IMG/VR virus record: IMGVR_UViG_3300027792_000010
Length of the DNA stretch: 64,000 bases
Strand: one strand, 5' to 3'
Source: a virus
Shown here: positions 1-64,000 of the stretch, piece by piece
How the letters are laid out: each line of letters begins with the position of its first letter
Numbering within the stretch: the stretch's first letter is position 1
The notes under the pieces: model-generated
Database searches by the model: none
What the model was told of the DNA's origin: nothing
Seen by the model: only the letters and a program-made list of their open reading frames with translations
Position numbers and translations under genes: made by a program

Positions 1-805
1 GAGCAACAATCGTTATTTGAGAACGAAGATTACTAATCTTGCTCAAAGCTACTATAGAATCTTCAATCTCTTTCCCCGACGGTATCTTTATCATAGATAC
101 CTCTGAGAGTCTATCTATTTCTTTTTCCACTGTAGAAATAGAATCGTTTATAGCTTTTAAACGTTCTAATGTACTCTCCTGAGCTTTTATTTCGTCTCTC
201 TTTTTAACTATAGAGCCCTTCTCAGAGAGGATATCCTCAAAACCTATAAACCTATCAAAATCCCTCTTAGCTACTATAAGGTCTTCTTTTCTGGTTTTTA
301 GTATATCTTTATTTTTTCTCTGGTCACGGTTACAGAACTCCAGAGCTTTATAAAGCTTATCCAAACCATACATAGAAATAAGTAAGTCCGCTGCTTTGGA
401 GTCTCGCTTATCTACTAAAAATAAAGGACTATACTGCTCACAATAATGAAGATTTACTTCATCATCGGAATTAGTAGTAATTACCCCAAACCCCGAGTCT
501 ACAACTTGTTGAGGCTGACTATCTTTACCTACCTTCTTCTGAGTTATACCGTTGATCTCATAGAAATTGTTGCCGCTCTCTTTATGCCACAACAAATCCA
601 TATTATCAGTTTTTATGCGCACCTCACAAAAAGTCTCACCCCATTTGATGAACTGCTCACCTTTTTGATTGGTTAAGGCAGCGTTTATAGCTCTCAATAA
701 AGCGCTCTTTCCGATGAAGTTCCGACCAGTAACGGTACAGAACCCATCGAAAGAAAACTTTATATGCCCAATAGACTCATAGTTTGTTATTTCTACTTCA
801 ATCAT
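1..805 (-). CDS. SbcC/Rad50/T4 gp46-like SMC-family ATPase, N-terminal part (runs off the window's left edge; not in the ORF track)
   Basis: Manual translation from ATG at 805: MIEVEITNYESIGHIKFSFDGFCTVTGRNFIGKSALLRAI... Shows an SMC-type beta-strand start, Walker A GRNFIGKS and a Q-loop (CEQYSP), then coiled coil. No stop before base 1. Confidence 0.85.
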   Translation of the reverse strand, partial: MIEVEITNYESIGHIKFSFDGFCTVTGRNFIGKSALLRAINAALTNQKGEQFIKWGETFCEVRIKTDNMDLLWHKESGNNFYEINGITQKKVGKDSQPQQVVDSGFGVITTNSDDEVNLHYCEQYSPLFLVDKRDSKAADLLISMYGLDKLYKALEFCNRDQRKNKDILKTRKEDLIVAKRDFDRFIGFEDILSEKGSIVKKRDEIKAQESTLERLKAINDSISTVEKEIDRLSEVSMIKIPSGKEIEDSIVALSKISNLRSQITIVA

Positions 806-818
806 TTAGTACACCATT

Positions 819-2141
819 CTATTTTATAGGCTTTTCAGTATCTATACCAGATCCCATCATTCCCTGGAGTTCTGCAAGTTCAGCTTTCGCTTCATCATCC
901 AGCTCTACGATATCTACCTTCTTTTCTCCCAGTTGTTTATTAAGTTCTTCCAGAGTTTCCTTTTCATCTTCTGTTATGAGATCGCCTTTTTCAAGAAGCT
1001 CATCACGTAACTCTATCATGTCTTGGAAGCTTTGCTTAGGAATAAGGTAAGGTTTTAATGCCTCAAGTACATCAGGGTTCTTTTCCAGATGACTTAGTAC
1101 ACTCTGTCTTCCTTGAATCTTAAAGCTATGTACTTCATTTGGATCTTTCCACTCGTAGTACCCCGCCCCGCCCTTCTTAATAATATTTCGGTTGATACCA
1201 AGCTCTACTAGGGATAAGATATTATTGATACCCTGGCCAAATGTAATAAAGAGGGGTACTTTCTTGAAAGGAAGATCAAGCTTACTTTTTATGATACGAG
1301 CTTCTACCACCTGATTAACACACTTTTCTTCTTTAGCCCCGGTTATATTACTAACAACATCTACTTTTTCTTGCTGCTTACCTTTAAGTTCTATACGAAT
1401 AGTAGCAAAGAATTTGGGGGCCTTACCTCCAGAGGTAGTCTCATTAGGACCTGGATCATACTGACTGGATTTAATAACTGTACGTAGCTGATTCAGCATT
1501 AGTAGACAAGTATCATACTTCTCAAGACGTTTGTTCATCCAGTTTAGAAAGGTGCTCATCAAACGAGCGTGTTTACCAATAGCTGTTCCTGCGTCCGCTT
1601 CGGCCTCAGAGGTTTCTTTTGGAAGCATGGCGGTAACAGAGTCAATAACAATAAGAGCTGGCTTTAAAGTGAGTAGACCTGTCCCAAGAAGATTTGTTCC
1701 TTCTTCGAAACTTTTCGGAGTCATATGGTAGAAAAGAGGAGGATTTGTGTCTATACCAAGATTTTCGATATATTTGAACTGTGTTCTAAGCGAGTGCTCA
1801 AAATCAGCATAGATAACAGCTCCACCCATTTTCTGGGTTTCTCTAACAGCATGTAACGCTAGTGTAGTTTTTCCAGAACCTTCCCCACCAAACAATTCTA
1901 CCATGTACCCACGAGGATAACCGCCTGGGGCTTCCTGGTGTGTCCCATCACCAATAGCCCTATTTAATGACCAGGAGCCTGTTGATATGAAGTTAATCTT
2001 TTTTTTAATATCTCCGAGAGCATCATTTTTCTTAAGAAGCTCTAAAAAAGCTAAACTAGCTTCGCCCTTTGAGACCTTTTTCGTAGTAGTATTTGTCTCA
2101 GTCTCCTGAGGGCTCTTCGGTTTCTTTTTGAAGTTTGCCAT
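819..2141 (-). CDS. recA: RecA recombinase with acidic/coiled C-terminal extension
   Basis: FISTGSWSLNRAIG, Walker A GGEGSGKTT, Walker B LIVIDS, NQLR, TSGGKAPKF. Start placed at ATG 2141 behind an AGGAG ribosome-binding site. Confidence 0.95.
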   Translation of the reverse strand: MANFKKKPKSPQETETNTTTKKVSKGEASLAFLELLKKNDALGDIKKKINFISTGSWSLNRAIGDGTHQEAPGGYPRGYMVELFGGEGSGKTTLALHAVRETQKMGGAVIYADFEHSLRTQFKYIENLGIDTNPPLFYHMTPKSFEEGTNLLGTGLLTLKPALIVIDSVTAMLPKETSEAEADAGTAIGKHARLMSTFLNWMNKRLEKYDTCLLMLNQLRTVIKSSQYDPGPNETTSGGKAPKFFATIRIELKGKQQEKVDVVSNITGAKEEKCVNQVVEARIIKSKLDLPFKKVPLFITFGQGINNILSLVELGINRNIIKKGGAGYYEWKDPNEVHSFKIQGRQSVLSHLEKNPDVLEALKPYLIPKQSFQDMIELRDELLEKGDLITEDEKETLEELNKQLGEKKVDIVELDDEAKAELAELQGMMGSGIDTEKPIK

Positions 2142-2796
2142 CTTTAATTCTCCTTTTAATCTTTTCAAAATCATAAAATAACTCATTCTCTCTATATATG
2201 ATTCCAGAGTATTCTGTTACTCCTTTCTTCATACCCTTAGAGAACGTATGCTTTCCAGAAAAAACACCTCTCTCATACTCGCCTAAATCATCTTCAGAGA
2301 GTGTTTTATCTATAAACCAATGTTTAAACCTTCTACCAAAATACCCGGCCCAATAAGCATCAGCGGTATCCTCTGGTAATTTTTTACCTTGAAGATTTAA
2401 AGCAGTCTTAGCCTTATCTATCATTTGAGGTTTATGTATTTCATGTACCTTATTATCTGGGAAAACCAGCTTTTTAAGTTGCTGCGGAGGGAAATACACA
2501 ATATAAACCCCTTCTTCCAGATACATACGGTGAAGAAATTGATTCAAAGCAAATAGTATCTCAGTACTAAATGCTTCATAGAAGGGGGCTTCCGCGCCTA
2601 TAAACTTAATATTGTACTCTCTAATCTTACCCCTTACTTGCTCAGTTTGCTTAATAAGTCTCTCTACCAAGATACCGTCAGTAGGATCAGTTCTAAGTAG
2701 ACCCTTATCCTCTACGACATCTACTGGTTTACCCAGGTCCATTACCACAAAACCAGATTTCTTAAGAGATGGGTCAAGCCCTAAAATATAAGACAT
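2098..2796 (-). CDS. ruvC: RuvC-like Holliday junction resolvase
   Basis: ILGLDPS, IGAEAP and DTADAY acidic catalytic motifs of the RNase H-fold RuvC family. Confidence 0.85.
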   Translation of the reverse strand: MSYILGLDPSLKKSGFVVMDLGKPVDVVEDKGLLRTDPTDGILVERLIKQTEQVRGKIREYNIKFIGAEAPFYEAFSTEILFALNQFLHRMYLEEGVYIVYFPPQQLKKLVFPDNKVHEIHKPQMIDKAKTALNLQGKKLPEDTADAYWAGYFGRRFKHWFIDKTLSEDDLGEYERGVFSGKHTFSKGMKKGVTEYSGIIYRENELFYDFEKIKRRIKDGKLQKETEEPSGD

Positions 2797-2806
2797 AAAA
2801 CCTCAC

Positions 2807-2836
2807 AAAAGGTGTGGTGCTTTTGACACCACACCC
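2807..2836 (-). terminator. Rho-independent terminator downstream of the SSB gene
   Basis: 9-bp stem GGTGTGGTG/CACCACACC followed by TTTTG on the minus strand. Confidence 0.65.
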
Positions 2837-2850
2837 ACCTACATTAATGG

Positions 2851-3510
2851 TTATACACCTTGAAGAACATCATCAAGTTGGACGTTTGTAGCAGCATCCT
2901 CAGACCCTGGAGCATCTATCCCAAGACGCTCACGGATTTCTTCCAGCGATAAGTCTGAAGCGAGGCTCTTCTCCATACGGGAGAAGATTTCATCAGATTC
3001 CTTTAAGATCTTTTCCTCAAGCTCCTTTTTTGAACGCCAGTAACTTGCATTGCAGCCGTTAACGATGAGATTCTGATACTCCTCATTGTCACAAGTCACG
3101 TTAATATCATGATCTTTAAGTGAAAATTCCTGGTCAATAGTCATCATCTGTTGGAAAACTTTCTCTCCAAAAACCCAAGGAACGATTTCATAACCAGCCA
3201 ACTTATCCTTGAGTTTCCCAGTAGCTTCATCTTTCACCTTATTGATTTCATAAATCACAAGGACTCCACCAAGTCTCCAACGGGGAACATTACCCTGATA
3301 GCTCTGCGTACAGCAGATAGCTTTATCATTCTTTGTGCTCTTACAAATGAAGTAGCGATCTTTGTAATGAACTTTTGCGCCTTTGAAAGGGTCAGTACCT
3401 TCCCTAAATACGACACCACAACGGATGGTCTTACCTTGTTTGAACTTATGTCCCTTAAAGGTCTGGGGCTTAATGTCATCTCTGTTTAGTCCAATACTCT
3501 CTAAAGCCAT
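2851..3510 (-). CDS. T4 gp32-like single-stranded DNA-binding protein
   Basis: H-Y...C...CC putative Zn site, aromatic PW/F motif and acidic C-terminal tail; sits among recA, ruvC and HU. Confidence 0.6.
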   Translation of the reverse strand: MALESIGLNRDDIKPQTFKGHKFKQGKTIRCGVVFREGTDPFKGAKVHYKDRYFICKSTKNDKAICCTQSYQGNVPRWRLGGVLVIYEINKVKDEATGKLKDKLAGYEIVPWVFGEKVFQQMMTIDQEFSLKDHDINVTCDNEEYQNLIVNGCNASYWRSKKELEEKILKESDEIFSRMEKSLASDLSLEEIRERLGIDAPGSEDAATNVQLDDVLQGV

Positions 3511-3559
3511 GATCTGTCTCCTTGAATAGAAGTTAGGCGTATCTCTTTAAGAGAAACGA

Positions 3560-3874
3560 TTAAAGAAACTGTTCGATAAAATCTCCCGGTCTGTATACTA
3601 TCCTATGTGTATTGATGTCTTTGGTAGTCATAGTTTCTGATTTTTTATCGTAAACTTTTTTCTTTCCTAGGACTTCTTTGACTCGAATAGTACCAAACCC
3701 TGCTAGCAAATTGACTTTTTTCTCTCTAAGTATTTTGTAGAAAAGCTCATGTACCAATTTTTTGTATAGCTTTTTCTTTAGCTCTTTAGTACCAGCCTTT
3801 TTCAGTAACTCAGGATCTACTTTTTCTGACAGCACTGAAATTACTGTTTCCATGATTGTGTCTTCAACATCCAT
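3560..3874 (-). CDS. HU/IHF-like DNA-binding protein
   Basis: VNLLAGFGTIRVKE...RIVYRPG resembles the HU signature (GFG.F...R...F.PG). Confidence 0.7.
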   Translation of the reverse strand: MDVEDTIMETVISVLSEKVDPELLKKAGTKELKKKLYKKLVHELFYKILREKKVNLLAGFGTIRVKEVLGKKKVYDKKSETMTTKDINTHRIVYRPGDFIEQFL

Positions 3875-3876
3875 GT

Positions 3877-5055
3877 TTACAGATTTTCCAATAAATCATC
3901 CAAGTCTATCCCGGTGTCCGATACAGAGGCCGAATCTTCCTTAACGGGCTCTTTCTTACCCTTCGCCTTTGCTTGCTCAGTTTTCTCTGAGGGTTTATCT
4001 TCCTTAGGTTCTACTACAACTCCAACCTCCGTCTCCGAAGCATTCGAAGGAGCTTTCACATCTTCCTGAAGAAGACTACCATCCTCATCGAGGACACTCA
4101 ATATGTCCGATATTGAATCCCCCTCCTCATCGGAATTATCTTCATCCTCCGTTGCTATTGAAGTAGCAACTGTCGAGGACTCTTCCTCCTCAGCTTCTAC
4201 TGCCGTAGAAGCCTTTAGAGTAGAAACTCCAGGCAGGTCATCTAAACCGTCCATGAGTGATAACATATCAATATCATCTGATGGCTCAGGCTTACCTGAT
4301 GTATTATCATCTGAGAAGCCCTCTATCTCAATAGTTTCCGCAGTACTTTGTACTTGTCCCAATTTGTTTGTCTCGGGAGCATTTTCCTCTGCACTACCTC
4401 CGATGACATCTATGATGTCAGCGTCTATATTATCTGATATAATCTCTTCTGGTATCTTATCTTCAACCAAACTCTCTATATTAGTTAGGTCTATTTCATC
4501 ATCAAGTTTTTCTTCTAATTTACTAAGGTCTCCAAGAGTTTTTGCATACTCCCTGATAGCCGGATCATCAGTAGGTAGAATATTAAGCTTTAGAATCTGA
4601 AGCTCAGTTAATCGGGCTTGGGTCTTAATATCGGAGTTACGAGCACGAAGAAGCTGTATATGGGTGCGTATGGTAGCCAAAACGTTCTGAAAATCAGCAA
4701 CATCGTTCTCAAGTTCCGAAATCCTCTTATTATTTTCCTCATACATCTCATCTACCGCAGCTTCTCTTTCTTTAGCTGTTGTATACTTTTTTCTAATAGC
4801 TTCATTATTTACCAGAGCTTTTCTTTTTAAAATCTCAAGTTCTGCACTCTCTATACTCAGATTCCTTTTTGATACAGTAAGCGCCCTAGACTGATTGATA
4901 TAGATCATCTGAACTTCGCTCATCTTTTTGGCACATTCCGTAAGTTTTCTATTGATGTAAGATGGAGATGGGTTATCCAAATCTTCCAGTTGCACATCTA
5001 ATTTCAACAATTTATCGTATATGTCTGAGAAGTTTATTTTTGTAATCTCTGCCAT
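3877..5055 (-). CDS. Hypothetical protein: N-terminal coiled coil, long acidic disordered tail (possibly UvsY-like mediator)
   Basis: Long ORF coupled to neighbours; helical N-half and D/E-rich C-half. The function is only a positional guess. Confidence 0.55.
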   Translation of the reverse strand: MAEITKINFSDIYDKLLKLDVQLEDLDNPSPSYINRKLTECAKKMSEVQMIYINQSRALTVSKRNLSIESAELEILKRKALVNNEAIRKKYTTAKEREAAVDEMYEENNKRISELENDVADFQNVLATIRTHIQLLRARNSDIKTQARLTELQILKLNILPTDDPAIREYAKTLGDLSKLEEKLDDEIDLTNIESLVEDKIPEEIISDNIDADIIDVIGGSAEENAPETNKLGQVQSTAETIEIEGFSDDNTSGKPEPSDDIDMLSLMDGLDDLPGVSTLKASTAVEAEEEESSTVATSIATEDEDNSDEEGDSISDILSVLDEDGSLLQEDVKAPSNASETEVGVVVEPKEDKPSEKTEQAKAKGKKEPVKEDSASVSDTGIDLDDLLENL

Positions 5056-5111
5056 AGTCTTCCATCCTTGCTCTCAAGTAAAAAGAGTTTTAGGTATTTG
5101 TATTCGTTTTT

Positions 5112-5140
5112 AATGTAATAATTTGTTCTGAGTTTTTAAA
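5112..5140 (-). promoter_or_regulatory. Class I (sigma70-like) promoter TTTAAA-N17-TACATT
   Basis: Exact 17-nt spacing, intergenic, upstream of the 5055 gene; same motif at five other intergenic sites. Confidence 0.7.
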
Positions 5141-5150
5141 GTAATTGATA

Positions 5151-5528
5151 TTATTTTTTTAATTGTGTTATTTCAAAGGGGGACTCCGCTCTTTCGTTGA
5201 AGCTATTAAGGAAACGCACGGTCTCATCGTCATCTATATACCCCCAAAAAAAGATAGTTCGTATTTTAGTGGGTATAAGAAGCCTAATTTCATATATATG
5301 AGGGAAATATGATAGAAATATACAGCTATGACTACTACTACTAAGACATTGAAGTGCCATTATTACAGGATCTTCATAGTACCCTTTAATTATGAGGCGA
5401 CTATAACCTATAGATATTAACTGTTCGCTATCTCCAACGACAATAGCTGCTTTAGGTTCTCCACATTCTGATAAGCCTCTGCATTGAAGTACAAAGTCTG
5501 CAAAGATGTTCCTTCTTTTTTCATCCAT
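5151..5528 (-). CDS. dCMP/cytidine deaminase-fold protein lacking Zn ligands (probable pseudoenzyme)
   Basis: AAIVVGDSEQLISIGYS matches GAVIV..D..IIS.GYN, and CIFLSYFPHIYEIRLLIPTKIRTIFF matches TLYVT.FPC..CAKLII..GIK.V.Y. HxE and PCxxC are absent. Confidence 0.55.
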   Translation of the reverse strand: MDEKRRNIFADFVLQCRGLSECGEPKAAIVVGDSEQLISIGYSRLIIKGYYEDPVIMALQCLSSSSHSCIFLSYFPHIYEIRLLIPTKIRTIFFWGYIDDDETVRFLNSFNERAESPFEITQLKK

Positions 5529-7705
5529 TGATTGATCCTTTGCCCAAAAAGGGTGTTTCTTTTCTGTATCCGGTCATTTTCTATAGCATCTATTATAGCA
5601 GACCCTTGGCCTATCACAATTACTTTTTTCTTCGCTCTTGTTAGAGCTGTATAGAGTAGGTTGCGCTGTAGTATCTTACTACCGTGTGCTTTTACAATAG
5701 GGATAATAACTAAAGGATATTCCTGGCCCTGTGATTTGTGACAACTTACACTGTACGCTAATCTAAGCATATCATCAGCTATCTTAATTGGTATGTCTAT
5801 TCTTCTATAAACCCCATTAAAATCATCTATCTCTATTACTGCATCTGTACTAGTAATATTAACTACTTTACCTATATCTCCATTATAAATATCAAGGTCA
5901 TAATTATTCTTTTTTATAAGTACTCGATCACCTCTCCTAATAGTGCCGCTTATTAGGTGAATCTCTCTTTCTGAACCAGGAGGATTTAAAGCAGCCTGTA
6001 GTGCTATATTAAGAGAGTCAACACTAAGAGGACCTGAGTTCCTTGGGGTAATAATCTGAAAGATAGTAGGTTGTTTTTTAGTTTTATTCAGCTCTTTAAT
6101 ACTGCTAGCGAAGCCTACTATAGCTTTTTCAATCCTATCCAAATTGGAGTCTCTAATAAACCAAATATCTGCATTTTTTTCGTTCTTAAATAAGCTAAGG
6201 TCTGTATCTCCATCTCGTATTTTTCTAGCAGCTTTAATGATGTCCGATTGTTCTTCCTGCCTAAAAATCTGGTTTAATTTGATAGTGTGGATAACCCCAC
6301 ACTCTATAAGCTCGCGTAGCACACTCCCAGGCCCCACAGAAGGCAGTTGGTCGTTATCGCCTACGAAGACAAGCTTGGTCTGCGAGTAAAGCGAAGAAAC
6401 CATCCTGTAGAAGACTTCCTGGTCAACCATAGATACTTCATCAACTATAATAACCTGTGTAGAGTACTTATTAAGGGCGTTATATGCCCAGGTATCCCCT
6501 TTATACCCGAATCTGCGATGTATTGTATAAGCTTCGTTATTAGCAGTGCTTGCCAACTTTTTTGCTGATATCCCCGTAGGAGTAAGTAGCTCAAAAGAAA
6601 TATTGTTTTGTTTCATTATCTCAACAAAAGCTTTTACAATTGTGGTTTTACCACACCCTGGGCCTCCTGTTACTATTACTATCTTATTATTTACGAAAGA
6701 ATAGATAGCATCCTTCTGCTCAGCACTTAAAGTAATCTTATTACTTAACTCGTATTTTGTTATAAACTCTTCTGTATTAAAGTTTTTAAAGTTGCAGGTA
6801 TCTTTACCCTCTAAAATTTTGTTTATTAACCTAGCGCTTTCATTTTCATAAAAAAAGGAACTAAGCTCATAGTACCTATCTCCCTCCTTATAGATGAAAC
6901 CATCTTTAATAAGCTTTTTCAGATGGACTTCTATATCCTCGAAATTTACACCAGTAGGACTAAAAGGTTGTTGAGTTAGCTTATTATACTCATTAAAAAT
7001 AGAGACTAACTCCTCTCCGTTCAAAAAGAGGTGCCCTGATTGTAGACAGCCTTTTAGAGTATAGAGTATAAAATAACGATATCTTAGAGGATCTTGAGGA
7101 GACATACCAAGTTTGTTAGCAAGGAAGTCACAGGTACTGAAGCCAAATCCTTCAAAGCTTAGTAAGAAAGGGTTTTGCTTTATAACCATTTCAGCATTAT
7201 AGCCATACATAGATACTATCTTATTAATCTTGTAAGGAGATAGACCCAAAGAGTGTAGAAAAATCTTAACATCTTTGAGTTCTTTATTTTCTTTCCAAGC
7301 CTCAACAAGACTTTTTACGATAGACTCCCCAATACCCTCTAACTCCAGGAGTCTTTCAGGCTCGTGATAGATAATATGGTCGAGGTCCTTACCCTCAAAA
7401 TGCTCTGCTATTAAATAAGAGCGTTCTGGCCCTATCCACTTTGCAATAGATTGCAGGAATAGAACTAAACCATTTTTTGAGCTATCATGGGAAAAAGCAA
7501 AAGACTGAGCACGAAAACTTACACCATATTTTGGATGACTTTTATAATCACCGTGAGCCTCAACAACGGCTCCTATAAGAAGATTAGGAACTTCTGCCTG
7601 AACAGTAATACAAGACTTGTCCTTTTGTCGGATCGTAAAAATCTTGAAGTTACTATCAGGGTCATTAAATTTAACTCGTTCTACTTTACCTATAATGGTT
7701 TCCAT
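5417..7705 (-). CDS. recD2: RecD2-family SF1B helicase
   Basis: N-terminal OB/HhH region, GGPGCGKTT, IIVDEVSM, VGDNDQLPSVGPG, IFRQ, YSVSCHKSQGQEY, LLYTALTRAK. Confidence 0.95.
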   Translation of the reverse strand: METIIGKVERVKFNDPDSNFKIFTIRQKDKSCITVQAEVPNLLIGAVVEAHGDYKSHPKYGVSFRAQSFAFSHDSSKNGLVLFLQSIAKWIGPERSYLIAEHFEGKDLDHIIYHEPERLLELEGIGESIVKSLVEAWKENKELKDVKIFLHSLGLSPYKINKIVSMYGYNAEMVIKQNPFLLSFEGFGFSTCDFLANKLGMSPQDPLRYRYFILYTLKGCLQSGHLFLNGEELVSIFNEYNKLTQQPFSPTGVNFEDIEVHLKKLIKDGFIYKEGDRYYELSSFFYENESARLINKILEGKDTCNFKNFNTEEFITKYELSNKITLSAEQKDAIYSFVNNKIVIVTGGPGCGKTTIVKAFVEIMKQNNISFELLTPTGISAKKLASTANNEAYTIHRRFGYKGDTWAYNALNKYSTQVIIVDEVSMVDQEVFYRMVSSLYSQTKLVFVGDNDQLPSVGPGSVLRELIECGVIHTIKLNQIFRQEEQSDIIKAARKIRDGDTDLSLFKNEKNADIWFIRDSNLDRIEKAIVGFASSIKELNKTKKQPTIFQIITPRNSGPLSVDSLNIALQAALNPPGSEREIHLISGTIRRGDRVLIKKNNYDLDIYNGDIGKVVNITSTDAVIEIDDFNGVYRRIDIPIKIADDMLRLAYSVSCHKSQGQEYPLVIIPIVKAHGSKILQRNLLYTALTRAKKKVIVIGQGSAIIDAIENDRIQKRNTLFGQRINQWMKKEGTSLQTLYFNAEAYQNVENLKQLLSLEIANS

Positions 7706-7932
7706 TAAATACTCTTCTTATTGAATAATATGTCTAATCCAGATTTAGCCATAAGTACCAAAATAGCTACTAAGAACAAGCAGGCAAAACCTACTACAAT
7801 ACCAGCTGCGGAACTAACTACCTTATAAATGATAGATTGTACTAAACTCCCTGTAGGGGAGTATATAAGCAAAAGTATTGATACTATAAAAATAGGTAGC
7901 AATAGTGATAGTGCTGGGATAATCTTTTTCAT
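7705..7932 (-). CDS. Small two-TM membrane protein
   Basis: Two hydrophobic segments; 1-nt overlap with the recD2 start. Confidence 0.6.
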   Translation of the reverse strand: MKKIIPALSLLLPIFIVSILLLIYSPTGSLVQSIIYKVVSSAAGIVVGFACLFLVAILVLMAKSGLDILFNKKSI

Positions 7933-7954
7933 TTTGATCCTTGATTACTAAAAA

Positions 7955-8566
7955 TTAAAAGATATACTTTCGATCTACTTTGACGATTATGTACTCTCCC
8001 TCTTTGTAGGTAGAAAACTTCATACCATCTGAGAAAGCCCGCCCAGCATTAACTTCAAGTACTACAACTTCATCACCTTCAAGAGTTGCAAACTTTTTAG
8101 CAAAGTCCTCCGCCATTTCCGCGGTCTCATAGAGCTTTATATATTTCTTCGTATGGCTCTTCAAACCGCTTTCTTTCATACGTTCTACAAGATTCTTCAA
8201 TGTTCCGAAATAAAGGGTTTGAGGCGGTTGTACGTACTTTACGATTTTATATTTGATAAGGTCTTCTCCATTTATGAGAATTTTTTGATCCCTATCTTTG
8301 AAGTATAGCTCTATAATATGATTTCGATTTATATAGTATAGCTCTGGAAAGCGCCACTTCAAGAAAGCAACAATAGCATCTATTTTAACAAATCCATTAG
8401 CGTCTGTACTTATTTGATAGTCACCTACCTTAATAGTCTCTGCTTCCATATCAGATGCATCACGTAGTATATCAATAACAGATAAGAGAGCAACTTTAAG
8501 ATCATTAACATTTTTGTAGAGTGTTGCAGGTGACTTATTAAAAGTTTTTTTTGCAGGCATAAACAT
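7955..8566 (-). CDS. Tpt1/KptA (RNA 2'-phosphotransferase)-like protein with degenerate active site
   Basis: ILRD...TDANGFVKIDAI, PPQTLYFGT, SGLK...YIKL, VVVLEVNAGRAFSDGMKF...GEYI all align with KptA; catalytic and NAD-binding His/Arg residues are substituted. Confidence 0.7.
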   Translation of the reverse strand: MFMPAKKTFNKSPATLYKNVNDLKVALLSVIDILRDASDMEAETIKVGDYQISTDANGFVKIDAIVAFLKWRFPELYYINRNHIIELYFKDRDQKILINGEDLIKYKIVKYVQPPQTLYFGTLKNLVERMKESGLKSHTKKYIKLYETAEMAEDFAKKFATLEGDEVVVLEVNAGRAFSDGMKFSTYKEGEYIIVKVDRKYIF

Positions 8567-8592
8567 ACTAAACTCCTTAGATGTGTTACTGG

Positions 8593-8988
8593 TTAAACTT
8601 CTTGTTTATGTACATCGACTACTTGTTTAGTTTTATCATACTCCATATCTTTTTTCAAAGAATCCTCTCTTTCAAGTAAGCCATCAATTATATAGTTAAG
8701 TACCTCATTAACTGTTTTAATTTCCCCAACCAAATGTTCTAAGAGCTTGAATAATGGGTTGTCTTTATTTTTTGATATCTCTTTAACAACATCTTTATCT
8801 GAACCTACTACTGAATATAATAAGTTCATAATCTGCTCAGTAATTTTTGTATTAAAATTGACTTTTTTATTTATAAATACTTTTAGGTCATTAGAGATTC
8901 CCTCTAAGGAGAAAGTTACAGCTGTATTCTTAAATCTCTCCTCATTGAACTTTTCAAATTTTCTTTTAATATTTTCTGGATTAGTCAT
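8593..8988 (-). CDS. Hypothetical protein
   Basis: 131-aa ORF, first gene behind a class I promoter. Confidence 0.65.
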   Translation of the reverse strand: MTNPENIKRKFEKFNEERFKNTAVTFSLEGISNDLKVFINKKVNFNTKITEQIMNLLYSVVGSDKDVVKEISKNKDNPLFKLLEHLVGEIKTVNEVLNYIIDGLLEREDSLKKDMEYDKTKQVVDVHKQEV

Positions 8989-9033
8989 AGTTGTCCTTAT
9001 ACCGTTAAAAGCTGATTAAGTTCTCTGAGATTT

Positions 9034-9062
9034 AATATACTAATTGGTTTGAACTTTTTAAA
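9034..9062 (-). promoter_or_regulatory. Class I promoter TTTAAA-N17-TATATT (leftward)
   Basis: Exact motif upstream of the leftward gene cluster. Confidence 0.7.
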
Positions 9063-9169
9063 ATCTAATATTAAGAAAAAGGTATAAGAATTTGATATAT
9101 ACTTTTTTATAATGAATCGTTTTCATATATTATATAAATAAAGATCTAATAGTTTACTTCCATAGGAAG

Positions 9170-9217
9170 GAAACAGTAATAACCAAAAAGAACCCTATCA
9201 ATCCTGTTACTTGGATT
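9170..9217 (+). repeat. 48-bp direct repeat, copy 1
   Basis: GAAACAGTAATAACCAAAAAGAACCCTATCAATCCTGTTACTTGGATT; 47/48 identical to 10013-10060. Confidence 0.95.
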
Positions 9218-9296
9218 CGGCTTTAAAGGCATAGTTTATTTAAAGAGTTCTAAATATGATTAATAATATAGTACCTATAAATTTTATGCCAAGAAC

Positions 9297-9325
9297 TTTA
9301 AAAAATATAAACCAAAAGGTATATT
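9297..9325 (+). promoter_or_regulatory. Class I promoter TTTAAA-N17-TATATT (rightward)
   Basis: Exact motif 30 nt upstream of the ORF at 9356, which has an AGGAG site. Confidence 0.7.
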
Positions 9326-9355
9326 CATTAAAGAACAGATTAGGAGAGATCGATT

Positions 9356-9742
9356 ATGAACAGAATTATTACTATAGTCTCATCTGATAAGATTACTCTA
9401 TCTATGTTCATAGACTTCTATGAGAAACTCTATGGAGATAATAAACTAGTCTTAGTTAGAGATATTAACTTTCTTTACTCTAAGCCTGTCCAGGAAAATA
9501 TATTTGTAGATTCTCTTAGAGAGGCTAAACAAAAAGGTCTGAGTCTTATTATAAAATACACTATTAAATCAAATACAGACCTAGCTAAGTATATGATTCC
9601 TATGTGTTTTCTCGATAATTCCGATTTGGTTATTAAGTTTGACATGTTCTCTTCAAAACCAGAAATTATTAAAGATAAACAAGGATCTACCCACCTTCTT
9701 GAAAGGTGGGAGGCAAATATTTCTGCATTGGATAGAACATAG
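9356..9742 (+). CDS. Hypothetical protein (possible degenerate RecA/DnaB-like fold)
   Basis: Good ribosome-binding site and promoter; weak pattern LVLVRD...LREAKQKGLSLII...SDLVIKF...IIKDKQG. Confidence 0.6.
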   Translation: MNRIITIVSSDKITLSMFIDFYEKLYGDNKLVLVRDINFLYSKPVQENIFVDSLREAKQKGLSLIIKYTIKSNTDLAKYMIPMCFLDNSDLVIKFDMFSSKPEIIKDKQGSTHLLERWEANISALDRT

Positions 9743-10012
9743 ATATTATACTTATGATAACCCTCATATTAAAAGCTACAAAAGCTAAACGTCTATGAGG
9801 AATTTTGACAGGGATTTAGGAAACCTGTTTCGTACATCAGTCTACTGCTTTAAATATCAGGAAGATGTAGTACGACCAGAAGCCTTAAAAAGGCCGATGG
9901 AGAACAGCTGATAGCAACTCTCGCTGAAATCGTAGCGTCAGAGGCTAAAGCCTTTCAGTATATAAGTCATTGATTTGGCTGTGTATTGACCGACTAAATC
10001 TTAACAAAAAAA

Positions 10013-10060
10013 GAAACAGTAATAACCAAAAAGAAGCCTATCAATCCTGTTACTTGGATT
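10013..10060 (+). repeat. 48-bp direct repeat, copy 2
   Basis: One mismatch to 9170-9217; followed by a CCCCGC/GCGGGG hairpin (10074-10091). Confidence 0.95.
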
Positions 10061-10126
10061 AAATTATTTAATGCCCCGCCTATTAGCGGGGGACAAGTTA
10101 TTAAAACGTAGTCGAAGGGGAATCCT

Positions 10127-11134
10127 TTGTTCTTCACAAAGATTAAAGGACATTCAGATATATTGTCCCAACTAAAAGAATGGCTACTTAATGAGTCTTT
10201 CTCTGGGGTATATCTTTTATGTGGGCCTAAGGGTGTAGGGAAGTATAGTACAGCAAAAATACTTTCAAAATATATACTATGCAATGGGTTAAAGGATGAT
10301 AGTTGTCGCTGTGCTCAGTGTAAGCAGTTCCCAGACCACCCTGATTTTCTGGAGATAGGTACCAATGAAGATGAGGAATTAAAAGTAGCTGATATAGATA
10401 GAGTCGATGAGTTTGTGACCTTACTACCCTTCAAAAGCAAGTATAGGGTTGTTTTGATAGATAATGCGGATAACTTAAACAATCAGGCAGGTAATAAGCT
10501 ACTTAAGATTTTAGAAGACTCAAAGCCTCATACCTTATTTTTTCTTGTTTCATCATTTCATGAGAAGCTCCTACCTACGGTTCATTCCAGAGCTTATTCA
10601 GTAGAGTTTAAAGCTCTGCAGTCGGAAGATATACTTGAAATACTTAAGACTCAAAGGATAGAACCTAATAAAATAGAAGCCTTAAAGGGTGTTGTTCCTT
10701 TTCTCACTCAGAGTATCCTAAAAGATGCCCTTAAGTATTATGAGTATGTAAGGGAACTTCCAGAATTCCTATTAGGGTTTTCTACAAAGACAGAAGATGA
10801 AGTCTTATCCTATTTAAGTTCAGTAAATGATAAAGAAGAACTTCTTTATTTCATAGAAGTTTTATTAGTGTATACCAACGATATTTTGAAGATAAAATAT
10901 GATGGTTCCGATTCAGTTATTTTTAAGAGTAGCCATGAGACCACAGTAAAAATATCTTTGGATTGGACCGATGATATTTGTGTAGCTCTGACTGAGAAGA
11001 TAAGAAAAATAATCACGGACAATAATAAGAATCTGTATATAAAATTGTACCCAAGAGTAAAAGTCGCAGTTAGTTGGATATATATGATATTAAAGACAGA
11101 GATTGAGAAAAGGAAGAAGAAAAATGGATTCTAA
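10127..11134 (+). CDS. holB: DNA polymerase III clamp loader delta-prime subunit
   Basis: YLLCGPKGVGK, Zn module C..CAQC, HPDF, RVVLIDNADNLNNQAGNKLLKILED, LLPTVHSRA. Confidence 0.85.
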   Translation: MFFTKIKGHSDILSQLKEWLLNESFSGVYLLCGPKGVGKYSTAKILSKYILCNGLKDDSCRCAQCKQFPDHPDFLEIGTNEDEELKVADIDRVDEFVTLLPFKSKYRVVLIDNADNLNNQAGNKLLKILEDSKPHTLFFLVSSFHEKLLPTVHSRAYSVEFKALQSEDILEILKTQRIEPNKIEALKGVVPFLTQSILKDALKYYEYVRELPEFLLGFSTKTEDEVLSYLSSVNDKEELLYFIEVLLVYTNDILKIKYDGSDSVIFKSSHETTVKISLDWTDDICVALTEKIRKIITDNNKNLYIKLYPRVKVAVSWIYMILKTEIEKRKKKNGF

Positions 11135-12032
11135 GTTCCTTTTACAGAATAAAGAACCTTTTTTGGTTAAGAGCTACATTGAGCAAATTAGGAATCAATT
11201 TCAGAATTTTGAAGTAGTATATACCGTAGAACCTGCGGACTTCATAGATAACATACATAGAGGTACTCTTTTTGGAGAAGGAAGTAGGATATTAGTTTTG
11301 AACCCTCTTACCGAGGAAGCATTAGAACCGATACACTCTGTAGTGTGTATGGAATCCCCAGATGTTTTTGTACTAGTAGATAATGGCGGACTTTCCAAAA
11401 ATAAGTTTTATACCAAGGTAAAGGCTCTCTGCAAAATTATAAAGGTAGAAAAATTAGAGGATAGGGAAGTAGAACCGTGGACTGACAAATATCTCAGAAA
11501 CAAAGGCTTTACCTGCGATCCAGAGGTATCTACTATAATAGCTTCAAGAAAAGGGAACAACCTTTACGCCATAGCCTATGAGATTAGGAAACTAGAGTTT
11601 GCATGTCCTGATAAGAAAGTTTCTAAACAAAAGTGTCTTGAGTTAGTTTCTTTTTCCGGGGAGACCAAGTTTTTTGATTTTTGTGACTACTTCTTTAGGA
11701 GACGGGTAAAAGAGACACTTTCGGAATTAGATAGGGTTTCTGAAGAATCATATATAGGTTTGGTGCATTTTTTGCTATCTTATATAGATAAGTTGTATAA
11801 GATATCTATCTACAAAGAGCAGAAAATGTCTGACGAAGATATCTGTAATATTTTAGATTTTAACAGATACATGTACAAGAGCAAATACCTTGTAGCTTTA
11901 TCAGCACTTGGGAAAGTAAGGCTTTTAAAAATTACGGATCTTTTAAATGACCTTGATCTGAAGTTAAGATTATGTAGATTTGATAAGAAATATTTGATGG
12001 TGAGTCTTATTGCAAGATGTATGAGGGTTTGA
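11124..12032 (+). CDS. holA: DNA polymerase III clamp loader delta subunit
   Basis: TLFGEGSRILVL, W...L..KG, GNNLYAIAYEIRKL, and a C-terminal collar ending DLKLR; adjacent to holB; ATG at 11124. Confidence 0.75.
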   Translation: MDSKFLLQNKEPFLVKSYIEQIRNQFQNFEVVYTVEPADFIDNIHRGTLFGEGSRILVLNPLTEEALEPIHSVVCMESPDVFVLVDNGGLSKNKFYTKVKALCKIIKVEKLEDREVEPWTDKYLRNKGFTCDPEVSTIIASRKGNNLYAIAYEIRKLEFACPDKKVSKQKCLELVSFSGETKFFDFCDYFFRRRVKETLSELDRVSEESYIGLVHFLLSYIDKLYKISIYKEQKMSDEDICNILDFNRYMYKSKYLVALSALGKVRLLKITDLLNDLDLKLRLCRFDKKYLMVSLIARCMRV

Positions 12033-12033
12033 T

Positions 12034-12213
12034 ATGTGCAAATGGAATCCTATAGAATGTAGCGAGAGCAAGACCCGTATAGAGATAAGAAAAGCTGTTG
12101 AAACTGTAGCAGGGATATATGATATGAGAGATACAATTTGCATCGGCTGTGGATCTAAGTCCAGTACTTGTATTGTCCCAGAACCTAAAATGAAAAAAGT
12201 TATAAAAAGATGA
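12034..12213 (+). CDS. Small Cys-rich protein (59 aa; not in ORF track)
   Basis: Manual translation MCKWNPIECSES...CIGCG...KR*; fills the gap and overlaps the next gene by ATGA. Confidence 0.55.
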   Translation: MCKWNPIECSESKTRIEIRKAVETVAGIYDMRDTICIGCGSKSSTCIVPEPKMKKVIKR

Positions 12214-12512
12214 ATAGAAATAACACAGAAGTATCTTTATCTATTTTAGGATTTGCAGCAGCTTTCTTTTTCTTTTTAATTTTTATAAACAAGAAGAAAA
12301 AGAAAAGGAAATCATCGCTTAACCTCCCTTTACTTTTTGATGGTAGGTATTATTCTATTAACTGTAATACTAATAAGCACTACAATTGGACTAATTCACT
12401 TACCTTCTCTGGTAAGGTCATTAAGGAGCTATTAGGAACCCGAAAAGAAAACCTTACTTGTACTACTTGCAAAAATCCATTAATAATAAGAAAAATTGAA
12501 GATGTTGAGTAA
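12210..12512 (+). CDS. Single-TM, Zn-ribbon membrane protein, paralog 1
   Basis: LGFAAAFFFFLIF followed by poly-K, and C-terminal CTTCKNPL. Confidence 0.7.
   Translation: MNRNNTEVSLSILGFAAAFFFFLIFINKKKKKRKSSLNLPLLFDGRYYSINCNTNKHYNWTNSLTFSGKVIKELLGTRKENLTCTTCKNPLIIRKIEDVE
12244..12288 (+). repeat. 45-bp perfect repeat copy 1 (TM-coding segment)
   Basis: Identical to 12542-12586. Confidence 0.95.
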
Positions 12513-12786
12513 TGACGATGATACCATAGCATCCTTATATGTTTTAGGATTTGCAGCAGCTTTCTTTTTCTTTTTAATTTTTATAACAAAAAAGAAAAAG
12601 AAAAAGTACCAAGGCCCTATTCATTTTGCTGATAACGGATTCTATGATTTAGGGTGTAATTGTTGTAATTGGAAAAATATAGCAGTGGAGGGATCAGTGC
12701 TGAATTATCTTCTGAAAAGGGATGGATATTTTTGTCGTACCTGTGGTAATCCTTTGTTTATAAGAAGAGCTGAAATATATGATTGA
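12502..12786 (+). CDS. Single-TM, Zn-ribbon membrane protein, paralog 2
   Basis: Same TM segment and poly-K; CNCC...CRTCGNPL. Confidence 0.7.
   Translation: MLSNDDDTIASLYVLGFAAAFFFFLIFITKKKKKKYQGPIHFADNGFYDLGCNCCNWKNIAVEGSVLNYLLKRDGYFCRTCGNPLFIRRAEIYD
12542..12586 (+). repeat. 45-bp perfect repeat copy 2
   Basis: Identical to 12244-12288. Confidence 0.95.
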
Positions 12787-13090
12787 TCGTGGCGTTGTAA
12801 TAGAGATAGATATTGATAAGGATAGGCTTCGTGAGATCGTCTCAGAAGCTCTTAGGATGATCTATGAGTACCTTGGTGGGGAATATACCAAGACGCAAGG
12901 TGATGTCCTTACTGAGTTGGAAAGCTATATAAGCATAGATCGAATCTCTACTGAGTTCTTTCTTCATATAGGTAGTCGTTCTATCCCAGACATGAAAATG
13001 CGTGTGGACCCTAGGAGAAGAAAAGTTTTTTTGAAGTCTAGCTTCAGGAAAAAAGTTGCGAAACTTAATCATTTTATGAAGTTACTATGA
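12779..13090 (+). CDS. Hypothetical protein
   Basis: 103-aa ORF overlapping the previous gene. Confidence 0.65.
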   Translation: MIDRGVVIEIDIDKDRLREIVSEALRMIYEYLGGEYTKTQGDVLTELESYISIDRISTEFFLHIGSRSIPDMKMRVDPRRRKVFLKSSFRKKVAKLNHFMKLL

Positions 13091-13124
13091 ATATAGAGAT
13101 AATAACTTTGAAAGATATATTATT

Positions 13125-13607
13125 ATGAGAGTAGAACCATTATTTATACGGTATGCCAATGGATCAGCTAGTACCGAGAGTATTATTAAGAGCTATTTAT
13201 CCATAGTTGAGGATGGTAATTCTAAGGAAATAGCAGAAGCCGCTCTTATCAGCATTCCTGACCTTACGATGTTTAGAAGAGACTTTAGGAATTGTATAGA
13301 TGATTTAATAGATAATGGAATTAATAATCAGTTCATAAATTATGTAGATAGCTATATGAAGCCATCGTTAGAGGAGTATATAGAAGGAAGTAATGCATCA
13401 AGAACGGGAGAAAAGAGAAGGGTAATAATAAAGGCAGAGGATACTCCTTGGATAGAGGCTATGGTATGTTACAATATGTCCTTATATATAAGGGTTTATG
13501 GGATTTCTGAGATAAAACATTGTCCTAATTGTGGTAACTTTTTTAGCCATAAGGGAAAATACGCTAAATATTGTAGTGATATTTGTAAGGGAAATGCAAG
13601 TAAATGA
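13125..13607 (+). CDS. CGNR-type zinc finger protein
   Basis: C-terminal IKHCPNCGNFF...KYCSDIC. Confidence 0.6.
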   Translation: MRVEPLFIRYANGSASTESIIKSYLSIVEDGNSKEIAEAALISIPDLTMFRRDFRNCIDDLIDNGINNQFINYVDSYMKPSLEEYIEGSNASRTGEKRRVIIKAEDTPWIEAMVCYNMSLYIRVYGISEIKHCPNCGNFFSHKGKYAKYCSDICKGNASK

Positions 13608-14125
13608 GTATAGCATTGTTAGCTTTTGGGTTACAAAAGGCATACTTACACCCCCAGGGAAGCAGGTATCTTGGAGCTAAAGCTGAGATATACAAGGTTA
13701 GGATACTTGATTACTTCCGAACTTTAAATCGTAATGATATTAAAGTATACTTAATAAGGGAGGTTCATCAAGTTGATGATAAATTTTACAGTAGAACAAA
13801 AACACATTCTATTGCTGGTACTAAAGATGTAGAAATACCAGAGGAGTATAAGCCTTATATTCATTTTATAGTAAATACAAGCAGATACAATGCTTTTTAC
13901 AAAACAGCTCTGGATTCAGAGCTATATAAGATTAAACCTGAAAAGGTGTTCCTATTAGGATTTGAGACCCATACTAATGTTCTTTTTACAGCGGAAGAGC
14001 TAAGAAATAGAGACTATGACGTTACCGTTATAGAGCCATTAGTTATGGCGGAAGATGAATACCTACACTCAATAGCACTTACTATGATGGTTGATTTTTT
14101 ATCTACAGACATTAAACAGGAGTAA
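13604..14125 (+). CDS. Isochorismatase/nicotinamidase (cysteine hydrolase)-fold protein lacking the catalytic triad
   Basis: ALLAFGLQKAY, REVH, HSIAGT, SRYNAFYKTALD, VFLLGFETHTNVLFTA, RDYDVTV: the fold motifs are intact but Asp/Lys/Cys are replaced by Gly/Thr/Asn. Confidence 0.8.
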   Translation: MSIALLAFGLQKAYLHPQGSRYLGAKAEIYKVRILDYFRTLNRNDIKVYLIREVHQVDDKFYSRTKTHSIAGTKDVEIPEEYKPYIHFIVNTSRYNAFYKTALDSELYKIKPEKVFLLGFETHTNVLFTAEELRNRDYDVTVIEPLVMAEDEYLHSIALTMMVDFLSTDIKQE

Positions 14126-14128
14126 ATT

Positions 14129-14449
14129 ATGGTCGATTTATACGAGATAAGGTTAAAGTGCCCCTACTGTAAGACAGAGACCGCCTTATTAGTTCACGAA
14201 AGTAACCCAGTTATGTTTGAATGCCCTGGGTGTGATAAAAATGTTGTGATACAGAATAATATTGTGTATACTATTACAAGGAAGTACTTCAATAAGATAG
14301 CTAAGAAGTATAAGACAGAGCATTGCGGGGAAATTGTTGGTTATAAAATCAATAGCAATGATGTTATCAGCCAAAAAGAGATAGACAACCTCCATAAGGA
14401 ACTATCTGGAATCTCCACAGTAGATGACTTTATTAAGAAGTTAGAATAG
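14129..14449 (+). CDS. Zn-ribbon protein
   Basis: CPYC and CPGC pairs. Confidence 0.65.
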   Translation: MVDLYEIRLKCPYCKTETALLVHESNPVMFECPGCDKNVVIQNNIVYTITRKYFNKIAKKYKTEHCGEIVGYKINSNDVISQKEIDNLHKELSGISTVDDFIKKLE

Positions 14450-14454
14450 TTTAC

Positions 14455-14483
14455 TTTAAAAAACCTTAACCATTAAGTACATT
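14455..14483 (+). promoter_or_regulatory. Class I promoter TTTAAA-N17-TACATT
   Basis: Exact motif in the gap before the 14490-19192 replication genes. Confidence 0.7.
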
Positions 14484-14489
14484 ATTTAT

Positions 14490-14918
14490 ATGGAAAATAA
14501 AGACCTGGATGGAAAAATAGTTTATTTGACCCTTTTCTATGAAAAGTGGATACGAGAAGTTCACCCGGAATTCAACATACCTATGGTCAATCGTTTGGCT
14601 AAGGTTGTTAAGATATTAGATTGGGAAACTGATGAAGGCAAGCTCGTTCTAAGCGAGAGGAAGAGAAACGGCAAATGGGACAAACTAAAGCCAGAGGATT
14701 ACAGGTTTGTTCTTGATATCTACTACCCAGAATTGGCACTCACCAGAAAAACTATAGCTATATCGGAGATGGTACCGAGGTATTATCCAGATAGTAAGGA
14801 TGAATTATTTAAGATCCTACCAGATATTATGATAACTGGGTTACTAAAAAAAGAACAGAATATGTTTAGGGTAGTAAAAAAGAATGTATCTAAACAACCT
14901 AATACAAAGATCAAATAA
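14490..14918 (+). CDS. Hypothetical protein
   Basis: 142-aa ORF in the replication operon. Confidence 0.65.
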   Translation: MENKDLDGKIVYLTLFYEKWIREVHPEFNIPMVNRLAKVVKILDWETDEGKLVLSERKRNGKWDKLKPEDYRFVLDIYYPELALTRKTIAISEMVPRYYPDSKDELFKILPDIMITGLLKKEQNMFRVVKKNVSKQPNTKIK

Positions 14919-15576
14919 GTATATATTTCAGTATCCTGAAGCAGTGACATACTTAGAAGGCAGAGGAATAACTCAGGAAGATATACTTAAATACTCTTTA
15001 GGATTTACGAAATATGTTAGTTTGTCGGATGATGGTTCAGAGGACTATCAATTTCTGGCTAAGAAAACAGCAGGTTTTCAGATGCTTCAGGGTAAACTTA
15101 TTATACCCTGTAAGAATTTATTAGGTCACGTTAATGGGCTTGTAGTTAGAGATATCTACAAGAAAGAATATAGGCAGTACTTTTTAGATGAGGCTAAGAA
15201 GCTAGGGACTTTTTTTGGGCTCTACGAAGCTTTTCCTGAGATACTTCGTACCGGAAAAGTTTTTATCCACGAGGCAGCACTGGATAGTATTTCTTTCGCT
15301 AAGGCGTTTCCTAATAGTGTCTCGGTATTGACTTCCTTCATAAACGAAGTTCAATACGAGACTTTATCTATGTTAGCTGATAAGATTATCATGGTCTTTG
15401 ATGAGGATAGTGCAGGTAGTAAGGGGAGAGATCAAGTCTATAACCTTTATGGGCGTAAACATTTATCTGACATCTCCATTGGGTACAATGATTCTAATGC
15501 TATTCTAAAACGCTTAGGGCAGGAATCTTTTAAGAAATATATATGGAACAGAGTTCCTATTTTACTAAGAGAATAA
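14884..15576 (+). CDS. dnaG: DnaG-like primase catalytic (Toprim) core, no N-terminal Zn domain
   Basis: AVTYLEGRGI...YSLGF, LIIP..N..G.V.G...R, FIHEAALD, MVFDEDSAG. Confidence 0.75.
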   Translation: MYLNNLIQRSNKYIFQYPEAVTYLEGRGITQEDILKYSLGFTKYVSLSDDGSEDYQFLAKKTAGFQMLQGKLIIPCKNLLGHVNGLVVRDIYKKEYRQYFLDEAKKLGTFFGLYEAFPEILRTGKVFIHEAALDSISFAKAFPNSVSVLTSFINEVQYETLSMLADKIIMVFDEDSAGSKGRDQVYNLYGRKHLSDISIGYNDSNAILKRLGQESFKKYIWNRVPILLRE

Positions 15577-15601
15577 ATATTAAAACATTATTAGGAGCTA
15601 T

Positions 15602-16951
15602 ATGTTTTCAACAAAGTATCGACCATTGGATTTCAAAAGTGTCATAGGTTTGGAAGTACAGAAGGAAATACTTCAGAATATTCTAAGGAGGCAGGAGTAC
15701 GATCCTGCTTATCTTTTCTCAGGGGATTGGTCAACAGGAAAAACTACTCTTGCTAGAATATTTGCCAGAAGTATTTTTTGTGAAAATCGCAAGGAAGATA
15801 TGTCCCCCTGTAATGAGTGCTTCTCCTGCCGTGAGTTCCTCTCAGAACGCCACCCTGGATACATCGAGATAGATGCTGCAAACAATGGAACAAAGGATAA
15901 GATAAAAGAAATACGAGATAGTTTATCCTATGATTCTGTATCCAGAAGATTAGTAATTCTTTATGATGAGGCACACAATATAAGTAAAGAGGGGAAAGAC
16001 GCTTGGCTTAAGGAGCTTGAGAAGGAATATAAAAATGTACATCTGATATTCTGTACTACAGAAATAGATAAAATGCCTGACTCCCTAAAATCTCGTTGTA
16101 TGCATTTTACGATAAATCATCCCACTGAAGCACACATTAAAGATAAACTCAGATATATTAGTCTACAAAATAATTTAACTGTTGAGGACGATGCCCTTAG
16201 TACTATAGTACAAGGCGTAGGGTGCCATTATAGAGATGCTGAAAATAAGCTGCGTCAGATATCTTTTATAGGTGACATAACTATAGAGAATGCAAAGAAA
16301 GTCGTCAATATCTATAATGAAGAAGTCTCAAAGATGCTTATAGCACTATCCTTTAATATAAATGAGGCTATGGTTATAGCAGACTTCTTAGTACAAAGGA
16401 TGACCATAAAAGAGATATATAACAATATTATTAAGATACTTATTGATAGTCTTAGGTTAATTAATGGGATATCTAATGATAGTCAGACTTATAATGCTAT
16501 TCTAAGTAGTGTAGCTAAACAGTATGGGGAGTCCTTATACGAGGTTATAGATTTTATCCTATCTAAAAATAGATTAAATGATTTATCTTTATTTCAATCG
16601 GACCTTCTTCTGATACATTACAAGTACTTAAGATCTCATTTTGACCCTAAGAATACTACTGCTATCCCTGAACAGCCTACTACATCAAGTACTGAACCTA
16701 TAGAGAGAAAAAAAGTTAATAAGATGGATGAGCTTAAAACAGTAAGTTCCCCGTGGGAAAGAGCAGAGCTAATACGTAATATGAAAAAAGAAAAAAAGGA
16801 AGCTGGGGATACTCGTGTTCCAGAAGTGGTATCCTCAGAATGGGGGTCTCCTGTAGATAGTTTTGGAGTAGGCTCTATCTTGAAGAAGGAGATTACCCCA
16901 GAGCAGTTTGGGAAAAAAGTAAGGAGACTGTTGGATGAAAACAAAATATAA
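15602..16951 (+). CDS. dnaX: DNA polymerase III clamp loader gamma/tau subunit
   Basis: KYRPLDFKSVIG, YLFSGDWSTGKTT, PCNECFSC, EIDAANN, YDEAH, LKSRC, RDAENKL. Confidence 0.9.
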   Translation: MFSTKYRPLDFKSVIGLEVQKEILQNILRRQEYDPAYLFSGDWSTGKTTLARIFARSIFCENRKEDMSPCNECFSCREFLSERHPGYIEIDAANNGTKDKIKEIRDSLSYDSVSRRLVILYDEAHNISKEGKDAWLKELEKEYKNVHLIFCTTEIDKMPDSLKSRCMHFTINHPTEAHIKDKLRYISLQNNLTVEDDALSTIVQGVGCHYRDAENKLRQISFIGDITIENAKKVVNIYNEEVSKMLIALSFNINEAMVIADFLVQRMTIKEIYNNIIKILIDSLRLINGISNDSQTYNAILSSVAKQYGESLYEVIDFILSKNRLNDLSLFQSDLLLIHYKYLRSHFDPKNTTAIPEQPTTSSTEPIERKKVNKMDELKTVSSPWERAELIRNMKKEKKEAGDTRVPEVVSSEWGSPVDSFGVGSILKKEITPEQFGKKVRRLLDENKI

Positions 16952-17600
16952 AGATGAGGGTAAAGAACCTACCAAAAAGAGAGTTCAGGAACCATTACCT
17001 AGCATAGAAAATAAGCCTAATAAGGTAAGTAGGGTTAAAAAGATAAATACTTCTATACAGAATACAAATTTGACCTTTAAATATAAAGGGTGTGGTAGGT
17101 GGGCTATATTTGAAATAAAAGAAGATTGTGATATATCAGAAAATTATGAAGCTATTGAACAAGAGATAAAGAGCGCTTTTGGGGAAGATACAGAGTATTT
17201 TATTCCTGTATATAGGGAAAAATTTGATAGTAAAGCAGTAGGTATAACTCTTTTCGAGGGTTATATTTTCCTACGTTTTGAAAAAAATAAAGAATGTTTA
17301 TGCGACCTTGCTGACTATAATTATCTTGAAGGTCCTTTAATGAAAGGCGGAAAAATCAGTTATGTCAGTGATAAGGAAATAAACGATCTTCGGAGCAATC
17401 TTTTTAAAAAGCTACAAAAACGTTTTCCTCGTAAAGGACAAATAATAGTTCCTAAATTGGGAACTTTTAAGAACTTGGAAGGAAAAGTTGTAGGAGTAGA
17501 CCGAAAAAATAGAGTAGTTAGAGCAGTATTTAAGTTAAGTTCTAGAGAAGTTGTAGCTGATATTAATGTAATAAATTTAGATTTTGAGGAAAACTTATGA
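16935..17600 (+). CDS. NusG-family paralog (NGN + KOW), putative antiterminator
   Basis: YFIP...TLFEGYIFL (NGN domain) and GQIIVPKLGTFKNLEGKVVGVD...VFKLSSREVVADI (KOW domain). Confidence 0.75.
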   Translation: MKTKYKDEGKEPTKKRVQEPLPSIENKPNKVSRVKKINTSIQNTNLTFKYKGCGRWAIFEIKEDCDISENYEAIEQEIKSAFGEDTEYFIPVYREKFDSKAVGITLFEGYIFLRFEKNKECLCDLADYNYLEGPLMKGGKISYVSDKEINDLRSNLFKKLQKRFPRKGQIIVPKLGTFKNLEGKVVGVDRKNRVVRAVFKLSSREVVADINVINLDFEENL

Positions 17601-17610
17601 GAGGTAATGT

Positions 17611-18546
17611 ATGAATTATTTTCTTATTGATGGTCACAATTTAGCGTATAGAGCACATAATGCTAACTTTGAACTTAGAAAAGCTAATGGTGATCCGTCT
17701 GGGATGTTTTATGGATTCATACGTACCCTTATATCCTTAAAGAAGAAATATAGAGGGTATAAATTCATAGTCACATGGGATAACAGGTCAAACAGGAAGT
17801 TCGAGATCCAACCCGATTATAAAGCTGGGAGAGCATCTTTACCACCAATCGTGTATAAAGAAATGGACGATTTGAAAGAGTTTTTGAAATACTGCGGGGT
17901 AGAGCAATACGAAAAGAAAGGGGAAGAAGCTGACGATATACTCTCAACGCTCGCTGAGACGTTCAAAACTAAGGGAGAGACACATATCATAATATACTCT
18001 AACGATAAGGATATGCTACAGGTAGTTGAAGACGGTGTTATTACTGTATTTAAACCAAAAGTAGGTCAAACACCAGAAAAGTTTTTTGACGAAGAAGCTG
18101 TGAAAGAAGAATTTGGTGTTCTACCTAAAAGATTAGCTGAGTTTAGATCCTATGATGGGGATACCAGTGATAATATACCTGGGATACCTAGAGTTAGAAG
18201 AAAAATTATAGCTAATCTATTGAATAAAGTAGATTCTATACAGTTTTTGGCTAAACAGGCTTCTGAGAGTTCTGAACTATCAGATAAAGAGAGGGAGGCT
18301 ATACAGGCGTTCCATCCGATAGCTATGCGAAACTATAGCATCGTTAAGTTAAAAACAGATATATCTGACATACAGGTATCTGAAGCATCTTATTCTAAGG
18401 AAAAGTTAGAGACATTCTTCCAAGATTACGAAATAAAGTCTATGAAGCCAGATGAAATAATCGAACTTTTTCAGTCAAGTCTAAATATTCGGTACACCGA
18501 AGCGAGGTCTTCATATAAACTTGAGACATACTCTCTCTTCGACTAA
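17611..18546 (+). CDS. 5'-3' exonuclease / flap endonuclease (Pol I N-terminal, T5 D15-like)
   Basis: LIDGHN, YKAGR, EADD, SNDKDMLQ, GDTSDNIPGIP; acidic residues intact. Confidence 0.92.
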   Translation: MNYFLIDGHNLAYRAHNANFELRKANGDPSGMFYGFIRTLISLKKKYRGYKFIVTWDNRSNRKFEIQPDYKAGRASLPPIVYKEMDDLKEFLKYCGVEQYEKKGEEADDILSTLAETFKTKGETHIIIYSNDKDMLQVVEDGVITVFKPKVGQTPEKFFDEEAVKEEFGVLPKRLAEFRSYDGDTSDNIPGIPRVRRKIIANLLNKVDSIQFLAKQASESSELSDKEREAIQAFHPIAMRNYSIVKLKTDISDIQVSEASYSKEKLETFFQDYEIKSMKPDEIIELFQSSLNIRYTEARSSYKLETYSLFD

Positions 18547-18568
18547 CAGCGGTGCAGGAGGTTTTTAG

Positions 18569-19192
18569 ATGAATCATTTGGTAAAAAATATGGACCCGTT
18601 TGAGATACAAAGTCGTTTCTCTACAGAGGACTTCTCTTTTTATTCATTAAAAGAAAGTTCTTTTTGTTTAGATGACTTTGAACCATTTATCCAAAAGCTT
18701 CCAAAACGTGAGATTGACCTGATCGATATGTATTATAAAAGACAGAAGAAACAGAAAGAGATCGCAGAGTTTTTTAACGTTACCCAGGGAGCGATTTCTC
18801 ATCGTTTGTCTCGCGCTAGAAAAAGATTAGCTTTTCTAAGAGATATGCCTAAAGTGTCCGGGGACCTACGTGATAACTTATCTCAGCATTTCACGGATTT
18901 TGAATGTGATATTATAGTTATTATGATAGAGACCACATGTCAGTCCAGAACTGCAGAACTACTTAATGACAAGTATGAGCTTAAATATAGGGAAAAGATG
19001 ACCCAAGTTAAAGTTAGGCATAAATTTGACCGCTCTATAGATAAGATGAAGAAGTTGAAGAGAAAGTACCCTGAATTGAAGGTAATGTACGAACTTTCTA
19101 GATATATAAAAAAGAACCTATACATGCTTCATGAAGTTGTACTACCTCATTTTGATAAGGGTTATAAGGTAGAGTATGATGGAGTGTATTGA
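18569..19192 (+). CDS. Sigma70 region-4-like HTH protein (tandem region 4, no region 2)
   Basis: LPKREIDLIDMYYKRQKKQKEIAEFFNVTQGAISHRLSRARKRL, then a second, weaker region-4-like segment. Confidence 0.7.
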   Translation: MNHLVKNMDPFEIQSRFSTEDFSFYSLKESSFCLDDFEPFIQKLPKREIDLIDMYYKRQKKQKEIAEFFNVTQGAISHRLSRARKRLAFLRDMPKVSGDLRDNLSQHFTDFECDIIVIMIETTCQSRTAELLNDKYELKYREKMTQVKVRHKFDRSIDKMKKLKRKYPELKVMYELSRYIKKNLYMLHEVVLPHFDKGYKVEYDGVY

Positions 19193-19232
19193 TTTAACCT
19201 TTAAGTTATAACCTAAGAAAAGTTTAGAACTA

Positions 19233-19246
19233 ATAATCTTTTAATA
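19233..19246 (+). promoter_or_regulatory. Class II (putative late) promoter ATAATCTWTTAATA
   Basis: Perfect consensus at the start of the morphogenesis region; six perfect and three 1-mismatch intergenic copies in total. Confidence 0.7.
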
Positions 19247-19318
19247 TAAGTCCTCCATTAGAATTTGAATAAGCCCAGTAAAATTTGGAGCTTAAAGATT
19301 CTGATGGAGGATTTTTTT

Positions 19319-19759
19319 ATGCCTATAAGTTGTATTCAGCTAAGACTTAGGAAGATAGCAAATAAGCTATTAAAGGCTGAGTATGACTATGTTAATATCC
19401 CTATATATCAGCAGTTTATAGACCAATCCGATGTGGAAAACAAGGATACCACACGCGGAGGTCCTCCTTCTATGACCGATGAGCCTATACAGGAGAACGA
19501 AGAAGGAAGGATCAAGAGGAAGCAGGATATTAGAAGACAAGGACCTCGCCCAGGGGTAAGGGACCCTTTATTACTAAATCGAGAAGATATGGGAGACTTA
19601 AATAATCCCGATTCTGTATCTCCATTGGAGAATTTGCAGGGAGAGAAAACAAGGCAACCTGATAGAAGTCCTTTCAAAAATTATTATGAAGAAGATTTGC
19701 AGAAGGACACAATAGGTTTTAACCCAGATGAGGACCATGTTACAAAGGATAACTTATGA
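19319..19759 (+). CDS. Hypothetical head-region protein
   Basis: ATG 19319 behind GGAGG; N-terminal RKIAN motif. Confidence 0.65.
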   Translation: MPISCIQLRLRKIANKLLKAEYDYVNIPIYQQFIDQSDVENKDTTRGGPPSMTDEPIQENEEGRIKRKQDIRRQGPRPGVRDPLLLNREDMGDLNNPDSVSPLENLQGEKTRQPDRSPFKNYYEEDLQKDTIGFNPDEDHVTKDNL

Positions 19760-20097
19760 GAGGGTCATTTGAAGAAATAGTAAAAAAGGTAAATGAAAAA
19801 TTTTCTGCTGTTCAACAGTACGATAAGACAATCAGTGATAAGCTCTACGCTGATTTGAAAGAAAATATTAAATCAGCCTCTGTAGCTGAAAAGGCTATAG
19901 AAGAAGGAATTGATTCTTTCTTTGATCCTAATAGGATAAAAGTAGCTAGCTTAGCTGACCTTTTTGCTTTTGACAGAATTGGAAATAATACTCTTGTGCA
20001 TAAGGCCCAGAAGGATTTGTGGTCTATTGAGTCTGATGAAGGGGGAGTACATATCTCCCGTTTGTTTGATAATAGCGGTGAACCTTTGAAGGTATAA
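19756..20097 (+). CDS. Hypothetical head-region protein
   Basis: ATGA coupling; KSAS and KVAS motifs. Confidence 0.7.
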   Translation: MRGSFEEIVKKVNEKFSAVQQYDKTISDKLYADLKENIKSASVAEKAIEEGIDSFFDPNRIKVASLADLFAFDRIGNNTLVHKAQKDLWSIESDEGGVHISRLFDNSGEPLKV

Positions 20098-20098
20098 G

Positions 20099-20341
20099 AT
20101 GGCAGAGCACGGAGAGTTTCTAAAATCCCTTTTTACTGATAGAAGTAGTGCTGTTAAAGAGTTCCTTAACGAACCACCTACACCTTTGGATGATGGCGGA
20201 AAGGAAGAGGATCAGAAGATTATGGATAGCATAACAGTAAATTCTATAATGAAAAGTTATGCTATGAAAGAGGCCCCTAAGGGAGAAGCTTACTGGTACT
20301 ATAAAAATAAGGGATATCTTAAAAAATTAGGATTAGAATAA
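20099..20341 (+). CDS. Hypothetical protein
   Basis: 80-aa tightly packed ORF. Confidence 0.6.
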   Translation: MAEHGEFLKSLFTDRSSAVKEFLNEPPTPLDDGGKEEDQKIMDSITVNSIMKSYAMKEAPKGEAYWYYKNKGYLKKLGLE

Positions 20342-20356
20342 TATCGGAGGTTAGCT

Positions 20357-20980
20357 ATGGGAGATAGAGTTCGTTTGACACAAAAAGTAGCTGCAGCAGC
20401 TAAAAAAGAAAAAGATAAAAATATGAGTGATAATGGTCGTATAACAGATGGATTTGAATATGACAAATCAAAAGCTAAGGTGCTGCAAAAAGTACTTCAT
20501 AATTTAAACGTATCCCTTGGAACATTGATAGGAGCTATGAAAGAGTTGGCTATGTTAAGAGGTTCTGATATTACACCTGATGGAAAGTTAGGTGGTAGGG
20601 GATTTGTGATGGAATTTAGGGAAATCAAAGCACTTATGAGTGATTCTATTAAGAATCTCTCAGATATTACTGACTCAATTGGGGATGAGCTTACTAATCC
20701 AAAATGGGACCTCAAAGATAAAGAAATTAAAGAGATAAAAAAAGAGAAAGAGGAAGTAAAGGAAGAGGTAGAAGAAGCCATTGAACCTACTACTGATACA
20801 GATAAAGAAGAAACTACTGAAGAACCTGAAGGAAAAGAAGCAGATATAGATCCAAAAGATGTAAAAGATTCAAATTACGTTCAATCAATGAAAAGATACC
20901 AGAGGATACTTGAGGCAGGAAAAATAGATGATGTCGCCAGTGTCCTTCGCAAAAGAATTCAAGCCAACCTTTTAAGATAG
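20357..20980 (+). CDS. Hypothetical head-region protein
   Basis: GGAGG ribosome-binding site; KVAA motif; acidic linker. Confidence 0.7.
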   Translation: MGDRVRLTQKVAAAAKKEKDKNMSDNGRITDGFEYDKSKAKVLQKVLHNLNVSLGTLIGAMKELAMLRGSDITPDGKLGGRGFVMEFREIKALMSDSIKNLSDITDSIGDELTNPKWDLKDKEIKEIKKEKEEVKEEVEEAIEPTTDTDKEETTEEPEGKEADIDPKDVKDSNYVQSMKRYQRILEAGKIDDVASVLRKRIQANLLR

Positions 20981-20990
20981 GAGAGATAAC

Positions 20991-22910
20991 ATGAGTCTCG
21001 GAGATATTTCAAACTTCATGTCAGAAGAAAAAGAGGCAGCTAAGCTTCCTGATTTGGATTGGTTAGCTCTTGACATAAAAGATAAGGATAACTATCCTAC
21101 GCAAAATAATGTCGAGAGTATTCCGCAACTTGTACAGCAGTGGTCTCATAATGATGTGCATACTGCTGAACTTATTCCTAATCAGATATCGGTAGCCCCG
21201 ATAACTGAGAAGAAAGCCTCTTCTGGAGAAATTCAGAGTGTTGTAGACACTGCTAAGAAGGAAATGATGAAGGGTCTTGTAGGTAAAGGTTTAGTTGAAA
21301 GACTATCTAGCCTCTATCAGAAGGACCTTTTAGTAGCAGCTAAGGATGAATTGTCCAAGGTAGCTCAAGAGCAGGGACTCCTAGGTAACGTCTACATCGA
21401 TTTAACACCTTTTGAATCTTGTGCTGAGGCTTCTAAGGCTCTTGGTCATAATAGGATTAGAATGGCTAAGTATGTTGTAGGTCAGCCTAAGAGACACGTC
21501 TGTGCCTCTCATAATGCAGGGACATGTAAAGAGCTGCGTAAAAAAGTAGTAGCTTCTATGGAGTACAATCAGGATTTGATGGCTGAGTATACTACTCATC
21601 TTAGAATCGCTGGGATTATATCTCAAGAGACAAAGCTTGCATCTAAAGAAGACCTTAGAATGGCTATTATTGCCAGTAAGAAAAGCAAGACTAAAGAAGT
21701 AGAAGAGAAAGAACCCAACGACCAACCTACCCTTCTTGACGAAACAATCAAGGAAGCTTTTGAGAAAGAGCTAAGTAGGTCGATTACAGATATTAAATCC
21801 AGTCAGCAACCTTCTGGTTTTGAGAGGATTCGCCCGGTTCTTGCATTCATCCAGGATGAAATGCTTAAGGGGAGGATGGGCGATGCTCTTAAGGATAGTA
21901 TAAAGAAAAAAGTAGCAACAGAACTTATTAATGAGTATCAGGAACAGATTAAGAAAATAGCATCACTTCAGGGTTTACTTGGTAATGTTTATGTTGATGT
22001 TTCTTTCTATAAGTCTCCTGAAGAAGCTGTACATGCCATTAAGAATGCTACAACAAATCCTACATATATCATGCAGTCTCGTGGTAAGGGAGAGTTTGAT
22101 AATACGTTAGAAAAAGTAGCAAAGGCTACTGGTTGCCAAATTCTTCCTAGAGATGGAAAGATTAGCAAAAAGATAGCTCTTAGTTACATAGATGACCTAA
22201 ACTTTTCAGGAAGAATATCATCAGATATTGCTGGTGGTTTAAGAGGAAAAGTTGAAGGTAGCGCTAATACCCTAGGAGTAATTAAGGAAGCTTTTATCCA
22301 GACATTAAGTTATGTCAAACCTCAGAAAGAGGGTGGAGTAAAAGCTTACTTTTCATCACTCAACACTACAAAATATGGTACCAAGGACAAGCTTAAGACA
22401 GCAGCTTACAAAGCATTAGAAGCAGGGTACTGCTTTGATAAGGTAAGGGATAAGCTCACAGAAAAAATGAGTACCATTGAGGCTGAGGGGATGATTAGGG
22501 ACGTTCTTGCATCTCTGAAAGAAGTAAGCGCAGACGCTCTTCCAGAATGTAAGAATGAGAAATATAAGTTAGCAAAAGATGCTACTATAAAGAAAGCTGA
22601 AAAGTGTAACGGATGTGTATATGCAGCAGATCATACATGTACTAAACAAGGTGTGAAATTTTCTGGAGCACCAGAGATAGATAAACTTTCTGTGCAAATA
22701 GACCCAAATACACATAAGGTTTTACTTACAGATAATCCTGATACTACTCGTATAGATATGAATCAGGAATATGATATGACTGATTCTTTTGGATCAGGGA
22801 TGAATATCTCCTTAGAAAAGATGGGAAAAGAAGCTAAAAATGAATCAAGTATAGAGATGGATATTAGCTTCAATAGCGATGGATTAGACGATAATCTTGG
22901 AAAAGTCTAA
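20991..22910 (+). CDS. Large putative virion/internal head protein with internal duplication
   Basis: Two QGLLGNVY(I/V)D repeats, Cys clusters, several K-x-A-S motifs. Confidence 0.7.
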   Translation: MSLGDISNFMSEEKEAAKLPDLDWLALDIKDKDNYPTQNNVESIPQLVQQWSHNDVHTAELIPNQISVAPITEKKASSGEIQSVVDTAKKEMMKGLVGKGLVERLSSLYQKDLLVAAKDELSKVAQEQGLLGNVYIDLTPFESCAEASKALGHNRIRMAKYVVGQPKRHVCASHNAGTCKELRKKVVASMEYNQDLMAEYTTHLRIAGIISQETKLASKEDLRMAIIASKKSKTKEVEEKEPNDQPTLLDETIKEAFEKELSRSITDIKSSQQPSGFERIRPVLAFIQDEMLKGRMGDALKDSIKKKVATELINEYQEQIKKIASLQGLLGNVYVDVSFYKSPEEAVHAIKNATTNPTYIMQSRGKGEFDNTLEKVAKATGCQILPRDGKISKKIALSYIDDLNFSGRISSDIAGGLRGKVEGSANTLGVIKEAFIQTLSYVKPQKEGGVKAYFSSLNTTKYGTKDKLKTAAYKALEAGYCFDKVRDKLTEKMSTIEAEGMIRDVLASLKEVSADALPECKNEKYKLAKDATIKKAEKCNGCVYAADHTCTKQGVKFSGAPEIDKLSVQIDPNTHKVLLTDNPDTTRIDMNQEYDMTDSFGSGMNISLEKMGKEAKNESSIEMDISFNSDGLDDNLGKV

Positions 22911-22942
22911 TAATATAAATTATATATAATATAGGAGATGCT

Positions 22943-23590
22943 ATGCCCAAGAATTCTATAGAGTTAGATGTTAATGAAATCTTACAGGTACCTATAGACT
23001 CTATTGGGCCTTCTTTTAGTGATAATAAATTAGAATCACAAACAGAGGCTCTTAAGATCTTTGAAAATGTGGAACCGCCAATAGTAGAGGTTAATAACCC
23101 TGCTAATCTTATAAGTGTGAATTTAGTAAATACCTCGATTCAAAAGATTATAGAAGATCCTACTAAAAATGATATATTGGTAGAATCTATAAAAAATGAT
23201 GATCCTGGTATTACGATACTTAATAATATAATGGTTGAGTTAGCTGAAGAGATAGCCTATATGAAAGCTTGGAGGAATAATAACTTCCAGATTGATAAGG
23301 ATGTAACTTCGGAGATTGCTGAGAAAAGAATAAAAGCACTTAATAACCTTACTATGACGGTAATACAAAAAGCAAAGATAATGAATTCTGGTAATAAAGG
23401 AAAAATAGATTTCTATAGTGAAAACTTTTCAAAGATATTTGAATATTTTTTGAAAGTTGTTCAAGATACTTTTCAAAAAGTAGGTATACCGGAGCAATAC
23501 AGGAATATCTACTTATCAGAATTAGCTAAACAGTTAGATGGATTCGAAAAAACAGCAGAAAAAATATACAGTGGTAAGAAGAAAATATGA
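22943..23590 (+). CDS. Hypothetical protein, possible terminase small subunit
   Basis: Helical protein overlapping the terL start (ATGA); functional guess from position only. Confidence 0.45.
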   Translation: MPKNSIELDVNEILQVPIDSIGPSFSDNKLESQTEALKIFENVEPPIVEVNNPANLISVNLVNTSIQKIIEDPTKNDILVESIKNDDPGITILNNIMVELAEEIAYMKAWRNNNFQIDKDVTSEIAEKRIKALNNLTMTVIQKAKIMNSGNKGKIDFYSENFSKIFEYFLKVVQDTFQKVGIPEQYRNIYLSELAKQLDGFEKTAEKIYSGKKKI

Positions 23591-26500
23591 GCATAGCTGA
23601 ATTATGTGCTAATCTAATCTCTAAGGATGGTCTGGACATCGATAAGATTCTACATAAGAATATTATCGAGTTTGTAACTGCTCCTTGGGGATTGGGGCTC
23701 GGGACTCTTCCTGGTGTTCCTTCGTTATACCCATCTCAACGTTTTATACTAAAGGTATACTACGGGTTATCATTAGATAGGGGTAGTAATAGGGATATAA
23801 TAATAAAAGACCAATTCAATGAGCTGGAACTTTACAGATTTAATGAATACGAATATTTTAAGTTTTTGTATGAACAGGGTAGAATAAATGGAGCAGAAGA
23901 AGGAGTGCCCTATACAGATTTAACTTTAGTATGTGGTAGAAGATCTGGCAAATGTGTATGCGCTGGGACAATAGTTAATACTGATAAGGGTTTAATAGAG
24001 ATACAAAATTTAGGAGATCCTAAGGGTCCTGAGTATCAACCGTTAAAAATAGGTGTAGCTCAAGAGGGTGATAAAAAATCTGAATCTTCTTATTTTTATA
24101 ACGGAGGTGAGAGAGATACTATAAAAATAAGAAGCTTCTATGGTTTTGAAAATGAGGGGACACCTAACCATAGAATTAAAATATTGGATACAGACGGAGT
24201 AATAAAATGGAAGTATTTAGAAGATATAGAAGTAGGTGATATAGTATGTATTCATAGAAAATCAGATATGTGGTCTAAAGAATACGTAAATACTGAATAT
24301 TTAAGCAAAAAGTCACAAGGTCGTAAAGACAACATAAACTTACCTAAAGTTTTTGACAGTACTTGGGCAAAACTATTAGGTGTTCTATCTGGTGATGGTA
24401 CCTGGGCACTTAAAGGAGGAATACAAGTAACTGTAGGACCTTATAAAGAATGGTTAGACAAAGTTATAGATATTTTTAAAGAAACAGTAGGTGAGCCTAT
24501 CATAAAGGTAGATAAAAGAAGAGAGGTGTATAGCGTAAATTATTATTCTGTTGTAGTAAGAGAGTTTTTTAATAATATAGGTTATAATGTGGATATAAAA
24601 AGTGATACAAAAAGAATTCCATGGGTTATTATGCAATCACCAAAGCCAGTAGTAGCTTCTTTTCTAAGCGGTCTTTTTGAAACAGACGGTTGTATAGAAG
24701 CTAAAAAAAGTACTGTGTCTTTTTCGACAGCTAGCTTAAAATTAGCACAGGAAGTCCAGATATTACTGTTAAACTTCGGGATAGTCAGCAGATTAGTAGG
24801 TAAAATAAATAAAAGGTTTAATAAAACATACTATCATATATATACTTTAGGCTATAGGTCACTAAAAATATTTCATGATGAAATAGGTTTTATAAGTGAT
24901 AGGAAAAGAAAATTATTAGAATCCCGTATCAGTAAAGGATATAAGGGTAATAAAAGTAATATAGAGTCGATTCCTTATCAAAAGCAATGGTGTATAAATT
25001 TAAGAGAGTCTATTTATAAGGGCAAATCTAATGGTATAATTCCTAAAGATAAACCAGAACAAAGAAGAATGCTTTTAAGAGGTGCTATAGGTAATGTAAT
25101 AAAGACTAACAGTATAGAAGACCTCACATATCCTAGATTAGAAAAAATTATTTTAGTATCAAAAGAATTAGACGCTGACTCAGAGATAATTAAACATTTT
25201 GAAGAATTACAATATGCTAATTATTTTTTTGATAAAATTACAACAGTCGGTAAAAGCAGAAGTATGGTATACGATTTAAACGTACCTGATGGAGAATCTT
25301 TTGTAGCTAACGGCATGACTAATCATAATACTATGATCACTTCATGTATCATAGCCTATGAGACTTATAAACTTCTGAACATATATTGCCCACAAGAATA
25401 CTATGGTATAATGCCTGAGTCTGAGATCAGGATAACATGTGTTGCTACAAGTAAAGAGACAGCTTCTGAACTGTTTAATGCCGTTACAGGTCATATAGAA
25501 AGGTCTGAGTTTTTCAGAAGGTATAGGAATAAACCTACACAACAGAGAATGTTTCTTAGAACCCAAAGAGATATTGATAAATACGGAGCCTCGAAGAGAG
25601 CCTCTCTTCAGATACACGTTGCTCCTTGTAGTGCTAAAGGTCTTCGTGGGCACAATAATATTATAGTAGCTTTGGATGAGATGGCCTTTTTCTTTGAGGA
25701 TGAGATGAAAAAGGGAAAGATAGTTGCAAAGAGTAGCGATAGAAATGATAGGGCTATTTATACAGCTGTGACACCATCTATTGCTAAATTTAAGGGTAAA
25801 GATGGTAAGCCTCATGGAAAAGTTATAGCTATATCATCACCAAATACAAAATCTGGTAAGTTTTATGAACTATATGAATTCGCTTTTAACGAAGAAAATA
25901 CTAAATCTTTGATGATACAGGCTCCTACCTGGGAGATAGACAGTAATCTATCTTCAGAGTTTTTAAAGAAAGAACATGTGTCAAATAGAACAACGTTTTA
26001 TACTGAGTATGGAGCACAATTTAGTGACCAAGTAAAAGCCTGGATAGAAGATGCTGTTATTTTAAGACAGAATATTATCTCAGGGTTAAAGTATAGAGAT
26101 AGGTCATCACTTAGAGTACCTCATTATGCTGGAGTAGACGTAGGATTAAAAGGTGATGGAACTGCAGTCTGTATATGTCATTATGTTTCAGAATTAGTAG
26201 GTGGTGCCAGAGAAGATTTTTTGGAGGTAGACTGCTGCGATATAAGATATGCAGAGTTAGAAAAAAAAGCTAATTTTACCCCACAAGATATAGCAGATTG
26301 GCTGATAGATTATACAAAGAGATTTAATATAATAAAGGGTTTATTGGACCAATACTATGGAATGGGTATTATACCACTATTAGAAGATAAGGGTATAAAA
26401 CAGTATGAATACCGGGTATTCACTGAGGGTTTAAATTCTATAATATATCAAAACCTTCTTACTCATTTTATATCCTCAGCATTAAGACTGCCTGAGGATG

Positions 26501-26844
26501 AGAGAATAATAGATGGTAGAGTAGATAAAGATTCAGACTTAGTAAAAGAGCTATTAACGTTACAGGCGACACAAAGAAGTAAATATATAGTTAGCGTAGA
26601 AGCTCCAGATAGGTCAGGGGCACATGACGACATGAGCGATGCCTTAGCTCGTGCGGTATTTGTTGCTACCGAATTCAAGAGAAAAGGATACGGTGTAAAA
26701 TTGATTTCTGGAGGTAATTCTGGAGCCAAAGCATTTAAAGTATTAAGAGGCATCGAGATGAGAAAAGCAGAGTTATTGAGACCTACTCGTGGAAGAGTTT
26801 CCACAGGTAGGAGAAACTTCTCATCTGTGATGAGATCTTACTAA
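23587..26844 (+). CDS. terL: Terminase large subunit, intein-containing
   Basis: After splicing, Walker A reads GRRSGK-T; Walker B VALDEM; AISSP coupling motif; nuclease motifs GVDVG and HDDMSDA. Confidence 0.93.
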   Translation: MSIAELCANLISKDGLDIDKILHKNIIEFVTAPWGLGLGTLPGVPSLYPSQRFILKVYYGLSLDRGSNRDIIIKDQFNELELYRFNEYEYFKFLYEQGRINGAEEGVPYTDLTLVCGRRSGKCVCAGTIVNTDKGLIEIQNLGDPKGPEYQPLKIGVAQEGDKKSESSYFYNGGERDTIKIRSFYGFENEGTPNHRIKILDTDGVIKWKYLEDIEVGDIVCIHRKSDMWSKEYVNTEYLSKKSQGRKDNINLPKVFDSTWAKLLGVLSGDGTWALKGGIQVTVGPYKEWLDKVIDIFKETVGEPIIKVDKRREVYSVNYYSVVVREFFNNIGYNVDIKSDTKRIPWVIMQSPKPVVASFLSGLFETDGCIEAKKSTVSFSTASLKLAQEVQILLLNFGIVSRLVGKINKRFNKTYYHIYTLGYRSLKIFHDEIGFISDRKRKLLESRISKGYKGNKSNIESIPYQKQWCINLRESIYKGKSNGIIPKDKPEQRRMLLRGAIGNVIKTNSIEDLTYPRLEKIILVSKELDADSEIIKHFEELQYANYFFDKITTVGKSRSMVYDLNVPDGESFVANGMTNHNTMITSCIIAYETYKLLNIYCPQEYYGIMPESEIRITCVATSKETASELFNAVTGHIERSEFFRRYRNKPTQQRMFLRTQRDIDKYGASKRASLQIHVAPCSAKGLRGHNNIIVALDEMAFFFEDEMKKGKIVAKSSDRNDRAIYTAVTPSIAKFKGKDGKPHGKVIAISSPNTKSGKFYELYEFAFNEENTKSLMIQAPTWEIDSNLSSEFLKKEHVSNRTTFYTEYGAQFSDQVKAWIEDAVILRQNIISGLKYRDRSSLRVPHYAGVDVGLKGDGTAVCICHYVSELVGGAREDFLEVDCCDIRYAELEKKANFTPQDIADWLIDYTKRFNIIKGLLDQYYGMGIIPLLEDKGIKQYEYRVFTEGLNSIIYQNLLTHFISSALRLPEDERIIDGRVDKDSDLVKELLTLQATQRSKYIVSVEAPDRSGAHDDMSDALARAVFVATEFKRKGYGVKLISGGNSGAKAFKVLRGIEMRKAELLRPTRGRVSTGRRNFSSVMRSY
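23953..25329 (+). mobile_element. Intein (459 aa) with LAGLIDADG homing endonuclease in the TerL Walker A
   Basis: GK|CVCAGT...VYDLNVPDGESFVANGMTNHN|T; LAGLIDADG blocks LLGVLSGDGT and FLSGLFETDGC. Confidence 0.93.
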
Positions 26845-26858
26845 GACAGGAAAAAACT

Positions 26859-29800
26859 ATGGGAAGCAAGCCTTTTAAGGACCAGTTTTATTCAAATATA
26901 ATCGTCTATGACGAACGTAAGAGGTACTACTATCTCTGGCAGCGCATAAACAAACCTCTATTAGATGATGAGGTAAGAAACATGCAGCTAAGCCTTGTAG
27001 ATCAAATGAGAAGATCTATACAAGGTATAGCAGGTGATGTTGCAGTTCCTATCGCCCCTTATGCAAGAAGTCAGGACCCTGTAAACCCAGATGCTACTAT
27101 TCTCAACTATTTTAAAGTGGTCGAGAATGGGATGGCTAATAGTTTCAAGGTAATAGGGGGATCTGGAATAGACAATCCTGCTATTATGTTTGTAAAAGGT
27201 TTTTATGTATTTCTAACAGGAGACATCAATTATACAGACCAGAATGATTCTGGGGCTTTGATTGACCCTTCTTTTACTGAAACTCCTATTCCCGATCTAA
27301 GCACTCCCACTTCAGACAGGGTAGATGTTGTATATATTGATTTTAGTTTTGGCGAAGTGTCACCAACCCTTGGAGCTAATGCAAGTGAGTATACAGACAC
27401 TAATCTTAGGAATCCGATAGTAGGAACAGAGACTGGTAACAGACTAAGAGCTATTTTTGATATTAGGGTTTGGGAAGATTATGTAAATAAAAAAATAGAC
27501 GGAACTAATAGGATATCCACAGTTCAACCACTAAGTCAAAATATATTTACAAGTAGTGATTTTTTAGGATCTATAGATTTAACTGATCCAGAAGCAAACC
27601 CTATTTATAAGCAACATTTCTTAGTACCTATAGCAATTCTTAATCGTAACTCTGCCACTATTACACAGGACCAGATAGTTGATTTGTTAGGTTTGTATGA
27701 TAAAAGAATACTATCTACCGATGAAATATCTTATAGGTCACGTCACGGAGGCTATGGAGAGACCGCAGTATATGAATTAGCATTAAGTAGTGAGTTATAC
27801 GGTCTTACTGGGATACCAAGATATCCTAATGCTGTGGTAGATGAATCAGCCTTTGCCACAGGACTTAATCAGGGTTTTGCTTCTGAAGCATTCAACACCA
27901 ATTCTGTTACACCTCGTATTCTTCAGAATGAGGGAAAGTTCAATATGGGTTCTCTTCTTATTGGGGGAGAAACAGGACCTATTACCTACCCTATTTCAGC
28001 GTTAACAGGTGCTGAGCAGCTTCATCGCGGCGAGCTGCTGGCTAATGAACTCTCAACTAAATCGTTAGCTGTAGGGTTTGATAGGGGCGTAACCGGGGCT
28101 AGAGAGTATGTAGACAGATTAAGTATTGAGATGCAGGGAGTAACAGCTACCGCAGTAGGTATCAGGATACAGAATTCTACAGGCGAAACAGGAACTTTGG
28201 CTGCTTTTTTGAGAGGGCAGTCTTTAGGAGATACTGGTAATTATGTTTCTGTAGACTATCTCGGAAGAATGGGTATAAATACTAAAGAACCTGGATGGTC
28301 AGGCCCTGACACGGTTTGGAATGATACTGATTCTTCTAACATTGTTTTTGACGTAGATGATTCAGGTAAAGTAAGAGCAAATCTCTTTGTAGATGGAAAG
28401 CTATTTGTTCTTGGTTATGTATATGGACCCTCTTGGCAAATACCCTCATATGTTTCTCCAGAGACTCCTGCTATCTTCGGATTTACAGGACTAGTAAATA
28501 ACTATAATGGAGCAATACCGACATATCATAAAGGAATAACAGGAAGAGCCTCTTTTTATATTCGTCCTGGTATGGCAGTTGTAGGAGACACCGGGATACC
28601 TGGGTATACAGGAACTTTCGGTTTTTATGAATGTTTTGATGGTAATGGAGACAGAGTATTTACCATTGGAAGCTTGGGAGAAGACTTCGACAGAGTAGTA
28701 AAGTCATTATACGGAAACGGTCAGAGAGTCTTATTTTATACAAGTAATAGCTTTAAGTATTTGCCAAGTGGGTATAATGAGTTAAGTAATGGTGATGAGG
28801 TAAATATACAAGGTTTTGACTTTGAGGGAAATCTAATCAATGCCTCATACTTAGTAACAGGAATAAACGGTGGGACAGGAACAGTAGGGTTAACTGGTAT
28901 TTATGATGTAGCTCAATTTATACAGTCGGAATTTGCTCAAACAAAAGTTATAGTTCAATTAGATCCTTATGATGAAGCGCGTACTATATCAACAAGGTAT
29001 GGAAATGAAGGGAAGCTTATCATATCGGATTTAGAAGATAATTCTCTACTTGAGATAACATCTCTAACAGTCGGTAGACCTCTTCTTGACCCAATAACTA
29101 TCTCCCTTATCAAATCTAAATGGTATGGGTCAGGGTTGTACGGTGGGGACATTTTGAATCTGAAGTTTGCCAAGCTAGATTTGGGAGAAGCAGCTGATGC
29201 TTGGCTATTCAATGGTGACGTTTTCTTTAACGGTAATGGGTATCTAAACAGAGTTACATTCAGTCCTAACGTTATTTTTAGAGACGATGTATTTGTATAC
29301 GGTAACTTTGTTGCAGATACAACAACTTTTAATGGGGCTAAGATTAATGCTCTTACTGTAAATGTAAGTTTAAAAGTAGATGGAATAGCAGCTATACATG
29401 ATAGTCTGGTAGTTGGGTATCCATTAGACCAAGCATTTAATGCCTTCAATGGTGAAGTGCTTAGCTATAACAAGTTGGCTGTTTTGGTTGACGGGGATGT
29501 GCGTGCTAATGGGTTTTATGCATTACCGGAGGCTGATATAGACCCAAATCAATTTGGTACTTTTGCTGTTAGGACAAGATATTACAAAGAAAAGCTTTCA
29601 TTAGAAATAAATGGTACTTATGGCTCCGCTTCGAACCCCCTTGGTTGGCATTTGATTGATAATAGGCCAGGAGTTACTATCGATGGTACTAGTAGTCTAA
29701 ATACTATTGTTGTTGACTACAGTAATGGTAGAGGTACCTACGGAAATGTCCTACTAAATGTCAAAGGTGATATAGTAGCAGATAACTCAATTCTTACTAA

Positions 29801-30965
29801 GCACCTTTCAGTAGGTACTACTTTATCAGAAGCTGATACAGATTATTCTATTTATGTTGAAGGTGATAGTATATTCAAGGGAACAATTACAGTAGATAAT
29901 TTGAAATTTTCTGGTGCTCAGTCAGCATCCGGTAGTGAGATAACTACACCTGCAGATATAATTGTGTATCAAACTGGTCTAGAATATATAATACCGCCAG
30001 TAGGGAATATTCTTAGAACTAAGAAATTATCCCATACTAATAAGACCATTTTGAACAATAAAGGAGCACTTGGTGGAGTACTCCTTGATCCTACAGGGAC
30101 ACCAAGCACACCACCCCAAATATGGGCCCCATCAGAGAACTCAGCCTTATTTGCACATGATACCCTTTCATACGCAAACAATCAATTTATCGGGACTTCT
30201 AACCAAATCGTAACAACTACAGATATATCTAAAAAAAATGATCCAAAATTATGGAGAAGGTATACAGATTGTATACTTTTAGCTAACCTTGGAACGCTGA
30301 GGGTACAGTGGGTAGGGTACGTTGTTCAAGATATTTCGGGGACTGATTTTAGTATATCTAATGATGTAGCGTATCGTACAGCCCCTAATAGTGTAATTCA
30401 GTCTTATGAGTTTGAATCACCTTACTTCAGAAATAGATCCGGCGGCTCAATTATTAACTGGATGCCTGGAAGAAGATTTGGGGATGAAAATCTTATAGCT
30501 CATATACAATTAGATCTTGTAGGTACATACCCAGGTCAGTTCTGTGGATCTATTGGTCAAATATTTGTACCTGATATATACAGTACTAATGCTCCAGTAT
30601 CCATTTATGTGCCTATGGATAGTTGGGAAAGGTTTTGTATTAATGAGCAAACTATATCATCAACAACTGCAGCATATAGTTACCTATTGTACTATAAGCA
30701 TGAAAAGGCTATAAATAATTTTACAAGAGTAACTTTGGAAAGAAAAACAGATGGTACTAATAGCCCCTATAATCCAGTATTTGAAACTTGGTATGTAGGT
30801 ATTATGCCAAGGATTAATAATCAGAAGAGAGTGAACTACGAAAATAGTAATACTGATAAGTTGTTCATTGGGGAGTGGGACCTTGATTTAGTTATGTATC
30901 CAGAAGCAATTGGAAGATGTTCTAATATGATAGGCCAGATGTACGTGTCTTATATGCAGGGGTAA
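26859..30965 (+). CDS. Large virion structural protein (tail/baseplate/fibre-like)
   Basis: 1368 aa, beta-rich, G/T-rich. The N-terminal KRYYYLWQRINKPLLDDEVRNMQ recalls DUF6519/DUF4815-type tail proteins (from memory, unverified). Confidence 0.55.
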   Translation: MGSKPFKDQFYSNIIVYDERKRYYYLWQRINKPLLDDEVRNMQLSLVDQMRRSIQGIAGDVAVPIAPYARSQDPVNPDATILNYFKVVENGMANSFKVIGGSGIDNPAIMFVKGFYVFLTGDINYTDQNDSGALIDPSFTETPIPDLSTPTSDRVDVVYIDFSFGEVSPTLGANASEYTDTNLRNPIVGTETGNRLRAIFDIRVWEDYVNKKIDGTNRISTVQPLSQNIFTSSDFLGSIDLTDPEANPIYKQHFLVPIAILNRNSATITQDQIVDLLGLYDKRILSTDEISYRSRHGGYGETAVYELALSSELYGLTGIPRYPNAVVDESAFATGLNQGFASEAFNTNSVTPRILQNEGKFNMGSLLIGGETGPITYPISALTGAEQLHRGELLANELSTKSLAVGFDRGVTGAREYVDRLSIEMQGVTATAVGIRIQNSTGETGTLAAFLRGQSLGDTGNYVSVDYLGRMGINTKEPGWSGPDTVWNDTDSSNIVFDVDDSGKVRANLFVDGKLFVLGYVYGPSWQIPSYVSPETPAIFGFTGLVNNYNGAIPTYHKGITGRASFYIRPGMAVVGDTGIPGYTGTFGFYECFDGNGDRVFTIGSLGEDFDRVVKSLYGNGQRVLFYTSNSFKYLPSGYNELSNGDEVNIQGFDFEGNLINASYLVTGINGGTGTVGLTGIYDVAQFIQSEFAQTKVIVQLDPYDEARTISTRYGNEGKLIISDLEDNSLLEITSLTVGRPLLDPITISLIKSKWYGSGLYGGDILNLKFAKLDLGEAADAWLFNGDVFFNGNGYLNRVTFSPNVIFRDDVFVYGNFVADTTTFNGAKINALTVNVSLKVDGIAAIHDSLVVGYPLDQAFNAFNGEVLSYNKLAVLVDGDVRANGFYALPEADIDPNQFGTFAVRTRYYKEKLSLEINGTYGSASNPLGWHLIDNRPGVTIDGTSSLNTIVVDYSNGRGTYGNVLLNVKGDIVADNSILTKHLSVGTTLSEADTDYSIYVEGDSIFKGTITVDNLKFSGAQSASGSEITTPADIIVYQTGLEYIIPPVGNILRTKKLSHTNKTILNNKGALGGVLLDPTGTPSTPPQIWAPSENSALFAHDTLSYANNQFIGTSNQIVTTTDISKKNDPKLWRRYTDCILLANLGTLRVQWVGYVVQDISGTDFSISNDVAYRTAPNSVIQSYEFESPYFRNRSGGSIINWMPGRRFGDENLIAHIQLDLVGTYPGQFCGSIGQIFVPDIYSTNAPVSIYVPMDSWERFCINEQTISSTTAAYSYLLYYKHEKAINNFTRVTLERKTDGTNSPYNPVFETWYVGIMPRINNQKRVNYENSNTDKLFIGEWDLDLVMYPEAIGRCSNMIGQMYVSYMQG

Positions 30966-30968
30966 AAT

Positions 30969-31157
30969 ATGCCTGGAGAATTAGGTGGTGAAGACGATCT
31001 TTCAATGAATGTAGGTCATTATGATAGGCTCTATGATAATTCAGGAGAGTGGATGAATGATGTAAATAGACCGTATGATGATTCTGAGAAAAAACAGAAA
31101 GAAAGAATATTAAATAAGATGAGATCCAGATTATATCGTAGAAAGGACAAAGAATGA
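30969..31157 (+). CDS. Hypothetical protein
   Basis: 62-aa ORF, coupled to the next gene by ATGA. Confidence 0.55.
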   Translation: MPGELGGEDDLSMNVGHYDRLYDNSGEWMNDVNRPYDDSEKKQKERILNKMRSRLYRRKDKE

Positions 31158-31576
31158 GTGAAGTAAATAAGATGATATCAGATGTTTCTTCACTATCTAA
31201 AAAGATAGCGAAAGACCTTGATACTCTTTCTAGCGTCTACCATAGGCTTTTTGATGACATCAATCGCAGATTCAAAGAAGAGCTTTTAAGGCAGGATGGA
31301 AAGATTAAGGGTCTTGAAGATTTTTACTCTTTGGTTATCCTGCTAAAAGGGGATAAGACAAAAGTGAGAAACGTATTATCAATTTTAGGTGGTTTAAAAG
31401 ATATCTCTCATTTTAATGTTTCTGAAGAGGCTTTAGAAGAAGAACGAGATAGAAAATCTGAGGCAGAAGAAATGATTAATATTTTGGAACAAGTTTCTAA
31501 TCGGGATTATGGGGAAGCTATAGAATTTCCAGAAGCAGATATAGATGAGATATTAGAAGAAACAGACGATAAATAG
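31154..31576 (+). CDS. Hypothetical protein
   Basis: 140-aa helical ORF before the portal gene. Confidence 0.65.
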   Translation: MSEVNKMISDVSSLSKKIAKDLDTLSSVYHRLFDDINRRFKEELLRQDGKIKGLEDFYSLVILLKGDKTKVRNVLSILGGLKDISHFNVSEEALEEERDRKSEAEEMINILEQVSNRDYGEAIEFPEADIDEILEETDDK

Positions 31577-31587
31577 GGGATAAGAAT

Positions 31588-34500
31588 ATGGCAATGAATA
31601 AGCAGGGAACAGTAAAAACTAGAGTTGTTAAAGGTTCAAGGGACGATATAACTGTGCAAGATACTCACACTATTAAGCCATCTACTCGTTTGACGGAAAA
31701 AGAGGTTAAAGCTCGTCAGCTTAAGAAGTATGCTACTACTACTTTTGGTTTTGGGGCTAGAAACGCTTTTTCTGGTGGCGATATTAGTATGAGTTCCCAG
31801 GGAAACTTTTACTCACCACAGCTATCTACAGATTTCTTAGAGAAACCTCAAAACCTTAGAGAACGTAGAGCATGGTATCGTCAGTTCTACAATGGTAATG
31901 AGTTTGTAGGTGCTGCAATCGATCTTCATTCATCATTACCTCTTTCTAAGATAAGACTTGAAAAACCTAAATGTGAAAATGAGAAACTAGGAGAATATGT
32001 CTATACTTTTTTTGAAGATATGTGTAACGACGTAAATCTCTTTAAGGTACTAAGAGAAATGAGTCATGAGTATTGGTTGATGGGCAACTGCACAAGTCGT
32101 AATTCATTGATTTTAAATGAGTTACGAGGTTTTACTAAAGCAGAGGAAGTTAAAGTAGGCGACAAAGTTCTTACGCATAATAATAGATTTAGAAAAGTTA
32201 CAAAAAAATGCTCAAGAATAGCCGATAAAATTAATGAAATCTACTTATACCGAACATTTGATACATTAGAGCTAACGGATGAACATCCCGTAGAAGTTTA
32301 TAGAAATGGTAAATTTGAATTTATTCAGGTTAAAGACTTAACTATAAATGACTATGTAAGAGTAACCTGGCCAGATGAAACAATAGATGTAAGTACTATA
32401 AATTATTTAGAAGGATTTGAGAACATAAAGATAACTGAAACTGGTTATGATAAAGAAGTAACTATAAAAAGGGAGCGTCAAGAACAAGCTCAAATGTGTA
32501 GGGAAAAATTTCTTTTATGGCTGTCTCAGTTAAAAGAACCAACCGTTAAAACAAGGGATGAGATAGCTCAGGAATTAGGAACTACTCGCTGCACTTTAGA
32601 TAATGTTCTTTTACAGATAAAAAAAGAGATTGGTAAAATATTTTCTAAAAGACTCGGAGCTAAAGGGTATCAGAAGGGTTCACAAGTAGAGTGGCAACCT
32701 ATATCATATGAAGATTACAAAGAGATATATACTATAAAAAGAACTGAGAAGTTCATAGCCCCGCACACAATAGAGATAGATGAGGACTTTTGTTATTTAC
32801 TCGGGTACTGGTTAGGTGACGGTACTCTTGCTAGAGATAATGCAAGACCAGATAAGTGGGGAAGAGGTATTTGGAATATAGTATTTGGTGGTAAATCTGT
32901 AGAGCATGCTAATAAGATACGCTCTATACTTATTAAAAAATTTGGTGAGAGTGCAATAAAGGAGTGGGACACAGAAATAGAGTACTATGAAGGAAAATTT
33001 AGTACTATTAAAACTTTAAAAGTAGGGTCTAACCCAGCTTTTGTTGAATGGTGGGCTTCTCATTTTGGAGAGACCTATCACGGTAAAAATAAGAAAAGAA
33101 TACCTATTTGGATAAATCAACTACCTAAGAATAAGCTTTATGCATTATTGGCAGGTCTTATAGATTCTGACGGGTCTGTATCTGGAAAATACTATGCATT
33201 AGGATTAACATCAGATACTATAATTAGATCTGTAAGAGATATAGCATTAAAATGCGGTATTATGTGTAGTGCCTCTAAAAGAAAATGTAGGTATGATAGT
33301 AAACTTCTTAGAAATAAAATAAATAACTGTAGGGACTTTTATATAATTTTACTAAGAGGTGAGGACTGTATTAATACTATAGGTAATATAGCGATTAAGA
33401 AAATAATAGATAATCCTACAATGGTATTTAAAAGTAGTAAGTACATAAAAACTGAATCTGGTGATATTGCTTTTAAGGTAAAATCAATAGTAGAAAAAGA
33501 CTATAATGATTTAGTATATAATTTTGAGGTAGAAGAAGATCATACCTATCAGGTAAATGGTTTTAGTACACATAATTGTTTCATTTTCGCTGAAGATCAT
33601 GACCCTTATAATGTAGATGATGACGAAATAGAAAAAATAAAAGAAGAAGGTAGAGGGAGAGCTTTAATGCTCTACGATAAATTCAAGATAAGAGACAAAG
33701 ATCCTAACTATAAGGGATGGAGAAAACTAATCGTATTACCTCCTGATCAAGTTCGAATAAAGAAGATGCCTCTTACGGATGACTCGCTTGTAGAGTTCAT
33801 GCCTGACCCAGACACCAAGAAGATGATTACTGGGCAGCCTGATAGGATTTATGGTCAACCTCAAGGCATTAATGAGCAGTTTGAGAGATTAAGGGGCAAG
33901 CTACCTGAAAGCCTTATTGGAAAGCTGGAAGAGGGTGGAAGTATTCCTATGGATACTGACCCCTTCACAGGTTCTTTTGTGTTTCATCTGGCAAGAAAAA
34001 AGAGTCAGTATGAAACCCTTGGTGTTTCTATTCTTGAAAGATGTATAAATACTTTGCTACTTCAGGATAAGCTGCGTCAAGCACAGACATCTATTGCCAG
34101 CAGGCATATGACCCCAATTCGTATAGTATGGGGAGAGGAGCTTAGCGGAGACCAGACAGATGAGTTGAGGGAGCAGGTTGATATGGCTCTTGTGGACCCA
34201 GACTTCTCAATAATAGCTAACTATCAGGTTAACTGGGAAGAGATGGGAAGTGGCGGTCGTTTATTAGAGCTTTCGTCCGAATACGATCATATTGAAAACT
34301 CTCTGTTTGCCGGGTTGAATGTAACCAGAGAAATGCTTACGGGAGAAGGTACTTATTCAGGAAATAAGATAACTCTTCATATCATGAATAACATATACTT
34401 GAATTTTAGAGATGATTTACAGGAATATGTAGAGAATTATCTATTTAAGCCAATAGCCTATAGAAAAGGCTTTATAGAAAAAGATGAGTTTGGAAGAGAA

Positions 34501-34998
34501 AAGTTGATATATCCAAGATTAACATTTACAAGATTAGCTATCAAAGATAATGATGCCTACTTCGATCAGCTGTTTCAGTTATATCAAAAAGGTTCAATAT
34601 CTATTGATGTCATACTTGATATCTTTAACATCGATCCTGTGGCGACAAAAAAGAAACTCGAATCTGATCTATTCACAGTTAATGATCCGACATTCAATAC
34701 TTTCTTACAGGCTATGTACAATTCAGCTGGTAGTGATTTTGCTTCTAAGTATGATATTAATGGTGCTATGGCTAAGTATTTGAATGTTCCTGAGCTTCCT
34801 CCTGGAACACAAGGAGAAGAAGGAGGGCTTGGGGGTTTAGGCGGATTAGGTGGGGGTTCTGATGCGGGGGCTAGCAGGTTTGCCTCCACACTTAATAAGA
34901 GCCAAAAAGACGCAATGGCTAACTTAATGAAGTTGGCTCTTCAGAATCCAGATAAGTTGGATAAGTTAACCCAAATCTTCAAAAAGAAGCAACAGTAA
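31588..34998 (+). CDS. Portal protein, intein-containing
   Basis: VGAAIDLHS..P, EYWLMGN|CFIF after splicing, YETLGVSILERC, YRKGF; lies between terL and the protease/capsid genes. Confidence 0.85.
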   Translation: MAMNKQGTVKTRVVKGSRDDITVQDTHTIKPSTRLTEKEVKARQLKKYATTTFGFGARNAFSGGDISMSSQGNFYSPQLSTDFLEKPQNLRERRAWYRQFYNGNEFVGAAIDLHSSLPLSKIRLEKPKCENEKLGEYVYTFFEDMCNDVNLFKVLREMSHEYWLMGNCTSRNSLILNELRGFTKAEEVKVGDKVLTHNNRFRKVTKKCSRIADKINEIYLYRTFDTLELTDEHPVEVYRNGKFEFIQVKDLTINDYVRVTWPDETIDVSTINYLEGFENIKITETGYDKEVTIKRERQEQAQMCREKFLLWLSQLKEPTVKTRDEIAQELGTTRCTLDNVLLQIKKEIGKIFSKRLGAKGYQKGSQVEWQPISYEDYKEIYTIKRTEKFIAPHTIEIDEDFCYLLGYWLGDGTLARDNARPDKWGRGIWNIVFGGKSVEHANKIRSILIKKFGESAIKEWDTEIEYYEGKFSTIKTLKVGSNPAFVEWWASHFGETYHGKNKKRIPIWINQLPKNKLYALLAGLIDSDGSVSGKYYALGLTSDTIIRSVRDIALKCGIMCSASKRKCRYDSKLLRNKINNCRDFYIILLRGEDCINTIGNIAIKKIIDNPTMVFKSSKYIKTESGDIAFKVKSIVEKDYNDLVYNFEVEEDHTYQVNGFSTHNCFIFAEDHDPYNVDDDEIEKIKEEGRGRALMLYDKFKIRDKDPNYKGWRKLIVLPPDQVRIKKMPLTDDSLVEFMPDPDTKKMITGQPDRIYGQPQGINEQFERLRGKLPESLIGKLEEGGSIPMDTDPFTGSFVFHLARKKSQYETLGVSILERCINTLLLQDKLRQAQTSIASRHMTPIRIVWGEELSGDQTDELREQVDMALVDPDFSIIANYQVNWEEMGSGGRLLELSSEYDHIENSLFAGLNVTREMLTGEGTYSGNKITLHIMNNIYLNFRDDLQEYVENYLFKPIAYRKGFIEKDEFGREKLIYPRLTFTRLAIKDNDAYFDQLFQLYQKGSISIDVILDIFNIDPVATKKKLESDLFTVNDPTFNTFLQAMYNSAGSDFASKYDINGAMAKYLNVPELPPGTQGEEGGLGGLGGLGGGSDAGASRFASTLNKSQKDAMANLMKLALQNPDKLDKLTQIFKKKQQ
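32089..33576 (+). mobile_element. Intein (496 aa) with LAGLIDADG endonuclease in the portal
   Basis: GN|CTSRNS...VYNFEVEEDHTYQVNGFSTHN|C; LLGYWLGDGT and LLAGLIDSDG; extra HTH-like insert (RDEIAQELGTTRCTL). Confidence 0.93.
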
Positions 34999-34999
34999 T

Positions 35000-35383
35000 A
35001 TGCGATCAATAATCTCTAAATATCTAAGACGTATAGTAGCTGGTATTGAAGTTACTGAAGAACAGGATGGGTTCAAGGATAATCCAGTACTCAAAGATGT
35101 TAAGCCACGACAACCAGAAGATATAATAGAACCTCAGGATATGAAATCTAATAAAAAGACTAAACAAGTCTTACCTGAGGATAGAAAAGTAGAAAAAGAA
35201 AAAGTAGTAACGAAGACACCAGATATAAAGCCTTCCAGAAAAGAGCATACTACTGGAGAATGGGAGTACTCAGAGAAGATGAGACAGTATCAGGAAGATA
35301 ATAGGGCTAACGGTAATGGCACATATCTTAAGAAAAAAATAAATCCTGAAACTGATAAGAGATTTAAGAATAAAGGAGAATAG
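35000..35383 (+). CDS. Hypothetical head-region protein
   Basis: 127-aa charged ORF directly after the portal. Confidence 0.65.
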   Translation: MRSIISKYLRRIVAGIEVTEEQDGFKDNPVLKDVKPRQPEDIIEPQDMKSNKKTKQVLPEDRKVEKEKVVTKTPDIKPSRKEHTTGEWEYSEKMRQYQEDNRANGNGTYLKKKINPETDKRFKNKGE

Positions 35384-35385
35384 AT

Positions 35386-35676
35386 ATGTCTAAGGTCCCT
35401 AAAGAGCTTGAGAAGCAGATAGAAACAATGGATAAGATAATATCTGCTTTGAATGATTTAGTTGATGATAACAAGATATCAATGGAGTACTACGGAAAAG
35501 ATTTCCAAGAACCCATTGTAGAGTTAAGAAAAATGGGACTTGAACTTAGAGATAAGTTACAAGTTTTCAAAGGAAATATGGAATATGCTATCGGTGAACA
35601 ATATAACACTAGTAGTAGATTTGCTTCGGCTAGGGGTGTTATCGATAGATTCTTATCAAAGAGTTATACAGAATAA
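35386..35676 (+). CDS. Hypothetical head-region protein
   Basis: 96 aa; C-terminal RFAS motif. Confidence 0.65.
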   Translation: MSKVPKELEKQIETMDKIISALNDLVDDNKISMEYYGKDFQEPIVELRKMGLELRDKLQVFKGNMEYAIGEQYNTSSRFASARGVIDRFLSKSYTE

Positions 35677-35686
35677 TCTATTAATA
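35673..35686 (+). promoter_or_regulatory. Class II (putative late) promoter
   Basis: ATAATCTATTAATA, 43 nt upstream of 35729. Confidence 0.7.
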
Positions 35687-35728
35687 TACTAAAGTAAATG
35701 ATTAAGATACATCCGAAAGGATCTGATA

Positions 35729-36973
35729 ATGGCTAATATTGATAAAGACAAAAAGCAGGACAAAAAAGAAGAGAAGAAAGACAAGCCTAAGACGGACGAT
35801 AGGGTTAAAGATACCAAGAAGGACGACTTGAAGGCTATGGCTAATAATCTTCTTTTAAAACATCCAGAGATACTGAATAATGCTAGACATCTATTCAGAA
35901 ATGAAAATGGTACTACTATAGTTCAAGAAGTAGTACCAAGAGGAGATGCTAAACCAAGTGATATTCAGGTTCAAGGTGATATTCAGGATATGGATTTAAG
36001 AGGATTAGCAGTATATGCTAAAGCTCTTCTTAATGATAAGCTATTAAAGTACGATAAGAGAGTAGCCTATGAAGATGCACTTTGGAGTGCTATTAAGACC
36101 AAGGATAATGGTAAGTACCAAGGTAAGGTAAATGCCAGCACTTTTGATTTGATATTGAGCTACTTAGAGGGTATGAGAACTGCCAAAGATCTTGGAAAAA
36201 AGCCACAGTTAGATGAAAAAGAAAATGTCCCTGTGGAAGTAAAACCTGCTGAAGAGAAAATAGAAAAGAAACCAGAAGATAAGCCTAAAGAGAATGAACC
36301 TAAAAAGGTTGTTCAGGTCACAGAGGTTACCAGAAAAATTATGACCCCTGGACAAGAACAAGCTCTTAAAGGAGAGACTCCTAAAGGTGAAAAACCAGAA
36401 TATGTCTCTGAGACTGATAAGAAAAAATATCAGAAGTTTCAAGATCAGGAAGATAGTAAGAATCAGGATGATAAGTCCAAATTAGATAAAGAAGCCAATA
36501 ATGGGAGGAATGATATGGAAAATGAAAAAATCCTTAAGACGATAGAGGCTATGGAAAATCAGATATCTGAACTCAAGAAAAGTTTGGAAGAAAAAGAAGA
36601 GAAGAAGGATGACTCTGTTGAAGCTAGTACTGGTGTAAAGAATATTCTTGAATCTCTAGACAAGATTGCCGGACAACTTGAAGAGACTCAGCAGTTAGAG
36701 CTTCTTAAGGTAGCCTATAGTATTGATGCTATCTCAGATGTTATTGAAGGAAAGAGAACCGCAGCAACTCTCGAATCTGACCTTGATGAAGAGTACATGA
36801 AGAAGTATTTCAAAGGCGGATTGAGAGAGGGAGATGCAGATGAGAAGTCTTATATGGGTGAGTTTAACTCTGATATTACAACTCAGGTAGAACAGGCTCA
36901 AGGTCAGCTTGCAAAGGGTAAAAGCGGGATCAAATTAGCTTCTAATAGACCATATGTAATTCTCAAGGACTAA
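35729..36973 (+). CDS. Highly charged putative internal head protein
   Basis: K/E/D-rich linkers; RTAK, RTAA and KLAS motifs. Confidence 0.65.
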   Translation: MANIDKDKKQDKKEEKKDKPKTDDRVKDTKKDDLKAMANNLLLKHPEILNNARHLFRNENGTTIVQEVVPRGDAKPSDIQVQGDIQDMDLRGLAVYAKALLNDKLLKYDKRVAYEDALWSAIKTKDNGKYQGKVNASTFDLILSYLEGMRTAKDLGKKPQLDEKENVPVEVKPAEEKIEKKPEDKPKENEPKKVVQVTEVTRKIMTPGQEQALKGETPKGEKPEYVSETDKKKYQKFQDQEDSKNQDDKSKLDKEANNGRNDMENEKILKTIEAMENQISELKKSLEEKEEKKDDSVEASTGVKNILESLDKIAGQLEETQQLELLKVAYSIDAISDVIEGKRTAATLESDLDEEYMKKYFKGGLREGDADEKSYMGEFNSDITTQVEQAQGQLAKGKSGIKLASNRPYVILKD

Positions 36974-36993
36974 GGTTCCGAAAGGACACTACT

Positions 36994-37566
36994 ATGCCAG
37001 GATTATATCCTAACCCATCTGCGGCTCCTGAGAATTTTCATGTTGGAGAAGCAGTTAGGTATTTCGTAAATGAGCGAGAGATATCACCCTATGTAGGTAG
37101 GGTGACAGCTATTTGTCCAGGTATTCAAAAGGTTTGGGTCGAATGGCCTGTTGGTGGAAATACTCAGATGGACCCGGAATACCTTATTAAGGTACCTATA
37201 TTTCAAGGAATACCTACAGTAGAAGAAGATACTGGGTATTCTAGTTTTGATAAAGATAGGTCAAATAAGGAATATGGTACTATAAAGCAAGAAAAAGCTG
37301 TAAGACTCGCTCATAATATTATTAAAGAAAAAATGAGTGCTGAAGAAAATAAGAATAAGGTAGAAGAGCTAGCCTCTAAGGTTGCTAGTTCCTTTGCTAA
37401 TAACGTAATAAATAAACTTTCTTCAGATATAGTAGAATGTAAAGGTAAGGATCTTAGTGATATAGAAGCATATCAAAGGATATATCCTAAGTACGCAAGT
37501 ACGTGTTCCGATCACATTATTAGGTATGCGATAGAAAACATATACGCCTCAACTGATGGAGAGTAA
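36994..37566 (+). CDS. Hypothetical head protein (SH3/KOW-like N-domain)
   Basis: FHVGEAVRY...YVGRVTAI...KVWVEWP; KVAS motif. Confidence 0.6.
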   Translation: MPGLYPNPSAAPENFHVGEAVRYFVNEREISPYVGRVTAICPGIQKVWVEWPVGGNTQMDPEYLIKVPIFQGIPTVEEDTGYSSFDKDRSNKEYGTIKQEKAVRLAHNIIKEKMSAEENKNKVEELASKVASSFANNVINKLSSDIVECKGKDLSDIEAYQRIYPKYASTCSDHIIRYAIENIYASTDGE

Positions 37567-37569
37567 GCT

Positions 37570-39120
37570 ATGGCAATGAGAAAAGAAGGTCATGCTTCTA
37601 TAGCGGAGCTTGCCATAGATCCATTCAAATGGGTTGATAAGAAAGCATCTCCTTCGCGTGTAAAAGTAGCTAAGGACATAGTTGCTCAATACGATCCTGG
37701 TAAATGGCTTTTGAGTCACGCTACTATTATTGCTTCAGTGGATGTAGATATAGCGGACCAAAGTAATACAAAAGGTAACTATTGGATTAAGCCAGAGTAC
37801 TCTATGTTTGTGAATAATAATGGAGATTCTTGGGAAAGAGAACTTCTTAAGAAATGTTACCAGACATTTGTAGGCTCTGATAATTATGTAGAGCATGTCC
37901 AGATACCAGAATTATCTAAAGGAAAAATTGTTGATGTAGCTCTAAGGGAGATACCTTTTATGAAGGGTCCTGAGGGACACGACCTCACAACTCTTTACGT
38001 AGATATCTTAATTGCTACAAACAAAAAGCATACAGACTTAATCGATAAAATTAAGTCAGGTGATTATAACGCCATGAGTATGGGCTGTTTGATAGAATAC
38101 TCCCAGTGCTCACAGTGTGGTAAAATTGCTAAAGATGAGTCAGAATCTTGTGATCACGTTAGATACTTTAAGAAGAACTATTTCTATGATCCTAATGGTA
38201 CAAAAAGAATCATCGCTGAGTTATGCGGTAGAGCAGAAGATCCAGGAAGCTGCAAATTCATAGAAGCAAGCTGGGTAAAGAAACCAGCTTTTGAAGGTGC
38301 TGTTCTTAGGAATATTGTAGAACCATCAGCAGGTTTTGACAGCAAATTCCAAATAGCTTTAGGTATGCCCTCTTATGTAGCTAAGCCTGGAGATATTCTA
38401 AGGGCTGCTTCAGACGCTGCTGCTAAGCTTGTTAATGAAATTGAAGGTCAAGATGAGAAGGAAGATAAAGCACCAGCTGATGATGCAGGTTTTCCAGAGG
38501 CCCCTGCAGAAAAAGATACTCCAGTAGAAGAAGATACTGGAGAAGGTGTGCCTCTTGGAGATTTAGCGGGTGCCCCTGCTGATGCTGCTCCTTCAGAAGA
38601 GCAGCCTGAAGTACCAGTACCAGAGGGCGATGCTTCTGTAAAAGAGGTTAAAGATTTGCTAAAGAGGCAGATACTTAATGAGATCAGAGATGAATTGTAT
38701 AAAAAGAGTCCTGGAGGCAAGGCAGAACCTGAGGATAGACCTATAGGGTTAGAGAATGATACTAACGACTCTTTAGTTAAAGAAGCTTCTTATAAGAGAA
38801 TCGTAAAAGCTGCTAAGGAAACAGGTAATGATAGATTAGTTAATGGTCTACTTATATTGTCTAATCTTAAAGAGTGGGATAGACTTAAGAGATATGGGTA
38901 TACTAAGAGTGATGTAATAGGTATGCTTCACTTCGTAGATAAAATAGCATCATCTATACCACTTAGTAGGGATATTGTAGAGTCTCTATCTGTAACAAAA
39001 GATAGTTCAGATTTAAAATCTTTTTTTACAGAGATTATAATAGAGACTGGAAGAAAGCTTAGTAGTACAGAAGCACGTAAACTTGCTAGTTGGAAACAAA
39101 TAATAGATAAGGTAAAATAG
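37570..39120 (+). CDS. Prohead (capsid maturation) protease
   Basis: YVEH...KGKIVD, AMSMGC, FIEASWVKKPAFEGA match HK97-like prohead protease motifs; Zn-ribbon insert; precedes scaffold and capsid. Confidence 0.75.
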   Translation: MAMRKEGHASIAELAIDPFKWVDKKASPSRVKVAKDIVAQYDPGKWLLSHATIIASVDVDIADQSNTKGNYWIKPEYSMFVNNNGDSWERELLKKCYQTFVGSDNYVEHVQIPELSKGKIVDVALREIPFMKGPEGHDLTTLYVDILIATNKKHTDLIDKIKSGDYNAMSMGCLIEYSQCSQCGKIAKDESESCDHVRYFKKNYFYDPNGTKRIIAELCGRAEDPGSCKFIEASWVKKPAFEGAVLRNIVEPSAGFDSKFQIALGMPSYVAKPGDILRAASDAAAKLVNEIEGQDEKEDKAPADDAGFPEAPAEKDTPVEEDTGEGVPLGDLAGAPADAAPSEEQPEVPVPEGDASVKEVKDLLKRQILNEIRDELYKKSPGGKAEPEDRPIGLENDTNDSLVKEASYKRIVKAAKETGNDRLVNGLLILSNLKEWDRLKRYGYTKSDVIGMLHFVDKIASSIPLSRDIVESLSVTKDSSDLKSFFTEIIIETGRKLSSTEARKLASWKQIIDKVK

Positions 39121-39129
39121 TGATTTATA

Positions 39130-39143
39130 ATAATCTATTAATA
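39130..39143 (+). promoter_or_regulatory. Class II (putative late) promoter
   Basis: ATAATCTATTAATA upstream of the scaffold/decoration/capsid genes. Confidence 0.7.
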
Positions 39144-39211
39144 TCACTAAAATAGTGAGTTTGAATATAGAATTTTTCTCTATATCGTATTGTTAAATAG
39201 GAGGATATCAG

Positions 39212-40240
39212 ATGGCTAGAGAACGCTTAACACAAAAGACTGCTGAAACACTTCTTTCAAAACCGGGGACTTCCGTTGAGGAGAAGGATTCAGGAATACC
39301 ACACGATGTGTACACAATGAACAATCCTGAACATGAGAAGAATGATCCTAGTAAGGATGAGTATGTCATCGGAGATCCTTCAAAGTTTGGTGAAGATGTA
39401 AACAAGGATAATCTTTGGAAGAAAGACGATGCTTCTCGTGATCCTAAAACTAATCACCCTTCTAAAGGTGAGATTGCTAAGTCTGCTGCAGAAGCAGTAA
39501 AGCAAGCTAAACAACTCGAAGAGAAAGCTGTGAAGTGTATTATTGCTTCTCAGAGAATTCTTCCTGGAGCATCTGATGCTATTGTTGAGGAACAGGCTAC
39601 TGATTTAATGTATCTCCCTCTCCAAGCGGTAAATGCAATGCTTACCCGTCAGGAAAAGCTTGCTATGATGATAGGTGAGGCTGCTGACGCTGCTGCTGAT
39701 ACAGCTAAAGAGGAAGATGAGGACAAAGAGGAAGAGGATAAGGAAAAAGAAGATAGTGAAAAAGAGGCCGGAAAGAAAGGTGAGATGCCTGCTGGCTTTG
39801 CTGCTATGATGAAGGCCAAGAAAGAAAAGGCTGAAGGTAAAGAAGAGGGTAAGGCTGACGAGGGTGAAGAGGGTGAATCTAAGGAAGCCAAGAAGGAAGA
39901 AAAGAAAGACCCTATGGAAGAAATGGAAGAGAAGCTTGCTGCTATGACTGCTGAATTTGAGAAAATGAAGGCAGAAAAGGGTAAGAGCAAAGACGAAGAT
40001 ACTAAGGAAACAGAAGAAGCTAAGGAAACCGAAGAAGCTAAGGAAGTTACAGAAGTTGAGGCTGGTGACAGCTTGATCGATGATATCTTCAATAGCGTTA
40101 TGGCTTCTGATGAGAAAAAGGGCGCAAAGACCCTTAAAGGTCTTGTGAAGAAGGAAGCTTCTGAGGGTAATGGCCTCAACGGAGTAAGCCTCTGGGGAGC
40201 ACCTCCTGACATCAGCCAGCACTTTGATACAAGAGCTTAA
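39212..40240 (+). CDS. Capsid scaffolding protein
   Basis: Acidic/charged helical protein between the protease and capsid genes. Confidence 0.65.
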   Translation: MARERLTQKTAETLLSKPGTSVEEKDSGIPHDVYTMNNPEHEKNDPSKDEYVIGDPSKFGEDVNKDNLWKKDDASRDPKTNHPSKGEIAKSAAEAVKQAKQLEEKAVKCIIASQRILPGASDAIVEEQATDLMYLPLQAVNAMLTRQEKLAMMIGEAADAAADTAKEEDEDKEEEDKEKEDSEKEAGKKGEMPAGFAAMMKAKKEKAEGKEEGKADEGEEGESKEAKKEEKKDPMEEMEEKLAAMTAEFEKMKAEKGKSKDEDTKETEEAKETEEAKEVTEVEAGDSLIDDIFNSVMASDEKKGAKTLKGLVKKEASEGNGLNGVSLWGAPPDISQHFDTRA

Positions 40241-40306
40241 ATAAAGAATTCCCGCCTTCGATGTGAAGGATTGGATGTTACACAATACAGTTAATGGAGG
40301 TTTACA

Positions 40307-40885
40307 ATGGCTATCGGAGAAATGAGTGGAATAGTTCAGGATAAAAGTTTTAATATCCTGTACAGAGTGACTCTAAACACTCTTGGTAATCTGACCGCTA
40401 CTGGTCTTACTCAGGACAACACAGGAACTACAGGTAATACTGCTCAGAAGGGAGCTAACACCCGTCTTTCCAGCGACACTCCTAAGGGTATCCTCGGTGG
40501 TTCAGTAGTTGCAGTTGATGCAACAGGTGGAAGTGGGTATATCGTAGCAGCTAGCGGTGCAAACCGTGTAGTGGGTATTGCTGAAAACAATGCAGTTGGT
40601 TATCCTTATGAAAGCTCCAGTGGCGTTGCTTCTGGCAAGCTTCCATACCTCTGCGGTTCTGGTTCCGTATTTGCAACTGATCTCTATGAGACTAGAAATG
40701 CAGCGAACTCTGCGGATATTGCTTATGCAGCTGGTAATGCTCTGTATGCTTCTGCTAACGGTCTCCTGACTAATCAGACACCTACAGCAGCTTCTATCGG
40801 CAGCCCTCTTGACGAGATTGTCGGTATTCTTCTTGTAGCCCCATCTTCAAGCGATCCTTTTATGGTCGTTCAGATGAGGATCTAA
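40307..40885 (+). CDS. Capsid decoration/cement protein
   Basis: Small G/A/S/T-rich beta protein (VVGIA..., G..LYA...GLLT, VGIL) directly before the major capsid gene. Confidence 0.6.
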   Translation: MAIGEMSGIVQDKSFNILYRVTLNTLGNLTATGLTQDNTGTTGNTAQKGANTRLSSDTPKGILGGSVVAVDATGGSGYIVAASGANRVVGIAENNAVGYPYESSSGVASGKLPYLCGSGSVFATDLYETRNAANSADIAYAAGNALYASANGLLTNQTPTAASIGSPLDEIVGILLVAPSSSDPFMVVQMRI

Positions 40886-40903
40886 GTAAGAGTAGTTTTT
40901 TTC

Positions 40904-40929
40904 AAGGGGCCTAAATACTTAGGCCCCTT
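40904..40929. other. Perfect 11-bp hairpin in the major capsid leader
   Basis: AAGGGGCCTAA-ATAC-TTAGGCCCCTT, no U-tract on either strand. Confidence 0.7.
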
Positions 40930-41080
40930 ATCAGATAAGATGAATATTTGTGTAGGATGACTAAAATACAGTAACTGAAAAGTATAGCTGAGTAGAGTCT
41001 CCTTACAAAATTCAATATAGGTCGCATCTAGCATCTGCTAGAATAGCGTAAGTTTTAAAGTCCTTTTTAGGAGGTTTTTC

Positions 41081-41962
41081 ATGGAACAGCAGATTACTAA
41101 TGAACTAAAACAGCAGATCATTGGTGAGTACATCAAGACCGCTGGCGGTCGTGCAAAGCTTGCCGCTTCGATGGTTCAGCCTTTACGTCTTCGTAGAGAC
41201 TATACTTCCGTAGCGCGTAAGGCTTTCTTGGTAGAACAACTCCCTGATGGTGCTCTCCCGATTTATGACAAAGATCCTAACGTTACAGCCTTTGTGGTTG
41301 GAGAAGAGGGTGAGAATATTCTTGCCATCACTCGTCCACGTAGGGTGATTTTTCCATTGTTCGAGATCGCATCTAACCCTGAGATCCCTTTGACTCAGAT
41401 TAAAGAAAGACGCTTTGACCTTATCGAGAGAAGTCAGGACCTCGCTAAAGCTCAGATTCAGGCTGCTGAGGATGGTCGTGCCTTTGATGTTATGGATGCA
41501 GTTGCAAGTAACGGTTTCGATAATCTCGGTGCCGCTTATGTGAATGCTCCTGTTAATGCTATGGCTCCTCTTACACCTTCTGACCTAATCGATGCATTCG
41601 CACGTATTGAGACTCACGACCTTCGCGTAGCAAGAGTGTTTTGTAATGCTATTGATTTCGCGGATATTCGTAAATGGGGACGGGACGTTCTGGACATCGA
41701 GACACAAGCAACATTGCTCAAAACAGGTTTGATGGCTACTGTTTGGGGTGCTCAGATCATCGTTACTCGTAAAGTAGCCCCAGGTTACATTTACGTTTGC
41801 GCAGATCCAGAGTTCTTCGGACGTATGCCTGTCAGAACTGAACTTACGGTATTGAGTGCAGACGATCCTAAGGCTCGTAGGATTGGGTTTAGTGTGTTCG
41901 AAAATTTAGGGATAGGCGCACATAATCCTTTAGCTATTACAAGAGTTAGAATCGCTCGATAA
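41081..41962 (+). CDS. Major capsid protein (HK97 fold)
   Basis: 293 aa with VGEEGE, FEIASNPEI, AEDGRAF and G.VWGAQIIVT..V.PG.IYV pattern; strong ribosome-binding site; followed by a terminator. Confidence 0.85.
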   Translation: MEQQITNELKQQIIGEYIKTAGGRAKLAASMVQPLRLRRDYTSVARKAFLVEQLPDGALPIYDKDPNVTAFVVGEEGENILAITRPRRVIFPLFEIASNPEIPLTQIKERRFDLIERSQDLAKAQIQAAEDGRAFDVMDAVASNGFDNLGAAYVNAPVNAMAPLTPSDLIDAFARIETHDLRVARVFCNAIDFADIRKWGRDVLDIETQATLLKTGLMATVWGAQIIVTRKVAPGYIYVCADPEFFGRMPVRTELTVLSADDPKARRIGFSVFENLGIGAHNPLAITRVRIAR

Positions 41963-41985
41963 TTAAGTAGTACTTGTTTTTTAAT

Positions 41986-42014
41986 AAAAAAGGGAGATTT
42001 TTTCTCCCTTTTTT
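41986..42014 (+). terminator. Bidirectional intrinsic terminator after the capsid gene
   Basis: AAAAA-AGGGAGA-TTTTT-TCTCCCT-TTTTT. Confidence 0.85.
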
Positions 42015-42023
42015 ATTTTTTAC

Positions 42024-42052
42024 TTGATAATGACCCGAATACACGGTATATT
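42024..42052 (+). promoter_or_regulatory. Class I-like promoter TTGATA-N17-TATATT
   Basis: 17-nt spacer; upstream of the 42071 gene, which has an AGAGG site. Confidence 0.6.
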
Positions 42053-42070
42053 ATACTTAGAGGTGTTACT

Positions 42071-43969
42071 ATGTATTCAGAACGTATTAAAGAAATACAA
42101 AAAAAAATTAGTATCGGCGTGACTTATACTGAGTTGTGCAAGAGCTATCCTATAACTAAAGCTCTTTACAGAAAACTTGGCGGGTCCTTTGTAAGACCTG
42201 TAAATACTAACAATGATATATTATCTTATATTGTAGATCCAAATTACAATATACTGAATAAAAATAATATTAGTAATATTGATCACGATGCTATTTTAGG
42301 GACTTTATTAGGGGATGCTAATATATATAAGATAACAGGTATTTACGACGATACCTATACATATTCTTTAGCGCATACATATGCTCAGATTGAGTATATA
42401 AAATTTCTTTATGAGTTATATAAACCATACACTAATAGGCTGCAGCTTAGAGAACCTTCAGATAATGATGGATTTAAGGATTACTGGATTTGTATTATAC
42501 TAAAATCAGACATTTTTTTTAAAACTTATTATGATATGTTTTATTCATATGATGCGGGCTTAAATAATAAGCAGAAATATGTTTTTACAGATAAGATAGC
42601 GGAGGGTGTTAATTGGAAGAGTTTATCGTTTTGGGTTATGGATGATGGTAATAAGTCTGGAAGCGGTAAGGGTGTATTTGAAATATCTATAGGAAAAAAA
42701 CCATATTATGAATTTAATGAAGTAAAAAGGTTTACAGAGATAGTATCCAATAACCTGAATTTCAAATTAAAAGCTACAGAAGAGAAGTCCTGTTACACTA
42801 TTAAAAATGATATGCATAATAGCAGTGAGGCTATATCTCAACTGTCTAAATATTTGTTACCCCATTTTCATTATAAATTAGGTGTTTTACCGGATGATTG
42901 TTATTATAACTATAGACACGCTAAATGGTTTAAAGACTGGGAGAAGAGCAAGCATAATATACAACATCCATTTTTGATAGATAGGACAGTGACGGATTAT
43001 AGAGAATCAGAAGATCCTATATTTAAAGTAAAATTCGAAAATGCTTTAAAAGTAAGAACTATAATAAGGGGTTTTCCTTTTTACGACCTATCAGAAGAGG
43101 AGAAGAGATACCACTGGGGTAATATAACCCGATATGAAGCTAAATTGGTAGATAAAAAGATTAGTGCAAGTCCTAAAGCTAATACTTTTCCTAGCTCTTT
43201 TATGAATCATAGATTTTATACGAAAATTGATAATAAACCAAGTCCTTATGAAGCCTTCTATGACCGCAAAAACTTAGAGTTGATTATACAGAAACAGGTA
43301 GATAGTGGGGATAATATAGAAAATAGTAATATAAGAAATGCTATAGGGTATTATAGAAGTCAAGTAGCTGGTCAGTTTAATCCTTGTTTTGCTAAATATT
43401 ATATTAATAAATACTGTGCTGGTGCGAGCGTCTTTGATCCGTGTGCTGGGTGGGGAGGAAGACTATGTGGGGCCGCTAGTTTAAATAAAAGTTATTACGG
43501 AATAGAGCCATATACTAAGACGTATGAGTCTTTGAAGGAGATGGCGGTTTGGATTAAGGGAAATACAGATTGTTTATCAGAAATATGCATATCTAACGGA
43601 GTAGCTGAGGATGATAGCTTTTTTAGTGGTTTGCTTTTTGATATGGCTATTACAAGTCCACCTTATTTCAATAAAGAGAGATATTGCAATGAGGATACAC
43701 AAAGTTATATAAGATACCCGCATTATGAGGATTGGAAAATAAAATTTTTTAAAAAAATGATATTAAATGTTTTTAATAGACTTAAAATCGGTTCTTATTT
43801 TATTCTTAATATAGCTGATGTAAATGATTATTCTTTAGTTTTAGATGCTATACTAATAGCTAAGGAAATAGGGTTTTTAATGGAAGACGTGCATAAAGCC
43901 TCAACTTTTAAATCTGTTACTAATTTCAGTAAGATGAACGAAACTTTTCTTATATTGAAAAAGGATTAA
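42071..43969 (+). CDS. LAGLIDADG endonuclease fused to an amino (N6A/N4C) DNA methyltransferase
   Basis: ILGTLLGDANI and LSFWVMDDG (LAGLIDADG_2 type); C-half FDPCAGWGGR (motif I), YYGIEP, ITSPPY (motif IV); no intein splice motifs. Confidence 0.85.
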   Translation: MYSERIKEIQKKISIGVTYTELCKSYPITKALYRKLGGSFVRPVNTNNDILSYIVDPNYNILNKNNISNIDHDAILGTLLGDANIYKITGIYDDTYTYSLAHTYAQIEYIKFLYELYKPYTNRLQLREPSDNDGFKDYWICIILKSDIFFKTYYDMFYSYDAGLNNKQKYVFTDKIAEGVNWKSLSFWVMDDGNKSGSGKGVFEISIGKKPYYEFNEVKRFTEIVSNNLNFKLKATEEKSCYTIKNDMHNSSEAISQLSKYLLPHFHYKLGVLPDDCYYNYRHAKWFKDWEKSKHNIQHPFLIDRTVTDYRESEDPIFKVKFENALKVRTIIRGFPFYDLSEEEKRYHWGNITRYEAKLVDKKISASPKANTFPSSFMNHRFYTKIDNKPSPYEAFYDRKNLELIIQKQVDSGDNIENSNIRNAIGYYRSQVAGQFNPCFAKYYINKYCAGASVFDPCAGWGGRLCGAASLNKSYYGIEPYTKTYESLKEMAVWIKGNTDCLSEICISNGVAEDDSFFSGLLFDMAITSPPYFNKERYCNEDTQSYIRYPHYEDWKIKFFKKMILNVFNRLKIGSYFILNIADVNDYSLVLDAILIAKEIGFLMEDVHKASTFKSVTNFSKMNETFLILKKD

Positions 43970-43973
43970 TAAG

Positions 43974-44804
43974 ATGGATGACTTAATTTGTAAAATATGT
44001 TTATTAGTAAGTGGTAAAGATTTGTCTAAACATATTAAAGAAGTACATAAAATGAGATTGAAAGAATATAAAGATATATATGGAGAGTATTTTAGTAAGT
44101 ACATTAGTGAAAAGAGAAAACAAACATGTTTGTTAAAGTACGGAAATGAAAACTATAAAAATGAAGAAGCACGAAAGTTATCTTTTGAGCTATATGAGGG
44201 AGGGCATCCTTTAAGAGATCCTTCTGTTAGAAGAAAAGCAGAAGAAACTAGTTTAAATTTATATGGGGAGGCTCACTACACAAATAGAGAAAAGGCTAAG
44301 CAAACAAATAAAGAAAGATATGGAGTTGAATATACATGTGCTGCACCAAAAGTGATTGAAAAAAGGATTAGGACTTTAATAGATAAGTATGGTAAAGTTT
44401 TTAATATTTCTGATCCTCACAATAAAATAGAGTCACCCGATGATTTTATAACTCGCTATAATAGTGGTGAAACTATTTCTAAACTAAGTTCTATGTATGG
44501 CGTATCAGAACCTACAGTATGTAGGTGGATTTCTGAGTTAAACTTAAAGAGGAGTGCGGTACTAAAGGGAGAAAGAGAGGAGATTTCTCCTGTACTCTTG
44601 GTTATTAGTTATTTCAAAACTTGTGCAGAGTTATGTAGGATACTTTCTTTTTACGAATATGGGAAAATTAAAGGATCTAAATATACTATTAAATTAAAAA
44701 GATTATTTAACTCAGGTAAAAAATTTAGCCACCTCAAGCAGGAATTATTTGATGTAGCATTAAAGGCTGAGTTACAAAAATTATTTTTAGATAAGCTACT
44801 TTAA
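43974..44804 (+). CDS. Zn-finger / KYG-repeat / HTH DNA-binding protein (homing-endonuclease-type binding modules, no evident nuclease)
   Basis: CKIC...HIKEVH, repeated K..T...KYG units, ISKLSSMYGVSEPTVCRW HTH. Confidence 0.6.
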   Translation: MDDLICKICLLVSGKDLSKHIKEVHKMRLKEYKDIYGEYFSKYISEKRKQTCLLKYGNENYKNEEARKLSFELYEGGHPLRDPSVRRKAEETSLNLYGEAHYTNREKAKQTNKERYGVEYTCAAPKVIEKRIRTLIDKYGKVFNISDPHNKIESPDDFITRYNSGETISKLSSMYGVSEPTVCRWISELNLKRSAVLKGEREEISPVLLVISYFKTCAELCRILSFYEYGKIKGSKYTIKLKRLFNSGKKFSHLKQELFDVALKAELQKLFLDKLL

Positions 44805-44828
44805 ACTCATTGTTCCAAATAGTATATT
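44800..44828 (+). promoter_or_regulatory. Class I promoter TTTAAA-N17-TATATT
   Basis: Exact motif upstream of 44880. Confidence 0.7.
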
Positions 44829-44879
44829 ATTTTGTTGAGTAATTTTTTATATCCATATTCATATTAAAAAGGAGTTTTT

Positions 44880-45170
44880 ATGCCTACAGAAAAGAAGCCT
44901 CTATCAAAAACGGCACGTATCCAGTTGGTACGTGAGGCAAAGAAATTGGTTGGTACCATGAATAAGACAAATATGGCGGAAGCCATTCGTGCGCTTAAAG
45001 CTGATGTTACTAGGGTAGACGCTCGCTCCATCGTGGATGAGGCTGTTACTGCGGTTAAGGCAAAGACTGTTGCTAAACCAAAGACTGTTGTGGAACCAAA
45101 GACTACTGCTAAACCAAAGACCGTTGCTAAACCAAAGACCGTTGCTAAACCAAAGACCGCTAAGAAATAA
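44880..45170 (+). CDS. Histone H1/Hc2-like basic DNA-binding protein
   Basis: K-rich tail of PKT(V/T)AK hexapeptides. Confidence 0.65.
   Translation: MPTEKKPLSKTARIQLVREAKKLVGTMNKTNMAEAIRALKADVTRVDARSIVDEAVTAVKAKTVAKPKTVVEPKTTAKPKTVAKPKTVAKPKTAKK
45060..45167 (+). repeat. 18-nt tandem repeat (about 6 units) encoding PKTVAK
   Basis: CCAAAGAC(T/C)GTTGCTAAA repeated. Confidence 0.85.
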
Positions 45171-45178
45171 TCAGTTCC

Positions 45179-45192
45179 ATAATCTTTTGATA
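45179..45192 (+). promoter_or_regulatory. Class II promoter variant (1 mismatch)
   Basis: ATAATCTTTTGATA upstream of 45242. Confidence 0.5.
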
Positions 45193-45241
45193 AAGGATGG
45201 TATGTATACTCTTACCATCCTTTATTATTTTAGGGGGAAAT

Positions 45242-45445
45242 ATGGCAGCTGTAAAATATGAGTGTGCTACTTGTAAGAGCGACCCTATTAAGAAAGAAGA
45301 TAACTTTGTTTCAATAGGCAAAGATTCAAAAGGCGCAAATATACAAGGTATAAGAAATATAGTAGATTGTAATAATGTAAGATTCTATAATAATCAAGTT
45401 ATGTGTAGAACATGTAATGCTATTGTCTATGAGGATATCAAATAA
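45242..45445 (+). CDS. Small Zn-ribbon protein
   Basis: CATC...CRTC; ATG 45242 behind GGGGG. Confidence 0.6.
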   Translation: MAAVKYECATCKSDPIKKEDNFVSIGKDSKGANIQGIRNIVDCNNVRFYNNQVMCRTCNAIVYEDIK

Positions 45446-45455
45446 TCTTTTAATA
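45442..45455 (+). promoter_or_regulatory. Class II (putative late) promoter
   Basis: ATAATCTTTTAATA upstream of 45496. Confidence 0.7.
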
Positions 45456-45495
45456 TAAACACATAATAATTAAGGATATTTTCATAAGGTGAACT

Positions 45496-46527
45496 ATGTC
45501 CAAACTTATTAGCTGTTATATTAGAAAATTAGCAAATGAACTCCAAGGTAAAACCTGGTCTGATAGGATCAAGGAAGAGTTTGACATTCATATAGACTCA
45601 GATACGAAAGTAGAGTATCTGATTAATCTGTATAATGACCTAAGCAAAATCCCCGCTAAGATTATAAAAGACTGTAAGATAAAGATTCTAAAGTTTGAAG
45701 ATTTAGGACCGTCAAAAGAGTATTACCCTAATCATGGGGTGTATACTAGTGATGGTACCCTAATACTGAACTATAGAATGTTTGATGATCCTGAGTTATT
45801 TGAGGACGGTTCTGGTAAGTCTATGAGTAGATTTACCCATACGCTATACCACGAGTTAGGTCACGGGTTTGATATGTTAGAGGGAGAAGAGTTCTCTCTT
45901 AAACCTAAATGGATTGAATTATCTGGGTGGTCAGAAGACCCTAAACCAGGACTTAAAAGAATTATTATTAGAGAGCAGGGATGCCCTGAAATAAGGGGGG
46001 AGTGGTTTTACGATCCTAATTCAGTGTTCTCACGTTTTTATGGTAAAAGGAATCCTTGGGATGACTACGCGGATACGTTTAGTTTTTACGTAGGCGGGTT
46101 GAAAGGTATAATATCAGATAGCAAAATTAAGTATTTTGATGATGTACTAAAAAAGTATTATACCCAAAAGTTAGCTATTGTTATACCTCCCCCAAAAGAT
46201 GAAGAAACAAGAAAAGCCTTAGAGAGATATATGTCTGATAAGACCATAGATGAGTATAGAAAATATCTTCATACTTATTTAGATAAAGATGAGGAGTTAC
46301 TTTCCTCGAAAGGATATGATATAGTAGATCTTACAAGAAATAAATTGATGAAGCAAGAAGAAAAAGTAAAGATGATGAGAGATGAGTTGAGTAAAGCATT
46401 AAGTCAGCACCCAACAAGAATGATTAAAAAAGCCTCAGAAGAGATATTAAAGGTATGTCATAATTTATTAGGTATAGGTAAAGTCCGAGAATCTGAATAT
46501 CTAATGTATCTAATAAATGAAAGATAA
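45496..46527 (+). CDS. Zincin metallopeptidase-like protein (anthrax lethal factor-like) with C-terminal extension
   Basis: LYHELGHGFD (HExxH) and FYGKRNPWDDYADTF, which resembles YG.TN..E.FAE.F. Confidence 0.65.
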   Translation: MSKLISCYIRKLANELQGKTWSDRIKEEFDIHIDSDTKVEYLINLYNDLSKIPAKIIKDCKIKILKFEDLGPSKEYYPNHGVYTSDGTLILNYRMFDDPELFEDGSGKSMSRFTHTLYHELGHGFDMLEGEEFSLKPKWIELSGWSEDPKPGLKRIIIREQGCPEIRGEWFYDPNSVFSRFYGKRNPWDDYADTFSFYVGGLKGIISDSKIKYFDDVLKKYYTQKLAIVIPPPKDEETRKALERYMSDKTIDEYRKYLHTYLDKDEELLSSKGYDIVDLTRNKLMKQEEKVKMMRDELSKALSQHPTRMIKKASEEILKVCHNLLGIGKVRESEYLMYLINER

Positions 46528-46546
46528 AGACTAACAGGAGGGTAGT

Positions 46547-46858
46547 ATGTGGGGCATGTTTAAGGGACCGGATGGGAAAATTAGTATGATGCGTGCATCC
46601 ACTTTCATAGTCGTTATATCTATTATGGGAGTTTTTGTAGCCCATAATATTGTGGCTATGGTAGCGGGTGCCGCCTTTGTCTCAATAGGTTTCTCAGAAG
46701 CAGGTTTAATTGCTGCTGCTATAGGAGTAAAAGCTTATCAGTCTTCAATAGAAAATAAAGATGGTAAAGCAGCCGCAGATTTAAGTGCAGGCTCAGATAT
46801 ATCAGAGACAGCTTTAATGGTACCTGAGGAAGATGTATCTAAAGTGAATAAGAGGTAA
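46547..46858 (+). CDS. Two-TM holin-like membrane protein
   Basis: GKISMMR...TM...TM...GVKAYQSSIE, then an acidic tail. Confidence 0.5.
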   Translation: MWGMFKGPDGKISMMRASTFIVVISIMGVFVAHNIVAMVAGAAFVSIGFSEAGLIAAAIGVKAYQSSIENKDGKAAADLSAGSDISETALMVPEEDVSKVNKR

Positions 46859-46862
46859 AATT

Positions 46863-47831
46863 ATGCCCAATCCTAAGGATTATGACAATAAAAATAAATT
46901 CATGCATGATAGTATAAAGACTAATATAGCTGAAGGAAAGAAAAGAAATCAGGCTATAGCTATCTCTATTAGTATGTGGAATAGTAGGAATAAGAAGAAA
47001 AAGGGTAAAAGAAAAACTGCTTCGGAAATACTCAGGGAACTCTCTATGAGAATAGCTTTCACTTTTCTAGGCAGGGAACCAACAGAGGTAGAAAAGAAAA
47101 AGTTGGAACAGGTATTTGATAAGTATCCCCAGGAAGAATTGAAACAGTTATCATCCCTTATAGATAGGTGGTGGTATAATTCTAGCGACTTAATGACTAA
47201 AAATCCTGATAAAATGAAACTTTTTGTTATGTCATTCTACAATGAAGTGCTTAAAGACTTTTTGATGAAGCACTCAGACGATAAAGAATTACAGGAGATT
47301 AAGAAAATTATTACTGATTTAGGAGACCAGAATCAGAGGATACACCCAGCTTTTGTTATTAGGTTGATTAGGGATGCTATAAAGGAAGAAGCTATGGAAA
47401 AAAGGGCCGCAGGTAGTATAGTTTATTATGGATTATTTTTTGTACCCCCAGAGTCTATTAAACTTTTTAATGCGGCACAAAGTGGACCTTTATTAGTTAA
47501 AAAAATTCCTGATCCTCATATAACTTTTGCTTTTAAACCAGCTCCGGGTAAGCTTCCTCCAGAAGATTTATGGGGGGAAAAGTTTGATGTAGTAATAACT
47601 GGTTTGGGTAATGACGGAAATAACCAAGGATATAAAGTAGAGATTCCAGAAGAGTTGAAAAAATACTATTTTAATGATGCTATACCACACATCACGCTAT
47701 CTGTTTCAAACATTGGAAAACCTGTAAATACAAGGAACCTTTTATTTAAAGATATTCCTAATTTCAAGGTACAGGGTATATTTGGATACCACAACGGAGC
47801 AAAAGCAGTATTAGAAGAGAGTCCTAAATGA
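46863..47831 (+). CDS. Multi-module protein with C-terminal 2H phosphoesterase
   Basis: DPHITF and IPHITLS (two HxT motifs). Confidence 0.75.
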   Translation: MPNPKDYDNKNKFMHDSIKTNIAEGKKRNQAIAISISMWNSRNKKKKGKRKTASEILRELSMRIAFTFLGREPTEVEKKKLEQVFDKYPQEELKQLSSLIDRWWYNSSDLMTKNPDKMKLFVMSFYNEVLKDFLMKHSDDKELQEIKKIITDLGDQNQRIHPAFVIRLIRDAIKEEAMEKRAAGSIVYYGLFFVPPESIKLFNAAQSGPLLVKKIPDPHITFAFKPAPGKLPPEDLWGEKFDVVITGLGNDGNNQGYKVEIPEELKKYYFNDAIPHITLSVSNIGKPVNTRNLLFKDIPNFKVQGIFGYHNGAKAVLEESPK

Positions 47832-48403
47832 AGATATCCATATCACACAAGATAAGATACAACGCTATGAGGTTAGCAAAAAAAGGAGCTAACTATTCAA
47901 AGTCTAGCTTACAATACGCTCTTCCAGAAGAGACTGCTAAAAGGATACTAAAGTGGTCAAAGGATAATATACCTGATGAAGAATTGTATACTGAAGAAGA
48001 GGATAAGGGAAGAGAAGATGAAATACATATAACGATCTTCTATGGAATATTGGATGAAGATTCAGGCTCTACAGTTAAGGTTTTAGAAGATCACAATATA
48101 AAGTCTTTCCCTGTTCAACTTTCCACAGTTACTGCCTTCCAGAATAAGCCTGAATATGATGTTCTTAAAGTAGATATAGAGTCATCAGAACTCCATAAGA
48201 TTCATAAGCTTATAGAGAGATACTTGGATACTAAGAATGACTTTCCAGAATATAAACCCCATCTTACCTTAGCATATTTGAAAAAAGGATATGCTGATAA
48301 GTACATAGGGAAAAAAGATTTTCAGGGTATTAGTGTGATTGCGGAGTCTGTGGAGTTTTCTTCTAAGAACGGCACAAAAACGAATATCAAATTAAAAAAG
48401 TGA
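47828..48403 (+). CDS. 2H phosphoesterase (2'-5' RNA ligase / Acb1-like)
   Basis: EIHITIFYG and YKPHLTLAY. Confidence 0.85.
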   Translation: MKISISHKIRYNAMRLAKKGANYSKSSLQYALPEETAKRILKWSKDNIPDEELYTEEEDKGREDEIHITIFYGILDEDSGSTVKVLEDHNIKSFPVQLSTVTAFQNKPEYDVLKVDIESSELHKIHKLIERYLDTKNDFPEYKPHLTLAYLKKGYADKYIGKKDFQGISVIAESVEFSSKNGTKTNIKLKK

Positions 48404-48416
48404 TAATTTATTAATA
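48403..48416 (+). promoter_or_regulatory. Class II promoter variant (1 mismatch)
   Basis: ATAATTTATTAATA upstream of 48473. Confidence 0.5.
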
Positions 48417-48472
48417 CTATCTGATTTGTTAGATGCATATCTTTATTACATTCATATTAAAAGGAGATAGAT

Positions 48473-49597
48473 ATGTCAGAGATGAAATCTTATGTCGCAG
48501 TTGTTGACTTCAACATGAGCCTTAACAATGGTAAAGAATCCATAAGGGTTACAAGAGGTCAGGTTCTATCATTCGATGGATTGTACGTTGATATGGGTGA
48601 TGGAACAAGAGGCACAGCAAGGCCCCTTTCCAAGATGATTGGTGAGTGGGTAGTTCCTTATCAGCAGCAGGTCCCCCAGGCTCCTCGTCCTCAGATAAGG
48701 ACATCAGTAGCCGGAAGAGACAGTATAGAACAAAGTAATGAGTACCAGGATTTTCCTGTGACTAATGCAGGTCGTGACCCCTCTCTTGAGAGAGATCTTC
48801 AGACCTACGAAGAGAAAACTTTTGGTAAGACTGGTAAATTGATTCAGGATGATTCGTCTGTAGTTTCACAAGTTAGACAAGCATCCAATAGTGGAGCCAT
48901 AAAGAATACGTCAGGTGTTCAGATTGAAGAGCAGAATATGCAGGTAGGTACTGTAATCTCCCATGAGGAGAGAGTAGTCAAAGAGACCAGTTATAACGGG
49001 CCTCAAGTAACTTCTCAGCAGGAGCACCTAAGGGTTGTGAATGATGAGGTTATTGCAAAACAGACGGTTTCCAACCCAACTGTAGAAGAACTTTTGAAGC
49101 AGATGGCAGCGCTACAGCAGCAGGTTCTTAAGTTAACGAGACAGCCTACTGTTTCACAGGAAGAGAGAGTTGTTAAAGAAACAGGTTCTATAGCGATTCC
49201 TCGTACAGATGTTGGTTCTTCTACTCAGGCCCAAGTAGCTCAGAGTAAGGTAGCAGCATCCCAGCAGAAAGTGATTATAAAGTCGCCTAATAAGAAAATT
49301 ACAGAGGACAATGAGGGAGTGATAGTTAAGAAGGTAAAGAATACTAATGTAAAGGTAGACGGTGGGAATAGCGGTATTTCTATAAAGACTGCAGTAGTAC
49401 CTGAAGATACAAATATAGCAGATGCTAATGTTACTTTCGGAGGTAATGCTAAAGATATTTACGAAAGTGACACTGAATTTAGCGGAACTGGGGCAGAAGT
49501 TGTTGATGTGTCAGTAGCAGGACCTAAACAAGGTGTGCATGTAGCAAGACAACTAGACTCTGGAATAGATGTGGATGAATTACTAGGAGCTGTATAA
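48473..49597 (+). CDS. Hypothetical Q/V-rich protein with internal EERVVKET repeats
   Basis: AGGAG ribosome-binding site; ISHEERVVKET and VSQEERVVKET. Confidence 0.7.
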   Translation: MSEMKSYVAVVDFNMSLNNGKESIRVTRGQVLSFDGLYVDMGDGTRGTARPLSKMIGEWVVPYQQQVPQAPRPQIRTSVAGRDSIEQSNEYQDFPVTNAGRDPSLERDLQTYEEKTFGKTGKLIQDDSSVVSQVRQASNSGAIKNTSGVQIEEQNMQVGTVISHEERVVKETSYNGPQVTSQQEHLRVVNDEVIAKQTVSNPTVEELLKQMAALQQQVLKLTRQPTVSQEERVVKETGSIAIPRTDVGSSTQAQVAQSKVAASQQKVIIKSPNKKITEDNEGVIVKKVKNTNVKVDGGNSGISIKTAVVPEDTNIADANVTFGGNAKDIYESDTEFSGTGAEVVDVSVAGPKQGVHVARQLDSGIDVDELLGAV

Positions 49598-49598
49598 G

Positions 49599-51335
49599 TT
49601 GGAAGCTAATGTTCATCATGTATTAGCAAAGTACCAAGAAGATCCGAATATTGAGGAAGCTAATCCTTTTTATGAAAACCCGGATTGGATGAGGTACATG
49701 AAGGAACATAACCAGGGGGGACCTATAAAAAAGGTTCCTCCTGCTGTTGGTGAACTTGTTAAAACTCTTACTAAGAATAAAAAAGTAGATGAAGGATTCA
49801 ACATAAATAATCCTTGGGACTATAGTGACCCAAATACTAAACCTAAAGAACAAAAAGATTCTCCACCTACTGATAAAGAAATAGTAACACACCCAGAGAT
49901 TGATAAACCAGATAAGTATAACGAACAGGGTGTATTAAAAGAGTGGTGGGAATCAAGAAGAGTAGACTATACTCAAGAACCTGAGGAACAAAATCCAGCA
50001 ATAAGTATAGATAGAAAATATGCTTCATCAGAAGATGTCCTAGCTAACTATTACTTTGAGAATATCCCTATGATAGTAGATGCTGGAGATTTTGATGACT
50101 TCGGTGAGTATATAAAAGTAGCAGCTACTTTAAATGAGGTAATAAATAAAGATACCCACTATAAGAATAATGAAAAAATGCAGAGGTCTAAAGGATGTAC
50201 TGTATTTCTTAAGAATAGGACTAATAAGAGCGAAATACAAGGCGGTAAGTTCGTTTTTAATGTCGCTAGCTATGCTGGTCACGTTCATACAGTTGTTTTT
50301 CAGTTTTATAGAGATGCAGGTAAAAGACCTCAGACTTACGCAGACTGTAAAGTTGAGATAGCTTGTAGTTGCCCATCATTTTTATTCTACGGCGCTCAAT
50401 ACTATGCTGTTCTTGGTAAGTATATGTACTCTCCTCGATTTAGAAGGTCCTTAGTACCGCCTACGCCTCAGGACCAGGTATCTTCGTATAGAGGTAATAG
50501 AGCCAATCCCGGAAGAGGTTTAAATTTTAGAGTGTGCAAGCATATTCTTGCAGCATACAATACCATTAAAGGCTGGCCTATAGAGAAGCACTTCCAGAAG
50601 TATCCTCTTGAGGGACCTCCTTCTGCTATAATGAATGTGGACGAGTGGAAGAGGATAATGAAATTTGATTTTTCCGAAAAGAGTATAGTAGATAGTTTAG
50701 AGAAGAAACCTACTAAGATACCGTCAGTACTTAGAGCAAGATGGCTTAATAAGAAGCTTACAAATTGGATAGAAAGTATATGGGTGCCTAGGTCAGATCA
50801 GCAAAAATTGGATATTTTGAAAACACTAGTAGAGCATCCTGAAGAAGTATATTTTTTAGCGCTTAAAGAAGCTGACCTAAAAGGCGGGGTTACCTCATTA
50901 TTTGCAAAAAAAGTTTTTGAGTTATTAGACCTTACTGTAAAGTCTAAGGCCGAGGGTAAGCCTATTACTGAGACATCTCCAGAAGTTCCTGATGAGCAGG
51001 TAGAGACTGGGAAAGGCACGGGTGATGTCCTGGAGCAGATGGCGGGTGCTATAAAGGAAAAATCAGAGGATAAGATTGAAAAACAGGTTGAGAAGGAAGT
51101 CACAAAAGAGGTTAATAAAACTAAAACCCCAGTACCAGAAGAAACCTTACAGGGGATAATAGGTGACGTAAAATTAGATATACAGGAAGAGATAACTAAG
51201 GGATTAGGAACAGATCCTGGATTAAAAAAGCCATCTCAAAAACTTATAGATAAATATTTAAACAAGATAACACCTACATTGGTAAGGAGAGTACTATGGA
51301 AGTACTTAGAGCAGAGTGGGAAGCTAAAGACATAA
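49599..51335 (+). CDS. SWIM zinc-finger-containing protein
   Basis: IACSCPSF...VCKHILAA; KYAS and KVAA motifs; TTG start. Confidence 0.65.
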   Translation: MEANVHHVLAKYQEDPNIEEANPFYENPDWMRYMKEHNQGGPIKKVPPAVGELVKTLTKNKKVDEGFNINNPWDYSDPNTKPKEQKDSPPTDKEIVTHPEIDKPDKYNEQGVLKEWWESRRVDYTQEPEEQNPAISIDRKYASSEDVLANYYFENIPMIVDAGDFDDFGEYIKVAATLNEVINKDTHYKNNEKMQRSKGCTVFLKNRTNKSEIQGGKFVFNVASYAGHVHTVVFQFYRDAGKRPQTYADCKVEIACSCPSFLFYGAQYYAVLGKYMYSPRFRRSLVPPTPQDQVSSYRGNRANPGRGLNFRVCKHILAAYNTIKGWPIEKHFQKYPLEGPPSAIMNVDEWKRIMKFDFSEKSIVDSLEKKPTKIPSVLRARWLNKKLTNWIESIWVPRSDQQKLDILKTLVEHPEEVYFLALKEADLKGGVTSLFAKKVFELLDLTVKSKAEGKPITETSPEVPDEQVETGKGTGDVLEQMAGAIKEKSEDKIEKQVEKEVTKEVNKTKTPVPEETLQGIIGDVKLDIQEEITKGLGTDPGLKKPSQKLIDKYLNKITPTLVRRVLWKYLEQSGKLKT

Positions 51336-51583
51336 GCGGGGCAGTTAAGTTAGGTTTTAGTTTCATGGAGATTAAAGATAAGATAGTCGGGTTTGTGTCT
51401 GCTCATCCAACTGTTATGAAAGCTCTTATTCTCGCAACACACAGTGATATCACCTTTGATTACATACCTGAAGGATTAGGGTTTATTAGGACAGCCTATC
51501 TTATGTTTAAATTTGGACGTTCAAATGAGATAGTCTTTATTGATCAAGATAAAACAGAAAAATTGATTATTACTTTAAAGTAA
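51296..51583 (+). CDS. Hypothetical protein
   Basis: 95-aa ORF, 40-nt overlap with the previous gene. Confidence 0.55.
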   Translation: MEVLRAEWEAKDISGAVKLGFSFMEIKDKIVGFVSAHPTVMKALILATHSDITFDYIPEGLGFIRTAYLMFKFGRSNEIVFIDQDKTEKLIITLK

Positions 51584-51602
51584 GATACCCAAATAGTACA
51601 TT
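51574..51602 (+). promoter_or_regulatory. Class I promoter TTTAAA-N17-TACATT
   Basis: Exact motif heading the FmdB-like and glycosyltransferase genes. Confidence 0.7.
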
Positions 51603-51628
51603 ATTTTATATAAAATAAGGAGGTAGCT

Positions 51629-52075
51629 ATGCCCCGGTACGATTATAGATGTAATGAGTGTGGGACCATCTTTGAGATTATCCACTCTATCAAAGAAACA
51701 CCCATTCTTCAATGCCAAGAATGTGAATCTAAGGAATCTCTTGAGAGATTAATTTCTCAGAATTTTGGCGGCTTTATATTTAAGGGTCATAAGACTGAAT
51801 CAATGAATTGGAAAGAAAAGAGAGTTCGTCATAAAAAGAACGCAGAATTAGAAGTGAAGCAGATAGAAAAGTGGAGCGGTACAAATGGTAAACTTGTACC
51901 TAATATAGGTGGGACTCCTTTTGATAACTGGAGAGATGCTGCAGTGGCGGCTAAAGAATCAAAGTTAGATCCGACAGGGTTCCAGAAGAAAGCAGAAGAA
52001 TCTAAACACTTAAATGCTTTTGGGATAGATGATAGAAAGTGGAAAGAAGCTAAGAAGAAGAGAGATGAAGCTTAA
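51629..52075 (+). CDS. FmdB-family Zn-ribbon protein
   Basis: MPRYDYRCNECGTIFE...CQECES...RLIS....FIFKG. Confidence 0.85.
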   Translation: MPRYDYRCNECGTIFEIIHSIKETPILQCQECESKESLERLISQNFGGFIFKGHKTESMNWKEKRVRHKKNAELEVKQIEKWSGTNGKLVPNIGGTPFDNWRDAAVAAKESKLDPTGFQKKAEESKHLNAFGIDDRKWKEAKKKRDEA

Positions 52076-52117
52076 TAAGCTCTCATAATAGATTAAAATT
52101 ATATAGATGGAGATAAT

Positions 52118-53821
52118 ATGTCAAACCTGAAAAAAGGTCTTTCTTTATGTGTCATAGTGGGCCCTGGAGAAGCTAAAGATTTAGATAGGCTTCTAAGTTC
52201 GTGTACCCCAAAAGATAAGCCTCAATTTTTTGACGAAATTTGTATAACCCACGCTACTAAGGAAAATGATCAGGAAGTTATATCAGTTGCAAATAAATAT
52301 ACTAGTAACGTGTCTTTTTTCAAATGGCGAAACGATTTTAGCGCTGCCCGTAACTATAACTTCGATAAAGCAACCTGTTCTCACATACTTTGGCTTGATG
52401 CAGATGACGTTATAAAACCTGATAATTATGATAAGCTATTAGCTATTAAAGATAGTATTTTCTCAAAAGACCTTATCCTTCTTACCTATGTATATCATCA
52501 CGATGAAAATGATAATCCTGTAGTTGTTTTACCTAGGGAGAGGATAGTTAGGAACTGTGGGGAAATACGTTGGCATGATCCTATTCATGAATATCTTCCT
52601 ATGTTCAATCATTTCAAGATGGAGCAGTATAGCGAGATAGCTATCGATCACTATCGCTCAAAGCCTTTTAACCCAGAGCGTAATCTTTCCATTCTTGCTG
52701 AGGAATATAAAAAGTCTAATTGTTCTGGTAGGACTAAATTCTACTATGGTAAAGAATTATTCGATATACAGAGGTACATAGAAGCTCTTCCTGTTTTAGA
52801 AGATTACTTATCTAAGGATAATGACGATTTTGTAGATAATAAGTGTGTCGCCTGTATTAAACTCTCTACTTATTACTATGTGCAGAAGAACATAGATGCT
52901 TGTAGAAACTACGCCATGAAGGGTATGCGTTTTAATCCTAATTATGCAGAAAACTATGTAACTATGGGTGATACCTATTCTGATGATAATAAGATAGATA
53001 CCGCAATTGAATATTACAAAGAAGCAAAAACAAAAAAATTAGTAGGGGGGATGTCTCAGCTTGTCGATTATTACGGATTCATTCCATCTTATAGATTAGC
53101 GGTTATGTTCGCAAAGAAAAAGGAGTTTAGAGAAGCTATTAGATACATGGAAGAGGCTATGGCTTTAAAACCACAGCATGAACAGCTTATCAAACTTCAT
53201 CGAGACCTAAAGAGTGAGTTTGATTCTACGAGTAAGGTAAAGTTACTAGATGAGTCCTCGTTGAAGAAGATTACAGATTTTCTTAAAGAAAATAATTTTA
53301 TAATTAATGTAGAGGATAATAACTCAGACTTTGCACGATTAAAAATTACTAGGGTTAAGAATATCAGTGTGGCTTGGATGATTCCTTACATTAATATAGA
53401 TGATCCTGCCACACGCATAAGAAGGGTAAATATTCATGGACTTCTTGCAACAAAAAATATCAAAACTCAAATTCTGGCTAACCTCATTACGAACTATAAT
53501 ACTAAAACTCCAATGGAGGTACGGAACTCTGTCGGAGATGCTAATATTGCTATTTTCTCTTCTTTTACTCCGACTGATGTGGAAATAATCAAGCACTTTA
53601 AGGGTGTCGGGATCAAAGTTATATTTGACCTTGCTGAGGCTATTTTTGATTTCCCTGGGGTATCTGAAATTCTTAAGATGGTTGATTTAGTGGTGTGCTG
53701 CTCCACAAAGCTTCAGGATATGTGCATAGAGCGAGGAATCACGAAGACGGCTATAATAAAGGACGCTGTAGAAGAAACTTCCTTTGATACTCCTCATCAG
53801 TATATACGTGATATGGAATAA
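52118..53821 (+). CDS. GT2 glycosyltransferase + TPR + N-terminal lobe of a GT-B domain
   Basis: LSLCVIV, WRNDFSAARN, LWLDADD, IHEYL; TPR helices; C-terminal KVIFDLAE...DLVVCCSTKL...IKDAVE. Confidence 0.88.
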   Translation: MSNLKKGLSLCVIVGPGEAKDLDRLLSSCTPKDKPQFFDEICITHATKENDQEVISVANKYTSNVSFFKWRNDFSAARNYNFDKATCSHILWLDADDVIKPDNYDKLLAIKDSIFSKDLILLTYVYHHDENDNPVVVLPRERIVRNCGEIRWHDPIHEYLPMFNHFKMEQYSEIAIDHYRSKPFNPERNLSILAEEYKKSNCSGRTKFYYGKELFDIQRYIEALPVLEDYLSKDNDDFVDNKCVACIKLSTYYYVQKNIDACRNYAMKGMRFNPNYAENYVTMGDTYSDDNKIDTAIEYYKEAKTKKLVGGMSQLVDYYGFIPSYRLAVMFAKKKEFREAIRYMEEAMALKPQHEQLIKLHRDLKSEFDSTSKVKLLDESSLKKITDFLKENNFIINVEDNNSDFARLKITRVKNISVAWMIPYINIDDPATRIRRVNIHGLLATKNIKTQILANLITNYNTKTPMEVRNSVGDANIAIFSSFTPTDVEIIKHFKGVGIKVIFDLAEAIFDFPGVSEILKMVDLVVCCSTKLQDMCIERGITKTAIIKDAVEETSFDTPHQYIRDME

Positions 53822-53889
53822 TTAATTGTATATTTCAATAGAGATGATTAGTTATATAACATATAGATAAAAAAGAGAGGCTATATAAT

Positions 53890-56800
53890 ATGAAAGAGTT
53901 AAAAGCAGGTTTTTTTGGATGCGGTGGAAATTCCTTTCTTGTGACCGACTATTTGAGAAAAACTATAGAAGATGCAGGATATAAATTAATTGTTTGTAGT
54001 GAGTGGGACAATGCGGATGTAAAGTGGGGGTTAAACACATGGAAAGCAGCGATGAATGACTGTGATGTCGTATTATGCCCTCAGAGAGTTGAGGTACAAG
54101 CTGCCAAATCAAATGTGAAGGTTACAACGGCTATGGCCCTTGGTATGCCTGTTATTGCTAGTCGTATAAAGTCTTATGAAGAAGTTATAAGGCACGGAGA
54201 AAATGGGTACATCTGTGACAGTATGGATGATTGGTCTAAGGCACTTATAGAATTAAAGGACCCTGAAAAAAGGAAACAGGTAGGAACTGCAGCAAAAAAT
54301 TCTATAGGGCAGTACACTCAGGATTATATATCTACGCAGTGGATAACAACCTTTAATAAGATTTTGTCTGAAGAGATAAAAGAAGTTAATTCTGAGCCTA
54401 TGGTTTCTGAGCTGAAATCAAGAGACTTAATAGACATAATTATTCCTAACTATCAGAATCTTGATTATCTAAAAATGTGTCTTACTTCTATTAGGTTGAA
54501 CACTACGCATCCTTATAACCTAATTATTTCTGATGCCGGAAGCGGCGAAGAGGTATGGGGCTATCTAAGAACATTACAGGGCATCACAGTTCTTGGAAGC
54601 CCTACCCAAAGAAAGACTTATTCTGAAGCTTGTAATTCAGGTATAGAGGCTTCTAATACTAAGTACCTTGTTATCCTTAACTCAGATGTTATAGTATCTT
54701 CAGGATGGCTTACAAACCTTGTGGATAAGATGGATAGCGTAGAGAGACTCGCTGCTTGTGGTGTTCTTTCGAACTGTGATCGTGGTTGGTTATTCAGAGC
54801 GCCTGAGGACACTGATCCGAGGTTGAGTCAGCTTCCTGTATACCCTATGACTCTTATGAAGTCTGGTGTAAATCTTCATCCGGGTATGAAGAAGGATGAG
54901 ATAGAACCTCATATTGAGGAACTGTATAAATTTATGGAGGACTCAAATAAGGCTAACAAGGGTAAATTTGTTAGACAGTCTTGGGTAGCAGGTTATGCCA
55001 CTATCTATGCTAGAACAGCTATCAATGAAGTAGGGTTATTTGACACTCAGTATAAGAACGGTTGTGAAGATTCAGATCTTTGTTTGAGACTTGCTAAGAG
55101 TTATTTCTCTATGGGTCAGGCTATTGATTCTTTTGTATTCCATTTTGGTGGTGTTACTAGAACTACCTATCAAGGTGAAAATAAAGAAGTATATGATAAA
55201 GAAGATATGGATAATCATATAAAGTACCGTACTAAGTGGGCTAAACAAAGAGTTTGGATATACACAGGACCTGCTCACGAGCCTTGGGATAAAGCTAAGG
55301 TAGATGCAGGCATGGCAGGATCAGAAACTTGGGCAACATATTTGGGCGAGGCTTTTGCTCGTAAAGGGTATGACGTTAGAATCTACAACGATTTGAATAT
55401 AGAAGATAAAGCACTGCCTAAGCTGGAGCCTGTATATGTAGATAACGAGTTAGTAGGGGCTGTAACGTACAGACACTATACAAATATGTATGAAGATTTG
55501 AAGTATGACCATATCGATTACTTTATTAGTTCGAGGACAGTACAGCCGTTTTTAAATAATGTACATTCTTGTAAAAAATTTGTAATGGTGCATGATATTT
55601 GGTTATCTAATGATCCTAATTATGATTTGCAGGCATGGCAGGTATTCAAGTATGCTTATTTGAGTGAGTGGCATAAGAATTTTTTGATCCATCATCATAA
55701 AATGCCCTCTGAAAAAATGTTTTTGACTGGAAACGGTGTTGTGCAGGATCTCTATAAAGATGTAGATTTATACACAAAGAAAAATAAGATTGTGTATAGC
55801 TCCAGTCCAGATAGAGGTTTATACCAGTTACTACAGATGTTCCCAGCAATTAAGAAAGAAGTCCCCGATTTGGAACTTGTGGTAGGGTATGGGTTTTTTA
55901 ACTGGAAATCATTTGCGAGGCAGAGAGGTGATACTGCTTCTATTGCTTTGATGGAAAAGATAGAAGGATTGATGAATCAACCAGGGGTAACTTATCTTGA
56001 TAGGGTTGATAAGAAAACACTTGCTTACCATCAGATGGAAGCTAAAGTATGGGTAATGCCTACATGGTTTAGTGAAACTTTCTGCTGTCACCCTGATAAT
56101 GAGATTGTGACTGATAAAGGTTTTAAACGAATAGTTGATCTAACTATGACTGATAAAGTTTTGACGCATAAAGGAAGATTTAGAAGAATTGAGAAAATTC
56201 TTTCACGTAAGGTAAATGAGGAGTTATTGGGTCTAATAATAAAAAACCATACAGCAGATATTGGGTATTATACCCCAGAGCACCCAATACTTAGAATTAC
56301 GTCAAAAGTTGCTAATAAAATTAAAAGAAATAAGGAGATGATAAAGGAACAGGGTATTATATCTGATTGGGTTTCAATCAAAGATATCCATGTTGGGGAC
56401 TATGTTTGTTTACCTACTATTAAAGAAAGTACCCCAGTAAAATATTATGAACTTATATCTGATATGAAAGATATAAATAGAAACTACAGAGTATACGGTA
56501 ATAATATCATGACTAGAAAAGATAGCAGGTATAAGACTATACCATCAAAAATATTAATGAACGAAGAATTTGCTAGATTTTTGGGTCTATACTTCTCTGA
56601 GGGATCTTTTAGTGGTGGCTGTATAAAGTTTTCTTTTCATAAGAAAGAAGAAGCATATATTTCTTTTGTGAGAGAGTACATTAAAAATACTTTTGGTTAC
56701 GAAACTAAAGTATCAACTAAAAATAACTGTTCAATAGTTTCATGCTACTGTAATTCTTTGGGGGAGTGGCTAAAAAGAATATTTGGGAGAGAAGCCTCAA

Positions 56801-57519
56801 AGAAAGATGTACCTCATTTTGTGTTTATGCAAAGTTATGACTTCATCAAATCTTTTATTAAAGGGGTTTTTGAGGGCGATGGTAGTAAGAATGCTAATGA
56901 GTATAAAATAGATATGGCGACTAAGCGTGGTATAATGAGTTTAAAATTATTATGCTCTAAAATAGGATTACACCCTAGTTTTAGAAGAACTAAGCATGGG
57001 GATGATGGAAATCTTGATTATTACGCTCTTGGACTAAGTAGTAGTCTGTGGTCTAAAATTTTCGATGAAAAACAAAAAGATAAAACTTATGAAGTATTTT
57101 TAGAATATGACGGTCAGGTATATTATCGTATAAAAAATATTAATAGGAAACAATATGAAGGCTATGTGTATAATTTAGAGGTAGAGGAAGATAATTCATA
57201 TGTATCCAATTTTGTAGCAGTACATAATTGCATCACAGCGGTCGAGAACGGATTAGCTAAGAACGCTCTATTAAGTACAGATTTTGCAGGATTGTCAACA
57301 ACAGTAGGGGATTCAGGTATCCTATTACCCTATGATCCTCAGCTTACGAGGGATGAAGATTACCCTAAGGATTACTCTGATAGATTTATATCTGAATCTA
57401 TAAGACTATTTAAGGATGAAAGTTATAGAAAAGAATGGGCTAATAAAGCTTATAATAAGATGAAAGAATATACCTGGGATAATATAGCTGAAGGTTGGAT
57501 TAAGCAATTTAAAGCTTAA
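53890..57519 (+). CDS. Multidomain glycosyltransferase (GT-B C-lobe + GT2 + GT4), intein-containing
   Basis: KSNVKVTTAMALGMPVIAS; IIIPNY...ILNSDV...EDSDLC; YSSSPDRGL; after splicing, ETFCITAVE is the GT4 E-x7-E motif. Confidence 0.9.
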   Translation: MKELKAGFFGCGGNSFLVTDYLRKTIEDAGYKLIVCSEWDNADVKWGLNTWKAAMNDCDVVLCPQRVEVQAAKSNVKVTTAMALGMPVIASRIKSYEEVIRHGENGYICDSMDDWSKALIELKDPEKRKQVGTAAKNSIGQYTQDYISTQWITTFNKILSEEIKEVNSEPMVSELKSRDLIDIIIPNYQNLDYLKMCLTSIRLNTTHPYNLIISDAGSGEEVWGYLRTLQGITVLGSPTQRKTYSEACNSGIEASNTKYLVILNSDVIVSSGWLTNLVDKMDSVERLAACGVLSNCDRGWLFRAPEDTDPRLSQLPVYPMTLMKSGVNLHPGMKKDEIEPHIEELYKFMEDSNKANKGKFVRQSWVAGYATIYARTAINEVGLFDTQYKNGCEDSDLCLRLAKSYFSMGQAIDSFVFHFGGVTRTTYQGENKEVYDKEDMDNHIKYRTKWAKQRVWIYTGPAHEPWDKAKVDAGMAGSETWATYLGEAFARKGYDVRIYNDLNIEDKALPKLEPVYVDNELVGAVTYRHYTNMYEDLKYDHIDYFISSRTVQPFLNNVHSCKKFVMVHDIWLSNDPNYDLQAWQVFKYAYLSEWHKNFLIHHHKMPSEKMFLTGNGVVQDLYKDVDLYTKKNKIVYSSSPDRGLYQLLQMFPAIKKEVPDLELVVGYGFFNWKSFARQRGDTASIALMEKIEGLMNQPGVTYLDRVDKKTLAYHQMEAKVWVMPTWFSETFCCHPDNEIVTDKGFKRIVDLTMTDKVLTHKGRFRRIEKILSRKVNEELLGLIIKNHTADIGYYTPEHPILRITSKVANKIKRNKEMIKEQGIISDWVSIKDIHVGDYVCLPTIKESTPVKYYELISDMKDINRNYRVYGNNIMTRKDSRYKTIPSKILMNEEFARFLGLYFSEGSFSGGCIKFSFHKKEEAYISFVREYIKNTFGYETKVSTKNNCSIVSCYCNSLGEWLKRIFGREASKKDVPHFVFMQSYDFIKSFIKGVFEGDGSKNANEYKIDMATKRGIMSLKLLCSKIGLHPSFRRTKHGDDGNLDYYALGLSSSLWSKIFDEKQKDKTYEVFLEYDGQVYYRIKNINRKQYEGYVYNLEVEEDNSYVSNFVAVHNCITAVENGLAKNALLSTDFAGLSTTVGDSGILLPYDPQLTRDEDYPKDYSDRFISESIRLFKDESYRKEWANKAYNKMKEYTWDNIAEGWIKQFKA
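56083..57228 (+). mobile_element. Intein (382 aa) with LAGLIDADG endonuclease in the GT4 EX7E motif
   Basis: ETF|CCHPDN...VYNLEVEEDNSYVSNFVAVHN|CITAVE; FLGLYFSEGS and FIKGVFEGDGS. Confidence 0.93.
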
Positions 57520-57545
57520 ATAGGTTATAGTATAAAAAACGGATG

Positions 57546-57575
57546 AAAGCCTCTTGGGTAACCAAGGGGCTTTTT
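57546..57575 (+). terminator. Intrinsic terminator ending the glycosyltransferase operon
   Basis: AAAGCCTCTTGG-GTAA-CCAAGGGGCTTT-TT. Confidence 0.85.
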
Positions 57576-57581
57576 GTTTTG

Positions 57582-57595
57582 ATAATCTTTTAATA
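57582..57595 (+). promoter_or_regulatory. Class II (putative late) promoter
   Basis: ATAATCTTTTAATA directly after the terminator. Confidence 0.7.
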
Positions 57596-57636
57596 AAGGT
57601 ACGGTAGGTAAATGAGTTTCTTTTTTGGAGGTATAT

Positions 57637-58086
57637 ATGAGTGCCCCTGCGATTCAAGTAGCTGTTAGTGATGAGTTAGTGAAAATATTTTGGGATATAG
57701 ATACATCAAATACGTATAGAGGTTTTAATCTTTACTATTCTCTTACCGATGCTACTATGGCATCACCTACTGTGCAGGGGAAAGAGATACCTAATGTCCC
57801 GAGTACTACATATAGCAAGAGTCAGGTCATATACACGTTTAGGAGAAGTGATATAGGAGCAGGTATTAATCAGCCTTTTTATCTTAGATTAAGAGGTGTG
57901 AGTCAAGCCGGGGTAGAAGATACTGCAACACCGGGGCCTATAAAGTACCTTCCTAGTTATTCTGAAAAAGCTCCTATGGTAAAACAGATGATGTATGCCT
58001 ATGACCCTACAGATAATGTATACAGAAAAGTAAAAGTAGTGCAGGATACAGGTAATGAATCCGGTAAACTTGATACTACAACTTAA
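57637..58086 (+). CDS. Putative Ig/FN3-like virion protein
   Basis: VKIFWD...GFNLYYS...YLRLRGVS FN3-like pattern; ATG 57637 behind GGAGG. Confidence 0.5.
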   Translation: MSAPAIQVAVSDELVKIFWDIDTSNTYRGFNLYYSLTDATMASPTVQGKEIPNVPSTTYSKSQVIYTFRRSDIGAGINQPFYLRLRGVSQAGVEDTATPGPIKYLPSYSEKAPMVKQMMYAYDPTDNVYRKVKVVQDTGNESGKLDTTT

Positions 58087-58095
58087 GAGATGGTA

Positions 58096-58109
58096 ATAAT
58101 CTTTTAATA
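58096..58109 (+). promoter_or_regulatory. Class II (putative late) promoter
   Basis: ATAATCTTTTAATA upstream of 58189. Confidence 0.7.
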
Positions 58110-58188
58110 TAAGAGTATAAGTAATATGCTCTTATATAAGAGCTTGTAAATAGATTTAGCAAAGTTCACATTTTAAGGAGGAATTACA

Positions 58189-58620
58189 ATGGCTAATCGT
58201 CTAAAAATCGAGTATAAGGGAAGCAACATAGGTAAGATATATCTTAGCGATGTTGGTAAAAGATATGGTCTTGGTGGAGGGCAAGAGGGTGACTATGGTA
58301 CATCAGGCCAAGATCTATATATGATTTGGGGCGAGACAATTGTTTTAGACCTGACTGGGGAAGTTTTAAGAAGTATGACTGCTGGTGTTCTTAAGTTTTT
58401 CACTACAGCTTCTAGCTCAACAGCTTTTACAACTAACGGTGCTCCATTAACTCTAACTGAAGGTTCTTATACCTCTGCTGATGAGTATCCAAGAAGAGAC
58501 CTTGGTGCTACAGGTGGTACAAAATTCTCGGATGCGTATCTTGCCATTCTTGCTAATGACAAATACGCTCCTACAGGTGCTGCTGGCGCGACTGGTGTAT
58601 ATGTTGGAAACTCGTTCTAA
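58189..58620 (+). CDS. Putative virion structural protein
   Basis: Strong ribosome-binding site; G/T/A-rich; GATG motifs. Confidence 0.6.
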   Translation: MANRLKIEYKGSNIGKIYLSDVGKRYGLGGGQEGDYGTSGQDLYMIWGETIVLDLTGEVLRSMTAGVLKFFTTASSSTAFTTNGAPLTLTEGSYTSADEYPRRDLGATGGTKFSDAYLAILANDKYAPTGAAGATGVYVGNSF

Positions 58621-58635
58621 GTGACGGTCTTTTTA

Positions 58636-58664
58636 AGAGTAGCTCAGAAATTCTGGGCTACTCT
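58636..58664. terminator. Long intergenic hairpin (possible terminator or stabiliser)
   Basis: AGAGTAGCTCAGAA/TTCTGGGCTACTCT inverted repeat. Confidence 0.5.
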
Positions 58665-58696
58665 AATCATCATAGATTAGATAAAGGTATAACAAA

Positions 58697-58981
58697 ATGA
58701 CTATAAATAGTATACATGGAGATCTGATCCACACAGAAGAGGGTGTAAAAACCTGTGACTTATATCTTGCAGCATTCTTTGTTTCTGCTGGATGCCCAAT
58801 AAAAAAGACGTATAAAGACCCAAAGAGAGTCTATTTTTTGTTTGAAAACCCAGACATGATCGAAAGGCTGAGAGAGGACTATTTTACAAGAAGATCGAAT
58901 GTCATAGCTCTAACATATGCAGACAACATAAAGTCTCTCAAAAGCCTGTGTGCAAGTATTACAGATAATCTAAAGAGGTAA
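58697..58981 (+). CDS. DUF5659-like small protein
   Basis: TCDLYLAAFF...G....RVYFLFE pattern (from memory). Confidence 0.55.
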   Translation: MTINSIHGDLIHTEEGVKTCDLYLAAFFVSAGCPIKKTYKDPKRVYFLFENPDMIERLREDYFTRRSNVIALTYADNIKSLKSLCASITDNLKR

Positions 58982-58984
58982 AAA

Positions 58985-59197
58985 GTGGCAGGATTATACG
59001 ATACTTTTCAGGGGAGTATAGGCACTGTATCCCCAGTGTTTGGTCAATATAAGCAACTTATGGGTATTGACCTTGATATCGGAATATCCGGTATAAATGG
59101 TCTTACTGGAGCTGGAACACTACAGCCATATAATGTATGGGTGGGTATAACAGGGATACAGGGAAGTAGTCAAGTACATTCAAAGTGGGAATATTAA
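58985..59197 (+). CDS. Small Gly-rich protein with GxTG motifs
   Basis: GTG start; GLTGAG and GITGIQG. Confidence 0.55.
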   Translation: MAGLYDTFQGSIGTVSPVFGQYKQLMGIDLDIGISGINGLTGAGTLQPYNVWVGITGIQGSSQVHSKWEY

Positions 59198-59198
59198 T

Positions 59199-59684
59199 AT
59201 GTTAAGAGTCTCGGCTATTCAGGCTATGAAGCATATAGCAGCAAGTAACTTCAAATTAGGAACTGTTGTTTTTAACGATTTTGAGGGTATTAATGAGCTT
59301 CATAAGCAGAAGGCTGTAGAAGAAGACGGAGAGATAGATTTAGATACTATTAATCAGTTTGACTTTTGGGCTGATCTTAGTATCAAATACGAAGGCAACC
59401 CTCCTGAAAGCTATAGAGTTTTGAATTCCATCCTAATGGACTGGGTGGATGATAATGAGCAGAATCTAAAAAAAATCATAAATCCACGATTGAAAAAATT
59501 CCTACAAGAAAAATATAGCGATATTGATTCCAGTGAGTTAGACGAGAACTTTGATGACTTCATTTGGGAAGATCAAGTAGATTATATGCCAGAGATAAAT
59601 GAAGAGGATAAGATAGTAGATTTCAAATTAGAACTAATACTTGAAATAGAAGAAGTAGAAGAAGATCTCGATGAGGATGCTTAA
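59199..59684 (+). CDS. Acidic hypothetical protein
   Basis: 161-aa D/E-rich ORF. Confidence 0.65.
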   Translation: MLRVSAIQAMKHIAASNFKLGTVVFNDFEGINELHKQKAVEEDGEIDLDTINQFDFWADLSIKYEGNPPESYRVLNSILMDWVDDNEQNLKKIINPRLKKFLQEKYSDIDSSELDENFDDFIWEDQVDYMPEINEEDKIVDFKLELILEIEEVEEDLDEDA

Positions 59685-59773
59685 AAATATAAGCACTCAA
59701 GTTAATAGGTATGATAATATGCCGTACCGCAGGATATAATATAGGTTTCAATTCCATTTTAAAAGCGGTATTT

Positions 59774-59806
59774 AAAAGCTGTGACAGAAATGTCTCAGCT
59801 TTTTTT
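59774..59806 (+). terminator. Intrinsic terminator
   Basis: AAAAGCTGTGACA-GAAA-TGTCTCAGCTTTT-TTT. Confidence 0.85.
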
Positions 59807-59810
59807 GTTT

Positions 59811-59824
59811 ATAATCTATTAATC
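59811..59824 (+). promoter_or_regulatory. Class II promoter (1 mismatch)
   Basis: ATAATCTATTAATC directly after the terminator, upstream of 59862. Confidence 0.6.
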
Positions 59825-59861
59825 TTTTATTAATTATATCTGAACTATAGAAGGGTATATT

Positions 59862-62378
59862 ATGCTCTATTTGGGATATACATTAACGGATAGTGATTTG
59901 GTCGCCAGTTTTATTGACGATACTAATAACTATTTTGACCCGTACTTTGTATCATACACTATAAAGTATATAGATGATATAGGAAATACTTTAATAGTTG
60001 GACAGGAAGATAGAGTACCGATACATATAGCTACTGGAAGATACAGACCAGCATTTACCATACCTACAAACTGGAGAATAGGGTATTACTTTGTAATATG
60101 GAAGTTTAGGAATAAACTTGGATGCCCTATCTTTTATAAAAGAGAGAAATTCCAGATTGTTACTGCTGATTCTATTACAGGTATTGTTAATCTTGAGAAT
60201 ATAGATTTTCACAATCCTTACTATTCTATAACCGGAATAAACTATACAGGGATACAGTGCCCTCAAAAGCCAGCGGTAGCTATAGGGGATACAGGTGTAA
60301 TAGGTCCTACAGGACCTATGGGTATTACAGGCGCAGCAGCTTTTTTTATTCAGAAGAATGCCAGATACGTCGATTTGAATGGGTCTGATACTACAGGTAA
60401 CGGCTCTTCTACAAATCCATACAGAACAATAAAGTTTGCTTGTGACTCTATTTTAGATTCCGGGAGAAATAATCCTTACAGCATATTTGTTAATGCCGGA
60501 TTATATGAAGAAAATCCATTTTTAGTCCCAGAACAAGTAGGTATCTTTTCTATGGACGAGATGGTTATTCTTGTAGCAAATGACCCTGATACTGATTTTA
60601 TAACATTATCTAATTTTTCTAACTTACAATCTATGGAGATTAGAGGTCCTATTAATGCCACTGCCATAGTATCTATAGATGTATTGCCAGTAATGAATGG
60701 TATATACATAAGCTCAGGTAAAAGAGGTATAAGAATATCTGGTTCTGGAGCTAGTGATAGCGAACTTGTTGAAACATATATAGATTTAGATGTAGAAGAA
60801 GGTATTAGTATTGAAGATGGAGTAAATAATGTAGTGTTCAGAGGTTTATTTAGTTATGCTTATAATTATGCACTTAGGATAAGTGGTGGATCAAAAATTA
60901 TTTTAAATAATTTTGATATACAAAATACTGTAACTGGTATAATAGTAGAATCTACAGGTACAGATGTATCATTAAAAGTAGGTAGGATAAGTGGATCAGA
61001 AGTAGGTATTAAAACAGATGATAGTTCAACCTCAACTTTAGTAGCAGTTATTTTTGAGTCCTGCAATGTTGACTTAGTACAAATAGGTGGTTCATATGTT
61101 TATGTAGACTCTTCTACTATACATATTAATTTATGCATAGTAGAAGACTGGGATAGGATAATAGGGCAGTTTTTTAATATAGATGATTTTGGTTCTGGAC
61201 TAAAAATACAAGGTAGGATGGATGCAGGTTCCCCAGAACTTGGAGCTATAGCAACTATAGGCGAGGGCTCTAGCGAATCCAGAGGGTTAAAAGTTTTTGA
61301 GTACAATGCCTTAACTGATACTTTTGTAGACGTATCAAGTAGCGCCAGACAAATAGGGGGGCCTACATTTACTTTTCCTTCGAATGAAGTAAACTCGGCG
61401 GTCTATGTATCGACTGAGATAAAAGATGCTAATAGCTTATACTATAAAATAAAAGGAATAAGAACAAATACCCTTACTGCCGCAGTATTAGGTACAGGAA
61501 ACATAGTATCTGAGTATTGGAATGGCTCTACATGGTATCCTTTTAATACTATGTCTTTTGATACTGTAAATTTTTATACTTATGGTAATAATCTTTTTCA
61601 AAGAGTAACAGATAGTAATACATCTGAAATGATACATTTTTCTTGCACTATAGAAGAAGATTGGACGGATAGTGACCCGATGCTATCAGGGACTTATAAG
61701 TATTGGATTAGATTCAGAATAGCAAGCCCTATTAGTGTTTTACCGATTTTTGATTATTATAGAATTATTACAAGTAGAACAAGAATAGAAAAAGACGGCT
61801 TTATGACATTTAGTGGTAAAGCTAGAAGTATAAGAAGAGCGCAGTATGATATTGATTCCTCATCTAGTATAAAAAATCTACCAGCAACAGTAAATCTATA
61901 TAGAGGCGACATAGGAGTCAGTAGGTATCAAAATAGCTTTACTAAAGGCGACCTATGTAATGGAGGTTATTCCTTTTTTGTTCCGTTTGACTTGGATACA
62001 AGCTGTCCCTTAATTGTTAAAGTTGTTTATATGGTATTAGATGACTCGGCTGGGGATGTAGAAATAGTTTTTAAGTGGGATATAACGTCTATAAACTCTG
62101 ATGTGTATAATACTATACAATCCCCGACTCCAACAGAAAGTATCGTTTCTATTCCAATTTCTATACCCTCAAACTCATCCTTTAAGCAAATGTTTTTTAC
62201 TGGATATGTACCCATACCTACTTCGGTCCCATATGCTGGAGACGAGTCTAATTTATTGTGGGGCGAAATGAGTAGAGATGGGAGATACTCTAATAGTGCT
62301 GATACGTACCAAGGAGATTTTAACATTATACAGATATCTATAGAATACGTAGCATGGAATAACGGGAGACACATATAA
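59862..62378 (+). CDS. Virion spike/fibre-associated protein with parallel beta-helix-like region
   Basis: YVDLNGSDTTGNGSSTNPYRTIKFA...VNAGLY.E beta-helix cap; short collagen stretch GDTGVIGPTGPMGITG. Confidence 0.6.
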   Translation: MLYLGYTLTDSDLVASFIDDTNNYFDPYFVSYTIKYIDDIGNTLIVGQEDRVPIHIATGRYRPAFTIPTNWRIGYYFVIWKFRNKLGCPIFYKREKFQIVTADSITGIVNLENIDFHNPYYSITGINYTGIQCPQKPAVAIGDTGVIGPTGPMGITGAAAFFIQKNARYVDLNGSDTTGNGSSTNPYRTIKFACDSILDSGRNNPYSIFVNAGLYEENPFLVPEQVGIFSMDEMVILVANDPDTDFITLSNFSNLQSMEIRGPINATAIVSIDVLPVMNGIYISSGKRGIRISGSGASDSELVETYIDLDVEEGISIEDGVNNVVFRGLFSYAYNYALRISGGSKIILNNFDIQNTVTGIIVESTGTDVSLKVGRISGSEVGIKTDDSSTSTLVAVIFESCNVDLVQIGGSYVYVDSSTIHINLCIVEDWDRIIGQFFNIDDFGSGLKIQGRMDAGSPELGAIATIGEGSSESRGLKVFEYNALTDTFVDVSSSARQIGGPTFTFPSNEVNSAVYVSTEIKDANSLYYKIKGIRTNTLTAAVLGTGNIVSEYWNGSTWYPFNTMSFDTVNFYTYGNNLFQRVTDSNTSEMIHFSCTIEEDWTDSDPMLSGTYKYWIRFRIASPISVLPIFDYYRIITSRTRIEKDGFMTFSGKARSIRRAQYDIDSSSSIKNLPATVNLYRGDIGVSRYQNSFTKGDLCNGGYSFFVPFDLDTSCPLIVKVVYMVLDDSAGDVEIVFKWDITSINSDVYNTIQSPTPTESIVSIPISIPSNSSFKQMFFTGYVPIPTSVPYAGDESNLLWGEMSRDGRYSNSADTYQGDFNIIQISIEYVAWNNGRHI

Positions 62379-64000
62379 TGTCACTATTTGAAAATAATAC
62401 AAATAGGTATTTAAGAACTTTAGGGTATAATATAGTAGATACGAGTTCTACTCCAATTACATTATATAAAAATAGCGTTCAATTTATAATTTTAGAGGGT
62501 AATATATCTCAGTCTATTATATTTGATGATGCTAGAGAGATATATGCTGGAAAAGTTTTTGAAATTACTAATAACAGTATAGAAGATTCTAATATCCAAA
62601 ATTCTCTATCTATTATACTTTACACATTAAAACCTAGTACCTCTGCTCGTTTTATCCTTAATGATAATACTACCCAAGGCGGAGTCTGGGTTATTACTAC
62701 CGTAGGAGGCGAGACTGGCTCTTTAGGTATGACTGGTATACAAGGAATAACGGGATTATTCGGAGGTACTGGAGCACAAGGAGTCACAGGTCCGCAAGGT
62801 TTAACTGGAGTAGGATATATAGGATCTGATGGTCACACGGGGCCACAGGGTGTTACCGGAATAGGGGGCACTTATGGTTTTACAGGACTACAGGGAGTCA
62901 CAGGTGTAGGATTTATAGGTACCGACGGAGAAACAGGAGTACAAGGAGAAACAGGATTATTAGGGGTTACTGGAGTTCAAGGAAATACAGGAATACAAGG
63001 ACATTTAGGAAGTACAGGTGAAATAGGTGCTCAAGGTATAACTGGGTTAGCAGGCCATACTGGAGTAAGAGGGTTTACAGGATTAGGTTATACAGGCATT
63101 CAAGGTATCACAGGTCTCATCGGACAAACAGGTCCCCAAGGGTTTACAGGATTAGGTTACACAGGCATTCAAGGTATAACTGGGTTAGTAGGCCATACAG
63201 GTCCTCAAGGGTTTACAGGATTAGGCTATACAGGTCTCATCGGACAAACAGGTCCCCAAGGGTTTACAGGATTAGGTTATACGGGTATTCAAGGTATCAC
63301 AGGTCTCATCGGACAAACAGGTCCCCAAGGGTTTACAGGATTAGGTTATACAGGCACTCAAGGTATAACTGGGTTAGTAGGTCATACAGGTCCCCAAGGG
63401 TTTACAGGATTAGGCTATACAGGCATTCAAGGTATAACAGGTCTCATCGGACAAACTGGAGTAAGAGGGTTTACTGGATTAGGTGTAACTGGATTACAGG
63501 GACAAACCGGAATACCAGGACCTACGGGATTTCAAGGATTAACTGGTTCTCAAGGACAGACAGGGCCTTTTGGAGTCGCAGGGTCAACTGGTTCCCCTGG
63601 AGTACAGGGACTAACAGGTAATCAGGGTATACAAGGACACACAGGATTTGTAGGATTAACAGGATATCAGGGTATAACTGGGAATCCGGGAAATAGCCCT
63701 ACAGGACCTATAGGAGCTACAGGAGTAAGAGGATTTACTGGGTTGGGTGTAACAGGGGTACAAGGTCTTACTGGGTCACAGGGTACTCAAGGAGCTACTG
63801 GGTTGGGATCTACGGGTCTTATCGGTAGCACCGGAATACAGGGTTATACAGGATTAGGTATTACAGGTATCCAAGGTATCCAAGGAAATACAGGGCTTAT
63901 AGGTAATCAAGGACAAACAGGACCTATAGGAAGTACTGGAATTCAGGGCATCCAAGGAGTTCAAGGAATTCAAGGAATTCAAGGTGATACAGGTACTCAA
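62378..64000 (+). CDS. Collagen-like fibre protein, Thr-rich G-X-T repeats (partial, runs off the right edge; not in ORF track)
   Basis: ATG overlaps the previous TAA (TAATG). Open for 541 codons: MSLFENNTNRY..., then over 400 aa of G-X-T/G-X-Q triplets. Confidence 0.92.
   Translation, partial: MSLFENNTNRYLRTLGYNIVDTSSTPITLYKNSVQFIILEGNISQSIIFDDAREIYAGKVFEITNNSIEDSNIQNSLSIILYTLKPSTSARFILNDNTTQGGVWVITTVGGETGSLGMTGIQGITGLFGGTGAQGVTGPQGLTGVGYIGSDGHTGPQGVTGIGGTYGFTGLQGVTGVGFIGTDGETGVQGETGLLGVTGVQGNTGIQGHLGSTGEIGAQGITGLAGHTGVRGFTGLGYTGIQGITGLIGQTGPQGFTGLGYTGIQGITGLVGHTGPQGFTGLGYTGLIGQTGPQGFTGLGYTGIQGITGLIGQTGPQGFTGLGYTGTQGITGLVGHTGPQGFTGLGYTGIQGITGLIGQTGVRGFTGLGVTGLQGQTGIPGPTGFQGLTGSQGQTGPFGVAGSTGSPGVQGLTGNQGIQGHTGFVGLTGYQGITGNPGNSPTGPIGATGVRGFTGLGVTGVQGLTGSQGTQGATGLGSTGLIGSTGIQGYTGLGITGIQGIQGNTGLIGNQGQTGPIGSTGIQGIQGVQGIQGIQGDTGTQ
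63062..63490 (+). repeat. 69-nt (23-aa) imperfect tandem repeat within the collagen gene
   Basis: GPQ-GFT-GL-GYT-GIQ-GIT-GLI-GQT; seven GFT-GL-G(Y/V)T cores, one unit lacking 18 nt. Confidence 0.9.

Follow-up and report, generated by a model that had tools for sequence, protein, structure and literature searches.

The window, a 64,000-nt stretch of one strand of the IMG/VR virus record IMGVR_UViG_3300027792_000010, carries the replication/recombination module of an uncultured jumbo-phage clade, in which four genes encode relatives of enzymes without the expected catalytic motifs. These genes and their neighbours are:

5151–5528, minus strand: probable dCMP-deaminase-fold protein (deaminase-like), 125 aa, without HxE and PCxxC, with its own AAGGA ribosome-binding site
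5417–7705, minus strand: RecD2 helicase with intact motifs, the fixed neighbour of the Tpt1-like and deaminase-like genes
7955–8566, minus strand: Tpt1/KptA-fold pseudoenzyme (Tpt1-like), 203 aa, with an unconserved tetrad, HGT changed to FGT, and the QGHS loop deleted
8593–8988, minus strand: 131-aa protein with no family assigned, conserved immediately upstream of the Tpt1-like gene
9356–9742, plus strand: RecA-like alpha/beta core without a P-loop (RecA-like stub, from an AF2 model), 128 aa
13125–13607, plus strand: conserved protein of 160 aa carrying a zinc ribbon at its C terminus; 4 nt at its stop are shared with the start of the PncA-like gene
13604–14125, plus strand: PncA/isochorismatase-fold pseudoenzyme (PncA-like), 173 aa, with G9/T92/N125 in place of the triad, and predicted metal-site residues E53, H55 and H68 kept
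14129–14449, plus strand: 106-aa CxxC..CxxC zinc-ribbon protein, directly downstream of the PncA-like gene
14490–15576, plus strand: two genes that continue the conserved order, for a conserved 142-aa protein and then a 230-aa Toprim/DnaG-core protein, apparently a split primase

The PncA-like protein matches PF00857 (Isochorismatase) at 60.2 bits, against a Pfam gathering cut-off of 27, and the domain is present in 120/120 of its listed homologues. Solved PncA/isochorismatase-like structures include 3o94, 3eef and 3hb7; HMMER alignment to the nicotinamidases 3o94 and 3eef placed G9, T92 and N125 at the positions of the triad Asp, Lys and Cys, and MAFFT alignment with an intact 174-aa Pseudothermotoga PncA (L018:7995-8519), the closest intact relative found, which carries D/K/C, produced the same placement. 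Across the family, Asp and Cys occur at these positions in 0/121 members each and Lys in 33/121, and the former Asp and Cys columns vary (G/N/S/C and N/S/T/F/I/A, respectively), which in an alignment is the look of sites freed from catalytic constraint. A reading made earlier from the sequence alone had called this ORF a full-length nicotinamidase homologue lacking its catalytic residues, and the counts bear this out. The predicted metal site of the window protein reads E53-x-H55...H68, its three ligands being kept in 119/121 (98%), 113/121 (93%) and 86/121 (71%) members, and R33, R52, D75, E121 and E144 are new invariant charged residues of the family. The protein is 94% conserved against a near relative, and at 44–58% identity across relatives, where DnaX shows 31–57% and HolA 25–40%, it is one of the slowest-evolving proteins of the module. 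When loci were anchored independently on the sigma factor, the gene was found in 11 of the 15 with enough flank; it is absent from the most distant relatives (L033, L038–L040), and is therefore not indispensable to such replisomes.

The Tpt1-like protein matches PF01885 at 34.9 bits (gathering cut-off 26) and, in the PDB, Clostridium thermocellum Tpt1 (6e3a, E 3e-8), and its NCBIfam equivalog scores are 23–49 bits against cut-offs of 231–279. In the published numbering the Tpt1 catalytic tetrad is R18/H19/R68/R121 (PMC6333775). Across the 28-member family there is no conservation in the R18, H19 and R68 columns, and R121 aligns with K140, a Lys that is invariant in those members. The HGT histidine (H101) is replaced by F120, Phe in 28/28 members; the equivalent of T103 is kept as T122; the VHL histidine has become K144, R139 has become K158 and R140 has become F159; and the loop of about 15 residues bearing GHS is deleted. 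Some variants have a duplicated winged-helix N lobe. The claim of a full-length Tpt1/KptA homologue without its catalytic residues was thus upheld, with one qualification as to the active site, since L-R-D still stands in the window protein where LRH would, and its R92 is placed opposite R68 by HMMER. Taken together, the alignments show that the positions corresponding to ancestral catalytic residues have lost them family-wide in both the PncA-like and Tpt1-like proteins, and the replacements at the NAD+ contacts (the H101, R139 and R140 equivalents), with the lost tetrad, argue against a retained NAD/ADPR pocket in the latter.

The first 112 nt of the deaminase-like ORF overlap the RecD2 3' end, an overlap of about 100 nt that is seen again in L003, L008 and L009; the start of the ORF is conserved among relatives, and the ORF is confined to the near clade. 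As a single sequence the protein had no Pfam or PDB match. A 7-sequence profile searched against the PDB returned dCMP deaminases first (2w4l, E 0.0046; 7fh4, 0.01; 2hvv, 0.027), and by protein-language-model features the nearest viral clusters were dCMP_cyt_deam (0.90–0.91). The AF2 model has a mean pLDDT of only 63; VIA gave Z 6.3 to the cyanophage S-TIM5 dCMP deaminase, with MPN domains tied, the top three ESM Atlas shape matches were deaminase clusters (TM 0.53–0.58), and by our own reading the predicted order of secondary-structure elements would fit the deaminase core fold. PCxxC aligns with P-[H/N]-x-x-E, and a His/Glu pair at HxE was found in 0/7 orthologues. On moderate evidence, the ORF most likely encodes a dCMP-deaminase fold that has lost HxE and PCxxC: the motif loss that had been described holds, and the fold assignment stands at that lower strength.

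The gene at 9356–9742, raised earlier as a possible fourth case, heads the plus-strand replication operon, before the clamp-loader genes. The best structural matches of its AF2 model (pLDDT 91.8) were cores of the RecA superfamily: RadA scored Z 8.8 across 118 residues, and Rad51, gp4 and DnaB Z 7.6–7.8, a middling fold similarity. The Walker A motif G-x4-G-K-[ST] is absent from the protein, and in its family strand 1 and helix 1 are linked by only 2–3 residues (S-[SP]-D-K). The suspected fourth case is thus a small RecA-like core that lacks a P-loop.

In relatives, the PncA-like gene lies between the zinc-ribbon proteins and the apparent split primase. The 13125–13607 gene is co-conserved with it in nine relatives (L001/L002, L003, L005, L008–L011, L013, L014), and a homologue of 14129–14449 directly follows it in the eight relatives that have one, with no match in L014. 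Even L046, a relative at 29% identity, has its Tpt1-like gene immediately upstream of RecD2. This gene order is kept across IMG/VR contigs of 46–470 kb, and the clamp-loader subunits of phages sharing it have diverged to 25–33% identity; each pseudoenzyme has a fixed gene neighbour across deep divergence, and the four belong to the syntenic core of the module. The active-site motifs of the neighbouring enzymes are present, in line with the sequence-only reading: RecA carries GGEGSGKT, RecD2 carries GGPGCGKT and VIIVDE, DnaX carries GDWSTGKT, and the acidic residues of the RuvC and Toprim proteins are kept.

Selection was estimated as dN/dS against an 81%-identical relative, at dS of 0.6–3. Values were 0.030 for the Tpt1-like protein, 0.037 for the PncA-like protein, 0.147 for the RecA-like stub (P0004), and 0.20 for the part of the deaminase-like ORF not overlapping RecD2; most neighbouring genes, known replication/recombination enzymes included, gave 0.04–0.09. 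Full-length homologues of these genes number from dozens to more than 120. The four proteins are kept by purifying selection and none is decaying; the check by dN/dS that had been proposed therefore came out against neutral evolution, and the range of 0.03–0.20 agrees with the earlier view that the module is not in general decay. Full-length and selectively maintained, yet no longer catalysts of the ancestral reactions, the proteins have been repurposed.

We tentatively favour, as the best explanation at hand, the reading that four separate pseudoenzymes have been fixed as non-catalytic parts of a jumbo-phage replication/recombination module. Their ancestors would be a nicotinamidase of the small PncA type, an RNA 2'-phosphotransferase of the Tpt1/KptA type, a RecA-like ATPase core and, probably, a dCMP deaminase; the proteins themselves would act by binding, as accessory or regulatory subunits of replication/recombination machines. 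The Tpt1-like protein may act via its winged-helix N lobe, with the lysine-rich former active site contacting nucleic acid, and the PncA-like protein via protein contacts, possibly with its metal/pyridine pocket retained. Synteny speaks for co-inheritance and co-expression, not for contact, and a purely structural reading leaves unexplained why three ancestral folds out of the four act on NAD or nucleotides.

The predicted metal site and new invariant residues of the PncA-like family would also be compatible with a new site for catalysis or ligand binding. At least this protein might then still be a metal-dependent catalyst acting on another substrate, perhaps in the chemistry of nucleotides or of DNA modification, using the retained E-x-H...H and new residues such as E121; we consider this unlikely, though it fares best among the alternatives. 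It draws on the conserved metal ligands, on phage-specific invariant charged residues to either side of the old active site, namely E121 directly before the ancestral T-H, R52 and D75, and on the very high conservation of the protein against its near relative. Glycosyltransferase and methylase genes are present in the genome, which would add DNA or glycan modification chemistry to its side. Against it, the former nucleophile and general-base positions vary freely, hydrophobic residues included, 29% of members lack the third metal ligand, and the Tpt1-like and deaminase-like proteins have no comparable replacement site. We know of no precedent for isochorismatase-fold catalysis without the Asp, and literature searches for one found none.

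The sequence-only reading had instead proposed ligand sponges, decoys or dominant-negative poisons, that is, dead folds that sequester NAD-derived or nucleotide signals or precursors (nicotinamide, ADPR derivatives, dCTP/dTTP) or poison host oligomers. Three of the ancestral folds do bind NAD, nicotinamide or pyrimidine nucleotides, the PncA-like metal/pyridine site appears to be retained, and the proteins are small, soluble-looking and encoded alongside early/middle replication genes. The context does not support this proposal, which we regard as improbable: counter-defence genes are typically patchy, fast-evolving and accessory, whereas these are core, syntenic and slowly evolving. Moreover, the Tpt1-like protein has other residues at the NAD contacts, the deaminase-like protein has lost its Zn ligands, sequestering nicotinamide would be of no obvious help against NADase defences, and a protein that shares about 30% identity with the closest intact PncA found would be unlikely to poison host oligomers. 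The pseudoenzyme genes matched no PADLOC model, and Pfam/PHROG searches, in which sponge families were not checked by name, returned ancestral enzyme families only.

The retained site might also serve small-ligand binding or sensing. It is rather improbable that the dead PncA senses nicotinamide or NAD state on the primase via a working metal/pyridine pocket, with the zinc-less deaminase doing likewise on RecD2 for pyrimidine nucleotides, or else that these are new enzyme-derived sponges in a core genome. As a general account, metabolite sensors whose ancestral ligands (nicotinamide/NAD state, dCTP/dTTP) tune primase and RecD2 to metabolic or defence state have still slimmer prospects: the fixed replication/recombination neighbours and the pyridine/metal site would suit them, and dCMP deaminases are allosterically regulated by dCTP/dTTP, while the dismantled NAD site of the Tpt1-like protein counts against an account that is inferential throughout. 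If sensing were true, the replisome would read defence-induced NAD+ or dNTP depletion directly. Decaying relics or chance ORFs, to which the RecD2 overlap and missing Pfam match of the deaminase-like ORF might point, are refuted by the selection and conservation data and by that ORF's own ribosome-binding site and conserved start.

Compared with known enzymes, the PncA-like protein is collinear throughout with the small Thermotogae-type PncA (173 versus 174 aa, about 28–30% identity) and shares its FTAEELRNR, T-R-Y-x-A-F and T-H motifs and the x-H...H of the metal site; it differs in having Glu for the metal Asp, no Asp-Lys-Cys triad, and the five new charged residues. In real nicotinamidases the pyridine ring is bound at the metal site to which the E-x-H...H of the PncA-like protein corresponds. 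Carried by a phage, the gene lies in a replication operon, whereas the Pseudothermotoga PncA gene adjoins an apparent (unscanned) nicotinate phosphoribosyltransferase gene. With Tpt1/KptA (C. thermocellum 6e3a/6ede; E. coli KptA), the Tpt1-like protein shares the winged-helix N lobe, the ADP-ribosyltransferase-like C lobe, the PP-x-x-LY-x-GT and G-L motifs and T103; unlike them it has only Lys at R121, Phe and Lys for the HGT and VHL histidines, K/F for R139/R140, no GHS loop and far too low an equivalog score, and its gene is always beside RecD2. With the dCMP deaminases compared (human 2w4l, PBCV-1 7fh4, S. mutans 2hvv, cyanophage S-TIM5 4p9c/4p9e), the deaminase-like protein has in common the G-Y-N turn and the strand-helix segment in which PCxxC lies; it is shorter, lacks the Zn ligands and the catalytic Glu, and overlaps RecD2.

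The phage sponges Tad1, Tad2 and Acb2 are functional analogues at most, being likewise small, non-catalytic phage proteins with possible binding of NAD-derived or nucleotide ligands; unlike them, the pseudoenzymes are core syntenic genes of a replication module, not accessory ones. The clamp-loader delta/delta' subunits are the classical inactive AAA+ paralogues, and the phage's own HolB-like subunit also lacks Walker A. Viral pseudoenzymes include the herpesvirus vGAT and the poxvirus SOD-like decoys, in a review that mentions no phage example (PMC7605207). The proteins described here differ from vGAT and the SOD-like decoys in fold, in their phage setting, and in that their candidate partners come from gene order; like them and delta/delta', they are enzyme scaffolds under selection without catalysis, and would likewise be reused for binding.

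The sequence-only reading had described three catalytically dead nucleotide- or NAD-enzyme folds and a possible fourth, and the presence of dead enzyme homologues was confirmed, with catalytic columns lost and dN/dS values indicating purifying selection. These genes and their partners lie in the window as follows:

5151–5528, minus strand: deaminase-like ORF (P0001)
5417–7705, minus strand: RecD2
7955–8566, minus strand: Tpt1-like protein
9356–9742, plus strand: RecA-like stub (P0004)
10127–11134, plus strand: HolB-like subunit of a clamp-loader set of bacterial type, without Walker A (delta'-like)
13125–13607, plus strand: 160-aa zinc-ribbon protein, with C-P-x-C...Y-C-S-x-x-C-K at the C-terminal end
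13604–14125, plus strand: PncA-like protein
14129–14449, plus strand: 106-aa zinc ribbon (CxxC..CxxC..CG), directly 3' of the PncA-like gene in relatives having it
15602–16951, plus strand: DnaX-like subunit of the same clamp-loader set, with GDWSTGKT
16935–17600, plus strand: NusG/antiterminator-like protein (phrog_6386, E 4e-6)

The window is phage DNA of low GC content (about 36%), with a recombination operon on the minus strand and a long replication and morphogenesis region on the plus strand. A single IMG/VR contig was collinear with it, at about 81% identity, the Tpt1-like protein was located on a 202,460-bp contig by protein search, and remoter relatives were other IMG/VR contigs, between 46 and 470 kb in length. 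In INPHARED, the DNA of window 5000–14500 and the PncA-like and Tpt1-like proteins were without match, and DnaX matches were at ≤36% identity; by these DNA and protein searches, the phage clade of the window has no cultured relative.

The PncA-like protein matched Pfam Isochorismatase far over threshold, and matched solved nicotinamidases too. A large protein search gave 130 matches, and among the 120 listed, homologues were about 170 aa long at 40–88% identity. Across the phage family, the catalytic Asp column held Asp in 0/121 members (G in 59, N in 29, S in 19, C in 11, K in 2), the catalytic Cys column held Cys in 0/121 (N in 49, S in 36, T in 15, and F, I, A, M or another residue in the rest), and the catalytic Lys was kept in 33/121. 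Since variation is free exactly at the Asp and Cys columns, hydrophobic residues included, these look like abandoned catalytic positions in the alignment. The metal ligands were mainly retained: Glu replaces Asp in 119/121 members, the first His stands in 113/121 and the third ligand, again His, in 86/121. Six charged residues, R33, R52, D75, K83, E121 and E144, were invariant in the phage family only. A search with one genome per species produced only five prokaryotic loci, two of which probably represent phage contigs that were binned into MAGs; the three cellular loci were two from Pseudothermotoga (a 2.0-Mb contig and a MAG) and one from a Candidatus Zipacnadia MAG. The aligned proteins from both groups were canonical small PncA: Asp, Lys and Cys are all present, and the metal site reads D-W/N-H...H-C. 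A 433-aa ORF adjoining the Pseudothermotoga gene was read as a putative nicotinate phosphoribosyltransferase. The dead PncA of the window is bracketed by two conserved zinc-ribbon proteins, neither in a recognised family; the gene for the 160-aa protein, which had no usable match in PDB or Pfam, overlaps the start of the PncA-like gene via ATGA.

The Tpt1-like protein was over the Pfam threshold and matched Clostridium thermocellum Tpt1, and against enzyme-level NCBIfam models it scored 23–49 bits vs cut-offs of 231–279. In the C. thermocellum enzyme, R18, H19, R68 and R121 form the essential tetrad, and K66, H101, T103, R139 and R140 contact NAD+ (PMC6333775). Equivalences were read from a HMMER alignment with that numbering, and from aligning the protein to E. 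coli KptA by MAFFT. Tpt1 R121 corresponds to K140, which was invariant in 28 family members, H101 to F120 and the V-H-L His to K144 (both invariant in the family), and R139 and R140 to K158 and F159; the stretch bearing G-H-S (about 15 residues) is deleted. The L-R-H site of KptA reads L-R-D in the window protein, and R68 is opposite R92 by HMMER and I96 by MAFFT; both columns were free to vary across the family. The N lobe (winged-helix) was tandemly duplicated in variants of ~293 aa (P0135, P0136 and P0141; L009:3791–4684).

As a single sequence, the deaminase-like ORF had no match in Pfam, PHROGs, PDB or NCBIfam, and a search of 5.8 billion proteins gave only 2 homologues. Syntenic orthologues at 32–40% identity were present in three remoter phages, each starting M-D and overlapping the 3' end of RecD2 by about 100 nt. 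A seven-sequence profile searched against PDB placed dCMP deaminases on top (E 0.0046, 0.01 and 0.027), with P-H-x-x-E opposite their P-C-x-x-C. Protein-language-model features, an Atlas shape search (TM 0.53–0.58) and the Foldseek ranking of the model agreed with a deaminase fold, yet Foldseek gave no match at E < 0.1. The model had a VIA Z of 6.3 to a cyanophage dCMP deaminase. Because its pLDDT was only 63 and MPN/JAB domains were equal in Z, the deaminase fold is likely, not proven, from profile, language-model features and predicted structure. A −1 frameshift joining RecD2 to this frame was considered for an A6 run in the overlap. It was rejected as the principal route on two grounds: an AAGGA site of the ORF's own lies seven bases 5' of the conserved ATG, and read in the frame of RecD2 the A-run makes no heptamer of the form X XXY YYZ.

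The RecA-like stub (128 aa) belongs to a family of 64 representatives without a Pfam entry, whose profile had no match in PDB or Pfam. It was modelled confidently (pLDDT 91.8) with a RecA/DnaB-like alpha/beta core, and its top structural matches were RecA-superfamily cores: RadA at Z 8.8 across 118 residues, then Rad51, T7 gp4, RecA, KaiC and DnaB at Z 7.6–7.8, all of them middling values. Only two or three residues (S-[SP]-D-K) link strand 1 to helix 1, which leaves no phosphate-binding loop. The gene heads the replication operon, before the clamp-loader genes. A direct repeat of ~51 bp (9167–9217 and 10010–10060) flanks it at the divergent control region, and both copies match the 81%-identical relative at 90–94% identity.

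Selection was estimated from one pairwise comparison with this relative, in which the dS of some genes approached saturation, giving dN/dS of 0.030 for the Tpt1-like, 0.037 for the PncA-like, 0.147 for the stub and 0.235 for the deaminase-like gene, and 0.04–0.07 for the RecD2, clamp-loader, primase and exonuclease genes. For the deaminase-like ORF, dN/dS was 0.20 outside the RecD2 overlap, and dS was lowered within it, as dual coding predicts. The direction of selection was unambiguous, and the deep homologue sets agree with it.

Gene order was retained across relatives. On the minus strand, those holding the region had a 131-aa protein, Tpt1-like, RecD2 and deaminase-like genes, then recombination genes. 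The recurring plus-strand order was RecA-like stub, HolB-like, HolA, 103-aa, 160-aa zinc-ribbon, PncA-like, 106-aa zinc ribbon, 142-aa protein, Toprim, DnaX, NusG-like, 5'-3' exonuclease and sigma factor. The sigma factor served as an independent anchor for counting the PncA-like gene at loci with enough upstream DNA (n = 15); the gene was in place at 11, and the loci without it were one at mid-distance and three with identical matches (sigma 38% identity), perhaps one phage. PncA-like identity was 44–46% where DnaX and Toprim were down to 31–36% and HolA to 25%. In one phage (L046), the Tpt1-like protein was at only 29% identity, yet still encoded directly upstream of RecD2, with L-Y-F-G-T readable and the last tetrad Arg retained; the deaminase-like ORF was absent from that phage. 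The NusG-like gene kept its place between DnaX and the exonuclease, close upstream of the phage sigma factor.

Several large ORFs carried intein and LAGLIDADG insertions (window 23587–26844, 31588–34998 and 53890–57519; L003:755–4570, in a 258-kb relative), a fused GT1+GT2 glycosyltransferase among them. RecD2 of the 258-kb relative is 1271 aa with inteins; that of the window is 762 aa and intein-free. Two TnpB/OrfB_IS605-type genes (L005:7900–9066 and 14268–15236) lie within the replication and nucleotide-metabolism region of a 305-kb relative, adjoining a ribonucleotide reductase with an intein. One ORF of the window matches two kinds of domain:

42071–43969, plus strand: single 632-aa ORF with matches to a LAGLIDADG endonuclease domain (residues 74–245) and a DNA N6/N4 methylase domain (residues 524–632)

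The dead folds had been proposed as possible repurposed sponges, decoys or poisons. Repurposing stood; the sponge or decoy function is improbable, because the genes, fixed in place, slowly evolving and embedded in operons, behave like replication/recombination parts and not like arms-race accessory genes, and because the Tpt1-like protein has lost the NAD-contact residues. In its favour, the PncA-like family has kept its metal/pyridine site, a genuine hint that a small ligand may be bound. None of the four proteins was matched by PADLOC. From anatomy and synteny, we infer that the four would instead serve RecD2, the primase region and the clamp loader as attached subunits that bind but do not catalyse. 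Since the dead nicotinamidase ranks among the best-conserved proteins of the jumbo-phage replication module, and the dead Tpt1 is tied to RecD2 throughout a lineage, the two undescribed families (>120; about 30 cluster representatives) are likely new components of phage DNA replication/recombination. Their source annotations, "nicotinamidase-related amidase" and "RNA:NAD 2'-phosphotransferase", are misleading, and would wrongly assign NAD-salvage or RNA-repair capacity to these phages.

Pseudoenzymes are well documented in eukaryotes, herpesviruses and poxviruses, and to our knowledge have hardly been described in phages. A review treats viral pseudoenzymes as an established concept in herpes- and poxviruses and leaves phages unmentioned (PMC7605207). 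Literature searches found no paper on the PncA-like or Tpt1-like phage family, and nothing on isochorismatase in jumbo phages or on sponge-like bacteriophage pseudoenzymes; the novelty lies in these families themselves and in the partners beside which they are fixed. In clamp loaders, the delta and delta' subunits are classical inactive ATPase paralogues, and the window offers a likeness to them in its own HolB-like protein, which is also without Walker A.

Follow-up and report, generated by a model that had tools for sequence, protein, structure and literature searches.

Organization of the capsid-distal locus

Between positions 42,024 and 44,804 of the window, the whole stretch of 64,000 nucleotides of viral DNA that was analyzed, lies a cassette of two genes. 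The first encodes a chain of 632 residues combining a predicted LAGLIDADG nuclease with an amino-methyltransferase (MTase), and the second a putative DNA-binding partner. The phage is a jumbo phage with a contig of about 202 kb, and the cassette is located between the terminator of its capsid gene and the next late gene. The features of the locus are listed below, with residue numbers referring to the product of the gene under which they are given.

41,081–41,962, + strand: major capsid gene; its 3′ end, 41,830–41,962, is synonymously recoded beside the cassette
41,983–42,017, + strand: intrinsic terminator of the capsid gene, with a T run behind its 15-pair stem
about 42,024–42,027: left insertion junction, placed by aligning the window to the empty site of the relative L081
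42,024–42,052, + strand: sigma-70-like promoter of the cassette, TTGATA-17-TATATT
42,060–42,065, + strand: ribosome-binding site of the fusion gene, GAGGTG
42,071–43,969, + strand: LAGLIDADG–MTase fusion gene, a single ORF of 632 residues
residues 1–50: N-terminal three-helix module
residues 64–260: predicted LAGLIDADG nuclease, with D82 at 42,314–42,316 and D191/D192 at 42,641–42,646
residues 261–333: linker
residues 334–632: MTase, with motif I at 43,433–43,462 and SPPY at 43,655–43,666
43,974–44,804, + strand: partner gene, 276 residues, beginning 4 nt past the fusion stop
residues 6–25: Ros/MucR-like C2H2 finger, with C6, C9, H20, and H25 invariant
residues 40–150 (about): DUF7487 "YG" repeats (Pfam, 49.5 bits, cut-off 27)
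residues 159–199: HTH_23
residues 205–276: conserved C-terminal domain
about 44,799–44,804: right insertion junction, at the partner stop codon, from the same alignment

The promoter of the cassette is the sole match to TTGAYW-N17-TATAWT within the window. The same TTGATA-17-TATATT arrangement also precedes sister cassettes in the relatives L082, L098, and L160, and TTGACT variants are found in L120 and L123. The GC content is 26–35% over 42,000–44,800, compared to 41–48% in the capsid genes, and a short direct repeat, (T/C)ACTT, is present on both sides of the cassette. The initial annotation of this DNA had placed the cassette right after the capsid terminator, in AT-richer DNA and behind a "class I-like" promoter, and had described the product encoded 4 nt downstream of the fusion as a zinc-finger/KYG/HTH protein devoid of a nuclease. 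The terminator stem, the base composition, and the finger, DUF7487, and HTH_23 of the partner all agree with that description; the cassette does have its own promoter, although the site seen is sigma-70-like and the label "class I-like" was that of the annotation.

The fusion gene is an intergenic ORF behind its own promoter, positioned inside neither a self-splicing intron nor an intein. In line with the earlier claim that intein motifs are missing, no intein/Hint domain was matched in the fusion by Pfam, and no intron or any other RNA family was found by Rfam in 20,000–48,000; a search of the fusion against NCBIfam also gave no match. The fusion did not arise through misassembly: neither a stop codon nor a frameshift breaks the frame between the two domains, and independent metagenome contigs are letter-identical over the LAGLIDADG-to-MTase boundary, as well as over both cassette junctions. 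In the metagenome runs, which left parts of the stretch uncovered, no contig joined across the cassette in an empty form. A metatranscriptome run contributed just two 151-nt contigs (42,549–42,835), too few to infer transcription.

Domains of the fusion protein and its partner

The N-terminal half of the fusion matches Pfam LAGLIDADG_2 (PF03161) over residues 74–245 (E 1.8e-13, 51.2 bits, cut-off 25), and its profile matches in the PDB are I-SceI and I-WcaI, with E values from 1.5e-19 to 5e-18 (2e-18 for I-SceI). In the AF2 model (pLDDT 90.4, pTM 0.85) the nuclease adopts the pseudo-dimeric alpha-beta-beta-alpha-beta-beta-alpha fold, and its superposition by Foldseek on I-SceI (3oor, 5a0m, and 1r7m) yields TM scores (target) of 0.72–0.74 over ~215–240 columns. 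The GDA and MDDG segments align with those of I-SceI, where the positions of D82 and D192 are those of the catalytic Asp residues. D82 and D191/D192 are invariant in all 27 full-length homologues, among which the motifs LLGDA (with D82), MDDG (with D191/D192), FDPCAGWGGR (residues 455–464), and SPPY (residues 529–532) as a whole are invariant or almost so. The 632-residue chain is a predicted monomeric LAGLIDADG nuclease of the I-SceI type joined to an SPPY amino-MTase. A single ORF joining a two-motif LAGLIDADG domain to an amino-MTase had been claimed by the initial annotation, and both the ORF and its motifs were found where it had put them. The search for the domain architecture that it had proposed places LAGLIDADG_2 above the Pfam cut-off and leaves the MTase of this particular fusion marginally below it.

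That marginal match is to Pfam N6_N4_Mtase (PF01555), over residues 524–632, with 25.5 bits; the cut-off of 26.7 is exceeded by sister fusions (30.4, 44.8, and 47.3 bits). The order of the motifs in the fusion, I and then IV, is permuted with respect to the Pfam model. DPCAGWG (SAM-binding motif I) and TSPPY (catalytic motif IV) are invariant in homologues, and the domain is modeled (pLDDT 91.2) as a class I Rossmann fold. The closest solved folds found with VIA-align are those of the tRNA m2G enzymes Trm11 (Z 19.5, rmsd 2.5, 177 aligned) and TrmN (Z 17.7), followed by many generic Rossmann class I MTases with Z of about 15; no DNA MTase is present among the best 50 structural matches. As a gene of its own, the MTase module is very widespread among phages, with more than 578 viral loci containing it, and homologues from giant viruses and Vibrio phages bear the annotation N4-cytosine DNA MTase. 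The MTase of the fusion probably acts on DNA, as an m4C or m6A enzyme.

In the partner, no nuclease domain was detected in any profile library searched, including Pfam, PHROGs, and NCBIfam. In at least eight distinct sister loci, LAGLIDADG–MTase proteins carry the C-terminal domain of the partner at their own C terminus. Structural neighbors in the ESM Atlas that include DUF7487 carry HNH, Vsr/DUF559, or Mom, and at the same spot in the locus L124 an RRXRR nuclease is combined with DUF7487 and the C-terminal half of the partner. The partner may supply an additional DNA-binding module, of the type carried in cis by other phage homing nucleases.

Empty sites, the recoded capsid gene, and the occupancy of the site in relatives

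The closest relative, L081 (capsid 99% identical at the amino acid level, protease 90%), lacks the cassette; the order there is capsid gene, terminator, and next gene, with ~150 nt between. The terminator of L081 occupies the same place as that in the window, with an entirely different sequence. The sites of L092 and L094 are likewise empty, so that empty-site alleles, which the initial annotation had proposed to look for in relatives, do exist. No close pair with capsid genes more than 90% identical in nucleotides differed in occupancy, other than the window and L081.

Comparison of the capsid gene in the window with that of L081 reveals 36 differences in the last 120 nt and 91 in the 759 nt upstream (30% vs 12%; Fisher p = 2e-6), all those in the distal tract being synonymous, without a single amino acid change. 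The maximum-likelihood change point of the divergence is at 41,829. GC3 decreases to 0.28 over codons 251–293 and to 0.08 over the final 13 codons, with the codons shifting toward the AT-rich usage of the cassette. This tract of ~130 nt is a probable footprint of recombination or co-conversion, and the recoded 3′ end of the capsid gene is a candidate region for the target of the predicted nuclease. No donor lineage matching the tract was found among 80 relatives. Comparison of the relatives did not reveal a cut site near the 3′ end of the capsid gene, nor was a nucleotide motif evident that would separate the empty from the filled capsid 3′ ends, synonymous sites being saturated among these relatives.

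To describe the occupancy of the site more broadly, 46 non-redundant relatives were fetched by their capsid protein, each with at least 2.5 kb downstream. An ORF with LAGLIDADG and MTase begins no more than 1.6 kb past the capsid stop in 20 of them, mostly within ~220 nt; five others have LAGLIDADG with another added domain or none, two have the MTase only, and 19 have neither. Derivatives with either domain by itself are present at the locus, those with only the MTase in L131 and L161. Different types of cassettes fill the same slot in close relatives, with LAGLIDADG–Mom, LAGLIDADG–ParB_N, and double-MTase proteins among the sisters, and several HTH domains are found in sister proteins. Tandem arrays of two to four cassettes are also present, and the order of cassettes varies between the arrays. 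Other homing elements are abundant in this genome and its relatives, with inteins in the terminase and portal, as well as insertions in the genes for capsid and protease.

In 33 distinct fusions, with identities down to 23%, GD[GAS] is retained in 31, with the remaining two lacking the first LAGLIDADG motif by pattern match, and both xDDG/xGDG and SPP[YF] are retained in all 33. The fusion in the window is 33–47% identical to any other member, so that this exact cassette cannot be shown to have moved recently between backgrounds. Compared with its counterpart in L082 it is 42% identical, with 46–47% for the fast-evolving neighboring genes, and among type-A members the identity of the fusion correlates weakly with that of the capsid (Spearman 0.48, p = 0.03). 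The fusion had initially been treated as a one-off; instead, it belongs to a large viral family with 1458 representatives at E < 1e-30, and its clusters in the ESM Atlas number 255 and 57 members. Cultured carriers were not found: Megablast of 40,300–46,600 against GenBank phages and tblastn of the N-terminal 333 residues of the fusion against phages gave no match, and in the cultured relative Tunturi_5 (capsid 48%) the gene that follows the capsid is an ordinary hypothetical one. No paper describing this family was found in a literature search that was not exhaustive.

Proposed function and comparison with known systems

Homing endonucleases and restriction–modification (R-M) systems are two classic types of selfish nucleases, the former normally protecting themselves by disrupting the target site and the latter by methylation. 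The initial annotation had regarded the cassette as a selfish, free-standing element with its own promoter and a DNA-binding partner, and this claim is supported by the empty site, the recoded flank, the hotspot, and the conserved active sites. Positions 42,024–44,804 probably represent a free-standing mobile element of the homing type, of the kind engaged in intronless homing. The family as a whole is a widespread viral one, in which a predicted long-site LAGLIDADG nuclease is fused to a modifier (the MTase, or Mom or ParB_N in sisters) and comes and goes at a hotspot beside the capsid gene of huge phages.

What the fused modification domain contributes can be explained in more than one way. 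The initial annotation had offered two functions, either of which may be right: an R-M-like element keeping out competing phages, or an MTase that hitch-hikes on a homing nuclease. Our preference, held tentatively, is for a homing cassette with the DNA-modification domain attached as a passenger. The host-type promoter of the cassette would drive its transcription, with the partner gene on the same transcript as the fusion. In a mixed infection the nuclease would cut relatives lacking the cassette within or close to the conserved capsid 3′ end, and recombinational repair would then import the cassette along with some of the capsid sequence beside it. The MTase would mark the DNA of the carrier phage, paying for the upkeep of the element through protection against restriction. 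Since the MTase is encoded in frame behind the nuclease and would be lost with any mutation truncating the latter, the fusion would help to keep the nuclease gene intact. In this scheme we infer cleavage, the location of the target, DNA as the substrate of the MTase, and the threat that methylation averts.

Several observations are consistent with such a passenger. The architecture and fold match I-SceI and I-WcaI (Foldseek TM 0.73), the site is empty in L081 and the adjacent capsid flank is recoded (30% vs 12%), the hotspot is filled in 20 of 46 relatives and supports tandem arrays, both active sites are kept in distinct fusions, and the cassette with both its junctions is identical in independent metagenomes. 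The MTase module is common alone in phages, where it is annotated as an N4-cytosine DNA MTase, it persists alone at the locus in L131 and L161, and relatives at the same spot have LAGLIDADG joined to Mom, known from phage Mu as the classical anti-restriction modifier. In phage metagenomic islands, moreover, no gene classes vary more than orphan MTases and homing endonucleases (PMC7468147). On the other side, the divergence of the fusion from L082 is similar to that of the neighboring genes, so that L081 could conceivably have lost a cassette that had long been inherited vertically; the nearest folds of the MTase are those of tRNA m2G enzymes, with no DNA MTase in the best 50; and the protein itself is just under the N6_N4_Mtase cut-off. 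In addition, a passenger as such requires no covalent fusion, and the recurrent fusion of LAGLIDADG to three different DNA-handling domains would fit functional coupling better than a simple passenger.

Such coupling is the essence of a single-chain R-M-like element that both cuts and protects, a possibility that we consider less likely. The long target of the nuclease would contain the short motif of the MTase; the carrier would keep its target in a methylated form and be immune, unmethylated co-infecting relatives would be cut and either converted or excluded, and the fusion would ensure that every nuclease made comes with its antidote. Repeated fusion of LAGLIDADG at this locus to an amino-MTase, Mom, ParB_N, or a double MTase, with both catalytic centers conserved across the 33 fusions, points in this direction, as does the pTM of 0.85, suggestive of an integrated body in the AF2 model. 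An intergenic, free-standing nuclease need not destroy its own target by inserting, and target base methylation is known to block an engineered LAGLIDADG nuclease of the I-CreI type (PMC3827243). However, the recoded capsid 3′ end would provide immunity at the level of sequence, with no need for methylation, members of the MTase family mostly stand alone in other phages, derivatives with only the MTase or only LAGLIDADG both persist at the locus, and a shared specificity domain is not evident. It is possible, though less likely than not, that the fusion represents the first LAGLIDADG-based R-M-like element, with epigenetic self-immunity provided by the fused MTase, or by Mom in sisters, rather than by disruption or mutation of the site.

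The question raised is whether a homing endonuclease can use epigenetic self-immunity. If it does so by methylation, these proteins would add a new class to the R-M-like enzymes and be natural rare-cutters gated by methylation, and, if they both cut and protect, the cassettes stacked after the capsid gene would form an arsenal in competition between phages. If it does not, the element would still be a selfish nuclease that secures its maintenance by fusion to an anti-restriction gene. Either reading helps explain the spread of orphan MTases among phages.

A resident accessory operon, inherited vertically and not mobile now, is an improbable alternative. A LAGLIDADG–MTase gene would have followed the capsid gene in an ancestor, with the present diversity created by fast divergence, duplications, and occasional deletions, of which L081 would be one. 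The weak correlation between fusion and capsid identities and the similarity of the 42% identity with L082 to that of fast-evolving neighbors agree with this proposal, and the flanking (T/C)ACTT repeat could mediate deletion; against it are the jump in divergence and the compositional shift exactly at the left flank of the cassette, the completely different terminators of the filled and empty alleles, and a GC content 10–15 points below the flanks, as well as the varied types of cassettes in one slot, their variable order in arrays, and the wealth of other homing elements in this genome and its relatives. Least probable is a domesticated LAGLIDADG that, as in maturases and other inactive derivatives, serves only for sequence-specific DNA binding and tethers the MTase to particular sites or acts in regulation without cleavage: such domains do bind long sites with high affinity, and the extra HTH modules of the fusion protein, the several HTH domains of its sisters, and the DNA-binding partner would suit this role, but inactive LAGLIDADG derivatives usually lose the metal-binding Asp residues, which in both motifs are invariant in the 27 homologues and kept in essentially all 33 fusions, and the pattern of presence and absence, together with tandem stacking, resembles selfish spread.

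Among characterized enzymes, I-SceI and I-WcaI share with the fusion their fold as well as the two motifs, including the catalytic Asp of each. They are, however, proteins of ~235 residues from mitochondrial group I introns with no other enzymatic domain, whereas the fusion is free-standing and intergenic and includes an N-terminal helical module, an MTase of 300 residues, and a separate DNA-binding partner. The position of the cassette is closer to that of the Seg and Mob genes of T-even phages, which are also intergenic, have their own promoters, lie between conserved genes, and are patchy among close relatives, with a tract of divergence in the adjoining conserved gene of the kind left by co-conversion. 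Seg and Mob nucleases belong to the GIY-YIG or HNH families and are not known to carry a modification enzyme; the putative homing nuclease described here is a LAGLIDADG protein fused to an MTase.

The type IIG/IIC enzymes (MmeI or Eco57I type) similarly combine an endonuclease and an amino-MTase in one polypeptide, and a self/non-self logic may be common to both. They are cellular defense genes with a nuclease of the PD-(D/E)XK type, one shared specificity domain, and a short site. In turn, the nuclease of the fusion is a LAGLIDADG protein rather than PD-(D/E)XK, expected to recognize a long site through its own DNA-recognition surface; no TRD-like domain was found in the fusion with Pfam, PHROGs, or NCBIfam, and the element is phage-borne and probably mobile.

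Methylase and homing nuclease also share one gene in the ORFs of the mycobacteriophage ShiLan gp65 type, which contain a "lone" LAGLIDADG without an intein or intron, as well as HNH insertions (PMC11855218). There the nuclease is inserted inside a pre-existing methylase gene that is itself the homing site (PMC11855218), whereas in the present fusion the nuclease is N-terminal, with a conserved linker, and the whole unit of nuclease, MTase, and partner comes and goes beside the capsid gene. Finally, an intron-encoded HNH nuclease of PhiPA3 serves interference competition (PMC11620839). Although this enzyme belongs to a different family, is intron-borne, and lacks a modification domain, it is likewise a homing nuclease of a jumbo phage, able to damage a co-infecting relative, and so provides a model for the benefit that the cassette could bring to its carrier (PMC11620839).

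Locus and architecture of the fusion protein

The source of the window is a jumbo phage; the record of the fusion protein itself is on a 202-kb contig, and the nearest GenBank capsids belong to an uncultured 485-kb phage (74%), Tunturiibacter phage Tunturi_5 (48%), and Bacillus phage G (40%). The two cassette ORFs are flanked by the major capsid gene on one side and by a small gene for a lysine-rich protein on the other.

Features of the capsid-cassette region (window positions)
41081-41962, major capsid gene (PHROG 'major head protein', E 2e-55)
41983-42017, 15-pair terminator of the capsid gene
42024-42052, cassette promoter TTGATA-17-TATATT, then GAGGTG, then ATG
42071-43969, + strand, fusion gene, ORF of 632 aa
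43974-44804, + strand, partner gene, ORF of 276 aa, starting 4 nt past the fusion-gene stop
44880-45170, small lysine-rich gene on the other flank of both cassette ORFs

The initial annotation had placed the fusion ORF and its closely following partner after the capsid terminator in AT-richer DNA, and this layout is confirmed, with GC of 26-35% across the two genes vs 41-48% in the capsid region. The 96-aa lysine-rich protein that comes next carries a C-terminal tandem (K/E)PKT(V/T)A repeat, a region with no alignment to L081, the closest relative. Farther on, a 191-aa protein (47828-48403) matches the anti-CBASS 2H phosphoesterase Acb1 (37.8 bits, cut-off 27), and the 322-aa ORF upstream of it (46863-47831) has two H-x-T motifs at its C terminus.

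Pfam assigns LAGLIDADG_2 to residues 74-245 of the fusion (51 bits) and N6_N4_Mtase to residues 524-632 (25.5 bits, slightly below the cut-off of 26.7). A search of 5.8 billion proteins yielded 26 more full-length homologues with the same two domains (33-47% identity, 607-656 aa), and in their alignment motif 1 GD (G81, D82) and motif 2 W-x-MDDG (D191, D192) are invariant, as are D456, P457, and G460 of motif I, as well as T528, S529, and P531 of motif IV, where position 532 is an aromatic Y or F. The AF2 model of the fusion is confident (pLDDT 90.4, pTM 0.85), with a nuclease part that overlays I-SceI and I-WcaI (TM 0.72-0.74), both also matched by sequence profile (E about 1e-18) with the catalytic Asp positions in register. 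The methyltransferase part, modeled separately (residues 334-632, pLDDT 91.2), is in that model a class I Rossmann amino-methyltransferase, with motif I ahead of motif IV. In amino-methyltransferases of the m4C kind, motif IV usually reads SPP(Y/F). Although Trm11, TrmN, and Trm14, all tRNA m2G enzymes, have the closest solved folds (Z 19.5-16.8, generic methyltransferases reaching ~15), relatives found in sequence and viral structure libraries come from phages and giant viruses and bear the annotation N4-cytosine DNA methyltransferase; these annotations and the SPP(Y/F) motif make DNA the likely substrate.

Neither Pfam nor Rfam gave an intein or intron signal in the fusion or its locus. The proposed joining of LAGLIDADG to an SPPY amino-methyltransferase without intein motifs is borne out. 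Letter-identical contigs carrying the cassette, from a second freshwater-sediment study and a 2024 soil/wetland study, span the capsid-cassette junction, the LAGLIDADG-linker-methyltransferase boundary, the junction between the two genes, and the right junction; the stop or frameshift between the domains that would have spoken against a fusion is absent from these independent contigs.

Relatives, promoter, and partner

The fusion is not a one-off but belongs to a broader set of LAGLIDADG-methyltransferase proteins. Profile searching among 1.84 billion representatives brought up 1458 proteins with E<1e-30, and most of the best 150 of these are 600-950 aa long and match over both domains; the ESM Atlas holds clusters of 255 and 57 members, all viral, auto-named 'LAGLIDADG/DNA methylase'. 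Among 33 distinct fusions (23-54% identical), GD[GAS] is kept in 31, and xDDG/xGDG and SPP[YF] in all 33. The stand-alone 300-aa methyltransferase module is much commoner (>578 viral loci). In ten loci of other phages (L047, L069, L070, L072, L075, L080, L194, L207, L209, L218) its gene is interrupted by a ~940-nt insertion, perhaps an intron or a hidden endonuclease of the ShiLan type (cf. PMC11855218); in L047, the single case that was translated, the insertion is full of stops in the methyltransferase frame.

With the capsid protein as query, 80 viral contigs were retrieved; the counts cover the 46 non-redundant relatives whose sequence runs on for 2.5 kb or more past the capsid gene. A LAGLIDADG-methyltransferase ORF starts no more than 1.6 kb after the capsid stop, mostly within about 220 nt, in 20 of the 46; in five, LAGLIDADG stands at this spot alone or with other domains, two have a methyltransferase only, and 19 neither. 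Nearly all fusion loci fetched with the fusion as query also lie behind the same capsid gene. L082, L098, L161, L162, and L163 carry two to four cassettes in an array. Other joinings at this spot are LAGLIDADG-Mom (L087/L088, 10229-12187; second gene of L098, 9410-11530), LAGLIDADG-ParB_N (L085, 8887-10647; L099, 8975-10633), and LAGLIDADG with two methyltransferase domains (L116, 3594-6881), while L124 has an RRXRR nuclease fused with a partner-type DNA-binding module.

The sole match to TTGAYW-N17-TATAWT in the 64-kb window is the one at the cassette. Since TTGAT(A/T)-17-TATATT also precedes the start codon of sister cassettes in L082, L098, and L160, with TTGACT variants in L120 and L123, and the proteins behind this promoter are only 35-45% identical, the suggestion of a promoter belonging to the cassette itself is upheld by conservation rather than by one consensus match.

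The partner has an invariant Ros/MucR-like C2H2 finger, 'YG' repeats (DUF7487, 49.5 bits), HTH_23, and a conserved C-terminal domain; domain searches found no nuclease domain, in agreement with its earlier description. It travels with the shorter, type-A fusions in at least eight loci, at 26-52% identity and often with the stop codon of one gene overlapping the start codon of the next, whereas in the longer type-B fusions (800-911 aa) the C terminus of the nuclease-methyltransferase chain corresponds to its C-terminal 70-115 residues (BLASTP 3e-11), which by sequence is a Rosetta-stone link. Because of this link, and because DUF7487 is elsewhere joined to HNH, Vsr/DUF559, and Mom, the partner can be read as a separated part of the element with a DNA-binding or regulatory function.

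Probable mobility of the cassette

In L081 (capsid 99% and protease 90% identical in amino acids), capsid gene, terminator, and next gene follow each other with ~150 nt between and the cassette absent. Alignment with the window sets the insertion limits at about 42027-44799, the left junction being straddled by the -35 hexamer and the right one holding the partner stop codon. Against a background divergence of about 12%, the final 120 nt of the capsid gene differ by 30% (36/120 differences vs 91/759 upstream, Fisher p=2e-6; change point 41829), with zero amino-acid changes and with window codons moving to the AT-rich usage of the cassette. Such a tract is what arrival of the cassette by recombination, along with a piece of donor capsid gene, would be expected to leave; recoding of a nuclease target would fit equally.

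The cassette is probably a homing-type mobile element; purely vertical inheritance with loss and a domesticated DNA-binding role for the LAGLIDADG part, whose motifs are so widely kept, are both quite improbable.

Homing-type inserts are found elsewhere too. The oversized large terminase (23587-26844, 1085 aa) and portal protein (31588-34998, 1136 aa) contain inteins with LAGLIDADG_3/Hom_end homing endonucleases (~aa 177-581 and ~210-663, respectively); counting the cassette, 25 kb of this genome contain at least three LAGLIDADG elements. The capsid gene of some relatives (L105, L106, L107, L122, L226) is interrupted past codon ~26-31 by a ~1-kb insert encoding LAGLIDADG pieces, and the prohead protease gene is split by ~1.2-kb inserts past aa ~106 or 175 (L085-L091, L099, L105, L108, L113); all of these inserts are likely to be homing-endonuclease introns or inteins.

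Role of the methyltransferase

We tentatively favor, at somewhat below even confidence, a methyltransferase carried as a passenger, which would give the carrier an anti-restriction benefit and, being fused downstream, would make truncations of the nuclease costly. This fits the abundance of stand-alone methyltransferase homologues, the Mom fusions, and the recoded flank. That the nuclease and methyltransferase of one chain cut and protect, methylation guarding against cutting, seems less likely, although it better explains the recurrent covalent fusion to modifiers and the constant retention of both active sites, and there is precedent in an I-CreI-derived LAGLIDADG nuclease that methylation blocks (PMC3827243).

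A literature search found no paper describing this fusion family. The nearest published case is that of mycobacteriophage methylase genes with an in-frame LAGLIDADG on its own or a hidden HNH inside them (PMC11855218), an arrangement different from that of the fusion in the window.

Follow-up and report, generated by a model that had tools for sequence, protein, structure and literature searches.

The window, meaning the whole 64,000-nucleotide stretch of DNA that we analysed, carries a glycosyltransferase (GT) unit with genes for a zinc-ribbon protein and for a pair of soluble proteins bearing four GT domains. Across the two proteins the domain order is GT2–TPR–(GT-B N-lobe), then (GT-B C-lobe)–GT2–GT4. 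The unit, the genes that follow it and one gene further upstream are as follows.

51574-51602, + strand: promoter-like motif TTTAAA-N17-TACATT, preceding the GT unit.
51629-52075, + strand: FmdB-like Zn-ribbon protein, 148 amino acids, first gene of the GT unit (Pfam Zn_ribbon_8, 49.9 bits).
52118-53821, + strand: GT protein 1, 567 amino acids, in three parts (Pfam GT2 and TPR_2).
53822-53889, + strand: 68-nucleotide spacer where the GT-B is split, containing the ribosome-binding site AGAGAGG; the following ORF is in a different frame.
53890-57519, + strand: GT protein 2, 1209 amino acids (Pfam Glycos_transf_1, Glycos_transf_2, Intein_splicing and LAGLIDADG_3).
56083-57228, + strand: LAGLIDADG intein, 382 amino acids (residues 732-1113; Intein_splicing and LAGLIDADG_3), inside the GT4 EX7E motif.
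57545-57585, + strand: intrinsic terminator closing the GT unit (stem 57545-57574 plus T-run; 13 pairs, 6 of them GC).
57625-58086, + strand: conserved protein, 153 amino acids; homologues come after the GT or Zn-ribbon gene in relatives.
58189-58620, + strand: conserved protein, 143 amino acids, with two G-x-T-G motifs; candidate extra target.
58697-58981, + strand: DUF5659 protein, 94 amino acids (Pfam DUF5659, 34.7 bits; 58-81% identity in relatives).
58985-59197, + strand: protein of 70 amino acids with G-L-T-G and G-I-T-G-I-Q; candidate extra target.
59199-59684, + strand: acidic protein, 161 amino acids, conserved in the block (45-55% identity in relatives).
59862-62378, + strand: fibre or spike protein, 838 amino acids (phrog_4577 tail protein).
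62378-64000+, + strand: collagen-like fibre protein, its gene cut by the window end; a 110-residue N-domain, then 135 or more G-X-Y triplets; put forward as the main substrate.
26859-30965, + strand: protein of 1368 amino acids encoded between the terminase and portal genes; possible further target.

An earlier note on this DNA had described a unit running from 51574 to a terminator and encoding about four GT domains, one of them split; the Pfam domains, promoter-like motif and terminator bear this out. TTTAAA-N17-TAYATT has six exact copies in the window, the one at 51574 included, against 0.16 expected by shuffling, and we term the latter a putative, promoter-like motif, its score falling below the threshold of a generic sigma-70 scan. 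The stem at 57545-57574 is the strongest terminator-like site within 51–64 kb. The Zn-ribbon gene at the start of the unit, on which the earlier note was silent, has homologues that precede the GT gene in most relatives.

GT protein 1 consists of a GT2 domain (residues ~8-250, with the DXD motif D94-A-D96-D97), a TPR region (~204-372) and the Rossmann N-lobe of the split GT-B (~394-546). Its closest solved relatives by sequence (phmmer against the PDB) are SunS (7e-10, residues 12-247) and GmaR (1e-9), both peptide or protein glycosyltransferases, and Foldseek searches with an AF2 model (pLDDT 87) place SunS/ThuS first (1.8e-16), followed by SPINDLY/OGT. Judged by sequence and predicted fold, the GT2–TPR module is by family membership a SunS/GmaR-type protein glycosyltransferase; the placement of the phage clade within the GT family tree has a support of only 32. 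SunS and ThuS, the S-glycosyltransferases of glycocins (SPbeta prophage, Bacillus), are the best solved matches in sequence and structure to residues ~8-370, and likewise join a GT-A domain to a substrate-binding domain of helical, TPR-like form, with a polypeptide as substrate. However, SunS glycosylates Cys of a small bacteriocin precursor, its identity to the phage module is only 15-20%, and a Cys-rich precursor peptide is absent here.

The GT-B is split at an identical point in several relatives of 42-49% identity, and in fused relatives GT protein 1 runs straight into the C-lobe; in one relative (L010) an HNH endonuclease gene occupies the gap. A pair prediction for the two lobes gave an ipSAE of 0.87 versus 0.00 for the best control, the mark used being one attained by 58 of the 80 solved complexes and by 2 of the 110 mismatched pairs. 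At least 83% of contacts agreed between runs, with a partner pLDDT of at least 88. The model supports binding of the lobes to each other, although the pass may stem from resemblance to solved single-chain GT-B folds.

GT protein 2 begins with the C-lobe (residues 1-165; Pfam Glycos_transf_1 at 43-137, Glycos_transf_1 positions 76-171) and continues with a second GT2 domain (~178-450; Glycos_transf_2 at 183-307) and a GT4-type GT-B (~470-731 and 1114-1209). In the intein-less relative L005, the last 360 residues of its counterpart match Glycos_transf_1 (32.7 bits). The intein, which did not feature in the earlier finding, has Cys1, a terminal His-Asn and a +1 Cys, and is inserted at E-TF/CITAV-E (the stroke marks the insertion point). 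Intein-less relatives read W-F-x-E-T-F-C-I-T-A-V-E without interruption, and L002, L003, L008 and L010 carry an intein at the matching site.

Polysaccharide pathways typically use GT2 and GT4 domains, and the weak NCBIfam hits (EPS and mycofactocin GTs) all score far below the cut-offs. Both would fit four domains whose product is not a glycoprotein but a polysaccharide, free or lipid-linked, or a small-molecule glycoside. We regard this as very unlikely, given that no polymerase, flippase or priming transferase was seen in the scanned window ORFs, that a search for transmembrane segments in both GT proteins found none, and that the TPR domain and SunS/SgtA affinity suggest a protein acceptor. 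Glycosylation of phage DNA, as in T4 glucosyl-hmC or 5hmC glycan hypermodification, is disfavoured and, in our estimate, highly improbable. Multi-GT clusters with GT-A and GT-B folds that hypermodify phage DNA do exist, but these adjoin genes for C5-methyltransferase/5mYOX or thymidylate-synthase-like proteins (bioRxiv 10.1101/2023.12.21.572611), neither of which was found among the Pfam-scanned ORFs of the window, where the methyltransferase is of the N6/N4 type. In five relatives, of which one is rated 98% complete, no ThyA-family gene was found, nor, in a search run without a positive control, any Tet_JBP match; moreover, the first module, with its TPR domain, resembles protein GTs rather than T4 BGT or JGT.

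In the collagen-like ORF, Thr occupies the Y position in 54 of the 135 visible triplets (40%), the large share claimed earlier, and Gln in 39 (29%); Pro is scarce, at 11 X and 3 Y positions only. The ORF has 64 G-x-T-G motifs against 6.6 expected, with periodic G-L-G-Y-T-G breaks, and hits NCBIfam collagen-like adhesin profiles at 1.5e-53, below the profile cut-offs. The fibre or spike protein encoded upstream has an N-terminal anchor domain, which paralogues in relatives share, a short collagen stretch (residues 142-159) with three G-x-T-G (0.45 expected) and then a large body; its N-terminal 110 residues are matched by several ORFs of relatives, among them the start of the 1546-residue collagen fibre of L001. 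The domain of the 57625-58086 protein, in turn, heads a 543-residue protein adjoining collagen genes in L097.

The earlier note had also proposed that G-x-T-G is common to the products at 58189, 58985 and 59862 and recurs in 26859-30965, and both proposals hold when the counts are set beside those expected. The protein at 58985 has two motifs (0.16 expected), both present in 8 of 9 aligned homologues; that at 58189 also has two (0.37 expected, a marginal excess), and at least 90% of the rows of its homologue alignment keep T129, G130, G133, T135 and G136. The motifs of these two proteins are kept in 8-10 homologues at 33-68% identity. The 1368-residue protein has 11 isolated copies (residues 315-680) against 0.99 expected, a count reached in 0 of 2000 shuffles. 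Together these four ORFs hold 18 of the 20 G-x-T-G motifs outside the collagen ORF. Neither the 1368-residue protein nor the acidic protein matched anything in family profile searches.

Gene neighbourhoods link the first module to collagen-like proteins. Among the 80 best bacterial loci, mostly from Clostridia/Bacillota and encoding proteins of ~360 residues, the immediate neighbour is a Thr-rich collagen-like gene in 31, with Thr mostly making up 0.5-0.98 of the Y positions. At the level of single genes, collagen-like ones number 32 among the 131 that are adjacent versus 4 among the 519 others in those loci (odds ratio 42, P = 6e-20). Flagellin genes were sought beside these bacterial relatives and none was found, so the analogy to flagellin glycosylation drawn earlier is less apt than one to SgtA. 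This Clostridioides difficile protein of 358 residues combines GT-A and TPR, is encoded directly upstream of bclA3 and adds beta-O-GlcNAc in vitro to Thr of collagen-repeat peptides (PMC7157674). The comparison rests on size, domains and gene context rather than on the sequence of SgtA itself: both systems have a soluble, GT2-like GT-A followed by TPR repeats and a gene near one for a Thr-rich collagen-like protein, and the bacterial relatives share the size of SgtA. The phage module differs in being fused to three further GT domains over two polypeptides. In place of G-P-T, the repeats on the phage side are G-x-T-G, with a hydrophobic residue at X and a high Gln content, and the putative substrate is a fibre of the virion instead of a spore layer.

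Large phages often carry collagen-like genes. That of the window begins 4.9 kb after the GT gene and does not adjoin it, and L001 and L002 have the same gene order. Collagen genes abut the GT gene in L012, L014, L015 and L096 (upstream, same strand), L017-L019 (divergent) and L063, but lie tens of kb away in roughly half of the relatives, including L003, L005, L007 and L009. Seven of the ten larger relative contigs searched have collagen genes, the three without a match being fragments with completeness ratings of 14-29%. The clade yielded no GT-negative relative, all relatives found keeping the GT gene, so GT/collagen co-occurrence has no contrast there. A more distant phage GT2-TPR-GT4 family is surrounded, in 39 loci, by genes for head, tail and structural proteins (in a complete 42.6-kb podovirus genome it comes after the capsid gene with one small ORF between), with collagen neighbours in only 2-4 of 53 loci and no G-x-T-G excess in its neighbours (ratio 0.74 versus 1.21 for other ORFs).

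The wide spacing of GT and collagen genes in many clade members, and the position of the distant family beside head and tail genes, would suit a GT line that glycosylates mainly non-collagen virion proteins (capsid, tail, the 1368-residue protein), with the collagen fibres as incidental neighbours. Mycobacteriophages offer a precedent by description: GTs encoded in or near the structural module put O-glycans on virion proteins, the targets being C-termini of capsid and tail-tube subunits and not collagen repeats (Freeman et al. 2023, as cited in PMC12619734). We think this unlikely for the present phage: in bacteria, relatives of the first module are paired specifically with collagen-like genes, several rearranged phage relatives have collagen genes abutting the GT gene, and G-x-T-G was looked for and not found in the window's capsid, portal and terminase proteins.

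A large uncultured phage probably uses its GT machine to coat its own collagen-like fibres with sugars, as read from sequence. We favour, with moderate confidence, a phage-encoded cytoplasmic protein O-glycosylation line acting on these fibres. The domain architecture, intein site, first module's family, gene neighbourhoods and predicted lobe–lobe interface come out of the analysis; we infer what the acceptor and the sugars are, in which order and when the enzymes act, and any benefit to the phage. The two soluble polypeptides would join through the split GT-B lobes into one four-enzyme complex. At the N terminus of the first, the SgtA/SunS-type GT2–TPR module would grip the protein substrate with its TPR part and add the first sugar, through its GT-A part, to Thr in G-x-T(-G) repeats, mainly of the Pro-poor, Thr-rich collagen-like fibre; further virion proteins with G-x-T-G may be modified too. 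Once reassembled, the GT-B would then lengthen the sugar together with the second GT2 and the GT4, the GT4 becoming active only after the intein splices out and restores EX7E. All four domains would contribute to the oligosaccharide, and the enzymes would be produced ahead of their substrates. If so, glycosylation may stabilize the triple helix, or provide a shield or adhesin surface. The comparative support for O-glycosylation by GT2–TPR of Thr in the phage's own G-x-T collagen, as the earlier note had put forward, is strong on the side of SunS/GmaR family membership, the bacterial collagen neighbours and the abutting phage relatives; the half of relatives with a far-off collagen gene speak against it.

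TarP and TarS, which appear among the structural matches far below SunS, are wall teichoic acid glycosyltransferases, and TarP is prophage-encoded; phage glycosyltransferases that alter host serotype are well known. Such serotype-changing enzymes also appear in PMC12619734, and the promoter-like motif of the GT unit, of a kind common to non-structural units, would likewise suit enzymes that act on host molecules during infection, whether proteins (those of the surface or collagen-like ones) or polymers of the wall, teichoic acid for instance, and so block superinfection or change the cell. We consider this quite improbable: membrane segments and Gtr-type partners were not found, the GT gene is placed within the virion module and no relative found lacks it, the closest family is paired with a collagen substrate whose gene is adjacent, and the contigs reach a very large size (as much as 467 kb).

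Our literature search found no paper on an SgtA-like GT with a collagen system in a phage. For fibre glycosylation, other virus and spore systems provide partial parallels. Mimivirus L230 glycosylates virus-encoded, Pro-poor collagen-like proteins, but it hydroxylates Lys and adds Glc to hydroxylysine with a GLT25D1-like GT and a PLOD-like domain, in a eukaryotic virus (PMC9614988); its chemistry and enzyme family are other than those of the phage system. BclA of Bacillus anthracis is a spore protein with G-P-T repeats whose glycan genes are scattered, with no fused multi-GT enzyme. Nucleotide-sugar genes were not found among the window ORFs scanned. In two relatives, glycan-tailoring genes travel with the system: L013 has a methyltransferase fused to the GT, and in L097 genes for a sugar-nucleotide epimerase/dehydratase and an FkbM methyltransferase adjoin the collagen genes.

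The glycosyltransferase (GT) genes lie in a 202,460-bp uncultured phage contig (GC content about 35%). The first 23 kb of the window holds replication genes, which are followed by genes for terminase, a 1,368-amino-acid protein, portal, protease and capsid. TTTAAA-N17-TAYATT, a promoter-like motif, has six exact copies in the window (0.16 expected). One of them opens the stretch that holds the GT genes, and the strongest intrinsic terminator of the region closes it:

51574–51602, promoter-like motif TTTAAA-N17-TACATT (start of the stretch)
51629–52075, Zn-ribbon gene
52118–53821, GT protein 1 (567 amino acids)
53890–57519, GT protein 2 (1,209 amino acids)
56083–57228, LAGLIDADG intein, residues 732–1113 of GT protein 2 (Intein_splicing, 42.9 bits; LAGLIDADG_3, 25.6 bits)
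57545–57574, intrinsic terminator with T-run (end of the stretch)

Downstream of the terminator are five small conserved genes, then a fibre or spike protein of 838 amino acids, then a collagen-like protein that leaves the window. Megablast found no cultured phage similar at the DNA level, and tblastn matches were limited to inteins and uncultured spring phages. A related contig of 466,729 bp (G008, 467 kb, the contig of locus L009), which carries a 2,562-amino-acid collagen open reading frame (ORF), is 98% complete by CheckV and relatives of 140–260 kb are 30–55% complete; the 202-kb contig may therefore represent less than half of its genome. At 46863–48403, ORF boundaries differ from those of relatives: two ORFs in the window, of 322 and 191 amino acids, stand where relatives have one of about 70–90 and one of about 410–490.

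The two proteins carry four GT domains, as the earlier note had counted: a GT2, a split GT-B, a second GT2 and a GT4. GT protein 1 comprises a GT2 domain, in which the D-x-D-D motif is invariant, followed by a TPR domain and a C-terminal Rossmann lobe. Its GT-A (GT2) domain matches Pfam PF00535 at 30 bits (cut-off of 23.3), with D94, D96 and D97 invariant in 19 relatives, and its TPR region matches TPR_2 at 41 bits and forms helices at residues 190–391 of the AF2 model. No transmembrane segment was found in this protein (maximum KD19 hydropathy of 1.38). GT protein 2 begins with the C-lobe of the GT-B (Glycos_transf_1 profile positions 76–171) and continues with the second GT2 and a GT4-type GT-B. 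The latter has two Rossmann lobes and a C-lobe EX7E motif, which reads E-T-F-C-I-T-A-V-E once the intein is removed; the last 360 amino acids of the related protein at L005 match PF00534 at 32.7 bits (cut-off of 26.4), and that at L017 additionally matches Glyco_transf_4.

In many relatives the four domains form a single ORF of about 1,375 amino acids, and others are split at exactly the inter-lobe point of the window. We do not attribute the split to a sequencing frameshift: several relatives (42–49% identity) are broken at the same position, and the second ORF is preceded by a ribosome-binding site of its own. Complex prediction supports binding of the two lobes, with an ipSAE of 0.87 (best control, 0.00), a level that 58 of 80 solved complexes attain, as do 2 of 110 mismatched pairs; contact agreement between runs was at least 83% and partner pLDDT at least 88, but because single-chain GT-B folds have already been solved, the result may reflect likeness and is not proof. 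One relative (L013:13799–14713) has an extra C-terminal SAM-dependent methyltransferase domain on its four-GT protein (Methyltransf_23, 33 bits), which would fit a methylated sugar.

The best solved sequence relatives of GT protein 1 are SunS (7e-10) and GmaR (1e-9), and a Foldseek structure ranking puts the glycocin GTs SunS and ThuS at the top (1.8e-16), ahead of SPINDLY/OGT, with TarP/TarS after these. These top matches are enzymes that glycosylate polypeptides; that the pathway instead yields a free glycan is very improbable. Among the best 80 bacterial relatives (one genome per species, largely from Clostridia and other Bacillota; protein length about 360 amino acids), the immediate neighbour is collagen-like in 31, with 13 to 150 triplets in which most Y positions are Thr. 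Collagen-like genes account for 32 of 131 adjacent genes versus 4 of 519 other genes at the same loci (odds ratio of 42, P = 6e-20, kinship beyond one genome per species being uncorrected). The placement of GT2–TPR relatives beside Thr-rich collagen genes is a family-level association that holds independently. The neighbours of bacterial relatives without a collagen gene were heterogeneous and included no flagellin, and for this reason we abandon the analogy with GT2–TPR proteins that modify flagellins, drawn in the earlier note, in favour of SgtA. A tree of the GT2–TPR module resolved no bacterial sister group for the phage clade.

SgtA of Clostridioides difficile, a 358-amino-acid GT-A and TPR protein, transfers beta-O-GlcNAc onto Thr of collagen-repeat peptides in vitro (PMC7157674), and in the published arrangement its gene adjoins that of its Thr-rich collagen-like substrate BclA3, as the genes do in those 31 bacterial relatives. 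The first module of the phage line has the architectural features of the SgtA family, SgtA being compared here by its published architecture and context. Adjacency to a candidate substrate gene is seen in some phage relatives and only loosely in the window. By analogy, the proposed phage system would work like SgtA–BclA3. Particular to this phage are the fusion of four GT domains across two proteins, the conserved GT-B split and an intein in a catalytic motif. A clear bacterial instance of the SgtA–BclA-like arrangement occurs in Clostridium oceanicum (L136, 4280–11851), where four collagen-like genes of the G-P-T type (Y = Thr, 0.88–0.98) flank one GT2–TPR gene, two on each side. Two further records, from a Chitinophaga sp. 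(L100) and an Erythrobacter MAG (L138), match the phage protein almost end to end, including the GT-B N-lobe (residues 8–555 and 3–561, respectively); these records might represent prophages or other DNA of phage origin and could hint at hosts.

The candidate substrate in the window follows the pattern of prokaryotic and phage collagen-like proteins, with long G-X-Y repeats after a non-collagen N-domain (the C terminus lies beyond the window). After 110 N-terminal amino acids, the visible collagen part comprises 135 triplets in 14 runs. Thr fills the Y position in 54 of these and Gln in 39; at X, Leu, Ile, Val and Phe predominate, and Pro is infrequent. The ORF shares 48–56% identity with ORFs of relatives, and the collagen ORFs on the contigs of these relatives give matches to Pfam PF01391. 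It contains 64 G-x-T-G motifs versus 6.6 expected, and 18 of the 20 motifs elsewhere in the window ORFs fall within the four proteins in which the earlier note had seen them: the 1,368-amino-acid protein (26859), two small proteins of 143 (58189) and 70 (58985) amino acids, and the 838-amino-acid fibre or spike protein (59862), which also carries a short collagen stretch. The motifs of the two small proteins are conserved in homologues at 33–68% identity; the predicted fold of the larger of the two was of low confidence (pLDDT 51), and the ESM Atlas yielded nothing for it. In the closest relative (L001), a 1,546-amino-acid collagen fibre (L180:504–5144) carries 180 G-x-T-G motifs and has an N-terminal anchor domain that resembles that of the 59862 protein and a globular C-terminal head of about 115 amino acids; the collagen protein of the window has a different N-domain.

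On this sequence evidence, the GT proteins probably constitute an O-glycosylation line for virion fibres. What the earlier note had observed stands; its interpretation, that the phage glycosylates its own Thr-rich collagen-like fibres, is supported in part: the first module is SunS/SgtA-like and has relatives beside Thr-rich collagen genes, and the adjacency of GT and collagen genes in the window is loose. A more far-reaching version is a tentative possibility: G-x-T-G might be a general sequon of the clade, with the four-enzyme line coating the collagen fibres and the 1,368-, 143- and 70-amino-acid proteins with a phage-specified oligosaccharide to give a glycan-clad virion, and with completion of the glycan depending on intein splicing in the catalytic motif of the last enzyme and on assembly of the split enzyme.

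Relatives were found at 72 loci in IMG/VR, with the four-GT clade formed by L001–L019 and L096. The gene order of the window, in which the collagen gene starts 4.9 kb downstream of the GT gene in the same orientation, is common to L001 and L002. Collagen genes lie directly upstream of the GT gene in L012, L014, L015 and L096, a giant collagen gene is divergent from it in L017–L019, and a collagen gene also adjoins it in L063; in L003, L005, L007 and L009 they are far away. Of the larger relative contigs searched, most have collagen genes, and no collagen match came from short fragments or from the 135-kb contig of L010. We looked for relatives without the GT gene by way of the adjacent 578-amino-acid protein (13 loci) and found none, as 12 are in contigs with the GT gene and the thirteenth, L096, also has it; with the GT gene in every relative found via this structural neighbour, there is no GT-negative contrast set. 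That the enzymes modify the host surface or other host targets is quite unlikely, given that the GTs have no membrane segments and that their gene lies within the virion module of every relative found. About 150 kb from the GT gene of L005, the same contig has two large collagen genes (L097:7446–16127) with two ORFs between them, one of which encodes an RCC1-repeat protein. A few small ORFs further on come an NAD-dependent sugar-nucleotide epimerase/dehydratase (224 bits) and a methyltransferase of the FkbM type, a second case in which collagen fibres and glycan genes are linked.

Around 50 further viral loci encode a simpler GT2–TPR–GT4 fusion, which is surrounded there by head, tail and structural genes. 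Collagen genes are rare there, and the neighbours of this distant family show no excess of G-x-T-G (0.74 of expectation, versus 1.21 for other ORFs). That the line of our phage acts mainly on virion proteins other than collagen is unlikely but a real alternative, and such targets could also be additional to collagen instead of taking its place. In a complete 42.6-kb spring podovirus (L083, MW202524.1; 1656–11978), the order is major capsid gene, one small ORF, the fusion, two additional GTs, a hyaluronan-synthase-like gene and two methyltransferases, which makes a compact candidate cluster for virion glycosylation in a small genome.

Glycosylation of phage DNA, as by T4 AGT and BGT or the clusters for glycan hypermodification of 5hmC, is barely conceivable here. 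Known clusters adjoin genes for C5-methyltransferase/5mYOX or ThyA-like enzymes, whereas the scanned window ORFs (64 kb of the 202-kb contig) include no hydroxymethyl- or hydroxy-pyrimidine route and the methyltransferase of the window is of the N6/N4 type. The ThyA family (PF00303) is absent from five relatives, one of them rated 98% complete, and Tet_JBP (PF12851) had no match in relatives, in a search with no positive control.

If virion fibres are indeed the substrate, a widespread lineage of uncultured tailed phages (contigs of up to 467 kb) produces glycoprotein fibres of its own and applies chemistry that Clostridia use on spore collagens. For viruses this has until now been shown only as capsid and tail glycans of mycobacteriophage virions (Freeman et al. 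2023, as cited in PMC12619734) and as the glucosylation of hydroxylysine in Mimivirus collagen by L230 (PMC9614988); no paper that we found brings together phages, collagen-like tail fibres and O-glycosylation. A glycan coat on the fibres would bear on host recognition, on the stability of Pro-poor triple helices and on the visibility of the phage to immune systems and sugar-binding defences. For the glyco-engineering of collagen-like proteins, a soluble enzyme that fuses four GTs and has a short, defined acceptor motif would also be a compact tool.

The GT gene also carries selfish elements. The putative intein of the window, which the earlier note does not mention, is bounded by C-C-H-P-D-N-E ... 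V-A-V-H-N/C (Cys1, terminal His-Asn and +1 Cys) and has, as judged from its sequence, HINT blocks, the nucleophiles and an endonuclease insert, and is absent from orthologues at the site. It is missing from at least nine relatives and present at the same site in L002, L003, L008 and L010. As W-F-x-E-T-F-C-I-T-A-V-E is unbroken in the intein-less relatives, the intein lies within the catalytic EX7E motif. Another relative, L011 (8570–13834), lacks this intein and has one at a different site of the same gene, exactly at the DXD of the first GT2 (Y-I-M-W/C-L-T-P ... V-T-H-N/C-D-S-D-D), so both insertion sites are catalytic motifs. In L010, the two halves of the split GT-B are 675 nucleotides apart, and this gap contains an HNH endonuclease gene (11641–12117; phrog_374, 8e-44). 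A free-standing homing endonuclease gene may therefore have created the split, and the 68-nucleotide spacer of the window could be a remnant after loss of such a gene. With two intein sites and one HNH endonuclease gene, the four-GT gene of these phages is a repeated target of selfish elements. The terminase large subunit (23587–26844, 1,085 amino acids) and portal (31588–34998, 1,136 amino acids) of the window are likewise oversized, with PHROG matches to an endonuclease family in the former and to the RNR large-subunit family and the intein-associated phrog_21587 and phrog_36001 in the latter, which suggests that both contain inteins; the window would then have at least three.
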